Made by a program: the position numbers and the translations under genes. The notes beneath the pieces are model-generated. The model ran no database searches. It saw only the letters and a program-made list of their open reading frames with translations, and was not told where the DNA came from. A DNA stretch of 64,000 nt from Antedon mediterranea (lineage: Eukaryota > Animalia > Echinodermata), in the NCBI RefSeq assembly GCF_964355755.1, contig NC_092678.1:22213365-22277364 (forward strand). Reading direction: 5' to 3'. Within the stretch, counting starts at the first letter, position 1. Each line of letters begins with the position of its first letter. Shown in pieces: positions 1 to 64,000 of this stretch.

Positions 1-230
1 GTTGTAGATTATAATTTGAGAATTGATACTAGATAGAGTATTTTATATAAAATAAGATATGGAAACATATTTGGAGAAGTATAAAAAGTCAAAAATACCA
101 CTGTGGCTGTCGTTTATATTGAATGTAAAAATACATTTACACTGCAGGTCGGTGAATTTCATATAAATAATTTTTTTTTTATAGAAAGTTTAAGAATTCT
201 TAATAGCTATGTTATCAAAGCGGCGCGGTA

Positions 231-440
231 AGCGTGGTTCCCACTACTAGAACGCAACGCTGCGACGTATCGACGCAACGTGATGTATTGCGTAATCACA
301 AGTGGGAACCGACGACGCAATAGTGCTGCAAAAAGCGCAGGTTTGATTTCACGCAGGCGGGGGAAAACACAATTATTGGAAGGGCATTTTCTTCCGTTGC
401 GTAGGTTGCGTTACGTTACGTCGCTAGTGGGAACCAAGCT
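231..440. mobile_element. MITE family A (TIR AGC(T/G)TGGTTCCCACTAG; PIF/Harbinger-Tourist-like)
   Basis: Terminal inverted repeats ..ggttcccacta../..tagtgggaaccaagct; about 10 copies in the window, mostly flanked by TTA/TAA. Confidence 0.8.
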
Positions 441-728
441 TTAGTGATTGCATTGTATTTTCTACTAAACAGTAATTTACAGTTGTAAATATGACAAATT
501 CTATAAGCTATTTTATACTATGTACTAGTTTGCTTGACTGGAAGATAATATAAGTTTATATTCTTTAAAAAGATGGTCTTCAAAGCATAAAAATAAACAG
601 CAAAATAAAAGTGTTATTGTGATATTATTTTAAACTTTAATAATTTGTTAGATTAGATAATACATCGGTGCTTCAACTAATCTATTACAGTATTGAAAAG
701 GTGAAGGTCGAAAAATAATTCTATCTGA

Positions 729-924
729 AGGGTGGTTCCCACTAAAACGCAACGTAGCGACGTATCGACGCAAAGTGCTGCTGTATTGCGTAATCACAAG
801 TGGGAACCAACGACGCAATAATGCTGCAAATATCGTAGGTTTGATTTCAAACACAATGATTGGAAGGGCATTTTCTTACGTTGCGTAGATTGCGTTACGT
901 TGCGTCGCTAGTGAGAACCAAGCT
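729..924. mobile_element. MITE family A copy
   Basis: Same TIRs and internal sequence as 231-440. Confidence 0.75.
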
Positions 925-1121
925 TTAATCTGCAACATACAGTTTTTCTAAGATTAAACTCGACCGACAGCTAAATAGATACGTTACAGCCCGCCCTCTA
1001 TGTTACTGAACGGTTAAACAATACCTGTTGTTGTTGATTGTATTGTGAATAAACCCAAAATACGGTGTGTTTTGTTATCAACCTAGCCTTCATTCCTTGA
1101 CGAGCCTGAACCGGAGTTAAA

Positions 1122-4100
1122 ATGAACAACAAGACAGGTGAAAACTCTGTCCACGATGGGCCTGACTCTATTGTGGAAGTGGAGGTAAGACTTGTACAAA
1201 TTACCAAACCATACAGGCTAAGAACTTTAAAGTTTGTAAGGTTTGCTAGTGTATTTGTTGAGGTTAGGTACATAATGAACCAAGGTTGACCAATCTATAT
1301 TGTTATTAATCAGTATTTGTCTTGAAGTAACAGTGTACATAACAAAACAGTGTCTAGAGGTCCGGTAGTTACTAAATGTTTGAGCTTTAGAAGGGATGTC
1401 CGTATTGTACTACCAGTAGACGCACATGGCATATCCACATAGCACGACATTCATTTATTCATTGACATTTGCCTATCCGATATATCACCTTATTACACTC
1501 GGATTCTATTTCAAATTCTACCTGTTTCATTTCATTCACATGTTCTGGTTTTAATGTTTATATATATTTATTATACTATACGTGAAGCGATCAGAGTCCA
1601 GCTAGATTATGTATATGCGTGTATTGTATTGTATGCGGATTGAACTGTGCGGTACTTTTTGTTCTCCTTTATTCATTCGTTAAATGAAGAATGCCAGTCT
1701 TTCGGTACAAAAAGAATAACCATTATGTGATGGCAAGTATGAAATTACTCAGCCATGCAACGTCAATGGCAAATCTTTTAGTTGTGTAAATTCTTCTTAC
1801 AGATATACCTACAACCGTGCATAAGTTATAACATTGATGAATTATAATTCCCTCTGTGGTTATCATACTTTAATAAAATGCCTGATTTTACTCATTATTT
1901 ATTTCTATAAAAATAAAAAATATATGACATATTGCTTTTACCAGCTGTCATGGAAAAAAATAAAACACCTGAATCGGATGGTCTAAGTGTTAAACATATT
2001 ACAATTAATTAATTAATTCCTTGTTAATTATTAACAATATTAAACATTTAATTTGCGATGCGTTAAATGAAAGTTATAATTCTCAAGAATTATCCTTTTC
2101 GCAAAAACGAGGTGTAATCACGCTTTTGTTCAAGGATGGAGAAAGAGAAAATTTGAATAATTGGCGCCCCATTACCCTCTTAAACACCGATTACAAAATT
2201 CTTGCACATGTATTAAGTAACAGACTTAAAATGGTTATTAAATCAATAGTAAGTTCAGACCAAAAAGGTTATATAAAAGGCCGTTTCGCTGGTGAAAACA
2301 TTCGGTTAATAGAAGACCTGCTTTATTATACAGAGTGTAATGATATCGAAGGGGCAATAATTACCGTAGATTTTAAGAAGGCTTTTGACTCTATTAGTAG
2401 AGATTTTATGTTCAATGTTCTAGAAAAGTTTAACTTTGGAATGTTCTTTTGTAACTGGGTAAAAGTATTATACAATAACGTTGAATGTGTCACAGTTAAC
2501 AATGGTTGGGTTTCGAACAATTTTAAAATGGAAAGAGGTATTAGACAAGGTTGTCCTCTATCTGCTCTGTTATTCATTTTAGTGGTTGAAGTAATGGCAT
2601 CTAGAATAAGAAACAAAGATGACTATAAGGGTATTAAACTTCCAAATAATGAAAATAACATAGAAGCTAGAATAAGCCAATTAGCAGATGATACTGTTTT
2701 GTATGTTGGTAATGACAAAAGTATTAAGTCAGCAGTCAGTGTAATTGAACGTTTTTGCGAAGTATCTGGAATGACACTAAAAAAAAAAAAAATGCTTTTT
2801 GGATTGGTAAATGGAAGAACAGAATAGATAGACCTTTAGAATTAAATTGGATAAAACACCCGATCAAAATTTTAGGCATATATGTAGGGTATAATACAGA
2901 AGAATGTACCAGAAAAAACTGGGATGTTAAATTAATAGAGCTAGAAAAGACTTTAAAACAATGGAATGCTAGAAATCTCTCAATTTTTGGTAGAATAATA
3001 ATCCTGAAAAGTCTTGCACTATCTAAATTAACATATGCTGCAAATATCACTGATGTTCCAAAATATGTATATACACAAGTTACAAATCTAATATATAATT
3101 TTATTTGGAACAATAAAAGGGAAAAGATAAAAAGAAAAACTCTAATTGGTGAAGTTGAGATGGGAGGTATTAAAATGCCTGATTTTACTCTTCATATTAA
3201 CGCACTCATGTGTGGCTGGTTAAAAAGAATTATGAATGATGATGGTGCTAAATGGAAAAATATTCCAATGTATTATATTAAAAAAATATGTGATGTTAAT
3301 GGTTTACTTAATATGTCATGTTATAACATTATTGATGTTAATTCTGATAAATTCCACTGTTTTACAAAATATGATAAAAGCCAACATAAATTATAACAGA
3401 ATCTCTAAAAAAAAACCTGAAACTTATAACGATATAATGAATGAGCAACTGTGGGGAAACCACTACATTAAACTAAAAAAAAAATCGCTTTTCTACAAGC
3501 ATTGGATATACAGTGGCATTATCAGTATTAAAGACATTGTTAATAAGAACGCTTTTTTAACATCAAACGAAATACTGGTGAAACTACAATGTAAAACAAA
3601 CTGGTTAAATGAGTATTTGTGCATTATTAAGGCAATACCAATTCAATGGAAACGTATTATTAAGGAGGTAGATATTTTCAATTGTGATGATAATGATGAA
3701 TTAGTTGGGACCAAGTATGAGATTAATACTACCAAACTAATATACTCATGGTTTGTGAAAGAATATTTCATTATTCCAATGTCACAACTAAAATGGGAAG
3801 AGTACTTCAATGATAACAACATTGATTGGAAAACTTCTTGGTTACGGAAAGTATGTAAAATGAAAGATAAGAAACTAGCACAATTCAATTATAAGATGTT
3901 ACATAGAATACTGCCTACCAACAAACGGCTGTATCAGTGGAAAGTTAAGGAAACACAAACGTGTGACAAATGTGGAGAAATTGAAAATGAAAATCATTTG
4001 TTTTTTAGTTGTATATTTATTCAGAAATATTAGATGAAAATGCTTAGTATCTTTGTAAGTTTAAATCACAATAATATATCATTTAAACAATTAATACTAG

Positions 4101-7100
4101 GAACGGGAGATAAGCTAATAGATTATATTTACACTTTTGCAGCATTTACTATTTATAGAATAAAAATGTTATCTGCACTAAATAAGCCAGTGGGTAAATC
4201 TTTATGGAATTCATTTAAAAGCAATATGTTATATAACATTGAATGTGAAACATATAACAATAAAGAAACAAGTATAGAAAAATGGGTAGCTTTAAGAAAT
4301 ACGATTATGATAATATAATTTCTAATTTGATACGATTAACAGAAAAAGAATTACAGTGATACGGGTTACTGGTGGTACTGAGCTATTATTGTTTTTTTTT
4401 ATCATGTATATAATATTGTATAATCCGGGTTGTAAAATAAAAACAAACAAATGAAAATGTGTGAACTATTTTAAAACGGGATAGATGATAGATGACAATT
4501 TACAACTCCACTCCCAAAGACTTAATAATAAGTCTTTGTTTATGTAGAGCATCTTGTGTATATGTTTGTCTTGTGAAATTATTAAATAGTTTATCCATCC
4601 TGTAATTGGCGGGTTACTCGCTGTTGGATGAGTATGAAATAAAATAAAATAAAAATAATGATGATCCTGTCAAGTGTATAACAAAATATAAGAAAATTAA
4701 TGAAAAAAGGAGTAATACAGAATTCATATATGTAAAAATGTTACTTATGAACTGTAACGACATTTACAAGTTAAATAATACTGTACTGTACTGATTTTAT
4801 GTAATATGAGATAATATGAATGTGAATAAAAGTGGTGTTTGCGCCACAAAAGAGAAAAAAAAAAGCTGTCATATTTGATCAGCCGTTTTCTCCAATTCCC
4901 TAATTTGGCATCGTAGCCGAATTTAATTAAAGCTTGCTTCCCGCTAGGACGAAACGCAATTATGTAAGCCGCAACCCAAGCGATTGGACCAATCACAAGC
5001 GAAAGTTCAAATAATCCATTAGTCAATTCGCTTGCGTTGCGCTTACGTCATTGCGTTTCGTCCTTATGACATTTCATCCTAGTGGGAACCATGCTTTAGG
5101 AAGAACTTCTATGGGTAAAGTTTGGTTATTGCTCTTTTATTGTAGACTTACTTCGACACCAAAATAAACGTGAAATTCGCAGAGATAGGTGTTATTATCT
5201 TCTATCGTCATGATAAGACTATCAAAACGTAGAATTTGTGGGGCGAAAACTTCACATGTTGCTCACGTGTAGTCTATAAACCTAAATTAATAAGCTAGCC
5301 TGTTGACCAAACAAAGTAAACATGTATTTTATTTATTCTTCTGTGATAACCTGTTTCACCTTCGGAATAGTGTTTCGGAGTAGTTGTCGTAAATTCATAA
5401 TTACTGATCTCCTTATCATTCTTAATTTTTTTTAAATAATTATAAACATTCATTCAGTACTATATTTTGGATGATTTAGGGCCTTATATTACAAAATAAT
5501 ATTTGTTTGATGTTTATTTTAAGTTTAGTTTTGATATTTTATTTTCGTTAAAAAATACTGTTTCCGTGACAGAAGTTAATGTAGTCTGCTATTAGAAGAC
5601 AAACCGTTTGTCAGACATAATAATGAAATGGGGCTATATAATTACTTTAACTCTCTTTAAAGCATAATACTGTACAGTAATACTAAGGTGTATTTTTTAC
5701 GAGGCGAGCATCAGGCATGGTTCAATTGTGCAGGCCTACCCACAAAGAATTCCATTTTCAAAAGTACGGGGCTATTTTAGTTTATAATTAAAAGCCTGAA
5801 GCGTATATAGGGTCTACAACATGATAAAGCATTAGGCCCAAGTACCAGTCTCATGCGTGAATACCTATGAAAAACCTAGTATGTATAATAACAATGCATA
5901 CAATGCCGTATGCATTACACATGGTATCGTCTGATGCAAGTCTATTCAGTCAGAAGTGATTGTTCTGCAGATAGAATTTCAAGTTAAAATGTTATCAAAA
6001 CAGGTCCTTAAGCTATTTGTCTGCATTTGAAATTAATTGTTTTGGATTACTACGTTTTACTGCCGCCGAATAGAAAAGTAAATCGGTCAGATATTAGAAT
6101 AATTATACAGGGATAAACTGTCAGTTGATAAAACAACGTTAATCCTTCAAAGAAGAGTAAAATTCTTCCCTGATTTAATTATCGTAATCGAGTTTACCAC
6201 CAAAAACTTGTATAAGGCCAATCGTGCTTAAAGATGCGGAGAAATCCTTTTATCTCGTGTACCATCTACATTTTCGTGTCATCAAACATACCGTACTGCG
6301 TATGTTGCTACTATGTTGATATAAAGGGTACGGTACACCACGTATATTTAGTACCAAAAAGAACTCTGGAGGACGATCAAAAAATATTCAAAGTATATTG
6401 ATCGAAACGTCGAGGAACTCAACAGTTCTTTTCAGAACTAATATACCGCAAACTTTATATCAATATTTGATTTCACCATGCAAACATTCAAACAAATTCA
6501 TTATATTTTTACATTAGCCACGACTATTTAAGCCTACATTAATTACAATGCCATTACAATGTCATTTTCAAATGTCTATTCTGTCACGTGATTCCATTCA
6601 TGTCACTTCACAATATCAAATGCCTCTTCTGTCGTCAATACTTTAAAAATCATCACTTTTACTTCATCCTTCCACCTTTCATTCATATATACAAATGTTA
6701 ATCTGTTATAGGCTTTCCCACAGCTACAAAAACCATTCGGATCATCATCAAAATCAGCGATTTCCAGCAAGTCCGTTGAATCTCTTATTGGTAAAGATGA
6801 TGACGCAATCCAGTATGGGATCAACGATGTTCCGCCATGGCATACGACCATAATATTAGGATTGCAGGTGGGTGTACAGACTTGCCCCAAGTCTGTATTT
6901 ATTGTGGTTTTTTTTATTTATTTGTTTTTATTTCGATTTTTTGTCTGAAAAATACAAGTATTCATGAAGCTCAAGTAGAATACGTATGAAACGCCATATG
7001 TGCCAAAATATTTATCCTTTTACTAATATTAAGACAAAACTCCGTCTGGAACCCAGACTAGTGGGTGTATGACATGAACTGAAATATTTAGTTTGAAGCT

Positions 7101-10100
7101 AACTATGTTGATATAACGTTTGCGGTACACCACGTATATTAGTTCTGAAAAGAGCTGTTGAGTTTTCTCGATGTTTCGATCAATATGCTTTGATCGTCCT
7201 CAGGAGTGAGAACTTTATATCAACATTTGATTTTGCCATGCAAGCCTTAAAAGATAAGATATACTGTACTGTTTACCAACGATAACAACGTTGATATTTC
7301 ACATGGGTCATTATCCGCCATGTTATACAACCATGGTTAGGCCTACAGGTAGTTGGGTGTATGACATGAATTTAAATATTTGGTTTGAAGATACTGTACA
7401 ACGTTCCCCAACGATAACAAAGTTGATATTTCACATGGGTCATGTGTGAATACCATAGAACCGGCCATGGAATTTCTTACATAGCCAACCCTAATTTTAA
7501 TCTAAATATAACTTTTGCAAGAAGTGCGCCATATTTGGAAACTTCTTAGTGACGTCGATGACGTCAATACCATTAACTAATTGTATGTTTTAACCTTTAA
7601 CAGCATTTTTTGACGATGATCGGAGCGTGCGTGTCGATCCCTTTGATTTTGGCGCCAGCGATTTGTATCGGTAACGACCAGGTTGCGTTAAGTGAACTCG
7701 TCGGAACAATCTTCTTTGTGTCTGGCATGGTTACACTTTTGCAGACGACTTTTGGGGTTAGGTAAAGTAAACTGCTTACTTCTATTTTGGCTCTACACTG
7801 AAAAATGAATAAAAGATAGATATTTCTATTGTATAAAGGCACAATTGGGCTTAACTCAACTATTGAATAGTATTATGCTTCATGAATATTATTAGGTCTA
7901 CGCACTTTCAAAATAACCAAAGTCAAAGAAGTATAGGCCTTAATCGTATTCGAAACAACTACCACCGCGACACCTACCACCAAGAAAACCAACACCCGGG
8001 CAACTATCATCCGGACAACTATCATCCGGACAACTACCCCCTATGACAACTACCATCGAAAATAGTATGATTAATTCGACTACGTAAGAGAGTATACCAA
8101 AAGATATGACCGACAACAGATTTTTGTTTTTCTCAATTAAATAACTTTCAAACATTTCTTTTTATTAGTATCTAAATTCTGTTTTACAGGCTTCCTATTA
8201 TACAAGGGGGTACTTTCACTTTTCTCACGCCAACGTTCGCTATATTAAGTATCAAAGGAGATTGTCCCGCACCTTTACCAGGTAGGTACTATGTTTGTTT
8301 ACGAAGTAAACTAGTATACATGTTAGTATACTTAGTTCAAGAATGGAGTCTACATGCCTGTATGTGTAAATAAAGCACCAGCGATATGTCGTTGGGAAAC
8401 CAGGTCATAATTAAGTTGTAGCCTAGGCTCCTATTTATGTTTTTTTTATATTGTTTACACAATAACTATAATTATTATTTCGTTTTTAGATGATGCTACA
8501 CAAGACGAGTTGGATGAGGCTACCGAAGTATGGCAATCACGAATTCGTGAGGTAAAAATCGGAATCTATAAAGTTTAAATTAACGAAATTAAAATGGAGA
8601 AAACAGTTTTTTCTATCTACAAACATACTATATAGGCTACAGAGCAAGGATACTTTTACAGAGAACATCATTTTTAGCAAGACCATAACATTCAATACAA
8701 AAAAATAATATAATAATAGGCCTAGCGTGTACGGTATGCTTTTGATGTTCCTAATCCTATGTTAAGCTCTGTTTACTATCAAGCTACTTTTTAATGAGTT
8801 AGTGGCCGAGCGGTTAAGACAGTGAAACCGTAATTAAGTAGCCATAACATCGGCAAGGGTTCGAGGCTCACTCGCTCCATGGTTCTGGTGGTAGAACGAG
8901 TCTTCTCGGATAAGGACTATAAACCGTAGGTCCAGTGTACACATAGCTCATGCGCACTTTAAAGAACCTAGTACATCTTTCGAGACGAGTAGGTGTTTAC
9001 CCCGGTGTACTAGTCCACACAAACACAGCCACTGTCACACACAGCCACTGTGCAAATTGGGACTGGGCCGTTTTAGAGGTGTTTACCACCTGTTGGTCCA
9101 GATCCTTCACTAACTGAGTTAGTGAGAAGTCGAATAAATAAGAAATAAAAATAAAATAAATAAAATAATGTGGAATATGCCCAAATATGGTAGTGATATG
9201 CCCAAATATGGTACTGATATGACATCATCGTGTCCATATATGGGCACATCACATTTTTTTAAACAGCACACGAATAAAAAATAAAGTACATGTATTTTTC
9301 TTGTCTTTCTACAGGTTCAGGGTGCGATTGTGGTTGCCTCAATTTTTCAAGTCATTATAGGATTCAGTGGAATTATGGGATTTATTTTGAAATACATCGG
9401 GCCATTGGCTATAGCACCGACGATCGGTCTCGTAGGGCTTTCTTTATACGGAGCTGCAGCTTCACGAGCTGGCGTACACTGGGGAATATCAGTTCTGTAT
9501 GTATGAGAACAGCTTTTTGTTTTTATACTTCTACACAATAATATTTGTAGTGTATTGTGATGGTACATAATTTTGTTATTTTGTAACGTTCTGATAGGCC
9601 TACAATTGAAATTCTTCGAACGAAAACACAGCAACTTGTTAAAGCTAAATGTGTCTCACTGAAAATGCTGTCTAACAATGGTCTTGAATCGAATACATTC
9701 ATTATCTTGTGTATGTTTCAGCAACATTTTGAGCTCGTTTTATTATATTTTAAAATATTTTTAGGACACTTGGGCTTGTTATAATGTTCTCGCAGTACTT
9801 GAAAAACATCAACGTGCCCATAGGCATTTATAATTCCAACGAAGGCTGCCACACGGTTAAGTTTCCAATGTTCAAATTATTTCCAGTAAGTAGAAACATT
9901 TCTTTAATTCATAAATTACATCGTCTAAAAACCTCTGTCTACACGATCAAACTAGTAGTGATATGCCCAAATATGGTAGTGATTGATATAATCATGTTCA
10001 TATATGAACATATCACATGTTTTGTCACATAAACTTTACGTTGATAGTGTAGACAGAGCAATCTTCATGTATTCGAACTACGACTTGTTTTTAAGTGTTT

Positions 10101-12851
10101 TTACGTTTTTTATATGTTTAACATGCATAAGAAGACACTCAATTAATAATCTTTCCATTCATCTTTTATACACTACTAAAAGTAAGGCACAAAACTTTAG
10201 AAAGCGTTTTATTATTTCTTTCAGGTTATATTAGCTATAGTCATATCATGGATTTTCTCCGCCATTTTTACTGCTACCGACGTCTTTCCAACAAATTCTA
10301 CTGAATACGGTTACGGAGCGCGGACTGATATTAACACTGATGTTTTGAAGCAGGCACCTTGGTTTCGGTTTCCATACCCGTGTAAGTAAAAAGTCCTTCA
10401 CTTGTGATTGGTCAAGTTGCCTGCGTTACATGTACGTCCTTGCGTTGCGTCATAGTGGGGCCGAGACCAAGCTTTACTAAACAAGTACTTAGGCGCAAAA
10501 TTTAAAACATTGTATGGCTTACACAACTAACTTTATCAAATCAATAATCACTTCCACAGTTCAATGGGGTACGCCTATCGTTACGGTAGCCGGTGTCTTT
10601 GGTATGCTATCTGGAGTTTTAGCATCCATGGTCGAGTCTGTCGGTGATTACTATGCATGCGCTCGACTTTCTGGCGCGCCCCCTCCACCGGATCATGCAA
10701 TAAACCGTGGAATTGGAATTGAAGGCATCGGGTGTATACTGGCTGGTTTGTGGGGTACTGGCAACGGAACAACTTCATACAGTGAGAATATTGGGGCAAT
10801 TGGAATTACTAAGGTGGGTAAACATTCTTTCCAACATAATCTGGCGGCTCTAGTGTGTGAAAGCTCTTTTAATTAATAAAGGAAATTGCGCATGCGCATT
10901 ACGATGACATGTGGTCAGTCTTTGAATCTATCGCGTATTGTAGGCCTATTTGTACAGCGATTATGTTATGGTTTTCTTCAGGTTGCCAGTCGTCTGGTCG
11001 TACAAGTGGCGGGAATCCTTATGATTGTGCTTGGTCTGTTTGGCAAGTTTGGTGCAGTTTTTGTAACTTTACCGGATCCAATTATCGGAGGAGTGTTTTG
11101 CGTAATGTTTGGTAAGGCCATCCGATCTCACAAAAAATAAAATTGATTGATTTAAGTAAATAACAATACAGAAAACAAATAATTCTTAATATATTCGCTC
11201 TATCTTGTTGTGATCTGATATTTTGCTATGTCTTGTTGTGATCTGATACTTTGCTCTGTTTTGTTGTGTTCCGAAACTTGTCGGATAATGAAAACATATT
11301 CTTTTCTTTAGGCATGGTAACTGGCGTAGGCCTATCAAATCTTCAGTTTGCTAATATGAACTCGTCCAGAAACATCTTTATCATAGGCTTTTCATTACTG
11401 ATGGGCCTAGCTCTTCCCTGGTGGTTCGGTGCCAATCCAGGGATTATCGATACAGGTAAACCAGTGCTTTTTTAGTTTTGTACTCATTGTTTTGTGAAAT
11501 GCCGAATTTTCCCATTTCCAACCCACCATGTTGACTATTTCTCGAATTATTATCTATCCATAGCAACAGACAATTTTGAATTGGCTTAAGGGGCATTCAT
11601 ACCTGCTCTGTTTCGCGGAACGGAAGACGGCGCCATTAATTAAACATTTCGCGCCGTCTTCCGTTCCGTAAAACGGAAGACGGCGCGCCCTTCATTTCAA
11701 CATGACGCGCCCGTCTTCGGTTCCGCAAAACGAAACATACCTTCATCATTATCACTCGTTGTCTTATTATTAACAATTATCGACGACCAATGTACTTTTT
11801 TTGATAACTTCGGGGTTCTTTTACATTGATAGGAGTCGAAGAAATTGACCAGATCATAACCGTATTGCTGAGTACCAGTATGTTTGTTGGAGGGTTAATT
11901 GGATTCGTATTGGACAACACTATTCCAGGTAAGTTTTTTAAAGAGTCACCTGAAGAATTACCGAATGCAGCATTCGGCAGTTGCATTGAAATTGGTCTAA
12001 AAAAACACATTTTTCGTACAAATTTGCCGTTCTAATGATATAGACTAATGGAGAGAAAGGAGCCCTAGCTCAGCGCTAGTATCGGACTTAGGACTTAACA
12101 GGAGAGAGGAACACATTTTGGCTTAGTGCTATTATAATATATAAAGAAATTATCTTTGATGACATATTTACAAGAGAGTTAATATATATATTTTTTTTTA
12201 TTCAAGTTGAAGTATCTATTCAGTACCTGATGATTCATTTTTACAGTCATTACATTTTTACATTTTTCAATTTGTTTAGACGATTTGAAAGATCGATATA
12301 TTGATTACTATTTCTTTAATTCTTGTCACTTTGCACTTGTACAGGAACCGACGAGGAACGTGGAATATTAACATGGCGGCGCCTTCTATCAACTGCAGAC
12401 GAATCAGAAATGGAAGACCCAGCAAAAACGTACGACATTCCGTTTGGTATGAAGTACATCCGGAGCAAGGAATTCTTCTCTTATTTGCCGTTCTGTCCTA
12501 CTTTCCCAGCACCCGGATGTAAGTCATCAACAGATGAAGAAGGTAAGTACAGAGCGAATCTATCATTTTAAAGCCTTGTCTACACTATCAAACTATGTGA
12601 CAAAATGTTGTGCCCATATATGGACATGATGATGTCATAATTATCACTACCATAATTTGACCATATCACTACCATGTTTGGACACATCACACTTTTTTTG
12701 TCAAACTATAGTTTGATAGTGTAGACAGAGCTTTATAAGAATATATTGACATGGGCTAAAGATCATGAAGAAAGTGATAAAACATTTCTTATTTAACGTA
12801 TTTATTTTAGTGTATGGTGAGGACAATCCTGGTCTGGACACCCAGATGTAG
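1122..12851 (+). CDS. SLC23A: SLC23/NAT (nucleobase-ascorbate transporter) family member, paralogue A, 14 exons, about 617 aa
   Basis: GT-AG exons in consistent phase: 1122-1184, 6712-6867, 7604-7761, 8190-8281, 8490-8551, 9315-9496, 9765-9885, 10225-10381, 10560-10813, 10982-11111, 11312-11455, 11833-11928, 12345-12542, 12811-12851 (1854 nt). The protein has [55 protein letters not shown], the NAT motif [24 protein letters not shown] and LDNTIPGTDEERG. Exon 1 is less certain and is supported by its match to paralogue B (..VEVE vs ..VDVE, same phase). Confidence 0.93.
1874..4452 (+). mobile_element. 5'-truncated, disrupted non-LTR retrotransposon (L1/Tx1-like ORF2: RT plus C-terminal CCHC) in intron 1 of SLC23 paralogue A
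   Basis: KTPESDGL remnant near 1960; [30 protein letters not shown] and QLADD in ORF 2021-2827; continuation in shifted frames ([37 protein letters not shown]). Frameshifts near 2780 and 3350, stop at 4031, A-rich tail near 4436-4452. No endonuclease domain seen. Confidence 0.92.
4931..5095. mobile_element. MITE family A copy (diverged)
   Basis: agcttgcttcccgctag..ctagtgggaaccatgct with internal ccaatcacaagcga. Confidence 0.7.
6311..6492 (+). mobile_element. Short palindromic element with a degenerate hammerhead-like core (Penelope-like pseudo-LTR remnant), copy 1
   Basis: Outer inverted repeats atgttgatataaag/ctttatatcaatat, inner aaaagaact/agttctttt, core ctctggagga-cgatcaa..ttgatc-gaaacgtc-gag. 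A second copy lies at 7103-7245. Confidence 0.55.
7103..7245 (-). mobile_element. Same palindromic hammerhead-containing element, copy 2 (core on minus strand)
   Basis: Shares the flanks ctatgttgatataa..cggtacaccacgtatatt and actttatatcaa.atttgattt..ccatgcaa with copy 1. Minus-strand core reads CTC-CTGAGGA-CGATCAAAGCATATTGATC-GAAAC-ATC-GAG. Confidence 0.55.
7965..8055. repeat. Short tandem array of about 15-bp units (ggacaactaYcMYcc)
   Basis: caactatcatccgga repeated exactly twice, with about 4 diverged neighbouring units. Confidence 0.7.
8795..9165 (+). mobile_element. tRNA-derived SINE with a Deu/Nin-like central domain
   Basis: A-box TGGCCGAGCGGTTAAG, B-box-like GGTTCGAGGCTC, central tctcggataaggactataaaccgtaggtcc..aaagaacc..gagtaggtgtttaccccggtgt, (AAATA)n tail. 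A second copy lies at 35277-35552 (-). Confidence 0.8.
9931..10059. mobile_element. MITE family B (TIR AGCTCTGTCTACACTATCAAACT)
   Basis: TIRs plus internal gcccaaatatggtagtgat..atcatg; about 9 copies in the window. Confidence 0.75.
11590..11740. repeat. GC-rich palindromic repeat (MITE-like) in SLC23 A intron 11
   Basis: Two hairpin units cggaacggaagacggcgc..gcgccgtcttccgttccg. Confidence 0.55.
12572..12732. mobile_element. MITE family B copy
   Basis: ..tgtctacactatcaaact..agtttgatagtgtagacagagct. Confidence 0.8.
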
Positions 12852-13335
12852 TCATTGTTTCATCATACTGCACTGCAAGATCTTGTCAAAGACACGATTC
12901 TCTCTCTTATTCGGTGCAGGCACACTAGTGCCGTACGGTAAGCTTGTTAAGTTGTATCAGAAAAAAACATAATAAAATGGGATAAGTTATTTCTTATACC
13001 CTGCCCATCTTTAAAATCCGAGGAGACTGATCAATACGTCACGTCCTGTAAGCCTGGACATAACTAAATTGTTTATTCGGATTAATGTTCTCGCCGCGTA
13101 AAAAGACTAGAGATACGCGCTTGTCTGTACTATGTACAATGTGACGTATGTTGAATAAAGTGTACGTCTATAATGCACTTCCTACAGAAGAATGTACAAA
13201 TATGACAATAGGATAATAGGAGTTGACTTGCCTTTATTTAGCAGCTGACTAGATATGTAAATAATGTAATGGGAAATCTTATGGGGTGATTAACACAATG
13301 CTATATATACTTTTTAAAATATTAATAATTACTTA

Positions 13336-13496
13336 AGCTTGGTTCCCACTAGAACGTAACGCAAGCGTTTTAACCAATGACAAGCGAAGTTATAGACAGT
13401 TAGCAATCACAAGCGAATAAGCCATCGCTTGTGATTGGTCAATTTTACTTTCGTTGCGTTACGTCCTTGCGTTGCGTCGCTAGTGGGAACCACGCT
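13336..13496. mobile_element. MITE family A copy with TTA target-site duplication
   Basis: tta|agcttggttcccactag..ctagtgggaaccacgct|tta. Confidence 0.85.
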
Positions 13497-13643
13497 TTAG
13501 TGTACATTACATTGAATTGATAAACTCATTTTACTAACAATGTAGTAGAATTCGTAGAATCAGACGCATTATGTGCCTTTTCTTTAACTGTAGTATTATC
13601 TACATGCTTGAATAGTATTAATAGGCCTATGTGTTTCATATAA

Positions 13644-13815
13644 TGCTTGGTTGTCACTAGCGACGCAAAGCAAGTACGTATAGTGCAACATAAGTACGTA
13701 TAGTGCAACGTAAGTACGTAAGTGATTTGACTAATCGCAAGCAATGGATTATTCGAGCTGTCGCTTGTCATTGGTCAACTCGCTTGCATTGCGTCTCTCT
13801 AGTGGGAACCAAGCT
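13644..13815. mobile_element. MITE family A copy (diverged)
   Basis: tgcttggttgtcactag..ctagtgggaaccaagct. Confidence 0.7.
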
Positions 13816-14235
13816 TAAGTCTATCATGCCGTACGCATGAAATCAAGATTTCAATCTATACTAAACTGAATTAATAGTTTATTAATAGATATATTAATTG
13901 TATAGGCCTATATGTTTTAATATAAAAAAATAAAATTGTTATAAAAAATAGTTTGCTAATGTAATAAATAAACGTGTATAATACTTACATAAACATAATG
14001 AAATTTGTATATATTCGTACATTTTTTGTTTATATCGAATAAAATATATTTCTGTACAATTTTTAACATATTAATTGGTTGTTGTATATTGTATTAGTAA
14101 CTGTGTCGGACAATAAACAGCGCCGCCTGCACCTCACAAAATCCGTCTTATTAATTACTATACCGTGTCGGTTTCATTAATACTGTCCATTCATTATTAA
14201 GTCACTTTACGGATAGACCACGCCAAGCAAACAGG

Positions 14236-17200
14236 ATGATCACTGACGGAGCCTCTGAAGCGTTGAACACCACTGAAAAGAACGGCGCTGCCGCGGTTGA
14301 TGTTGAGGTTAGTAAAAATATAGGCCTAACAACATTCATAGAATTTAATTATCGTATATTGTGTATTTAGATAATGATATTGCCATCACCTTCCATAAAT
14401 ATATATATAACTATATAGTATACATGTAATATTGTATATACTATACCAAGTATAAGTGTGTGTGTATACCAACATCTGTTTACAGTTATTGATATAATAA
14501 AAGTACATACTGGCACAAATACCTTAAACGTGGTTCCCACTAGCGACGCAACGCAAGGACGTAACGCAACGCAAGTGAATTGACCAATCACAAGCGATGG
14601 CTTATTCGTTTGTGATTGCTAACTGTCTATAACTTCGCTTGTCATTGGTTAAAACGCTTGCGTTGCGTTTACATCCTTGCGTTACGCTCTAGTGGGAACC
14701 AAGCTTAAAAGAGCCATGTTACGTGGATACATTGCGTTACAAATGGGCTTGTTTTAAAAAGTACGTATGCCTACGCAGTTTTTGGAATAAATGTACCTGT
14801 ATTTAATTCAAACAACATGGCAATTCGAAGTAATTAGTTTTTAAGCCATGCTTATAGATAGTATTATCATCCCATTGTATTATACCTTATTGACGTCATT
14901 TTAGCAATTAACACAATGACGTCATTTTCGTTCATTTACATTTAAATAATGGAGAGAAAAAACCCTTCATAATCTCAGCACATTTCATGATATAACAACA
15001 TTCTTATGAACAGCCTTTGTTACGTGAATTGTATTCCATTGCTATCAGGTATAATCCATACAATTACTTGAATCAACAACACTCAACACAACCTACACCT
15101 CATAGTACTCTTGACCATGGGGAGCGTCATTGACGAATTCTAAGAAATTACAACGTCCGGCTTATTATTATTATTATTATTAAAGCCACTACAACTCTTA
15201 ATTTGTATTTTCTCACAACATTTCAAACCCACGTGGTATCGCGTTTCTCTGTTCCGGCAAGCTATCATATGGGAGCTTCAAAGTGCTGGAGAATGTGGAG
15301 CGGTGTAAATAGTTCCTCTGCTTTTTTTTGGCTATTTTAGGATATTTTATGGATCATTTTTGTGTGTAATAGCTTAAAAACATTGTATTAGGCGCTATAT
15401 AAGACTTATTACCATTATTATGTATATACTTATTAATTAATGAAGTTTATATTGCATAGTGTCCTAATTATTTTTGGCCTACTCCGATTTTAATGGTTGG
15501 GTTTCAATTGGTACAACAGGCTTCAACATTAACAATTAAAACCCGTCACAATAGTATTAGAAAGTATATATAGTAAATACGAAATGTCTTGTTCCCTAAA
15601 CAAACATTTTAAATCCTCAAACATTAAGTCGTAAATCAAATTAATTTTTGATACTGTACCAACAACAGGAAATTAAATAACATTTGTTTTCATATGAAAT
15701 ATGAATGAAATACTATTATAACACCTTGGACTAATTCCATACTTGAAGGCCAGTGACCAATTAGCGAGAAATGATTAGCGAGAAATGTTTACCGTAACTA
15801 ATCCAAGTAGCTTAACAACAGTTTTGCCATTTGGAATGCAACCATATTGTCATTACTAAAAATAAATAAAGTAGGCCTACGTTATTAGAATATTACCGTA
15901 TTTCTATATTGGGTGGCCATATCATTAAACTAAAGCGTGGTTCCCACTAGAGTGACGCAACGCAGTGACGTATTTGCTGTATTGCGTACTGTAATCACAA
16001 GTGGAACCGACGCACGACACAACAGTGCAAACATCGCGGGTTTTATTTCACGCAGGCGGGGGAAAATACAATTATTGGAAAGGCATTTGCTTACGTTGCG
16101 TAGGTTGCGTTACGTTGCGTCGCTAGTGGGAACCAAGCTTTAGAAGCTGAAATGAAGTGCTGAACTTAAACATTTGAATGTTCCTTATTTCGCATGTCAT
16201 TTTCGAAATGGATAGTTTTAAGAACGAAATAAGCGTGGACATGCTGATTAGTTTTTTAAAATCATATTTTCTAAAACAGTTGTTGATATTATTAATGAAT
16301 ACATGCAATGATATAATAATTATTATATTACTGTCACTTTTTTTTGATGGATTGTAATGCATTTCGCAGTTTTTTAGAATAAATCTACTGTGATCAATCA
16401 AAAGAAAATATGTTTTCATAAGCCATGCTCAGTACAGTATTAACACCCTATTGTTCCGTGAACTTAACCCATATACCTTATTCGCAATGACGTCATCTTG
16501 GCAATCAACACAAATGACGTTATATAACTGAGGGCCATTAGGTGTATGAAAGTTAAGTCCGCGCCGATGCGTGGCTTTCTGCAACTTCGAAACGTGACTG
16601 TTTTTACAATCGTATACTATCGATTTGATACTCTTAAATGAAAATAATATAATCAATTTAAAATTTATTATAATAAATTAACACAAAATTAAACAGCCCA
16701 CACATCCGCCAACGACCAATTAAAGTTATATTCACGGGAAGAGTAAAATCATTCTTTCCGGCGCGGCCTAACCGTAAATTGTAAGACCGGGTGTTACACC
16801 GGATGCGCTCATCCCAAACCGCACAGTTCAAGTTCAATTTGTTCCGAAAGTAAAATCAAGCGCGTGTCGTTAATTAGAGATGTGTGATATTTTTCGCGCC
16901 TTAATTGTTTACGTTTCTTCATAGAGATATTATAGTGAACTATAATACTCTATATAATATCTCTATGGTTTCTTAGGGACGCCTTGTTGATACGTTTTAT
17001 CGATTTATATAAAATTATTCCGGAATATTATTTACGATTATTTACAATGTCACTGTAATCTAATTATTCATTAATTTTCATAATAAAATAACCATATAAT
17101 ATTTCCATTGTGGGTTTTTATCTTTTTTTTTTCATTCAACATATTTGTGGGTTTAATTTAATTACGACCAGTTCCAGTGATTTACTTTTTTGTTTAAAAA

Positions 17201-20200
17201 ATTATTGGTCAAACTACTCACGTTCTCTCAAAACCTGAATTTTACTTTTAGGTTACGTTCTTCATAATACTATTATAGGCCAATTGGGCCTACGTCATTT
17301 TGGAGTTAGTGTTTAATGTGGTATTTAAAAAACAACAAAGGAAATCAATTTTTTTTTTCTAGGCTTACCCAACCAAGAATGGTACAGTATTGGGCAACTC
17401 CAAATATGGAAAATCCAATGAAGACCTAATATCTACTGATAGTGATGACGTCACATATAAGATAAATGATGTTCCACCTTGGTACACAACTGTTCTCTTA
17501 GGATTACAGGTAAATGTTTTTTGTTATTAGGTGAACGAACTAAGGCCTGAAATTAGTTGTATTTTGGGTAGATTTTGGGAGAAAATAAGGATTATAATAT
17601 TGTTCTTTTTCAGCATTTTATGACCATGTTTGGAAGTTGTGTATCAATTCCATTAATTTTGGCACCAGCCCTTTGCATCGGCGACGACTTGGTAGCTACA
17701 AGTGAGATCATTGGTACCATCTTTTTTGTGTCTGGTCTTGTCACGATTCTGCAAACAACATTTGGCGTCAGGTATGTAAAGCTCTGTCTACACTATCAAA
17801 ATAGTTTGATAACAAAAAGTGTGATATGCCCAAATATGGTAGTGATATGACATCATCATGTCCATATGGGCACATTTTTTCGTAACATAAAGTTTGATAG
17901 TGTAAACAGAGCTTCAGAGACCAATAATACAGTGTTTTCAATGTCACAAGATAAATGGTTCTCAAAGTAAAAGAAAAAAAAGATCGTACTCTATTCTCTA
18001 TTTTAGAGAGAACAATGCCATCATAGTCCTGTATTTAAAAAAAAATGTACATTCATATATTTTTTTGGCAGGTTGCCAATAGTACAAGGAGGTACATTTG
18101 CATTTCTAACACCAACATTCGCCATATTGAGTCTTCAAGGGGACTGCCCTGCTCCACCACCACGTGAGTTTCAATTCAATTATAGTCCCACTGTATTTGT
18201 AATAATTTCGGTATAAGCCCAGTTGAGATAATGTTTGGATTTCAAATTGTTTATATAATTCTTTCTCTTTATTACAACATTTTGTGAATATTTGACTGAA
18301 TTTTCTTTGTTACATTTTCATGTTATAAGCAAATGCAACCGAAGCTCAACTAGATGAGGCTACGGAAGTTTGGCAAGTACGCATGCGTGAGGTAGGTAAC
18401 TCTACAGTTTTTTCATCGCTGAAAATGTAACAAAACTGGTAGCAAATAATATTGAGTGTCTAAACATTTAGTTTATTAATGATTCATTTTTCTACCTTTT
18501 GTCTTAGATACAAGGAGCTATAATAGTCGCCTCCATTTTTCAAGTCGTAATTGGATTTAGTGGAATAATGGGATTTGTACTGAAATACATCGGACCATTG
18601 GCTATAGCACCGACGATCGGTCTCGTAGGGCTTTCTTTATACGGAGCTGCAGCTTCGCGAGCTGGCGTACACTGGGGAATGTCTGTTTTGTAAGTAGGCC
18701 TATTCCACATTTACTACATAAAGATAAGATTATAAATGATTATAATGAAACAGAAAAGTTCAAAATATTCGTGACATTTTGAAGCGTATAAAAAGTGACA
18801 AAGATATACTATACTCTTTTTATAACTTGGTATTGATAGTGTAAGTTAATGGTGTTAAGTGGAAATGTCAGAAGTGTGAATTAAAGTATGGAGAACTACA
18901 AGGATGAAACTAATATGATAAAGTTAGCAATGACAACACAACATACATTATAATAACTATATAATCATTGTTTCTTATAGTACGATTTTCCTCGTTCTGC
19001 TGTTCTCGCAATATTTAAAGAACATGAATGTTCCCACTATTGGCTACAATTCCTCTGATGGCTGTCATGTGACTAAGTACCCATTTTTCAAGTTATTCCC
19101 TGTAAGTAATTTTATTATTATTTTACATGAATAGACTTGAAATTTTATTAGAGAATTGTCATGTGATGTAATGCTTACAGACTATATACTGTCTTCTTCC
19201 CTTCACAGATTATATTAGCTATTGTCATAGCGTGGATTTTCTCCGCCATTTTTACTGCAACTGACGTCTTTCCTACTAACTCGACTTCTTATGGGTACGG
19301 AGCACGAACGGATGTGAACACTGAGGTTTTAAATCAGGCACCTTGGTTTCGTTTCCCGTACCCAGGTTGGTAAAACGTGTTTTCTTCAATCGAAAATGTG
19401 GAGAATCTTAAAATTACTAGTAAAAATATTTGTATCCTTTTGTTCAGTTGCTTTTATAATTATTATAAATAAACAGATTGGTTTTAATGAATAAAACAAT
19501 ATTAAAAAGAGAGAAATTTTAACTGCTATTATTATGCAAACCTGTATTGAAATTATGGCCATGGTCTGGTGTATCATATTGAGTTTACCCGTGACAAGTA
19601 CTGTACTTAGTACGTTTTTAGACCATTGTAATTATCTACCTTTAACTAAAGTTATGGATTTAAAGTTGTATTGTATCATACAGTGCATGTTAAATATACT
19701 ATGAGGTAATTTGTACAATACAGTTCAGACAAAGAAAGACATTTCCTTCCTTTTTATGTTCTCTCTATATTTGTGTACAATAGCCTGATATTATTCTTTT
19801 CTAGGTCAGTGGGGTGCACCCGTGGTTACGGTAGCCGGTGTCTTTGGTATGCTGTCTGGAGTTTTAGCATCCATGGTCGAGTCTGTCGGTGATTACTATG
19901 CATGCGCTCGACTTTCTGGCGCGCCCCCTCCACCGGATCATGCAATAAACCGTGGAATTGGAATTGAAGGTATCGGGTGTATACTGGCTGGTTTGTGGGG
20001 TACTGGCAACGGAACAACGTCATACAGTGAGAATATTGGAGCTATTGGAATTACTAAGGTAAAGCCAATTTGGTTCAGACCTAAGATATTTCATAATTAA
20101 TCTAATCTAATCTAAACATATGGAAATTTAAATTGGTACTTGCTGAAACATATTTTCTGATAGTACAATAACAAACAAAACATATTTTGCGCAGGTTGGA

Positions 20201-21516
20201 AGTCGTCTGGTTGTACAAGTGGCGGGAATTATCATGATGTTACTTGGAGTATTTGGAAAGTTTGGAGCCCTTTTTGTGGCCTTGCCGGATCCGATCATCG
20301 GTGGCGTATTTTGTGTAATGTTTGGTAAGGTTTTATAAAATACTAATAAAATAACAATAATGAAAATTGAATACTGTGACGTCAGCAATGGGTATCGTCT
20401 GCACAATATGACGTCATTTGTTTCAATTTCAGGAATGGTAACCGGCGTTGGTTTGTCGAATCTTCAGTTCGCCAACATGAACTCTTCAAGGAATATCTTC
20501 ATTATTGGATTCTCTTTGTTGATGGGCCTTGCCCTTCCATGGTGGTTTGCTGATAATCCAGGAATTATTCAAACAGGTAAATTTTATATATTTTATATTT
20601 TTATTTTACCATTATTATTAAAAGAAAGATCTGCAAGTCTGATAAATACATATTTTTAAAATAGTAAAGCGTAATCGTTTTACTGTAAGTCACCAAAAGC
20701 AACAAGCAAGTTCAAAACGTTTTTAAAAAGAACAACAGAGCATTTACACCGCTCCTTTTGATCTCCAGCACTTTGAAGCTCCCATATGAGATATCAAAGG
20801 AGTTCCAAGCCAAAAAGGCATGTCTATCCTATTCTTAAAGCGCTGCCACAAAGCTACTAAGTTATTTTTTTGTTTTATCATTATTAGGTGTTGATGAATT
20901 GGACCAGATTATAACGGTCTTACTAAGTACGAGTATGTTTGTTGGCGGTTTCATAGGATTTCTGTTGGACAACACAATTCCAGGTAAACACATTTTCATA
21001 TCAGACAAAATTCTGTAAATAACCAAATATAAATGCATTGGTCATTATTTTTATGCTCTGTATTATTTGAAATAAACGTTTGTTAAATTTGAATTACATT
21101 ACACAGTTTTTTTTTTATTGTACGGACAGGAACCGACGAAGAGCGTGGGCTAACAAAATGGCGTCGTACTCTATCAAAAGAGATTGACTCCAGTAGTGTG
21201 GATGATGATGACGAGTCCGTGAAGACGTATGACATGCCAATTGGCATGAAATTCATCCGAAGCAGAAGCTTTTTCTCATATCTGCCATTCTGTCCCACAT
21301 TCCCTGCTCCTGCTTATAGATCTGCTACTGAAGACGGTGGTAAGAAGACCTCAATAAAATAAACACAAAAATATTTGAAAGGAAGATAACTATTTACACT
21401 TTGACTCTGAAAAAATGGATATAACAGTCTAGTAGTGTTGCGATTGTAAAATGCTGATTTTTTGTTTGTTTTTTATTCTAGTACAAGGCGAGTTAAGTGT
21501 GGATACGAGGCTGTAA
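14236..21516 (+). CDS. SLC23A: SLC23/NAT family member, paralogue B, 14 exons, about 619 aa
   Basis: Exons 14236-14307, 17363-17509, 17614-17771, 18072-18163, 18330-18391, 18508-18689, 18981-19101, 19209-19365, 19805-20058, 20195-20324, 20433-20576, 20888-20983, 21130-21339, 21482-21516 (1860 nt). Exons 3-12 have the same lengths and phases as paralogue A and the same family motifs; the protein ends ..SVDTRL*. Confidence 0.93.
14527..14705. mobile_element. MITE family A copy
   Basis: TIRs intact; near reverse-complement of 13336-13496. Confidence 0.8.
15934..16139. mobile_element. MITE family A copy
   Basis: TIRs intact; internal sequence like 231-440. Confidence 0.8.
17780..17913. mobile_element. 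MITE family B copy, 8 nt downstream of the exon-3 donor of paralogue B
   Basis: agctctgtctacactatcaaa..agtttgatagtgtaaacagagct. Confidence 0.8.
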
Positions 21517-22703
21517 AAGGTTTCCATATTGGAATGGTTGTTACAAAAAACTAATCGTTACGGAAATTTCGCATTTTAATGGAGACAATGGAGACCCATT
21601 ACAGATCTTCCACACCTGTATAATGGTGGAGACCAGTATCCATGGCAGATGGAGATTACATCGTACATACTACAGATATAGAACAATGCTATGGACCGTT
21701 GATATAACTTTCACTCGTGATTTTAAGTACTTCAATACTATATTTATATATATTTATTTTTTAAGGTGTATTTTTCTATTTATATCTGCCTGTAAAGATA
21801 TTTTAAACTTCGTAAGATAAGAAAAGCCGAGTGGTTCAAATATAATTACCAATTATTTTAATTAAGAATTGTTGAACTGATAAAAAAAAAACCGTGATTG
21901 AACGACGTGAAGGTTTTTACATAGGCCTATATTAGTTTCAACATCAACATCACGTGGTACCAAGTTATATACTGAAACACTAAGCCACTTAGAGGGTAAA
22001 ATGTTCTCAACATTTCCAAAAAAAAAATATCTGTACATTTTAAGTATTCATTCGTTATGTTTCGTTTATTTATTTGATCAGTAAAATATCAATAAAGTAC
22101 AATATACAATAATATACTTTCGACAAGAGATGGGAAATGTTGTGCAGGGCAGCTTAAGCCGAAACACATCGCTAATTAGGAAAACAATTAATTTCTAAGA
22201 TTTATACAATATTCATTTGATTCAAACAAAATATAATATAAATAAAGACTAGTAATGATTTTATTGAAACTTCAATTTTCTAGTCCTGATAAAAAAAAGT
22301 TTTCTGATTGCAGAGGGCGGTATATAGATATTAGCATGAATTACCTCATGAAATAATGGAATATTCCAGATATTTACTTTTTATTGTCAGTAAATATAAT
22401 TGCGCCTAAATTGATACATTTCTATCATTTTGTGCAATTAATTTATATTTTTTAACTTTTGTATTTTAAATAAAATGATTTTGTATTTGTCTATGTATAG
22501 ATATTGATTTATTGATATGATTTTGTATTATTCTTTCGATATTAAACACGGAACTATTTTTATTTGCGCAAGAACAAAAGGGATGGTCCTTTGTCCTAAA
22601 AACACGGCCATCTTGGTTCAGACCTGGGAAAAGCCTGCGGTGCATATAAAAAATAACATTATTATCGATAAATTTTAATCAGTTTTTCTTATAAAATCAC
22701 AAA

Positions 22704-25700
22704 ATGGATGAAGAATATGATGTTATTGTTCTTGGTACAGGTCTCAAGGTAATTATATGGATGATTATAATGTAATTTAATAGTTATTATCGAACAATTC
22801 TGAAAAGAAAGTCAGGCCCACTCGTTCTGTGTGAATCCTGACGTACCAACACACCCTACCTCCACCGGCCGGCGGCGGAGGTGGCCGGTGGAGGTATGTT
22901 CCTCCCACCACCTACGCATACATACGGTTATCCTGCCCTATAAGATCTTCTCGCACGTTAATTATTAAGTTTTAATGGCATCACAATTGTCGTATTCGAG
23001 TGTACCGTTGGGTAGTTTTTCCGTTGAGTACTTAACGGAGTATTTTGAGCGTTGAGATTGTTCTTAACGAAAAAGCTTTCATTGTCAACGTTTTCTATTC
23101 GAATGACTTTCTGTTGAGCACAAATTTACAATTCGAATACAAAAAGTACTCAACGAATCTTTACGTTGACAACGAAAGTTCCCAATCAAATACGACAAAT
23201 GATGGACTGTGTGTGTTTATTTTTTGTGGTGATGATATGACTTCTCTGAATCCCAGTTCAGTTAGTGGTGGTGGTACTGGTAGGCCAACAACAACAAAAA
23301 AGGCTGTAATTTTATACTGATGGGCTACGTTTTTATATGCCTAAATAGCTAGTAGTAAGCCTAGTAATCAGTTCAGTAGTACGTGCATTATTTCCATGCG
23401 TGCTATCTAGGCTTTGGCATAGTGAATAGTGTAGTAAGTTATATTAATATGATAATTAACGATGCAGAGTCCAAACTGTATAGTTTCTGGAAGCAACTAT
23501 TACATTCCTAGGCCTAGATTATAAGTTTATTTAAACATTTTGTTTCAGGAATGCATTCTAAGTGGACTGTTGTCTGTGAAGGGCAAGAAGGTATTGCATG
23601 TTGACAGAAATAGCTATTATGGAGGAAGTAGTGCATCCATTACGCCACTTGATCAGGTGAGCAAATAAATGATAATACACAATTATTGGTACTGCTAATT
23701 TCCAACATTTTTCTCTTCACTTTAAAATGTCAATAGTTGCAATTTGCAATCACATAGATCATAACTACAAACACTTTATTATGTCTATTGAAATTAAAAT
23801 CTTTTAAATTTATCCTTATTGAATTTAGTTGTTTACACATTTCGGAAAGGAAGCGCCATCCAAGATGGAAACATATGGCCGACCAAGAGATTGGAACGTA
23901 GATATTATTCCAAAGTTCCTAATGGCAAGTGGTAAGAAATAACACAAATTAAAAATTATTTTCTATTAGCGCAAAGCATACAATTTGTGGGTTGTAACCA
24001 GTGCATTGAAAATATTTGTATTTATTTATTTGGTATATAAAAATAATTACAAAACGACAGTCAAGGACTGAATTGAATTCAATTCAATTCAAAATTCTTT
24101 AATCATCCCACACGGGGCAATTCAAATAAAAATTGCATTACAAATGACTAAAAATTTGTTAAAATTGCTATAAAAATAGAAACATCTTATTAAAATTAAA
24201 TATCGAACCATAAAGTTAAAAAAATACATGAATAAAAAACCTTAAAACATTCACTTATTACATTATTACATTATATTATTTTCGATGTATAAAAATAAAT
24301 ACAATTTAACCTCTTTGGAACAGTCTATTTTGTGCCTAGCTTACCTCGATAAACCAACAATAGCCCATGCTCTTCAGAGGGCTTAGATATAAAAATTAAA
24401 AGTTCCTGGACCATAATTGACTAGTCCGCAAACAGGAACAAGTGGCAGTACATGTTTTAACACTATGACCCCTTATTCAGTGAATACTTTGTTTACATTA
24501 CACATTCATTTTTATCAAAAGTACACTTTAAACAATTCTATATGAATTGCTTGTAATAAAACAATTCTTAATTGTCTTAGGTGAATTGGTGCAAATTCTG
24601 ATAATGTCCGGTGTAACCAGGTATCTAGAATTCAAGTCAGTTGAAGGAAGCTATGTGTACAAAGGAGGCAAAATACACAAGGTGCCAGCTGACGAAAAAG
24701 AGGCTCTGACATCAAGTAAGTCAGCTATTTGTATTCAACGTATTTAATAATTATCCACAGAGCAGTGCCTACAAAGTTCATCATGTATTGTATGTATTGT
24801 ACACTGGACCAAGACTTTTAGGTCTCATCTGAAGGATGAGGCAATGACAATAATGAAGCATCACTCTCACCTTTAAAATTACAAACAAAGCAGCTTTTTA
24901 ATCCATGTCATTACTTGGCAAAATAGAATTTTTCCAAGTATAGTACTTGCTTTGTTCATTAGCATGATAGCGCCTACAATTTTCAAGTTATCATTCTGAA
25001 TATTTTAGTGTAAATAGGTATACCTACAGAACATTCCTCAATTCAAGAAAATCGGTTTATTAATAACTTCAAAAATAAAAAAAAAGATGAACTGAAATAT
25101 CATGCGCCCTCTGTGGCAATATTTTTCCAAGTACTTCACTCAGTTTTTGAGTGTTTTCATCATTCATTTAATTGTCGATACTGTTTTTTCTCAGGTTTGA
25201 TGGGTTTATTGGAGAAAAGACGATTTAAAAATTTCCTGAATTTTGCTTACAATTTTGAAGAGGGTGATGATGCAGAAAAAAAATCATTACCCAAGAATCT
25301 GACCACGGCTAGTACGATGGAACAGTGTTACAGTGCATTCGGTCTGGATAAAAACACCATGGACTTCACTGGACATGCTATAGCGTTGTATCGTGATGAC
25401 GAGTAAGTTGAATAGAGTCACCATATGCATCACTGATTTCTTTTATAGTATTCTACAGGCATGGATGGATGATATCAATCATGCCCAGAGTCAATATTTG
25501 GCGTGTTGGCTATTGGCAGAGTTGACTGCATATAATTCATTCATTACTATTGCTTTATATTGCATACTGAACTAGATAGTGGTCAGCCGTGTCGATAGGG
25601 AGTTTGACATTAGATTCACTGTCAACTGTACCAATAGAAAAAACAAATTTATATGAACAGTTGACAATGCTGATGTAAATTATTATCACTTTTATTTCTA

Positions 25701-28123
25701 ACTGTCTAAAAGAGGAGTTGATGCCATAATTTAATTTTATTTTTTAGTAATCTAAAAACGTTAATGCCATAAACAATTTCATTACATCATTTATGACGTT
25801 TGCTACAATTATTATCATTTTTTTTTCTTTGTAGCTATCTAAGCAAGCCACTACCAGAAACGCTAAAGAGAATCAAGTTATACAGTGAGTCACTAACCCG
25901 GTATGGCAAGTCTCCCTACCTTTATCCTCTGTATGGTCTAGGGGAGCTACCTCAAGGTTTTGCAAGGTAAGAATCAAAAGCTATGTTCTTTGATAAACCT
26001 TTTTTTAAAGGCTCGTCCGTCACAAGATATTTTTTTTTTAACTTCAACCTCTGACCTCATATCATTTTGTTATTGCCTCTGTATGCTATTATCTGTATGT
26101 CAGAGTATGTAAATAAATGATATGAAATTTGAAACATTAGAAAATTGTTAGTAAATGGATAATTTTCCACGTATTTGTTTTTCAGACTTTCCGCTATTTA
26201 TGGTGGAACTTATATGCTAAACAAACCAATAGAGAACATAGAATACGACCAAGATGGCACGGTCATTGGAGTGAAATCGGAAGGAGAGACGGCCAAAACA
26301 AAATGCGTTGTAGCTGACCCATCGTACTTTACGGATAAGGTCAAGAAAGTTGGAAAGGTCGTCCGCTGCATCTGTTTGCTGAAAGAACCAATTCCAAACA
26401 CCAAGGACTCGACTGCTTGCCAGCTCATCATACCACAGAATCAAGTAGGAAGAAAATCAGGTAAAATAGACTAATCACTACGGCCTTGCGATTTAATAAC
26501 CTCACCTAACATTTCCATAGTTCAATAGTAGCATATGTAGAATCTTCATACTTGGGATACGGCGGGGATTCTATGAGAAATGGCTGATTGAAATATCATA
26601 AGAATATTGCCACTTCCAAATATCTGTAAAGTGTCTTTTAATCTCATCAAGCAGTTTCAGAGCCCTTTGTAAACAATTTCATTTAAAAACCTTTGTCTTT
26701 AGCTCTATTTACACTATCAAACTAGTTTGACAAAAATAGTGTGATGTGCCGAAATATGGTGGTGATATGACATCATCATGTCCATATATGGGCTCATCAC
26801 ATTTTGTTGTCAAATAAAGTTTGATATTTATAGACAGAGCTTTGTGGTTATGTTTAGACATTTTACAAATTTGTTTACAGATATTTACGTGTGCTGCGTT
26901 TCAAGTGCTCATAATGTAGCGGCCAAGGGTTTCTATATTGCTATTGTATCCACAACCGTTGAAACCGAAAATCCCGAGGCAGAGATTAAGCCAGGCTTGG
27001 ATCTCTTAGGAACTGTACTAGAGAAGTTTTTGTCTATTGATGATTTATATGAACCAACTGATGATGGAGAAAAGTCCAAGGTGGGTTTTTTTACATTTTT
27101 AAGATCATATGATTATTATTTACTCTGCAGCGATAATTCAATTAAATTCAATTTCATTTCACATTTATTCAATTAATGAAAACTTAAACAATGTAAACAA
27201 TATAAACAAATAAAGATATCATTAATTAGGATCAAAATATAAAACAAAATAAAAATGTATACAAATAAGTGGCATAATAATACATTTATGAATGATAATT
27301 TTCCAAATAATTTGATTTCTGAATATTTTTGCATTTTCACATTTTTTTAGATTTTCTTTTAAGTTATTCCATAATTTAGGTTCATGAACTATAATAAAAA
27401 ATTGGCTTTTACTAAGTCTTACAAAAGCAACATAAAGTATTTTGAGCTCTTAAGAATTACTGCTGCGAATTACTGTAGCTATAAGAGATAATTTGTCAGA
27501 TGTTTTAACCTACTTTTACTCTAACATACTGCTAACTTTCCATAGTACATTGTGAACACTCTGCGCAGAAAGTAACAAGTTACAAGGCTTGAACTCACGA
27601 CCTCCACTTATAAAGTTTTTCCAAAGTTAGGTTATTGCATGCAACAACAGTTTTTGAGAACATGTTGTAAACAAATGTTCAAGTAAGACTCGAACCTAAA
27701 ACCTCATAGTTGCTAGTAAAGTTCACCACTAACATATTGCATGTAAAAGTTATTAAAAATGTTTATTTCATACGCATCCAACAGCAAGCAAATACTCGCC
27801 AATTATAAGATGAATAAACAATTTTATAATTTATTGTGCTTATAAACTAAGTCGAATGTGAACCCTGGCACTAAGTCAGGATTGAACCCCAGACCTTGGG
27901 ATTGGAAGGCAAGCACGTTAACCACCAAGCTACAGCTCCATTACTTCTACTTTTAAAGTGTTTGTTTTTAATTGTTGTGATATAGGTCTTCATTACTAAA
28001 TCCTACGATGCTACCACTCATTTTGAGACAACATGCGAGGACATCAAGAACACCTATCGACGAATCACAGGGGAGGAACTTGATTTCTCACAAGTGCAAA
28101 AAGACATTGAAGCCGTTAATTAA
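22704..28123 (+). CDS. Gdi: Rab GDP-dissociation inhibitor (GDI1/GDI2 homologue), 9 exons, 447 aa
   Basis: Exons 22704-22748, 23549-23656, 23829-23931, 24581-24715, 25195-25402, 25835-25966, 26186-26460, 26881-27080, 27986-28123 (1344 nt, phases consistent). Starts [21 protein letters not shown] and contains [64 protein letters not shown] and [12 protein letters not shown]. Confidence 0.97.
22987..23199. mobile_element. MITE-like inverted-repeat element in GDI intron 1
   Basis: ttgtcgtattcga / tcaaatacgacaa termini, with an internal cgttgagtact / agtactcaacg inverted pair. Confidence 0.5.
26701..26841. mobile_element. MITE family B copy in GDI intron 7
   Basis: agctctatttacactatcaaact..agtttgatatttatagacagagct. 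Confidence 0.75.
27868..27940 (-). pseudogene. tRNA-like SINE head or tRNA pseudogene in GDI intron 8
   Basis: Minus strand ggagctgtagcttggtggttaacgtgcttgccttccaatcccaaggtctggggttcaatcctg has A-box and B-box but stems do not pair fully; more decayed relatives near 27580-27610 and 27685-27735. Confidence 0.5.
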
Positions 28124-31100
28124 AATGCAGATCATAGATATAATATTAATCAATCATCCTCCCCCTGCTTCAATTACCAGCTGTGATTGAGTGGCCAAAG
28201 TGGATGTTGAATCAAACGAGCACACCCACATGCCATGGTTTGTAGTTAGCAAGTTATTTTGATGAAAGTAATTAAGACACCTATTAAGCCCTCTTCTATG
28301 ATAGTGTTAGTATTTCATCATCTTATAAACCCAGTAGATGGTTGAGATCACTGTAATACTTGATTTAGACAATCATTGCAATGTGAACAGGAGTTATGTA
28401 ATCAGCATTGATTGTTGAGTGGTTGAGATAAAGTAAAGCTGGTTACATAACAAAATTGTGATACCATTTGGTGACCGTTCACACACGATCTTATATTACA
28501 GGTACTATTAAATGTTACATATCCTACTGATTGCATACAATGATTGTCTGAAACGGTATTAGATAATGACCTTTGACCTACAGTCCTATTCAACAAGTCA
28601 ACATTTAGAGATTTTTTGGGGTAATTGGTTGTGGACACAGTAGAAATTAATAATTTTTTCCCACTGGGGACATTCCTATCCTATATAGCGCCATCCCACA
28701 ATAATGTTGTATATCATTAATAATGCTATTATAAAGTTGTTTATATATTGTTTTGTTTTTTTTTAAAAGGGAAATTAGTTAAAAATATAAATTATATTAA
28801 TCAAGAAGGTCATTCAATATGCGACATAATAACAAATAATATTTATTGTAATTATACAGTTATTTTTGATTATTTTTTTTGTATTACATCATATCTATGT
28901 ATATGTATGACATAGCCAGACACAAAGTATAGATTCACTACAGTGTTTTTCCAAACAAATTCTGGGTTTCTGTAACATTTCTGTTATCATAGTGCAGCCT
29001 AGATGTTAGCCTAGGAAAAATTATGGACCCTTGGAACTCGTAGATAATTTTAATTTTTGAAAGCTTTTGATATATGATTCTGTCATCATAATACGGTTTA
29101 AATTATGTTATCCTAACCATGTGACAGAACTTGTTGTTGATGGACCAATTCACTGTGTAAGGTTATGGTCTATTCGATTTTTAATATATACAGTAATCAC
29201 ACAATAAAGTGGTAGACGTCTCGAATCTTAATTTTTTACACATTTTTTTTATTATTAAAGTTGGGAAGATTGGGCTTTCATCTACTTTTATATTCTATGC
29301 ATTCTGTTTACTTGATTTTTTTTTCTTTTATTTACATTTAAAATGCCAGTGAATACCAAATTTTTTTTGGCGTAAAGTTGTACTTAGTAAAATAATATGG
29401 ACATTTATATAGATGTTGTCAACATTACCAAACATACTAAATACTGTAAAAGACCAAGTACTGTGGTTGGAGATAGAAGAAGGAATCATATATTGTAATT
29501 AATATTGCGGCGGGAGGCAACTGTTTTATTTTTACTACTTACTGTTATATATATATATAATGTGCATGTTAAGTAGTGATAAATGTCATATAATGTGTTC
29601 ATATAGGCAGCAACTCATTTGTGTTTATAAGGATAATGATGTGAAAAATTGAAACAAAAACACAATTTCTAAAACAATGTACTTGCTTTTAAAAGAAAAA
29701 ACTGATTATAAATACGTGGAATTTGAGTAATGTAATTGCCAGCTCGTTTTTAAGTCGAAACAAGTGTTATTTAATATTTAACTGTTGTAGAAATAGTAAA
29801 AACTTGTATCATTTTCATGCCACGTGTTGCAAAAATGTGTTTTGCACAATATTCATTCCAATTGCTGAAATAAAAGAAATGTAGTCTATCGCCCTCTATC
29901 ATTGAAGATAAACTTGACTGGAGTAAATAATTTGTTTTATCTTTTCAGTTTCATAGGCCTACTGTAAACTCTTGAGTAGTAATAAAACTAAGTTAATAGT
30001 AGTCAGGAATCGTTAAAAAAAAATTAGTGAAATTGTTAATGTATGAATGTATATCAGAATCATTGAATCAAAGCAGTCATGAATTATTGAAAATAATAAA
30101 TCTAATTTAAAAAAACAATTTTGACTCTTGTATTATGAGATTAGTTATTTTTGTGCGTTTGAGTCTCGTATAAATGAGTTCAGAAATAGTTTATGTCCGT
30201 CGCACCCCGCTTTGTACGTTCGTAGATTTACCTACTTTTTCTTCGCGTCATAAATTTAAGTTTGGTTTAATGTTTGACGCTTTCGATCGTGTTATACCGT
30301 CAGAAGCAGGAACCGCGGTTTTTAAACGAATACGTCACAAAAATGTTTTCAAAATGTTGGTGTTTTTCTTTAATTGATTATAGTACAATCTTTTTTATTT
30401 CATGGATGAATCTCAATCTTCACAACTTTAAGTTCAAAATGATACAAGAAAGTTATTCCATTTGTAAGTAACTTGTACGTTTTTTATCTAAAAAAGCCCA
30501 GGCTTAGGTCCTCTTGTCTGTGTATAATTGCAGGACGTACTGTACGTGATTATGTCGTCACCGGCGGACAGAGAACGGTATTCCGGTAACGTAACGATAT
30601 TAGTGAGGCCTAGTAAACTGTCAGTACTATTGCTGACTCCTGTACAAAGTGGGTGATATTTTAATCGTTATGCTATTAGTATTATATTACGTATTTAACA
30701 TATTTTGTTATGGTATGTCTTTGTCATAGCTTTTGTGCGTTTCAGTATTTGTTAAGGACCGGTCTTCCCGGCGGTGGTCATACGAAACACGCCCGGTAGC
30801 GCCCGGTGCATTTTATGAAAAAAATATAAGTACATGCTTAGCTAACATCATGTTTTGAGTCTTTTTGGATATTCGTTTTATGCCATGGAATAGTTAGATT
30901 ATAATAATTAATAAATGACGCCGTCGTTGTTGTTGATGCGTTATATGGAAAAAAAAAGTGTAACAATACTGTGTGTATATACTATCAATCTCATCATATG
31001 TTTCTGGTAGAAAACAAAATATGGATTAAATTTAAAATCAGAGCATGTTGTTAACATTTTATATCATAAAAACCGTACTGGTTACCGGGTTTTAGAGTAA

Positions 31101-31912
31101 TATTATGACTACTGGTGAATGGTATTAATATTTTTTTTTCATTTTCAATCTAGGCTTATTAAACTGTGGAAAACTTAATTTGCTATAATACCATATTATC
31201 AAACAAGCTCCTAGACAGTATTTAACTAGTTGGACATTCCAATGTATTATATTTGCTTTACTATATTCAAAACTTCCGCTATCGCGAAAATTGTACAACT
31301 ACAAATGAAACACGTCAAAAGTCAAGATATCAAAGGACTTCATAATATGGATTTATACTCAAGTGAAGATCAGGTAAGTCTGTTTTCCATATGTACTTCA
31401 TACATTAAATATCATATCGTCGGTGCTAAGTCATTCGGTCATAAGTCATAGTTTCTAGTTGAATTAAATTTTATTATTTTATTTTATTTTATTTTATGTC
31501 TTTAGGCAATGTGGCCAAGGATTACCAATAGTGAATTAATCACTGTCCTATCAGATAGGTGGTAATCCCCCTGATACTAAACAGGTGGTATTCTTGTCTG
31601 TAGCGCATTATAAACACAAACAAATAAACTCAGAAATAAGAAAATGAAATCCTCAATTATAATTCTATATCAGCATATTTATTGAAATAATCACATTTCT
31701 CTAGAAAAAAGAAAAACTTTATTTAACGGGACGCTGGGTTTGATCGTTTTCATATTGTTATTAAAATGTCACTCATCTGATGGTAGCGCCCCCTATAGTC
31801 ATAGATCTAATAAACTTTTATTTGGACGGTGACAAGGCGTTGTCCTATACAAACTAATACATTCTAAAAGCACGTTTTACTTAACTAAATAGCTTCTACA
31901 GAATTTGTTAAA

Positions 31913-32042
31913 GCCCTATTTCATATTAGCAAACTTTCGATTTGAAGACAGCAGTTAAATTCGGCGGTAACTTGAAAAACAATCTGCGCATGCGTATATG
32001 CTGTCCTCGTGTAAATCGAAAGCTTCTTATACGATAGAGGGC
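31913..32042. repeat. MITE-like inverted repeat in the presumed 3' UTR of the neuropeptide precursor gene
   Basis: gccctatttcatattagcaaactttcgattt / aaatcgaaagcttcttatacgatagagggc imperfect inverted pair. Confidence 0.5.
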
Positions 32043-32441
32043 GGAGCAGGGAGATAATCTGTGTGTGCTTTGATATTATAATGATGATACTCAAGCTTAA
32101 TCAGGGAAAAATATACACAAAATTCAAGACCTTTTCGGTACGTTTAGTAAATCAATATATCGAATTCTTCTCAATGACTTAACATTACAGTATTTCTTTA
32201 CATGTTACAAAACCGTATAGCTTACGGCATTAGAAACCATTAGGTCTAATATTTATGAATTAAAGCAACGTTGTAATCATATCAGTTATTCAATCCCGTT
32301 TCAAATTACCCACAATCCTAAGTTTATGTAACAGCACACATTTGACCTTTTTATTTCAATTTAAAAATAACCCAAACCAAACTAATTCTCTCTTAAAAAT
32401 TAACGTTTTTAATTTATGTTTACATGTATTTACTGGTAATT

Positions 32442-32734
32442 TTAAACACCACCGTTTATCATGTTTCGTTTGCCGTTCATCATTGGTCGTTTATATTGGT
32501 AATATTCTTGTTCGTAGGGTGTTTCATCCTCAAAATTCCGCCTCTGTTCTGATAACCATTCTTGGAAGGCTCGTTTTACGTCCAAATTCTCTCTGTACCC
32601 GCCCATGCGTATTGGCTCGCGTTTGATAAAGTAAGCGGTTGAGTCCCTTTTTCGGCCGCCTAGCCATGGTCGTTTGTTTCTCAGAGCACCGTTTGAGAGC
32701 CGCCACGCGGCATTTTCTGGTTCTGTATCTTGCT
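32442..32734 (-). CDS. Putative neuropeptide precursor, last coding exon (peptide-bearing)
   Basis: Acceptor tatttgtttatttcag|AG, phase 1. Translation: EQDTEPENAAWRLSNGALRN-KR-PWLGG-RKR-DSTAYFI-KR-EPIRMGGYRENLDV-KR-AFQEWLSEQ-RR-NFEDETPYEQEYYQY-KR-PMMNG-KR-NMINGGV*. Seven basic cleavage sites, two preceded by Gly (amidation donors). Minus-strand AATAAA near 31678-31683. Confidence 0.85.
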
Positions 32735-34464
32735 CTGAAATAAACAAATATTTCTGTTAGTATTAGTAGTAGTAGTAGTGATGTTTAGTGACCAAGATTT
32801 TATCATAGAGGGGCAATTCTAACTTTAGGTGTGTACGTTCTATAATGATTGATTCCCACTCGCACGCAAGCACGACGCAAGTAATTTCACCACGACGCCT
32901 GTGTTGCGTCCTCCAAGTGGGAAACGTAACAGGCATATCGATTTGCGCATAGCCGCGTTGAGCGTCGTGAAAACGAAACATTGGCGTTCGATTCACCGCA
33001 CCGGAACCGTGCCGAAACAGGTGTGAAAGGCCCTTAAAGGTTGAATCTCGACTGATTTTTCATGCATAAAATGTGCACGTCGTCGTCGCCCGTTTTTTCA
33101 CTGAAAAATACTCCGCGCCTCCTAAAGATGACCTAGCAATTACATAACAACTATACTGCGATTTTTTGCAAACCTTACACGTCGGTCACTCCCACGGGAA
33201 CAAGCTAATATTATCGGATGAGGTTGACCGGATCTTATAGCATGGTTGCTAACAGATTTTTTTTTACCATGTGCCATTAAGAAGTCAGTTGTTACAGTGT
33301 TTTGAATATTTTGACAATTTGCAAACGCCTAATTTACTGAAATGGGTGGCAATAAGCGTGTAAGTATCAATTTCAACCAATTAAAAGATTCCGTGTTATC
33401 TTTGATTAATGCGAAACCACTACAGAATTACGTACGTACGAACGACACCGCGGCTGTCCGCCGATTCATATAAACTACTTCTAAATACGGCCTTATTATT
33501 ATTCCTATAATCCCGTTGACATATCGATTCTTCATACTGTAAACTATTCGGTAATAAAATACATTAGTATGTGTTATGAAAAATAACTTAGCGTAACGTA
33601 CCACTTACCGTTGTGGTCGCATCTAAAAAGTTATTGTTTTTATTGTCTTACGCATGCGTACTCGCATACGACTTCTGTATTTATTCGACAAAATGGTATC
33701 GTCAATTGCATATGCCATGAGCGTAAAAATTATGTTATGGTATTTTGTACGCGCGCGTATATTTCACAATTTTTATTGAATCATGCATGCGTAATTGCAT
33801 ACGACTGCTGTATATTCGACAAAATGATATCGTCAATTGCATATGCCATGAGCGTACAAAATAAAAACATGTTACGGTCTTTTGTACGCGCGCGTATATT
33901 TTACAATGGTGTCAAATATTTAATAATATTTTATATTTCATAAAGCCTGAAACTAACTAAAAATAAGTTGGTTTTTTTTATTCTGAATATAATCTGATAT
34001 ATTATTCATAAATATATCATAATTGTGCGTAATTAATTCTGATTTTGCGGAAGACGTGTGATACTTTCATTCATTGTTTCACAATAATACCTCGCAAAAT
34101 CAATCTAAAACGTCAGATATTGTTAAATAACAATCAAAAAAATAATTACACTTGCACGCTTTACGCGTAAGCTCATCGTTTATTTATAGTTTTACATATT
34201 GATATAATTATTTTTAAAAACCATTCAACTATCAAATATAGTAATTATTAATTGCGCGAATTGGCTTGTTTAATTGTAATGTCGAAGTCAAATAGTTGAC
34301 ATAATTCATTTTCAAGATTTTATTTCGTTTTTAAGAGTCTATAATGTAACTTATGCAAATCATCTATTACTTAGTCTTGTATAAAGCAGGTTTACCAAAT
34401 ACTTTCAAATTGTTCAAGTTATGATAATTTTATTGCTGTATGTTCAGATTTTTATTTAATCTAA

Positions 34465-34739
34465 ATCTCTGTCTACACTATCAAACTAGTTTGACAAAAA
34501 AAGTGTGATGTATCCAAATGGTAATGATATGGTTAAATATGGTAGTGATATGACATCATCATGTCCTGGTCCATATATGAGCACATCAGATTTTTTTGTC
34601 ACATCAAATTTGATAGTGTAGACAGAGCTTAACCGAAATGAGTAGTGAATGACATCATCATGTCCATATATGAGCACATCACATTTTTTTGTCACATCAA
34701 ATTTGATAGTGTAGACAGAGCTTAACCGAAATGAGTAGT
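34465..34739. mobile_element. MITE family B copy with its right half plus flank tandemly duplicated
   Basis: Right TIR followed by taaccgaaatgagtagt appears twice (ending near 34646 and 34739). Confidence 0.8.
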
Positions 34740-35276
34740 TTTAGAACACCTATAATTATAGTTAAGTATTTTGATACTGCTATTTTATCCCATGTGTAAA
34801 TTGTTCGCTTCTGCTGAGACACGCTTTGCAATTATAGTGGTCTGAATCGATATAAATATTAATGATTGAACATCATTTGAAATGAATAATATGACCTTCT
34901 TTCTAATTGTCGCCAAAATAATATCTTTGGTTTTGTAATGTTATTTTATAAATAAGATATTTCTACTAACTAATGGTGACTGCGACGAACCGGCGCGGTG
35001 TGAATTCTAGATCGAAAATATGCGGCCCGGAGTGATTTCGCACACAGAGGCCTAACTGTGGAATTCCCCATTTAAGATGCCCATATTCATATGACGCCCC
35101 TTTAAGGGTACACTTAAAAACGAATTAGGGGATATATAAGTTTGCTTATACCATGCCCACCCCTATTCAAGGAATACCCCTATTAAAGTGAGAATTTGCT
35201 AGGTATCGGGATAATAAGTATAGAGCGTTTAGGTATTGAAATATATATTTTTGATGAAAATATATATTTATACTGG

Positions 35277-35552
35277 GTAACCTCTTCAGTCAAAGACTGG
35301 TTTCCCAGAAGGCCCAGTTGGTGATCAGTGGCTGTGGGTTCTAATACACCGGGGTAACCCACTACTCGTCTCGAAAGATGTACTAGGTTCTTTAAAGTGC
35401 ACACGAGCTAGATCTGGACCTACGGTTTATAGTTCTTATCCGAAAAGACTCGTTTTACCACCAGAACCATCGAGTGAGTGAGCCTCGAACCCCTGCCGAT
35501 GTTATGGCTACGTAATTACGGTTCCACTGTCTTAACCGCTCGGCCACTCACT
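35277..35552 (-). mobile_element. tRNA-derived SINE, second copy of the 8795-9165 family
   Basis: The reverse complement aligns with 8795-9030 over the head and central domain (gagtgagtggccgagcggttaagacagtggaaccgtaattacgtagccataacatcggcagg..). Confidence 0.8.
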
Positions 35553-35742
35553 CTTTCATAAAAATGTGTTTGTATCGAGATTCGTACTCTGAAAAAATTG
35601 AGGGACAATATAATGTTTTAATACTACGGCCAATCCCTATTCAGGAGACACACCCATTTAGGGACACTTGGTTGGGCGATGTCCCCTTTAAATGGGGTTC
35701 TACGCTCATTATAAGCATAGAGCGTGTTGGGTTAAAACTCAC

Positions 35743-35860
35743 CAAATGTGTTTGTATCTGGATTATCGTATTCTGAAGAAACTGTTAAAAAGCACTGTTG
35801 TAGGCACATACATAGAAATAGCGCAGCCCCTATGTTTAACATTGACATTGGTGAAACCAT
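35743..35860 (-). CDS. Putative neuropeptide precursor, first coding exon (signal peptide)
   Basis: On the minus strand a pyrimidine-rich acceptor (..tttatatttgcag|aaa) precedes ATG. Translation: MVSPMSMLNIGAALFLCMCLQQCFLTVSS-EYDNPDTNTF, with a hydrophobic core and V-S-S cleavage-type site. The exon ends at G|gtgagt (phase 1), matching the phase of the exon at 32734. Confidence 0.8.
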
Positions 35861-37174
35861 TTTCTGCAAATATAAACAAAGATAAAAATAACTGTTAAAA
35901 TATTCAAATGACACTGAAAATTGAGATACCAGGAAATGAAATGATCATGCGCGTGCAAAAGTCTTTATCATTATTCGTCAGAGTCTCTGACGAATTCGAA
36001 TTATCCAACATTATTAAACTGTAATCTGATATAATCATAGAAAATATAATATTATATAATAACCACGGTGATTAACTGTAAATAACTGTATTAAAAAATA
36101 GGAAATTGAAACATTTCTAATTAAAAGTTGCAAGCTGAGAGGATATGTGTAAATTGTGCTATAATTCGGATACATTACATTACAAATAATGTAGGTTACA
36201 TCCTTGCTATTATGCATTCTAATATTATGGGTGGCTGGGTAGCATCCACGGGGAATGGTAGGCCTATATAGGTGTTACTACAGTATTGGAAACAAAATAT
36301 CAGAATGCCGTGTGGGCGTTTAGGGCATATAGTTTGTAAACTATGCATTATAGTTGTTTTTATAATATGAAAATGTTGAGACAAGTACAGTGTATTGGTC
36401 TTGCATCCCGTCTTGCATCTTCTCCATTATCATGACAATGCTATGATACAGCTCACATCTGTTTCATAGGATCGATGTCTCTGTATTGCCCTCACAATTA
36501 TTCCATGCTACAAAATTCACATGTTTCGCCGTGGGCCTGTTTTACAAATATTGCCGTATTTGTAGAGCACGAGAAGCGTTCAGACTAACCTTTCAACAAT
36601 TTTAAAAGATAAAGACGTAGAGGTTAAGACGGTTTATGTTCTAATCATATATAGCATATAGGATTCTAGGGGAGAAACCCGCGGAGAAAACGATTCTTCA
36701 TAAGAACTTTTTTTTTCTATCCTGCAAAATATCGTTTTGACGGTTAAGAAATCAGGCGTGGGCGGATCGATATGACGTTTCACCGAACTTTCTTCTCTGC
36801 GAGTTGTTTCCCTCAATCTTAATAGCACATTCTTAACTAAAATACCTTTCATGTATTGTGTGACAAAATAACTCAAGATAACCGACGAAAAGCATTTGAT
36901 ATAATCCAATAATTGGGAGCTATAAATTATTTCTTGTTCCATTTGGTCATAGATGTAGTAGGCGGCTTGAGAATTTGCTAAGCCTTCCCATGAGTCCCGA
37001 GGATCATTAATCTTTACCGTCAACAAACAGTTTCATTACATACATTTGTCTATAAAAATCAACATTAAATTTTAGAAGTTAATTTTCGGGACAGATTTTA
37101 CTACCGCGCACTAGTTATTTTACAAAAATGTTCGACACTACGTTTCCTCTCGTGTGTTTTAAGGTCGCCTTTTA

Positions 37175-37650
37175 TGCGCGCGGTCAAATGTTGATAATAA
37201 CATGGCTTGTAAACACGCGCATTCAAATCTTGATAATGGTACGGCTTTTGTACGCGTGCGTCCAAATGTAGATAATTGCACGGTTATTGTACGCGTGTTC
37301 AGATGTTGATAGTGGTACGGCTTTTGTACGCGCGTGTTCAGATGTAGATAATGGTACAGTTATTGTACTCGTGTTCAGATGTTGATAATGGTACGTCTTT
37401 TGTACGCGCGCGTTCAAATGTAGATAAAGGTACGACTTTGTACACGCGTGTTCAGAAGTTGATAATGGTACGGCTTTTGTACGCGCTTGTTCAGATGTTG
37501 ATAATGGTACGGCTTTTGTACGCGCGTGTTCAGATGTTGATAATTGTACGGCTTTTGTACGCGCGTGTTCAGATGTTGATAATTGTACGGCTTTTGTACG
37601 CGCGTGTTCAGATGTTGATAATGACACGGATTTTGTACACGTGTGTCCAA
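37175..37650. repeat. Minisatellite, about 12 x 39 bp (gttcagatgttgataatggtacggcttttgtacgcgcgt)
   Basis: Directly visible; produces the periodic ORFs 37223-37657(-), 37351-37659(+) and 37414-37650(-). Confidence 0.95.
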
Positions 37651-39585
37651 TTGTCATAGAGGTTATTCTGTGGTGTTTTTGGGATAAGAAATGTTTAATG
37701 ATTATAAATGTATTTTTTAGTATTAAAATATTAAAGTTATTTAAGAATTAATAAATTACGTTGTGTATGTTGTTGTTTTCTTTGTGGCCTTCCATACATT
37801 TTTAATAATTGTGAGAAACATGTTTATATAATATTCGGACAGAGATGCGTTAAAAGCAAAATTAATATTGTATTATATCAATAATTAGAAAAAGTTCAAA
37901 CACATGACGTCATAATGAATATTTATACAATTTCTTGTTTTTTGTAGGGAAGTGTAGGGTAGATAATCGCCAATGTATAAACGAACCTTTATAGCTGATG
38001 ATTAAATTATTGGCACGATGTTAGGCCTACTTTTTAATTTTTTTGAAATAATATGCAAACATTATGATTGTGTATTTTAACTCAGGAAACATTTTGAAGT
38101 TTCAAACAGTAAGAATATATTGTTAAATAAAAAGATAAGGTACAATTAATATTCTTCTTTTGTGACGAGCGTGCATCCGTAAATTTATTCGGAAAAACTA
38201 AATCGCTATTTGCATTAATATAATTGACCTTTGTGGTTTGACGTGAATGCTTAGATCAAATTAAGAGTTAGTGCAATTAATTAAAATCACATCTAATGCC
38301 ATTGATGAAGATGACATCAATTATTACGTCACATACTGTATACGTTCTTATTTTTTGATATTATACAGGCCTAGAGGGTGGATATCAAAGTCTTAAAATA
38401 AAAAAAAATAAAAAAATATCGTTTGTATGGAAATGTTGATGAACGCGATCACAAATAAAGATAGTTTTTTTAAATTGATAATTACGATATAGATTGCGTA
38501 TGCACGTCGTTCAAGTTCGTGCGTAGTTCTGAAATTATTTGATTGAAATTTATCAACATGTGTTAATAATGACATCAATTTTGGCGTGAAGTTGACGATA
38601 AGAAGTAAACCAAGGCTCTAACGTATCCGAGATTCATCTCCGGGTAAGCGTATCCCCCCGGGAGGCGTTTGGACTTCTCAAAACCTGGTTCCTAATTTAG
38701 CAACTAATAGACAATTTCTAAATCTAATATTCAGTCACTCTCAGGGGATTCTATTAATTAGAAATGTTTGGTTGCTTCATTGCAAATAAATGATTACGGA
38801 ATGAAAATTCAGCGAAAAAAAAAAAGCAATGTGGTATAGTAAAGATTATTCCAAAAATATCTTTGTAATTAAACAGCTCATTTGAAAAATTAAAACCGCT
38901 GCAAATGATAACCTGAATAAAAAGGTTTTATCGTTGAATTCACAAGTTAAACATCTTAAAAATTTCGCCCTAAAGGCTGTAATTGTTTAACTTTTTAATT
39001 AGAAGTTGATAACATTTCTCCTTGATAAATAGGGATTTGCCCCAAAATATCCATGTTATAAATCTGAGAACGAATTAAGTTTGTTTTCATTAAACTTACA
39101 AGTAACTAAATTACAAATAATGCAAGAAAGAGCTGGGGGAACTTAATTACAAATCATGCAAGAAAGAGCTGGGCAACTAAATTCTATTTAGTGTGTGTAC
39201 GAAATTGTCTCATGAAAATCGAAGAAGCTTCGAAAGAAATAGAAAACAGACAATAAGAAATTAGCCAATTAAGAAACCACATACTCTGAATTGATCTTTG
39301 CACTTTGCGCTTAAGACACATCTGCTGTCGGCTGCTTTCAGCAATTTGTAAGATTTAATTTGTTTAGTTAGATACCCACATCACTGAGAACACCTGTGAG
39401 TTATGTACTGGCTGGTCTATGAACCTTAAATTGCTGGTAAACGGAAGCAGCGATGTGGGTTTGATTGGTCTTGTTTATTTTTTCGGTTTTTGTCAAATTT
39501 ATCAATTGTATTTAGGTTTAAGGTTTATATGTTTTCATGGTTTTTCACAAGCGCCTTGAGCACTTTAGTGATATGTGCGCTGTAT

Positions 39586-39620
39586 AAATCTTATTATTAT
39601 TATTATTATTATTATTATTT
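39586..39620 (+). repeat. (TAT)n microsatellite tail of an L2-type LINE/SINE 3' end
   Basis: Preceded by aagcgccttgagcac..gcgctgtataaatc, typical of L2-clade tails. Confidence 0.55.
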
Positions 39621-42414
39621 TGACCCCACCTTCTCGAAATTCTATCGATACCAACTTTATCACCTTCGATACAGATGCCTGCTGAGGAATATAAGTTATG
39701 CTTCCGAGATTCCCCCTTTCCATTCTTTTTTTATAAATCTTTGCACTATGCTTATTCATGTACGGTTTATGCATGTATGATGAATGGATATAAATAAAGA
39801 AAAGAAGAATAATTAGGTTATTATTTCAAAGGGTGTACTGCAAGTCACATTAGTGGATAACTGGGTCATGACATGTCATGTAGATGTCTTCCAACCCGTG
39901 ACAATATTTTGATTGATTATTGATTTTAATCGGATTAAATCAAATCAGCTACTTACCGTAACCTATTCAAATATATTCCGCGCAAAATTGGTTCAAAGAT
40001 TACCGAAAGTTATATCAAATGAATTTGTGAATTCTTTGTAACGGCTTCATCCAATATACATTCATTCGTCAATTAAAGCAATAATTACAACGCAATCCCC
40101 AGGCTAGATTACTTCCCATCAGAAGGCTACTCCTCTTGATAAAAGATAGCAAACTATTAATATATTTGTAGAAGTATATAGTGCAGATGGTAGTTATAGT
40201 TGAAGTAATGTTAAATAGACGAGCGGTAACGGTAAGCGGAAAACAAAATATAGAATATATGTTATTTCTTATGATCATTAAACACAAAACGCGGAGAGGA
40301 CGCCGGGTGGTTGAGCGGAAAGCCTCTCATCAGGAAGATAACGCGAAGTCCTCGAAAGTTCGTTTTTTTTCCTACTGCCAGTTTTTCATTTCTCAGCTTT
40401 TCCATTTTTATTGTCACGATGTATAAACTTCTTTTTAATTTGTTAGAGTTGTTTTATGTTTTAAGTATTACTAGTAGTGCTTATTTTGTATCGTATTCCA
40501 TTTTCTCAATTTTCTTTTATATTTTATGTTGATCGATATTGGAATAAAACTGTCAATGAAGACTGAAGAAAAAATGACTTCTCAATAAAAAAAACTTTTT
40601 TTTTTAAAGATAGGCTAAATTATTTGATTTTTTCTATAACTTGTGATAGATTATTTATATATGAAAGTATATAAAGTAATCTGTGTTTTCTAATATTTGA
40701 TTAACTCTGATAAACCAAAATAAAATAAAATGTTATATATTAGTCTCGCAATTGGCTGTCCAAATCGTTTATAACTTTCATAATGTTTGATTTAATTATA
40801 TCGAAATTTATTTCAAATGATTTTTTAAACAAACTTTCTCATCTTAAATTTGTTAATCTACTTTAATAAATTAATTTTAGTTCACAAACAACCTGTGAGA
40901 AAGAGAAGAAAGACAAAATTTTATCGCGGTATCTTAAAAGAAGACTGTTGTATTTACCGAGCAAACGCGGATTAATATTATTTTTGGGTCTTGGCGTAAT
41001 TAAAAATGAATTACGCACACGTTCGATAGTTACGGTCTTGTCACGTGATGATATTAAAAGCAGACGATTAGCTGATGCTTTCGATTACAAACAACGCCGT
41101 ATCTGTGAGTAATTAACACTCATCTAGACATTATTCGATACATGTAATGGGTAATATTAAACAAAATCTAGTCTTTCATCTGCATTCTATGAACCCTTTT
41201 ATTAACCAATTAAGAGATCGTCGTGGCAATAAATAGATTGGCGGGTAATAGCTGGTTTACAGGTATTCGCTCCAAGGCGCAATCAATCCGCAGCGGCGTA
41301 TTAATACGTTGCATTATCGCTGAGCCCTTCAGTGCTGTGTTATTGATTTTTGCAACATATAGTGAGATTTATGATTGTAGACAAACAAATTATATTTTAT
41401 AAATCATATTAAGATGGACTTGGATTATTGTTGAAATGCATTATTGACACAGTATGGCCAAATAGAGTGTGTGTTTAGGCCCGTTCGGGCTTAGCGCTTT
41501 ACCTGTGTAAGTTGGTTCAGACCCGGGTTACTATTGCATATTGTTCCGATCAATTTTCATGTTAAGTTAAAGGTGTAGGAGAGAAGAGTCTGACATCCAT
41601 TTAAATGGTGCACATTTTAACATTTCACATTCGTCCTTTCTGTCCGTACGCCACATGTTCCTTAGATCTTTTACAAGAGGCGTAAGCTGCGCTAGGGTAT
41701 CTCTGCATGTCTGAACACCCGATCTTTCCGAGAATGATCTAACCTCTCGGCCGTTCAACTCACCGAATTGCAAAGGACACTAATACTGCTAAATTGTAAT
41801 ACTTAATTTGCATATATTATATTTCATTAACAATAATCGTTAATGCTGTTTGTCTGTTGCAATTTCATGAAATAATTTCCAATTTTTATTTCATGTCACA
41901 GGAAATGTGCGTTCTGTGATTTAAGATGTAGCATTCGTTTCGACTGAAATTTTCCAGCCAATAAACAACTATTTCTTAACGGCTGTCCAAACTTTAAACG
42001 AGAACTATTAAAATCCAAGTAATCCGTACCAAAGCGCATTGGTGCATGCTGAGCGTTTGACGTTACAATAAAATAGCTGACTTTTTTTTATAAAATACAT
42101 ACAAAGAGTTTTATTACTATTACTGTTAAGAATTACGAACATCAAAAGGCAAGAACGCGGTCGTATATAACCTGAAATAGTACCAGTGTTTTATACACAA
42201 GGTATTTGTTTTATCGAACAACCAGGTCAAATGTCAGATCATCAATTACGGCGCGTTATGCGCACATTATTGAATAGAATATAACGTTGTCTAAAATGAT
42301 CAGTTTTTGTTTACTGCAAAATTAAATTTACTTTACACGTATGTGCCTTGTCTGTAATTCGTACGCGTACTTATGTTGTTATCAAACGATGAGTGAGTAC
42401 GCGCCCACTGTATG

Positions 42415-42610
42415 TTGGATGTCTGAAACGGAAGTGCGTACTGCGTGCAGTGTAAGTTGGGTTTAAAACGGAAGTGCGTGTGCGTGCAGTTTAAGTTAGG
42501 TCTGACACGGAAGCGCGTGCAGTTTAAGTTGGGTATTAAACGGAAGTGCATATGCGTGCAGTTTAAGTTGGGTCTAAAACGGAAGTGCGTACGCATGTAA
42601 TTTATGTTGG
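42415..42610. repeat. Tandem array, about 5 x 34-41 bp (aaacggaagtgcgt..tgcgtgcagtttaagttgggt)
   Basis: Directly visible repeats. Confidence 0.85.
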
Positions 42611-44844
42611 GTCTTATACCTGCATAATTTCTCAACCTGGATAATCTTTCATTTTTCTAAAACATATTTATTTTTATTTTTTTGGTCAATAATAATATTG
42701 TTCGTAATATGTTTTTCAACACTCGAATGCTTCCCATCGATGGATGTTATAGTGACTGTTGATGGATGATTCAACGGTATTCTGTTGATTAATGTTTATC
42801 TTATTATATTATTTTACATTTTTTAATAATAGTATCCAAAAAAATCACAAAATAACAACCTCATTAGCCACATGTCAAAAAGAAATGATGGAGTGATGTT
42901 ACGATCTTGTTACATTTAAAATCTTTGAATACAAGATTCAATAGTCTTTAACTACCTCTAGTCGTTCGTCTATTGTCATTAAAAGTAGCATTAATAAAGG
43001 ATTTTGTAAATGAGTACATGATAGAGATGGCCTGAGGATGTGTAATCTGCTTTCCTCGAGGGTCGGTTCAACAACACTCATCAATATCGCTTCCTATTAT
43101 ATTTCAATAGATATATTTAATATCTTTCTTTCAGTAATTACGTTTAAAAGATTAGTTGATTACGTAGAAGACATAATCTGTCGTTATAATGATAACAAAA
43201 AAGTTTTACAATTTAATTTTACCAAACTCATACGAATCTAATATAATTTTGGTTTTTATAAAATGTTATATTATAATGACTACGTCAAATACAAGTTTGC
43301 TTAATCAATAACAACGATTTGTTTTTTTGTTTAAGTAGTGAAATACTATACTGTATTATAACTTATTGATTATTTATAACAATTATGATTAATTATATAT
43401 TATTAATGGATTGAAATTGTAGCTTATTTAATTCAATGGCACAACTATCATTTTATTCATCCGAACGTTCTTTTCTTTGTCTTTTTGTTTAATTTGAAGT
43501 TAATTTATTAATGAAAACATTCGACAATTAATCCTTCTTCATCAACAAAACATGTTACGTAATAGAGATGAAAATGTTTAATTTATTTCTTTTTAGCTCG
43601 CCAACACTAAGTAGATCATAACAATGACGAGCGCGGACAAAAGTTGATAATTATAATATACATTTTTGTACGCGCGCGTCCGCGTACAAGCTTTGATAAC
43701 AATACATAATACATGTTTTTGTACGCGCGCGTAACTATCGCGTCATGACGGCACATTTCATGAGGTGCCGACACTTTAATAACATAAATATTCAAATGAT
43801 TATTTTTGCCCAAAGGTCCACTTAAAATTTCCGAGTAAAAAAAGTGTAATGTACGTTTTAATTTAAAAAGAACTGCGCTCTTCCGTCGGTGATTATTTTG
43901 AGCAGTTTTATGTCATGGTCAGTTACACTATACATCAATAATGATAATTATATCTGATAATAATCAAATTTAGAAAGTATAAAAATATTAAGTCATTTAA
44001 TGGTACAGTATTAAATTGAAATATCGCTTATGACTTGTCTCTTCTGGTGATATCTTGTCACACATTAAACTCTATACGTGTTTGATTCAACTATAAACTG
44101 ATTCAATATTAATATGATTTATCCGGTGTATCACATTAGAAGTGAGTAAGAAGACTGAACAAGTAGGCCTGACAACTTTTAGTCAAAATAAAGCTTGGGT
44201 GGGTGAGACAGTGGTAATAATTTTAGGATAAGAGTGTTTATGTCTTGACAGAAGAGGTAAAAGAACTTCTTTTAAAGGACACCTTCAGGAAGTGCCCTCC
44301 TATAAAAATGAGGTGTCCCTCAATAATGAGGTGTCCTCAGAATAATGGGGGTGTCCTGTGAATAATGGGGGTGTACCCTGAATAATATGGTCTCCCCTGA
44401 ATATGGGGTGTCCTCAAAATAATATTGTATCGTCTGAATAATAGGGTTTTCAGTATTATATACATCACTGACCATTACAATATTGACAATCTTTATTTTA
44501 TTGAAGCATAGTACGATATATTCCCTTTCAACACGAGTGTTTGGCGGACTAATTACGGACATGATTGGTTTTTTATTGAATCGCTTCACTATGGTGTTTG
44601 TTACAAGTGGTAGCAATTAGCAGAGACCAGTATTGATATTCGTTATGAGGCTGTTTGGGTCGATATTCTATTTACATTGCAAAAGTATTCAATCTCGAGT
44701 CTTCGTCGTCAAACATCAAACATGTTGATAGAGATGAGATTTAACTCGATGATTTAATTCGTAACTTCTGAGTGGGTTTCTTTTTTAGCGTATTTTTCGT
44801 TAAGTTTTTATTGATTCGCTGCTCTATTACATTGGTAAAGGAAT

Positions 44845-45410
44845 TCAGGTCTTGAAGCGCCAATCCGTTAAAAAATTCATAGTTTAGGTATTGAGTTTAA
44901 GTACACTAGTTCTCTATTGAATTTTGAATTAAGAAATAAATCATCACGTAATAGATTAAATTCATCAGCATATTTACATGAAACTGTTAAATTGCCTTGT
45001 TTCATTAAACACAAAGCTTAAATTAAACAGTTGTATTTCAGGTCTTGGTGGAGAGCCAAATCGTTAAGAAATGTAAAGTTTTGTAGCTACAATAGTTCTC
45101 TATTGAATTTTTAATTAAGAAACAAAACATCATCACGTAATAGACTAAATTCATCTATTTAAATGAAACTGTTAGATTTTCCTTGCTTCATTAAACAAAA
45201 AACTTAAATTAAACAGTTACAGTACTGTATTTCAGGTCTTGGAGAGCTAAACCGTTAAGGAATGTAGAGTTTTGTAGGTACAATAGTTCTCTATTAAATT
45301 TTGAATTAAGAAATAAATCATCACTTAATAGATTAAATTCATCTATTTAAATGAAACTGTTAAATTGTTCTTGTTCCATTAAACCAAAATCTTAAATTAA
45401 ACAGTTACTA
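44845..45410. repeat. Tandem repeat, 3 x about 185 bp
   Basis: ttcaggtcttg..cgttaa..agttctctatt..aattaagaaa..catcac.taataga.taaattcatc..atgaaactgtta..cttaaattaaacagtt seen three times. Confidence 0.85.
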
Positions 45411-45971
45411 TAATTATGTCAGGGTTTTAAACAAGAATAACGGTAACATATCTTTGAAAGTCAAACACACGTTATTTCAGAATCTGTTAATTATAATATC
45501 TGTACCTAACAGTATCGTTTGAATATGTCATATCTAACTATGTAGGATATTAATTTTGAGATAACATCCATTAAAAGGGGTTACATACCGATAGCGTAGA
45601 TTCTTGCTAAATAATCTAAATATTTTAGAGCATTTGGCTTCAGATTTCATTCTTAATTGATTTCAAACGAAGAATATATAACCGTTGATTCCATTATCAA
45701 CTATATTCAGAGATATGACATAATCTGTTTGTTTACCATATTGTCATTATTAATCAATGAATCAATCTAGTATTCGCAACATTGGTTTATTTTCCTCAAT
45801 ATTCTCATTTATTTAAATAGCCCTATAATTATTGAATGTGTCAAATTTATCAAACCTGCTTTGAAAAAAATTATCTTAACTTATCGCGAATCTGTATTAA
45901 ATTATTATCCTGTTGGTGCAGAGTACCGAAGGTGTCTGCTTCCTCTGACCCGAATACAACCCTAGCCATCA

Positions 45972-46045
45972 GCATAAGCTCAGTGGTCTAGAGGTATGGA
46001 TGCCAGGGTAGTGATTTGGAAGTTGTGAGTTCGAATCTTCCCTGA
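45972..46045 (+). pseudogene. Degenerate tRNA-like SINE head
   Basis: agctcagtggtctagagg..gtgagttcgaatct A/B boxes without a full cloverleaf; a similar minus-strand head lies at 53098-53170. Confidence 0.45.
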
Positions 46046-46993
46046 TTCTCAAATTACTTAGTACACAGTAAAATTACGTGGTGGAAAACATCTGACCGAT
46101 TATCTTAACTTTTGGTAATATATAATTTCAAAATAACTTAACAAATATAGATTTCTTAGATTTAAACAAATCCCGTTCTCTAAGATAAAATGAATTAGTT
46201 TGATAAATACATTTTAAGTTTTCCAATTAAGTATTGTTGAACTATTTTGACTTTAAAACAAATATAATGATAAATGTTAGCTAGAGAAGATGGATAAAGA
46301 ATAAAATTAGAAAATGAATAAGGAAGAAACGAAATTGGCTAGGAATGAAAATGGGAAAGAAAGTGGATTAGAACAAGCGAAGAGTTGGCATTTCAGTAAA
46401 CCATCCTGGTAGAAAGGTCGTATATAGAATAATTAACCTATTACACACTGAATATTAATGGAATGTAAAGAAATGTTAGATGAAAATCTATCTGAAGTTT
46501 CTTTACATTTTCCTTTTTGTGCTTTTAAATTGCTATACTTTAATATTTAGCCTATAGTTTTCACTTTGTAGTATTTCTTTTGTACTTAATAGTTTTACTG
46601 CGTGTTTGAAGTTTTGTCAATTCTGTTTATTGCGATATTTTCTACATGAATATTTATGTTTTAGACTTGTGTACGTTGCTAAAATACTAACCACTACACA
46701 AAGTTTAAAATACCTTACGGAGTATAACATTAAACCTGATTGAAAGTATAAATGAATATATAGCATAGCAAACTACCTAAGTTGCTGAAAAATATACAAA
46801 CTTCCCAAAATATGCCAATATTAAAAATCTTTTGGAAATAATAAAATCTTTCCATTAGTTCGTACAATGATTGTTACTTCAAAACACCAAATCAATATTT
46901 TATGTTGAAGAAATCATTAGTATTAGTATAAAAAAGTATTAGTAAATCTCTGAAATAATTATAGAAATAATTAGAAAAGATAAAAGTACTTAC

Positions 46994-47150
46994 ATTTGAC
47001 TTTCTATTTCTTAGATAGGTAGGCCTATTCACAATCTGCGGACAAAATAATCAGACGATGCGCTTCTTTCTCTGTATTACCTGAATTCTTGCGCGCTTCA
47101 TTTTAAACAGATGATGCACATGAATTATTCATGTTTCTTAAACCACGCCC
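46994..47150 (-). promoter_or_regulatory. Candidate promoter and non-coding first exon of the neuropeptide precursor gene
   Basis: On the minus strand: GC box gggcgtgg (47143-47150), TTTAAAA near 47101-47107, an approximately 90-nt non-coding stretch, then the consensus donor |gtaagt at 46993-46988. The coding exon at 35863 begins with an acceptor, so an upstream exon must exist somewhere. Confidence 0.3.
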
Positions 47151-49206
47151 ATTTCTTCACTACGCGTTTCAAGACAGCGAATAGAAAACTACCTTCTCAT
47201 ACGTCTCAATTTTGGAATACTTTCCGAAACGTCATACCCTGGTGGCGTATCTGCACTGGGGCGTAAACATCGGAGTATAATAAGTGTGTAATTGTTTTGC
47301 AAATAAGTCTTGGTGAAATCTTGATTTTTCCCAGCATAACTCCAGGGGGAAAGCAGACTTAATAACTGCGTTTGTATGACATCATTTTGGCGGCCTTGAT
47401 GTCCACAACACTGCGAATGATCTGTTATTGTTCATTTTGAACAAACAACAGTCAGACGTAGCATAGCTGCAAACTATGTGTTAACATTATTAAATTGATG
47501 TTTTTTGTTGATCTTGGCTCAATTTGGCAAGTTTGTTTTTGAATCTAATTTAACTAGCAAAGATTACAAAGAAGTTATTTGTTTGTTGGTAATAAACAAT
47601 TGTATACTCCCTCCCACTAAATGTTAATACGTAAAGTGGGGTGGTAGAACATGATGTTGCTGAACTTTGCGATTGGCTGAATTTATTATTTTTTATAAGC
47701 AAACTTATTTGAGAAAGGAGGAACTCTTATCCACTTGAAAAATTGTTGTTCATATCATCAGATCGAAACAACAACAAAGAAAAAATATAATAGGAATTAT
47801 AATTATCAATATGTTCACCACATAATAATTGTGGTTCTCTGGAGATAGAAATTTAATAGCTCTATGTGTCTATTTCCAAATTAAGTAAAGAACCTCAGAT
47901 TTCTTACAGTTTTTAAACTAACAATTCTTATACAGTTATAAAAATAAATAAATGTAAATATATAATTTAATTTTATAGTCAGATTTGAAAGATTGCCAAT
48001 CTTCATATTAAATATTAATGTCATTGAAATACATTAGAATTAGCAAATGTGTTCAAAATGAAGAGAACTCTTGTTGAAATATTCAAAGTAAGATACAATG
48101 GTCAGAGAGAGATTACGAGTAGAAAAAGAACGTTATTATGCAAATGTAATCTACTGCGACGATTGTCAATTTGACCTCGAGGTCAATTTTAAGATGAACT
48201 CATTTTCTTTCCTATTCCCTGAAATGACGTTGTGTAAATGAACAGAAAAACAACAATGTATATTTTCTTACAGAATGAAAATAGTTTTAGAATCCTCGTC
48301 AAATGTAATAATAATACAAAGATTAATTTATTTGTATACTTAAAACAGTTATTGGTAATGACTGTAAAATTTTGATTAACTGGTTTGATTAGCAGTGGCC
48401 CTCGGGAAATTCTCACAATGGATCGTGTCAGACCGCAACGAAGGTTAAGTAAAGTGCATGTTTAATTATCGTATACCTAAAACAGTTTGAGTTCACACCT
48501 ACGTGAAGTCAGTGCACACCCCGCCACCACCCCACGCAAACGGTCACGTATCCAATTTAAAAACGTGGGCGCTGCTGACATTCTATAGAAAGACCTTCAT
48601 TTTTTGTTTGCAAACGTGCAGTTAAGCTAAATGTTTTCGTTTTTGCACCACTCTCTAGCAACTTGGCGAAAACGTCAGCAATTTGACGGCGCTCAAGACG
48701 CTAACCTCCTTTGTACGCCGCGTTAACTTAACGTCTTTATGATGTCGTTGACAACATATGACGTCAATAGTATATCGGATTTACATTTATTAATTTTTAA
48801 AAAATTTTTAAATTTACTTTAATAAAGTTATTTTTCATTGCGATATGTTTAATATTCATCTCGGATAAAATTCATAGGGTGGGTGTTTCACGGGAAGTCT
48901 ACAATTATTTATTGATTTATAAAGGTGCCGAATAATTGTTTCAAGCAGTCTATAATTTGTATTAGTGATTGTTACGTCATTAACAACACTTACAAGGTAG
49001 AAAAATTACTGTGATGAATATGAGCCCATTAATCCCAAGTTTTAACTGCAGCACCTTACTCTTTAAACTCTGTATTGTTACGTAAATTTGTAAACCAATA
49101 ATATATGTAATAATTGTTCTAAACAATGTAAGCCAATACAAATTTAAAACATGTTTAATTTTTAAATGACGTACACCACGCGTACACAAACCATCAGGGA
49201 TGCGTA

Positions 49207-49312
49207 AAGGCCGATTTACACAGACGAGCGGTATCAGTAATAAAAATATAGAATCTATGTTATTCCTTATGAACCTTTAAAACACTCATGATACCACTCG
49301 TCTGTGTAAATT
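49207..49312. mobile_element. MITE family D (TIR-like ..atttacacagacgagcggt..)
   Basis: atttacacagacgagcggtatc / gataccactcgtctgtgtaaat inverted pair; relatives at 63149-63336 and 40205-40330. Confidence 0.65.
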
Positions 49313-50384
49313 GACAGGTCGTAAACGCAAGCTGTTGAACGCGCGTGCAGATATCGTATTAGATTTGAAAGCGCGCGTACAAATATCCTATCAAATTGAA
49401 CGCGCGCGTACAAATGTCGTATCAGAATTTGAACGCGGTTGTAAAATGTAGTTTGTTTGTGATGACAAATATGAATTTATTGGAGATTGTAATGTTACTA
49501 TATTCATCTCTTAATTTCGTCATCACATCATTAATTAAAGATGAACTATGTAACAAGATGCGAGATATATACATTAATGCTGTTCTTGTCTTTCTCTCTA
49601 GTAATCTTGTTAGAAGTTATTCAGTTATGATTTAATACACAGAATTAATGTGATTTTTTTGTAAAGTATGTTAATAAATTGAAATAATTCCCCAGTGACT
49701 TGATCCGGCTCGAACACCCTTCTCTTTTGTATATAAATAATAATTAACAACAGCAAAAAGAGATCATAGAAAACTGTATGAAATTAAAAATATACATTTA
49801 ATACATTTATACAGGCATAATTATAATAACATCAATTAAATAATTTTTTTAAACAAATATCAATGCTTATACTTATGTAAAATAATAAATAAACTTACGA
49901 TTTATTCGAAAAACATCATGCAAAGTCTTTATCCAAACATACATACATATTGTTTTTGCAATTAGACTTAGCGATAATGTTGTGATGATCGTTAAAGTTC
50001 ACGGTTACACCTATTTTCCCTATCTTCCTTTTATCAATTAACTTGGTATTTTTACATTGGGAAATTGATGAGATTCGCAACAGAATGTTGTTGGTTATCG
50101 GTTTTAAAAGTTTCTTGATCTTAGATATCTAGTAGAAATAAAGGATATGCGTGTTGTTGTTGATACAATGTGCATATTGTTTATGTTATAACCTCTGAGT
50201 TAATAACATATAATAAATAAGACTGTAAGATGTTGGGAAACTGTTTTTTTTTTACTTTCAAGTTTATACTTAGCAAACATTATTATTGTTAGTAGTCTCT
50301 GATTTATCATAAAATACTATTTGCTATGATGCGGTATTTTTGGATTGAGTATTGTTCGATGGCACCATAAAAACAGATGTCGTC

Positions 50385-50645
50385 GGGCGCGTTCAAATGT
50401 TGATAATAATGATACGACTTTTGTACGCGCGCGTTCAAGTACTGTAAGTAATTATGACTTTCGACGCGCAAGTTCAAATGTTGATAATAATGAAATGTCA
50501 TTTGTACGCGCGCGTTCAAGTACTGTATACGGTAAGTAATTAAGACTTGCGACGCGCGCGTTCAAATGTTGATAATAATTAAACGGTTTATGTACGCGTG
50601 CGTTTAAATGATAATATAACGATAGGCTTTTCTACGCGCGCGTAT
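50385..50645. repeat. Diverged array related to the 39-bp minisatellite
   Basis: Repeated ttgtacgcgcgcgttcaa(a/g)t..gttgataataat units; related patches at 49330-49440 (reverse), 43660-43745 and 33740-33900. Confidence 0.75.
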
Positions 50646-52588
50646 TATGATAATACGGAGTACGGCGGTACGTGCTAGTTGGTCAGAATTGCTTAAATAA
50701 ACAAAAGTTATTCTGTGGAGCAATAATAAATTCTTATGCTTTTGCAGGAGAAACCCCTAGAGATGCTTTTTCCAAGGTTGTTATGAAAAGTTGCGTACAA
50801 CTTGTTAGCAGTAAAATTTTTAGTACATATATCGTATTACTTGAGAGAAGAAATTATATTTAGAACGTAAAAATCACCGAAGCTTAGAAATTTGCATATT
50901 GTTTCAAGCATTATTATATTATTGAGGCTTGTGAATTCAGTGCTTTTAACTTGCTGAGGTTAAACAATTAAGAATCAGATAAAATAGCGAGTCTGCTTAT
51001 TTCAGAAGCTTGGTTAATCTGTATGTAAAGATTTAGTCGGTTAGTAAAGATTATGGAAAGGGACATTGAAAAAGAAACGATGGCGCCTAAAATTGACCTT
51101 TTTTGCTTTGTATTTCTTACATTACCGGACGACTTGTTCTACATCTATAAGAGGAAAACAAATCTACCGAGATATTTTTCAATGGATTGAATGCAGCATT
51201 TAGAAAAAATGAGAACCTTAGATTCTTGGTTCTACTAGGAAGCAACTACATACTAAGTATTGTGTCCAGTGGACACAGACCTTTAGGCTAACAAGAAATG
51301 CATGACTCTGCATGCACTTCTCACCAAAAACAATCATAAACAGTCACAAACGCAAGTAGGCCTACATCTACCGGTGCTACATCCCGTAACATGCATAATT
51401 TATTGCCTGCGGTGGCATTCAAATAAATCGGGGCGTATAACTGATATCCAAAGATATACCGATATGTTTGTCAAGATGAAACCTTTTAAGTGATTTTGGT
51501 ATAAACACAATTTACCATACACAATGAGGGTGTGTATGTGTATAAAGAACATTAGTGCTCAGTGATAAGACAAATCACATCAATGTATATTCCACACCCT
51601 AATTGTAAACTAGGATAAGACATATAAAACGTACTGAGCCCTGCTTACGTCATATAGAGATCTAATTATACATACTAAAAATCATATTAGTCCACACCAT
51701 AAATTCTTGTGAACTCGCATCTGTTACCACTTGTTGTTAATTGCATTCGAGATCTTATACAACAAGGTATATGTTAAAGTAACACTGCCTTTTATGTGAC
51801 GTATAACAAGTAATTATTTCTTCCTTAATCTAAACCAGAGATACTAAATATCCATAAGTAACTATTATAACATATTTAGCGTTTTGAGGCGTGTGCTCTA
51901 AAGTAAATTAAGGGCCTGTGCACAAGTCTATAGGTATTTCCATACAATATTTCTTTAAACGAGATTATTCCATTGTTAAATAATCTCAAGTATTGAGGTT
52001 GGTGCTTAATAGTTCTTAAGTGTAAATTGCCAGGTTCATTACTCTCCCTATGAAACGTCGGTAGTGTCATTATCTGCAAAATCATATTAATTAAAACACT
52101 GTTTAGTTTATTTGTAATTGTAGAATGTTTGTTGCCATCCAATCAAGGCTCATACGTTTCTTAATGACTAAGGTGCCGAACCGATTACCTCTGGACTATT
52201 TTCTATACCGTTTGTACACCGATAAATTAAAACCCTTAGCGCGTTTCATACGTTGTTGAGTGGCGGACGCTTCTTTTTTTCAGTACTTGGATGTATCATC
52301 AGCAATATAAACTCATTAGTTGATGCATCGAGATTACACTTAATAATTATTATTAGATTAATAGAGAGAGCGAACCATCCACATGTCAATATTTGTATTG
52401 AATCAGTGGATACTGTGTTATTATGGTTGTAGTTCGTTGAGAGGAAGATCAATAAAATATAAATTATGAAATTACAACTATAGTTCTATAATTAGCAATA
52501 TTCTAATGAATAAAAACTATATATTCATCGTCTCAACAACATTTTGTCATGCGGTATTCTTTGGTATCCGTTCGTCGTCAGTGTATAA

Positions 52589-52733
52589 AGCTTGGTTCCC
52601 ACTAGCAACGCCGCGCAACGCAAGCGAGTTGACCAATGACAAGCCACTGTTCGAATAATCCATCGCTTTGTGATTGGTCAAATCACTTACGTTGCGATAC
52701 GTCCTTGCGTTGCATCGCTTGTGGGAACCAAGT
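52589..52733. mobile_element. MITE family A copy
   Basis: taa|agcttggttcccactag..gtgggaaccaagt|taa. Confidence 0.75.
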
Positions 52734-55700
52734 TAAAGAAATAAAAACATATACTAGATTTAATTCGTCACTATGACGAATTATGAGTTATATGCATTGA
52801 TTTAAATAAAGATAATTGATTTTTAAAATATATATTGATTGATTGATTTTCTCAGAATCTTTAATTATTTATAATATATGATAGGACCTTGCTAACGCGA
52901 ACACCATAGCCGGTATCACAATCCGATCAAAGATCCATATGCGTTTAATGTCATAAACCACATTTGTTGTTACATAATAATAAAGACATAAGTTAATTTT
53001 TATCTAGATTTCATTATAAATCATGTGTATAATCTATACACTAAGAAATAAATTTGAACAAACAATACGGATAATAAAAAAAAATCTTATTTCGTTTCCC
53101 AAGGTGAGACTCGATCTCGGTACCTTGAATGCCATAGACACGAGCACAGACCATCGAGCCATACACAACTGACTAAAAGTTGTAGAAAAATTCCTCCGTG
53201 TATTTACTATGCAGTAACCACTTTGGTGCAAATAGATTATTACATACCGAAATGAATTATAATTTTTTACTATGATGACATCTTTAAAATGTAAACAAAT
53301 GATGCACTGTCAAACTATATACTTTTAACTTTAATATATGAACTTCTTAAGAAAGAAAGTTAATGTTAAGTTTGTTATTTCGGCCTAAGAAAATGTCATA
53401 ATTTGTTTGATTGTCGAAATTAATTTTTGTAAATTTAATATGCCATTAATGATGACTTAATCAACTTTTGTTCTCTTAATTTCATAATAAATCATACATA
53501 TGATACATACACTTCAAGAAAATGAAATAAAAAATAGCTGTTCCCGAGCATTCCAACGATATATATTAATTTTAAAATTTAGCATATTTTCACCATTTTG
53601 TTAACTTATACGTGCGTAGCCAGTCACTTTTGACGTGCTCGTATAACGCAATTTCGAGTTGAAACGTGAATCAAATATGATGATATTATTAAAGAAAGAT
53701 TGTAAAACAGAAATCGGACAAAAAGAGTGCGCATTAACGTTTAACGCGCAGTGCGCGTGCAAAAATCTGCGCACTCATGGCAATTTTTTAAACGCTTAAA
53801 ATTGCCTGAAACGTACTCTAATTTCATCGAAAATTAATTTTGACAATTTTGAACATTTTAAGCGCGCGTACGCAAGCGTTATATGCGCTACGCACGTAAT
53901 TGTATTGCCATATGATGAAATATGACCTGAAATTTATGAGTACCAAATTTTGTTTAATTGTGATTCATGCTTGTGAAGATATGATTACAAACGTGATTTC
54001 GTAAAATCGCGCGTAGACCGCGTAATTTTTGATTGCGCATCGTAAAAATATAACCACATCGATTCCTGGCCATAAAGAATATACTCTGAAAACTTGACCT
54101 AGCTAGATGAAACTGATGCCAAGATAATTCACGGACAAAATAGTGCTAAGGAAAGAATAAATAAATAAATAAAGATTTTGACAGAATCAAGAGGTTATAT
54201 GCATGATAATGCATATAACCTAATAACACAATGTATACTGTAAGGTTATACTTTCTTTTCCCTTTCCTATTTCTCAGAGGCAAGACATTTATTTCCAAAT
54301 AAATGACCAACGACCCAAGGTATAAACACATTTGATAAAAACAGATAATGAATTTGTAAATAAGTTTTCTATCAAGTAATATTTCTGGAAGACATTAAAT
54401 TGATTCCAGCATAACATAAAATCATCAGTAAGACATTTAGCAAATACATCCATCACACCGAAGAAAGTCAGAAGATGTCGGTCCAAATTATGTTGTTTCG
54501 GGCAACATTTTTCCATATTGAAGGATAATGCGTTCATGTTTCAGTTGTCCTACCTATTGTAAAGTTCACTGTTAACATTAGTATTATCTTCAATGGGTTC
54601 ATCTTGAAAAGATTTGAATGAATAGGATTTTTTATTGAAATGTTAGATTAGGATGAACCATTTTGGAATAAGCGGTTTGTGTACTTCCGAGTGGATTACA
54701 GTAGATTCGCTAGAAATGCTAGAAAACTTAATCTTGACATATTATCATACGTTAACACTTTTATGATTTATACGATAATTGATGAGGCAAGCGGTTTATA
54801 TGTATTGTTTTCAATATGAATATGATTGACTGAACGAATCTTAGAGGATACATCAATAATATATTTATAGAAGAAACACCAAATGTCTCCTAAACAGCTT
54901 TTAAAAAACGTACTTCAAGTTTTTTTAAATTTTTGAAGTAACATTAGGTAATTACTGGAACTAGTCCTATAGTATTTAATAATTGAACCAAAAGGACGTA
55001 CTGTAAGTTCTTTGAAAGATGAATTCGATTTTATTTTTCTTCATAATAAATACTGTATTATTATATACATTGATAGATTTTTTTTATTTCTAAATCCTTC
55101 TTCTTAGATTCTTTCCATTTATTTTATAGGATCTGTCCATCTCTCGTACATTGGTAAAATGTTCATTAACTTTTAAATCAATCAGTTTGCTTAAGTCAGT
55201 TTTCAAAATACTGAAGTAAATATTTTTTTACTTCAGTTATTTAAGATAGAAAGAACCAGTTTTCACTTTGTCCTTCTAAACTAAATAGAAATATTGATAA
55301 ATTCCCGCCCTTTTCTTTCACTCCATATTCCAGCTTCTCTTATCTTCTCTACTCTAACTCAACTCTAACTTCCCCATCCTTCTTTCAAAACGACAGACCA
55401 CACTAAAATAAGTTGCTTTTGTATTATCTTCTGTGTTTTTATCTTTCAGTGTTTTACTTTTGTAAACTTCAGAATAGGTTATACATATAGTATTTCCTAT
55501 TACTGTATAATAATATCGTGGATTTATAAAGCGCTAATGTTATGAAACGTCTATATGCCCTTCTTTGCTACAAATTATATTCAAATGAAATGTTTTTATC
55601 TCAAGATGTTTAGTTATCAAATCATATGACCGTTGATGTTAAATTGTTGATGACACATGACAAGGTAATTATATAGCCATAATTCAATACAACATAATTA

Positions 55701-58700
55701 TTTGATCTTATTTAACCTAAAACATCGGATTTCTTCAATGTGAAACGAACGTAATCTAACAGGTGTAACAAATGTTATAATGCTGATGCAATATAGACAA
55801 ATGTGATCTAAAGTTGACTCAAAAATTGAATGTATATGTAAAAAGTTGATACAAGCGTTGGAGATATAAAATATTCGAATAGCGATGTACTGTAATTACA
55901 CGATGGTATTGTTTTGCATTTTCTGAACATGCGATGATCCACGATAGATAAAACATGAGCTTTCAAAGCCTATAGTTTTATCATTGTGTGCCATCTAAAA
56001 TATCATCAGTGTAATGATTGTATTTCGTTAAAATCTGATTTGAATTGATGTTGTAACTTTATATGCATTGATCCTTCTGACAGACGCTAGATTGTATCCT
56101 TTGATAGTTATCTTGGGAAATCTTGCTCGCTACATTTGCGCGCGAATCTTCAAGCAGACGATATGATTTATTCCATGTGTCACGGCACTATCTGTTGGTA
56201 CAATCCTAATTTACATTTCTTTAATTCGTAATTCTGTCATTAGCAGTGATTCCGAAGATCAGGTTACTCAAATATTGTGTGAGTTACTAAATAAATTAAA
56301 TCAGGATCCGTTGGGGTTATTCGAGGAGTAGCGATGACTGCGCGTGACGCGGTGGTGTATAAAGTTTGCTCAGGCTCAAGAGGTTACCTTCGAGTGCGAC
56401 ATTTTCACAATCAAATATTTCTACTATACTTATAATAAAAAATGAACTGTTTACAATAACATTCTCCGAATGAATCGGTCGAAAAGAATAAATGTTATCT
56501 TCAGCTAATTTTTTTTAATTTTTGGGAGATTTTTTTGTCCTCTGATGATTGGAAACATTTTTTTTCAAACAGTCTTAAGACTACAGAAAATTGTTCACTG
56601 TTCTTTGTAGAACTAGAAAATCCTTCGTTGTAAATAGCATTGATATTTTTAATTCTAATGTAAGACGATAATGCAATTTTTTTAATATTTTTACATTTTT
56701 AACAGTTTTTTTATTTTCAACTTTTTATCTTGTATTTTATCTGTTATAATACTGCACGTTTTAAATTGTTGCAACATTTTTTATGTTTGTTTTTTATTGT
56801 TGTTTTAATCTACCAAGCAAAGTGAATTTCCATTTTTATGGACAAATAAAATTTCTTGAATCTTGAATCTTGTAAGATCCCTGAAATATTGTATGTAACA
56901 ATTTAACTATATTTTGCTGAATAAATGTGTATTTGAATTGAATTAAAAATACAAAAATCGTAGTATATTTTTTTCTGATCTTGACGTAATAAAGGCCTAC
57001 TTTAAAAACAGATTAATTATAGGCCTGTAAATTCTTTTTATGATATAAAAGTCAATTACGTAAACCTCTGACGTAATCATATAGTTATGTACTTCACATT
57101 TAAAGATACAAATTCATTCATTTCGAAAAATAATAATGTATATTTAAAAAATTGTTCATAATAATCTAAAAACAATAATTTCAAAGAGACAATAAAACAA
57201 AAATACTCAGAGCTAAATTTAATTTTATAGATGTGTGTCAGTTTTTAAAGAAAAGCAATTATATAATCATTTTTTTTATATAAAACAAAAATACTTTTTG
57301 ACGTCATATAAAATAGGCCTGCGATTAGATGATCCAGAAGACATTTGTTGTAGAAGTTGAAAACCTAGTATAGTACGACGTCATTCAGATTTCGTTCTTA
57401 CTGAATACAACAAATAGTCATATCGCCTTACATTCCCGTGTGCGAAAAATATTACCAAATATGGCAGTGACAAAAGTTTACATAAAATTCTCGTTTCAAA
57501 TATTATTTACTATATATGTTTGTTTTTAACTGCTCAACGTTTTACGATCGAAAAGGTATTAAAACAATTTAAGTAGGCATACACGGACATCGTCACGAAA
57601 TTATTGTGTTCCAGGATTAGGCTTTTATTAAGGGTTGTTGAAAAAACACAATTGATAAATGTGATTCTACTTAGTTTTTATCAAGATTCTTTTCTGTATG
57701 TCTTTGTGGTTTTACTTACTAATTTTACCAATTCTACAAAGTTCTTAATCTAAATTTATTATTTGGAACAGTTCTAACAATTTCGGATTACATTAAAGAT
57801 GGGCTTTAAGTGTTGGCTTTAACTATGTAACGTTCTCATTACCGGCTTAAGTTAAGAAGATTTCATCCGCGTATAGAAATCCTCGCATCACCTTTGAAAG
57901 GATGGATGGGATTTTAATAATTATTATCATTCCTCTATCAAGTTTAGCTAGAAAATGTCCTTTTAACTTGGCAATGCTTTCTAACGAGACTCTTTATGCA
58001 ACGACCACTTTTAAAATAACAGACATCAATCGTCCGTGACATCATCACCATAAGTTCGACGCGCGCGTAAAAAAAGGTTTTATAACAAATCCTTTGAACG
58101 CCGCGCAATTTCTTCTTTGTATGTGTTGCTGACGACTTATTCTGTAGATGACGTCAGTACAAGACGATTTTCAAACCACGGTCAGCGATTACTCTATTTA
58201 AGACGCTCTACCATAAAAACATAAATCACATCATATCCCAGAGCTTGCGAATTGAAAGTGAATAATGTACGTCAACTTTTCCCCCAAATTACCGTACGAT
58301 TGTTGAAAATTGTTAATAGGCTGCTTTGACTTTTTATTATTTCTACTTTTCTACGCGACAGCAGCCACCTACTTTAATTTAGGATAAGGAACTACTTTTC
58401 TTATGACGTCAGAACCATCTTTGGTGGTGATAATTCAACATTAAATGTACGCACATGATTCCTGTTAAAGTTCAGGTTCAATATAGTACACCGCTTCTTT
58501 CTTTCTTTTTCAGAAGAAGAAATATTTTGGACGTTAAATATGTTAAATACATGTACGGCTTTAATAGAAATTATGAGTCGTTACAAGGGAATGTCTGTAA
58601 GTATCATGCATAAACTTATGATAGACCTGTAGTTGCTTTATGAGTTTAAATAATTTCTTTTCTCTAACTCTTATTTTACTTACTCTGGACACACCTTCAT

Positions 58701-59748
58701 TCAAGAAGAGTGCCACTGTCTCAAAAGTGAAGCTTCCAAATAAATTATATTATATAATCCCGGACCACAAAATCATACTTAGTCCTGTCGTGAGACGTTA
58801 ATGATCGAATTTGGAAAAACAGAAAATATATATATATATAGGCCTACAGTAATTTATTTTATCTTTTAGTTAGTTTTTAGTTTAAAAATTTTAATAGTTT
58901 TAACGAAATGTCATTAAAAAACGGAAATTGGAAGCCAATTTACATAGATAATGATAGTCGGTTATCGCGTGTCGTGTCTTTATATCAATTGCAATATCAT
59001 ATTTTCGCTTTTTCATTAATTTATTTTCGTTTTAATGACTGTTGGATTTGATTTCTGTAAAAGTTAATTTAGATAACTATTATTTTCACTGTTTTATATG
59101 TTATTAATTAAGCAATTAATTAATATTAATTATCATTTTATTATGTGTTTCTACTATTACACGTTTATACAGGAACACACCCGATAAGCTTTTAAATTAT
59201 TAAATTATTAATAATTTTTTTTTTTTTAAAGTGCAGTATCGCGGTTTTAAACCACGCTGTCGAATTATTTTTACCTCCATGCTTACGTTTGTGTTATTCT
59301 TGAAAGGCAATCCCTACTAAATCATTAAACATGATATTTATTAGTATTAATATAAAACAATTGTTATTATTATGATCTACAATTATTATTGTTGTTTGAC
59401 GTCATACTATTGGTATTACGTAATTGAAGGATGACTGTTACGGTAACACAAAATGCAATGATATGCGCGTCTCAAAACGTCACCTTGCATACGTATTTCG
59501 TTAGTCTTCCTCATCCATACGTAAATTCATTGTTTATTCTTTCTGATGTGTATGTAGATTAAGACGTGTGATTACTTTGACTGTTTAATTACAAACGCTT
59601 CTTTTGATCTCTCGGAAGTAATTTAGACAACTTATTAGATATTTATACAGACAGCAAAAAATAAATAAATACAAGATCACTCCGCGATGTGCTTGGGGTG
59701 GAAACTGTGGTTTCGTCGTACGTGCGAACAAACGGGGACGGAGCGTAA

Positions 59749-60136
59749 AGTTCTGTCTACACTATCACAGTATGTGACAACAAATTGTGATATGCCAATA
59801 TATGGACATGATGATTTCATATCACTACCATATTTGGGCGTATCACTACTAGTTTGGTCACTTCACAACTAGTTTGATAGTGTGGACAGAGCGTAATTCA
59901 ACAAAGATGATGCCATGACGTTATTGGTCGAATATAAATATTTAAAGCGATGCTTATTGCGAATTTATTCCGGCCATGATGATGTCATATCACTACCATA
60001 TTTGGACGTATCACTGCCATATTTGGGCACATCACAACTAGTTTGATAGTGTAGACAGAGGTTAAGACAACAAAGATGACGTTATTGGTCGAATATCAAC
60101 ATTTAAAGCGATGCTTTTTGGGAATTGATTGCGGCC
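59749..60136. mobile_element. MITE family B copy with its right half plus flank tandemly duplicated
   Basis: Right TIR at about 59893 and 60062, each followed by caacaaagatga..cgttattggtcgaatat..atttaaagcgatgc. Confidence 0.75.
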
Positions 60137-60575
60137 AAATTCGATTAGATTGTTGATGGTCTTAAGCCTCTTAATCTGAACGGGTATCTGAAGCAATTAA
60201 TTGTGTCTTAACGTTAGTTAGCGCATGATTACAGTGTTCGAAAACCTAATCCTACTGCGGTTAGTGCTTAATTACCCAAGAATAAATAAAATTGCTCGCT
60301 TTTATCTAGTTTACGACAAGCGCTGGCCGTTGTGATTAATAACGGTGCTAAGATATTAAAATGAGACCGTATATAATATCTGAACGGCTTCCGGATGATG
60401 TCGAAATTATCACACTGCAGTTACTGCAGTACCTTCACTGTAATAACGTATAATGGGCCCTACTGTGATTACCCCCAAAAAAGAATGCAAATAATTACAT
60501 AAAGAGGTTTTAAAGCAATTATGCAGTCATATGATTTCCTCCATGCTGCAGTAACCGCAGTAATAATTTCCATAA

Positions 60576-60910
60576 AGCTTGGTTCCCACTAGCGACGCAA
60601 CGCAAGGACGTAACGCAGCGTAAATCTTGGTTCCCACTAGAACGTAACGCAAGGACGTAAACGCAACGCAAGCGTTTTAACCAATGACAAGCGAAGTTAT
60701 AGACAGTTAGCAATCACAAGCGAATAAGCCATTGCTTGTGATTGGTCAATTTACTTGCGTTGCGTTACGTCCTTGCGTTGCGTCGCTAGTGGGAACCACG
60801 CTTTAGTGATTTGAACAATCACAAGCAATGGATTATTCGAACAGTGGCTTGTCATTGGCACGTTTGATACGTTTCGCGCCGTCCTTGCATTGCGTCTCTA
60901 GAACCAGGCT
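60576..60910. mobile_element. MITE family A copy with a duplicated left end, followed by a partial copy
   Basis: cttggttcccactag occurs at both 60578 and 60626; right TIR ends at 60802; a degenerate half copy runs to about 60910. Confidence 0.75.
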
Positions 60911-61141
60911 TAACTAGGCCTACTACTGAACCATGTCATCTTGTTTGTGACAACGTATACCATAATACACTTTGTAAATTTGCCTTAAATGTGTTTGACA
61001 GTTGCTAAATAAAGAAGGCAATAAATGGTAGAAAATATTTATTAAGAAACAATATGGAACTTCCTGGAATGTGACATTCACGGCGAATGCATTGTTCTAA
61101 TTGTTCAAAAACAAGGCCGCCGAACAATTGACAACGACTTA

Positions 61142-61291
61142 AGCTCTGTCTACAGTATCAAACTAGTTTGACAAAAACAAAGTGTGATGTTCCCAAATAT
61201 GGTAGTGATATGCCCAAATATGGTATTGTTATGACATCATCATGTCTATATTATGGGCATATCACATAAATTTGATAGTGTAGACAGAGCT
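61142..61291. mobile_element. MITE family B copy with TTA target-site duplication
   Basis: tta|agctctgtctacagtatcaaact..tttgatagtgtagacagagct|tta. Confidence 0.85.
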
Positions 61292-62399
61292 TTATTCACT
61301 GAAAGCATTATGATGGAAACTATGCACAAACTTCCTAAGGTTTTTTTTCCCGTTTTTGATTGATTTATACATGTTAATTTAAATTGAGTACAGGATATCA
61401 AAGCAATGGATCGCATTCAATCATCTTACGTGGGCAATTATTGAAATTCTTAGGCCTACTTTTTGTTTGAAATCTACTTAAGTAAAATCGTCACAATTAA
61501 TGCTTTTAACACCTCTACTCCCTTCAAACCTGAGTGTCTATTTTCAATATGTCATAAATCCTAGCATTTGTTCTATTGTCATCACTCAAAACAAATTAGT
61601 TTGAATCTAAAAATCAGCTTTTTTTTTGCATAGAATCCCATCTTACCTCCCGATGGAGGAGAAATGCATTAATAGTACTAGAGGGTACGCGAGCGTTAGT
61701 TAAAATCAAAGTGATGACTCGCCTACCACGTACGTTTGAAAATCTACCGATGAAATCATAAATTTTGTTTTAAAACCCTTATATAATATCTTCCTAAGAT
61801 AGAAATATGGAACAATATCGTAATATTGAGAACTAATGTTATTAAATCTACGTTTCGCTGTACATCTGAGATAGATGAGGTAGGTATCCAAGGCGGAGAT
61901 ATTTGCCGAAGTTTTTCCATTGTGCTCGCCTATGCCAGAATTAAGCATAATTTATATATAGATTGTTCTCTTAAAAAATATTCCACGTAAAAAGTGACGA
62001 ATTTGTACGAATGACTAAAAACGGACCGTAATAATAACAGATTTTAGCAAGTCGACTTAAAGGAAAATATGATTCTATTTAATTCGCCCTGTTTCAACGT
62101 ACACGTCACGTGACCGTAGTGTGATTTACGATATTTATTTGATTAGTAAAGATTTTGAGATTTGTTCGGGATTACTCGGGCTTTCCTTGATTTACAACTT
62201 CGGGATAATACTCTGAGTTCTGCTTTTAATAACCGTATAAACTTCTTTGGTTAAGCATCAACTGTTCAGCTATTTTATGTCAGAGAGAATAAACCGTTAA
62301 TACGAATTTCTCTGTATTTAAAGTGGCCCTATAAAATGCATGAATAGTATTTCTTTTTTAGTTTAGTACATAGAAAACTATATGCAGTGAACCTCCCCT

Positions 62400-62790
62400 T
62401 TCGTACACTCCTATTCAGAGGGCAATCCTATTAAGAGGACACTCCTATTTAGGGGACACTCCTATTTAGGGGACACTCCTATTCAGAGGGCAATCCTATT
62501 AAGGGGACACTCCTATTTAGGGGACACTCCTATTTAGGGGACACTCCTATTCAGAGGGCAATCCTATTAAGGGGACACTCCTATTTAGGGGACACTCCTA
62601 TTCAGAGGGCAATCCTATTAAGGGGACACTCCTATTTAGGGGACACTCCTATTCAGAGGGCAATCCTATTAAGGGGACACTCCTATTTAGGGGACACTCC
62701 TATTTAGGGGACACTCCTATTCAGAGGGCAATCCTATTAAGGGGACACTCCTATTTAGGGGACACTCCTATTCAATGGACACTAGCCTAC
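62400..62790. repeat. Higher-order tandem array of 18-bp ggggacactcctatttag-type units alternating with tcagagggcaatcctattaa units
   Basis: Near-perfect repeats; related motifs at 35090-35185, 35630-35700 and (reverse) 44310-44420. Confidence 0.92.
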
Positions 62791-63148
62791 TCCTATTAAG
62801 TGATTTCCTTGCAAACGAACAGGGAAAATTCTTTTAACACTATGTTCCCAAACGTACGTGTCCTCAAAGAGGTTCTTTAAAAACAACATTTTTCCTAATT
62901 ATAATCTATTGATTTTGTTTTGTTCTTATTAAATATTTTGGGCCTAGTTTTATAATTTGAAACATCAGGCGAGATGTTCGGCAAAGATCTCCGCCTTGGA
63001 TACCTACCTCATCTATCTCAGATGTACCCTTGAATTCACTCGAGGAATACACGCGAGAATCTCTTATGTTTAAGAGTACCGTTTAATACTGTATATGAAT
63101 AAGTAAGAGGAACGATAATACACGCCTCATAATATTAAATCACCATAA

Positions 63149-63336
63149 AGGCCAATATACACAGACGAGCGGTAACGGTAAGCTGAAAACCGCGCGGCTT
63201 GTCCCACGTAGAATCCGTATCTATCCTGAGCAGAAACCGCTCGTCTGCTCTCCGCGTTTTTTGTAATGGTCATAAGAAATAGCATGATTCTATATTTTTA
63301 TTACCGTTTATCGCTCGTCTGTGTAAATTGTGGCAT
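63149..63336. mobile_element. MITE family D copy
   Basis: tacacagacgagcggtaacggtaa / ttaccgtttatcgctcgtctgtgta inverted termini. Confidence 0.65.
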
Positions 63337-64000
63337 TAAAAATGGAGGTTATTTTACTAAAGAATAGCCTTGGTCACAGGTGTTGCAGCATTTGATTTTA
63401 AATATAGCTTTAATATTCGTTTGGAGGATTATTCTTCCATGGTTATATCAGTTATATCATGAAGGTAAAAATAATTTTCATTTAGTAGTTTTCCCAACAA
63501 CAAAGGAGCATTGAGTATATTGTGCCCCAGTTCTAAAAGGAGACCCGCTGTGTAACGATTGATATTGTATTTCACATTTTATGTGTTTATTGTGATTTTA
63601 TGAACTAAATATTACAAAGATATGACATAGATATTTTATGTGGTCTGATTATCTAGTTTCAGCAGGTTTTATGTGATGTTGGTCTATCAATCTGTAGCTA
63701 CATTGATTTACACTAATAATGTGTAGTGTTGATATTGTTACACTTTACGAGACGTTATCAGTCAGTAATAATGCGGTAGTGATTGATCTTATGACTATAG
63801 AGGGCGATGTTAATGTTTATTATCGCAATAAAGTCGTGGCATTTTGGGAAACCTTATCACAGATTTTCTAAACTTTTACCAAATATAGAATTTAATAAAA
63901 CATTTATAACTCCTCGATTAAAAGATTTTATTATAAACAGAAACCCAGATGAAAGTTTTATTTTACATGTGTCAAAATGGAACAGCAGTTGAGTGCATAG

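What the first reader, a model, noticed from the sequence alone, without database searches (positions are those of the whole stretch)
32442..35863. Orphan neuropeptide/prohormone precursor split across two short ORFs
Seen: two unremarkable minus-strand ORFs splice in phase (G|gtgagt ... tttcag|AG) into a 136-aa protein, MVSPMSMLNIGAALFLCMCLQQCFLTVSS/EYDNPDTNTFEQDTEPENAAWRLSNGALRN-KR-PWLGG-RKR-DSTAYFI-KR-EPIRMGGYRENLDV-KR-AFQEWLSEQ-RR-NFEDETPYEQEYYQY-KR-PMMNG-KR-NMINGGV. Established: signal peptide plus KR/RR convertase sites plus Gly-basic amidation sites (PC1/PC2, carboxypeptidase E, PAM) define neuropeptide precursors. Inference: it would release PWLG-amide, PMMN-amide, NMINGGV and several non-repeated peptides. 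I do not recognise the family. PWLGamide loosely fits the TRH/EFLGamide tetrapeptide pattern but has Pro instead of Gln/Glu at position 1, so this may be an undescribed signalling system.
Basis: partly seen in the sequence, partly recalled or inferred. Interest (0 to 1): 0.85.

Follow-up and report, generated by a model that had tools for sequence, protein, structure and literature searches.

The report
Feather star neuropeptide precursor, already published
This spliced feather-star gene encodes a protein identical to PCNP12, a predicted neuropeptide precursor published in 2022; it likely releases short signalling peptides, and we found no receptor or function reported for them, so it is real but already catalogued.

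Summary
Two minus-strand exons (35863-35743, ATG at 35860; 32734-32442) join in phase 1 to a 136-aa ORF with a hydrophobic N-terminus and seven basic sites. The 3008-nt GT-AG junction is in a contig of 1 run guessed to be RNA and in 0 of 3 genomic-looking runs. A neighbouring Rab GDI exon is 100% identical to Antedon mediterranea, a crinoid. The protein is letter for letter AmedPCNP12 of Aleotti et al. 2022 (PMC9793003), which already names PWLG-NH2 and PMMN-NH2 and gives orthologues in Florometra and Anneissia. All seven basic sites and both Gly-ended tetrapeptides are kept in 3 of 3 species. So it is not undescribed. It is still an orphan: no homologue outside crinoids was found, and I found no peptidomics, expression or receptor work. 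TRH membership fails on N-terminal Gln, copy number and the neighbours seen. TRH has not been found in crinoids (PMC11890989), so a divergent TRH-type reading stays open at about 7%. Added here: gene structure, a 5' non-coding exon near 47 kb, and doubt about cleavage before proline.

The parts
46994..47588 (-). 5' non-coding exon 1 (inferred). Donor AT|GTAAGT at 46994/46993. Holds 14 upstream ATGs, none giving an in-frame extension of the precursor.
   Evidence: The first 400 nt shown of the published AmedPCNP12 transcript match the window from 47588 apart from a few single-base differences (by eye). 595+121+707 = 1423 nt, the published length, ends at 32028. The Anneissia model has the same three-exon layout. 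Upstream ATGs. The exon 1/2 junction was not shown by reads.
35864..46993 (-). Intron 1, 11,130 nt, in the 5' UTR (inferred; 9,752 nt in the Anneissia model)
35743..35863 (-). Exon 2, 121 nt: 3 nt UTR, ATG at 35860, predicted signal peptide and start of the acidic pro-region
   Evidence: joint and raised depth in X1
35774..35860 (-). Predicted signal peptide, about residues 1-29, with a likely cleavage after V-S-S
   Evidence: Hydropathy peak 2.62 in the window starting at residue 10; cleavage site inferred from the -3/-1 rule (own knowledge). The paper kept only sequences with a PrediSi-predicted signal peptide. SignalP was not available here.
32735..35742 (-). Intron 2, 3,008 nt, GT-AG, phase 1 (in the Glu40 codon); contains high-copy repeats
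   Evidence: table 5. Same phase and position in Anneissia (2,769 nt).
32442..32734 (-). Exon 3, coding part: all seven basic sites and all candidate peptides, to the TAA
32655..32669 (-). PWLG-G, predicted PWLG-NH2 (residues 62-66)
   Evidence: Invariant in 3 of 3 crinoids; named in PMC9793003
32577..32618 (-). 14-residue non-amidated segment with a PIRMGGYRE core
   Evidence: Core invariant in 3 of 3 crinoids; 9 of 14 identical to Anneissia
32544..32570 (-). 9-residue segment AFxEWLxEQ
   Evidence: 8 of 9 identical to Anneissia
32493..32537 (-). 15-residue acidic, Tyr-rich segment before KR-PMMNG
   Evidence: 9 of 15 identical to Anneissia
32472..32486 (-). PMMN-G, predicted PMMN-NH2 (residues 123-127)
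   Evidence: Invariant in 3 of 3 crinoids; named in PMC9793003
32445..32465 (-). C-terminal heptapeptide NM[IV]NGG[VP], free acid; shares M-x-N-G with PMMNG
   Evidence: 5 of 7 identical to Anneissia
32029..32441 (-). 3' UTR, at least to about 32029
   Evidence: X1 contigs 32029-32351 and 32383-32734 at depth 2313 and 2042; the published length predicts an end at 32028

Best explanation
This is the three-exon Antedon mediterranea gene for PCNP12, a predicted neuropeptide precursor found so far only in crinoids, which likely is cut at its conserved basic sites to release two predicted amidated tetrapeptides (PWLG-NH2, PMMN-NH2) and several non-amidated peptides that would act on unknown G-protein-coupled receptors. 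Shown: gene, splice of exon 2 to exon 3, identity with the published protein, conservation in three feather stars. Inferred from established prohormone biology: the signal peptide sends it into the regulated secretory pathway; PC1/3 or PC2 cut after KR/RR; carboxypeptidase E trims; PAM turns the exposed Gly into an amide; the peptides are co-released from neurons or neuroendocrine cells as modulators. None of these steps was tested here or in the paper passages read.
For: Joined ORF and motif map; KR excess, 1 of 100,000 shuffles; junction in X1 and not in 3 genomic-looking runs; host Antedon mediterranea from a 100% GDI match; sequence identical to AmedPCNP12 and the same two amides named; Anneissia orthologue XP_033114556 at E 6.5e-35, 105 of 137 columns identical from its Met41; 7 of 7 basic sites and both Gly-basic sites kept in 3 of 3 species; same intron phase and position in Anneissia; no Cys after the signal peptide and no Pfam domain at its curated cut-off.
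Against: No mass spectrometry, in situ or receptor data: the paper itself says further work is needed to show that PCNPs are neuropeptide precursors, and searches listed no follow-up. Both tetrapeptides need a cut before proline, which mammalian convertases disfavour (recalled). With 77% identity overall, two invariant 5-mers are only mildly above background, so conservation does not single out the tetrapeptides; PIRMGGYRE and AFxEWLxEQ are as well kept. X1 is RNA only by guess, is one run, and may not be independent of the published transcriptome. Tissue of expression is unknown.
Confidence: 0.72

Rival explanations
1. The KR-Pro sites are not cut, so the true amidated products are longer peptides ending in KR-PWLG-NH2 and KR-PMMN-NH2. 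The first could be a PrRP-like paralogue sitting next to the signal peptide.
For: In the same paper's supplement the identical Florometra sequence is listed both as PCNP8, whose peptide is given as PWRY-NH2, and as the PrRP/sNPF precursor, where RR-PWRY is the uncut end of a 23-residue peptide. PCNP12 shares [KR]R-P-W with it. A phase-1 intron within the peptide next to the signal peptide is a PrRP gene feature and would fit residues 30-65 here. The residues before both sites are conserved.
Against: PrRP-type peptides end in RF- or RY-amide and their precursors hold a single peptide; PCNP12 has LG-amide and seven basic sites. Crinoids already have a PrRP precursor. Invertebrate peptides that begin with Pro after KR are known (recalled). 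A phase-1 intron is common.
Confidence: 0.15
2. PCNP12 is the missing, strongly diverged crinoid TRH-type precursor: PWLG-NH2 is a TRH-receptor ligand in which proline replaces pyroglutamate (5-oxoproline).
For: [quoted passage not shown] Echinoderm TRHs are amidated tetrapeptides with an aromatic second residue, such as pQWYT-NH2 and pQYPG-NH2. PWLG matches EFLG at positions 3-4. TRH genes have two coding exons with a phase 0 or 1 intron. The ring likeness of Pro and pGlu is my own knowledge.
Against: No peptide starts with Gln after a dibasic site in Antedon or Anneissia. PWLG occurs once, against 12 (starfish), 19 (urchin, sea cucumber) and 21 (brittle star TRHP1) TRH-type peptides, though OvTRHP2 has only 2 short and 2 long. 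PMMN does not fit. None of the reported TRHP neighbours (TBC1D22B, CADPS1, COG5, GAT-2, CYP2J6) was seen; the neighbours found are Rab GDI and SLC23-type permeases. No TRH precursor appeared. Pro has a charged amine and pGlu does not.
Confidence: 0.07
3. It is a granin-like acidic secretory-granule protein, or a non-neural secreted protein, whose basic sites are cut but whose fragments are mostly not ligands.
For: Acidic, low-hydropathy chain with non-repeated segments; even conservation across peptides and spacers; very high depth in X1.
Against: Two conserved Gly-basic amidation signals; only 136 aa; no granin Pfam match.
Confidence: 0.05
4. A chance join of two unrelated ORFs.
For: None beyond the short length of the exons.
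Against: Junction contig, published transcript and two orthologues, conserved intron.
Confidence: 0.01

Closest known systems
AmedPCNP12 (predicted crinoid neuropeptide precursor 12; Aleotti et al. 2022, PMC9793003), with FserPCNP12 and AnjapPCNP12 (XP_033114556.1, LOC117115026)
   Same: Identical 136-aa sequence; same predicted PWLG-NH2 and PMMN-NH2; no family assigned.
   Different: Nothing at protein level. In the sections read, the paper gives no gene structure for PCNP12 and names only the two amides. Added here: exon map, conserved phase-1 intron, neighbours, and the conserved non-amidated segments.
Echinoderm TRH-type precursors (ArTRHP, SpTRHP, AjTRHP, OvTRHP1/2) and annelid EFLGamide
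   Same: KR-flanked amidated tetrapeptide with an aromatic residue at position 2; two coding exons.
   Different: Pro instead of Gln/Glu at position 1; one copy instead of many; second amide unrelated; different neighbours in the window; no sequence hit.
Crinoid PrRP/sNPF-type precursor (AmPrRPP; = PCNP8 in Florometra)
   Same: [KR]R-P-W-x-x-G-basic motif; the phase-1 intron of PCNP12 would lie inside a peptide adjoining the signal peptide, as in PrRP genes.
   Different: No RF/RY-amide; many cleavage sites instead of one peptide; a separate gene.

Membership tests
PCNP12 (crinoid orphan precursor) | Sequence identity with published AmedPCNP12 | tested here: met
   Exon translations plus the junction Glu equal the supplement sequence (compared by eye); length and site positions.
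PCNP12 (crinoid orphan precursor) | Host is a crinoid | tested here: met
   GDI exon 100% identical to Antedon mediterranea, next 88% Anneissia japonica.
Neuropeptide precursor (general) | N-terminal signal peptide | tested here: met
   Hydrophobic core by hydropathy only. SignalP not run here; the paper filtered on PrediSi.
Neuropeptide precursor (general) | Conserved di/tribasic cleavage sites | tested here: met
   7 of 7 kept in Anneissia and in Florometra (paper's alignment).
Neuropeptide precursor (general) | Conserved Gly-basic amidation sites | tested here: met
   2 of 2 kept in 3 of 3 species.
Neuropeptide precursor (general) | Mature peptides detected, neuronal expression, receptor activation | not testable with these tools
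   No such data listed; the paper asks for these tests.
TRH-type precursor | Peptides begin with Gln (pyroglutamate) in deuterostomes, or Glu in EFLGamide | tested here: not met
   0 peptides start with Q after a dibasic site in either species; the two short amides start with P. Feature.
TRH-type precursor | Multiple copies of one short amidated peptide | tested here: not met
   One PWLG and one PMMN against 12-21 in the main echinoderm precursors; OvTRHP2 has 2 short and 2 long.
TRH-type precursor | Amidated tetrapeptide with aromatic residue 2 | tested here: met
   Met by PWLG only, not PMMN.
TRH-type precursor | Two coding exons, intron phase 0 or 1 | tested here: met
   Phase 1; weakly informative.
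TRH-type precursor | Synteny with TBC1D22B, CADPS1, COG5, GAT-2, CYP2J6 | tested here: inconclusive
   None seen. Downstream neighbours are GDI and SLC23. Of 58 ORFs of at least 55 aa between 48.2 and 64 kb, 1 gave a weak hit below cut-off. Only 64 kb was seen, short exons would be missed, and ORFs in 1-48 kb were scanned only in part.
TRH-type precursor | Activates a TRH-type receptor | not testable with these tools
   Needs a cell assay.
PrRP/sNPF-type precursor | C-terminal RF- or RY-amide | tested here: not met
   Ends are LG-amide and MN-amide; feature.
PrRP/sNPF-type precursor | Single peptide adjacent to the signal peptide, interrupted by a phase-1 intron | tested here: inconclusive
   The intron fits only if residues 30-65 form one peptide; six more basic sites follow.

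The most novel reading that the evidence does not exclude
PCNP12 is the missing crinoid TRH-type precursor, in which a genetically encoded N-terminal proline has replaced pyroglutamate, so that PWLG-NH2 activates a crinoid TRH receptor; the same precursor co-releases unrelated M-x-N-G peptides.
Probability: 0.07. Interest if true: 0.6.

Novelty: already known. Interest (0 to 1): 0.17.

Why it matters
As it stands, little is new: the precursor and both predicted amides have been in print since 2022. It remains an untested orphan in the sister group of all other echinoderms, strongly represented in one run guessed to be RNA, so it is a ready candidate for peptidomics and receptor screening. If PWLG-NH2 proved to be a TRH-receptor ligand, it would close a stated gap (no TRH components known in crinoids) and show proline standing in for pyroglutamate. 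The gene map given here makes intron and synteny comparisons with eleutherozoan genomes possible.

Tried and rejected
Homologue search with exon B alone found nothing at E<=1; its 52-168 aa length window excluded the 173-aa Anneissia model, so this blank was uninformative. A profile search (21-303 aa, E<=10, 109 candidates) returned only that Anneissia protein; longer proteins such as multi-copy TRH precursors were outside it. The representative search gave 2 hits; the second (P0122, 925 aa, repetitive, unnamed, E 1.4e-4, 33% identity) was rejected as a compositional match. Pfam: SIL1 at E 0.2 on exon B, below cut-off, rejected; nothing on P0121. No RNA holder was on record; X1 is a guess. No whole genome is held and the protein atlas gave no answer, so genome-wide searches for a crinoid TRH precursor or receptor and language-model look-alikes are open. 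The exon 1/exon 2 junction was not tested with reads. Earlier scan findings: none. PDF-type, corazonin, NG-peptide, opioid and secretogranin likenesses were considered from memory only; no call supports them (the ArPDFP passage describes two long peptides, unlike this layout). A search for a paper on cleavage before proline listed only a sea-anemone study, not read. The 40-aa N-terminal extension of the Anneissia model is rejected as a conserved feature: the matching frame is closed by a stop in the window and in the Florometra cDNA (by eye). Structure prediction was not run, as the chain is a short, likely disordered prohormone.
Full report
Observation. The minus strand carries an ATG at 35860, a donor G|GTGAGT at 35743/35742 and an acceptor TTTCAG|AG at 32735/32734. 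Joined, 118 + 293 nt give 136 residues and a stop. Hydropathy peaks at 2.62 in the window starting at residue 10 and is negative from residue 22 on. Basic sites lie at residues 60, 67, 77, 93, 104, 121 and 128, two of them after Gly. The exon B frame has the highest KR density of the 69 ORFs of at least 80 aa in the window. All 6 of its lysines are followed by arginine, and 1 of 100,000 shuffles reached this.

Splicing and expression. Five runs from two studies hold the stretch, none on record as RNA. Four of the five were laid. In X1, guessed to be RNA, a contig skips exactly 3,008 bases between 35743 and 32734 with GT..AG ends at depth about 2,040 (22 letters on the shorter side). Repeat-free intron and flank bins in X1 lie at about 0.2-25. 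The three other runs, one sample, cover the region evenly and lack the joint. X1 contigs reach 32029 in the 3' UTR. These are contigs, so depth is a poor measure of expression, and X1 may not be independent of the published transcriptome.

Host and neighbours. A Rab GDI exon at 26184-26453 is 100% identical to Antedon mediterranea and 88% to Anneissia japonica. Downstream of the gene, on the other strand, lie Rab GDI, SLC23-type permease exons in what look like two tandem genes, and a broken reverse-transcriptase element. Upstream, 1 of 58 ORFs of at least 55 aa between 48.2 and 64 kb gave a weak Pfam hit below cut-off.

Identity. phmmer over 1.84 billion representatives gave 2 hits: Anneissia XP_033114556.1 (E 6.5e-35, 78%) and a repetitive 925-aa protein that I rejected. 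Aleotti et al. [quoted passage not shown] Of that paper I saw the abstract, sections 7, 31, 36, 41 and 45, search passages, supplementary file 2 whole, and passages of files 3 and 4; figures are not held and file 3 cells are cut at 400 characters. The supplement's Antedon sequence equals the window's translation letter for letter, with orthologues in Florometra and Anneissia. The authors found no homology for PCNP2-20 in other echinoderms and ask for mass spectrometry and in situ work. Library searches for 'PCNP12', six motif spellings, 'feather star + neuropeptide + PCNP' and crinoid mass spectrometry from 2023 listed no follow-up, and 'PWLGamide' gave 0 papers. The library lacks most subscription journals.

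Gene structure, added here. The first 400 nt shown of the published 1,423-nt transcript match the window from 47588 apart from a few single-base differences (by eye). A donor lies at 46994/46993. Exons of 595, 121 and 707 nt sum to 1,423 and end at 32028, one base from the end of the X1 contig. The Anneissia model has exons of 118, 120 and 284 coding nt with introns of 9,752 and 2,769 nt, against 11,130 and 3,008 here, and its second intron is also phase 1 at the aligned residue. So the gene has three exons, the first non-coding. The first junction is inferred, not shown by reads. The Anneissia precursor and GDI records both list a 2,512,260-base contig, which suggests, without proving, conserved linkage.

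Conservation. Against Anneissia from its Met41, 105 of 137 columns are identical. All 7 basic sites are kept (RKR becomes KR at one). The segments score 46/59, 5/5 (PWLGG), 4/7, 9/14, 8/9, 9/15, 5/5 (PMMNG) and 5/7. The paper's three-species alignment shows PWLGG, PMMNG, PIRMGGYRE and NM[IV]NGG in 3 of 3. At 77% background identity this shows a constrained precursor but does not single out the tetrapeptides as the active products.

Mechanism. By established prohormone biology (own knowledge), the protein would enter the regulated secretory pathway, be cut after KR/RR by PC1/3 or PC2, trimmed by carboxypeptidase E and amidated by PAM at the two exposed glycines. The products would be co-released as modulators acting on GPCRs. 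All of this is inference. One caveat is specific: both amides need cleavage before proline. The paper's own supplement lists one Florometra sequence both as PCNP8, whose peptide is given as PWRY-NH2, and as the PrRP precursor, where the same RR-PWRY is the uncut end of a 23-residue peptide. The real products of PCNP12 may likewise be longer.

Family. TRH: echinoderm TRH precursors carry many pQ-x-x-x-amides (12 in starfish, 19 in sea urchin and sea cucumber, PMC4772807 passages; 21 in OvTRHP1 but only 2 short and 2 long in OvTRHP2, PMC5627052 passages). PCNP12 has no Gln-initiated peptide and one copy of PWLG, and none of the TRHP neighbours listed in PMC11890989 (passages) was seen in the window. 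It is therefore not filed as TRH. [quoted passage not shown] PrRP/sNPF: it shares [KR]R-P-W and a phase-1 intron, but lacks the RF/RY-amide and single-peptide layout (PMC7314547 passages). Passages of PMC12638048 and PMC9598280 added nothing. No homologue outside crinoids was found, but short peptide motifs would not reach significance in databases of this size, and one search covered only 21-303 aa.

Verdict. A real, spliced, conserved gene for a probable neuropeptide precursor, already published as PCNP12 with the same predicted peptides. It is still an orphan without tested function. Novelty: already known. Interest 0.17.

Noticed in passing
window 47101-47051 (-), in the 5' exon: An upstream ATG in frame with the precursor closes after 16 codons. 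The matching stretch is open in the Anneissia RefSeq model and gives its 40-aa N-terminal extension (13 of 23 translated identities). The Florometra cDNA has stops there (by eye). The extension is probably an annotation artefact; a conserved upstream ORF is possible.
   Followed up: partly
window about 9000-21400 (+): Two tandem SLC23-type (xanthine/uracil/ascorbate permease) genes with near-identical exons (10493-10876 and 19789-20100); PF00860 at E 4e-22 for the second.
   Followed up: partly
window about 25000-27200 (+): Rab GDI gene, convergent with the precursor gene.
   Followed up: partly
window 2009-4318 (+): Frameshifted LINE-like reverse transcriptase (RVT_1, E 2.6e-32) in several overlapping ORFs.
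   Followed up: no
window about 34467-34725 and 35340-35550 (intron 2): Very high-copy interspersed repeats with internal duplications, by summed contig depth and loose ends in all four runs laid.
   Followed up: no
window 37223-37751, 42333-42656, 62453-62799: Short tandem-repeat arrays that read as repetitive ORFs; no Pfam match at curated cut-off for those tested, 37226-37747 and 62453-62796.
   Followed up: no
PMC9793003 supplementary file 2 (not the window): [quoted passage not shown]
   Followed up: no
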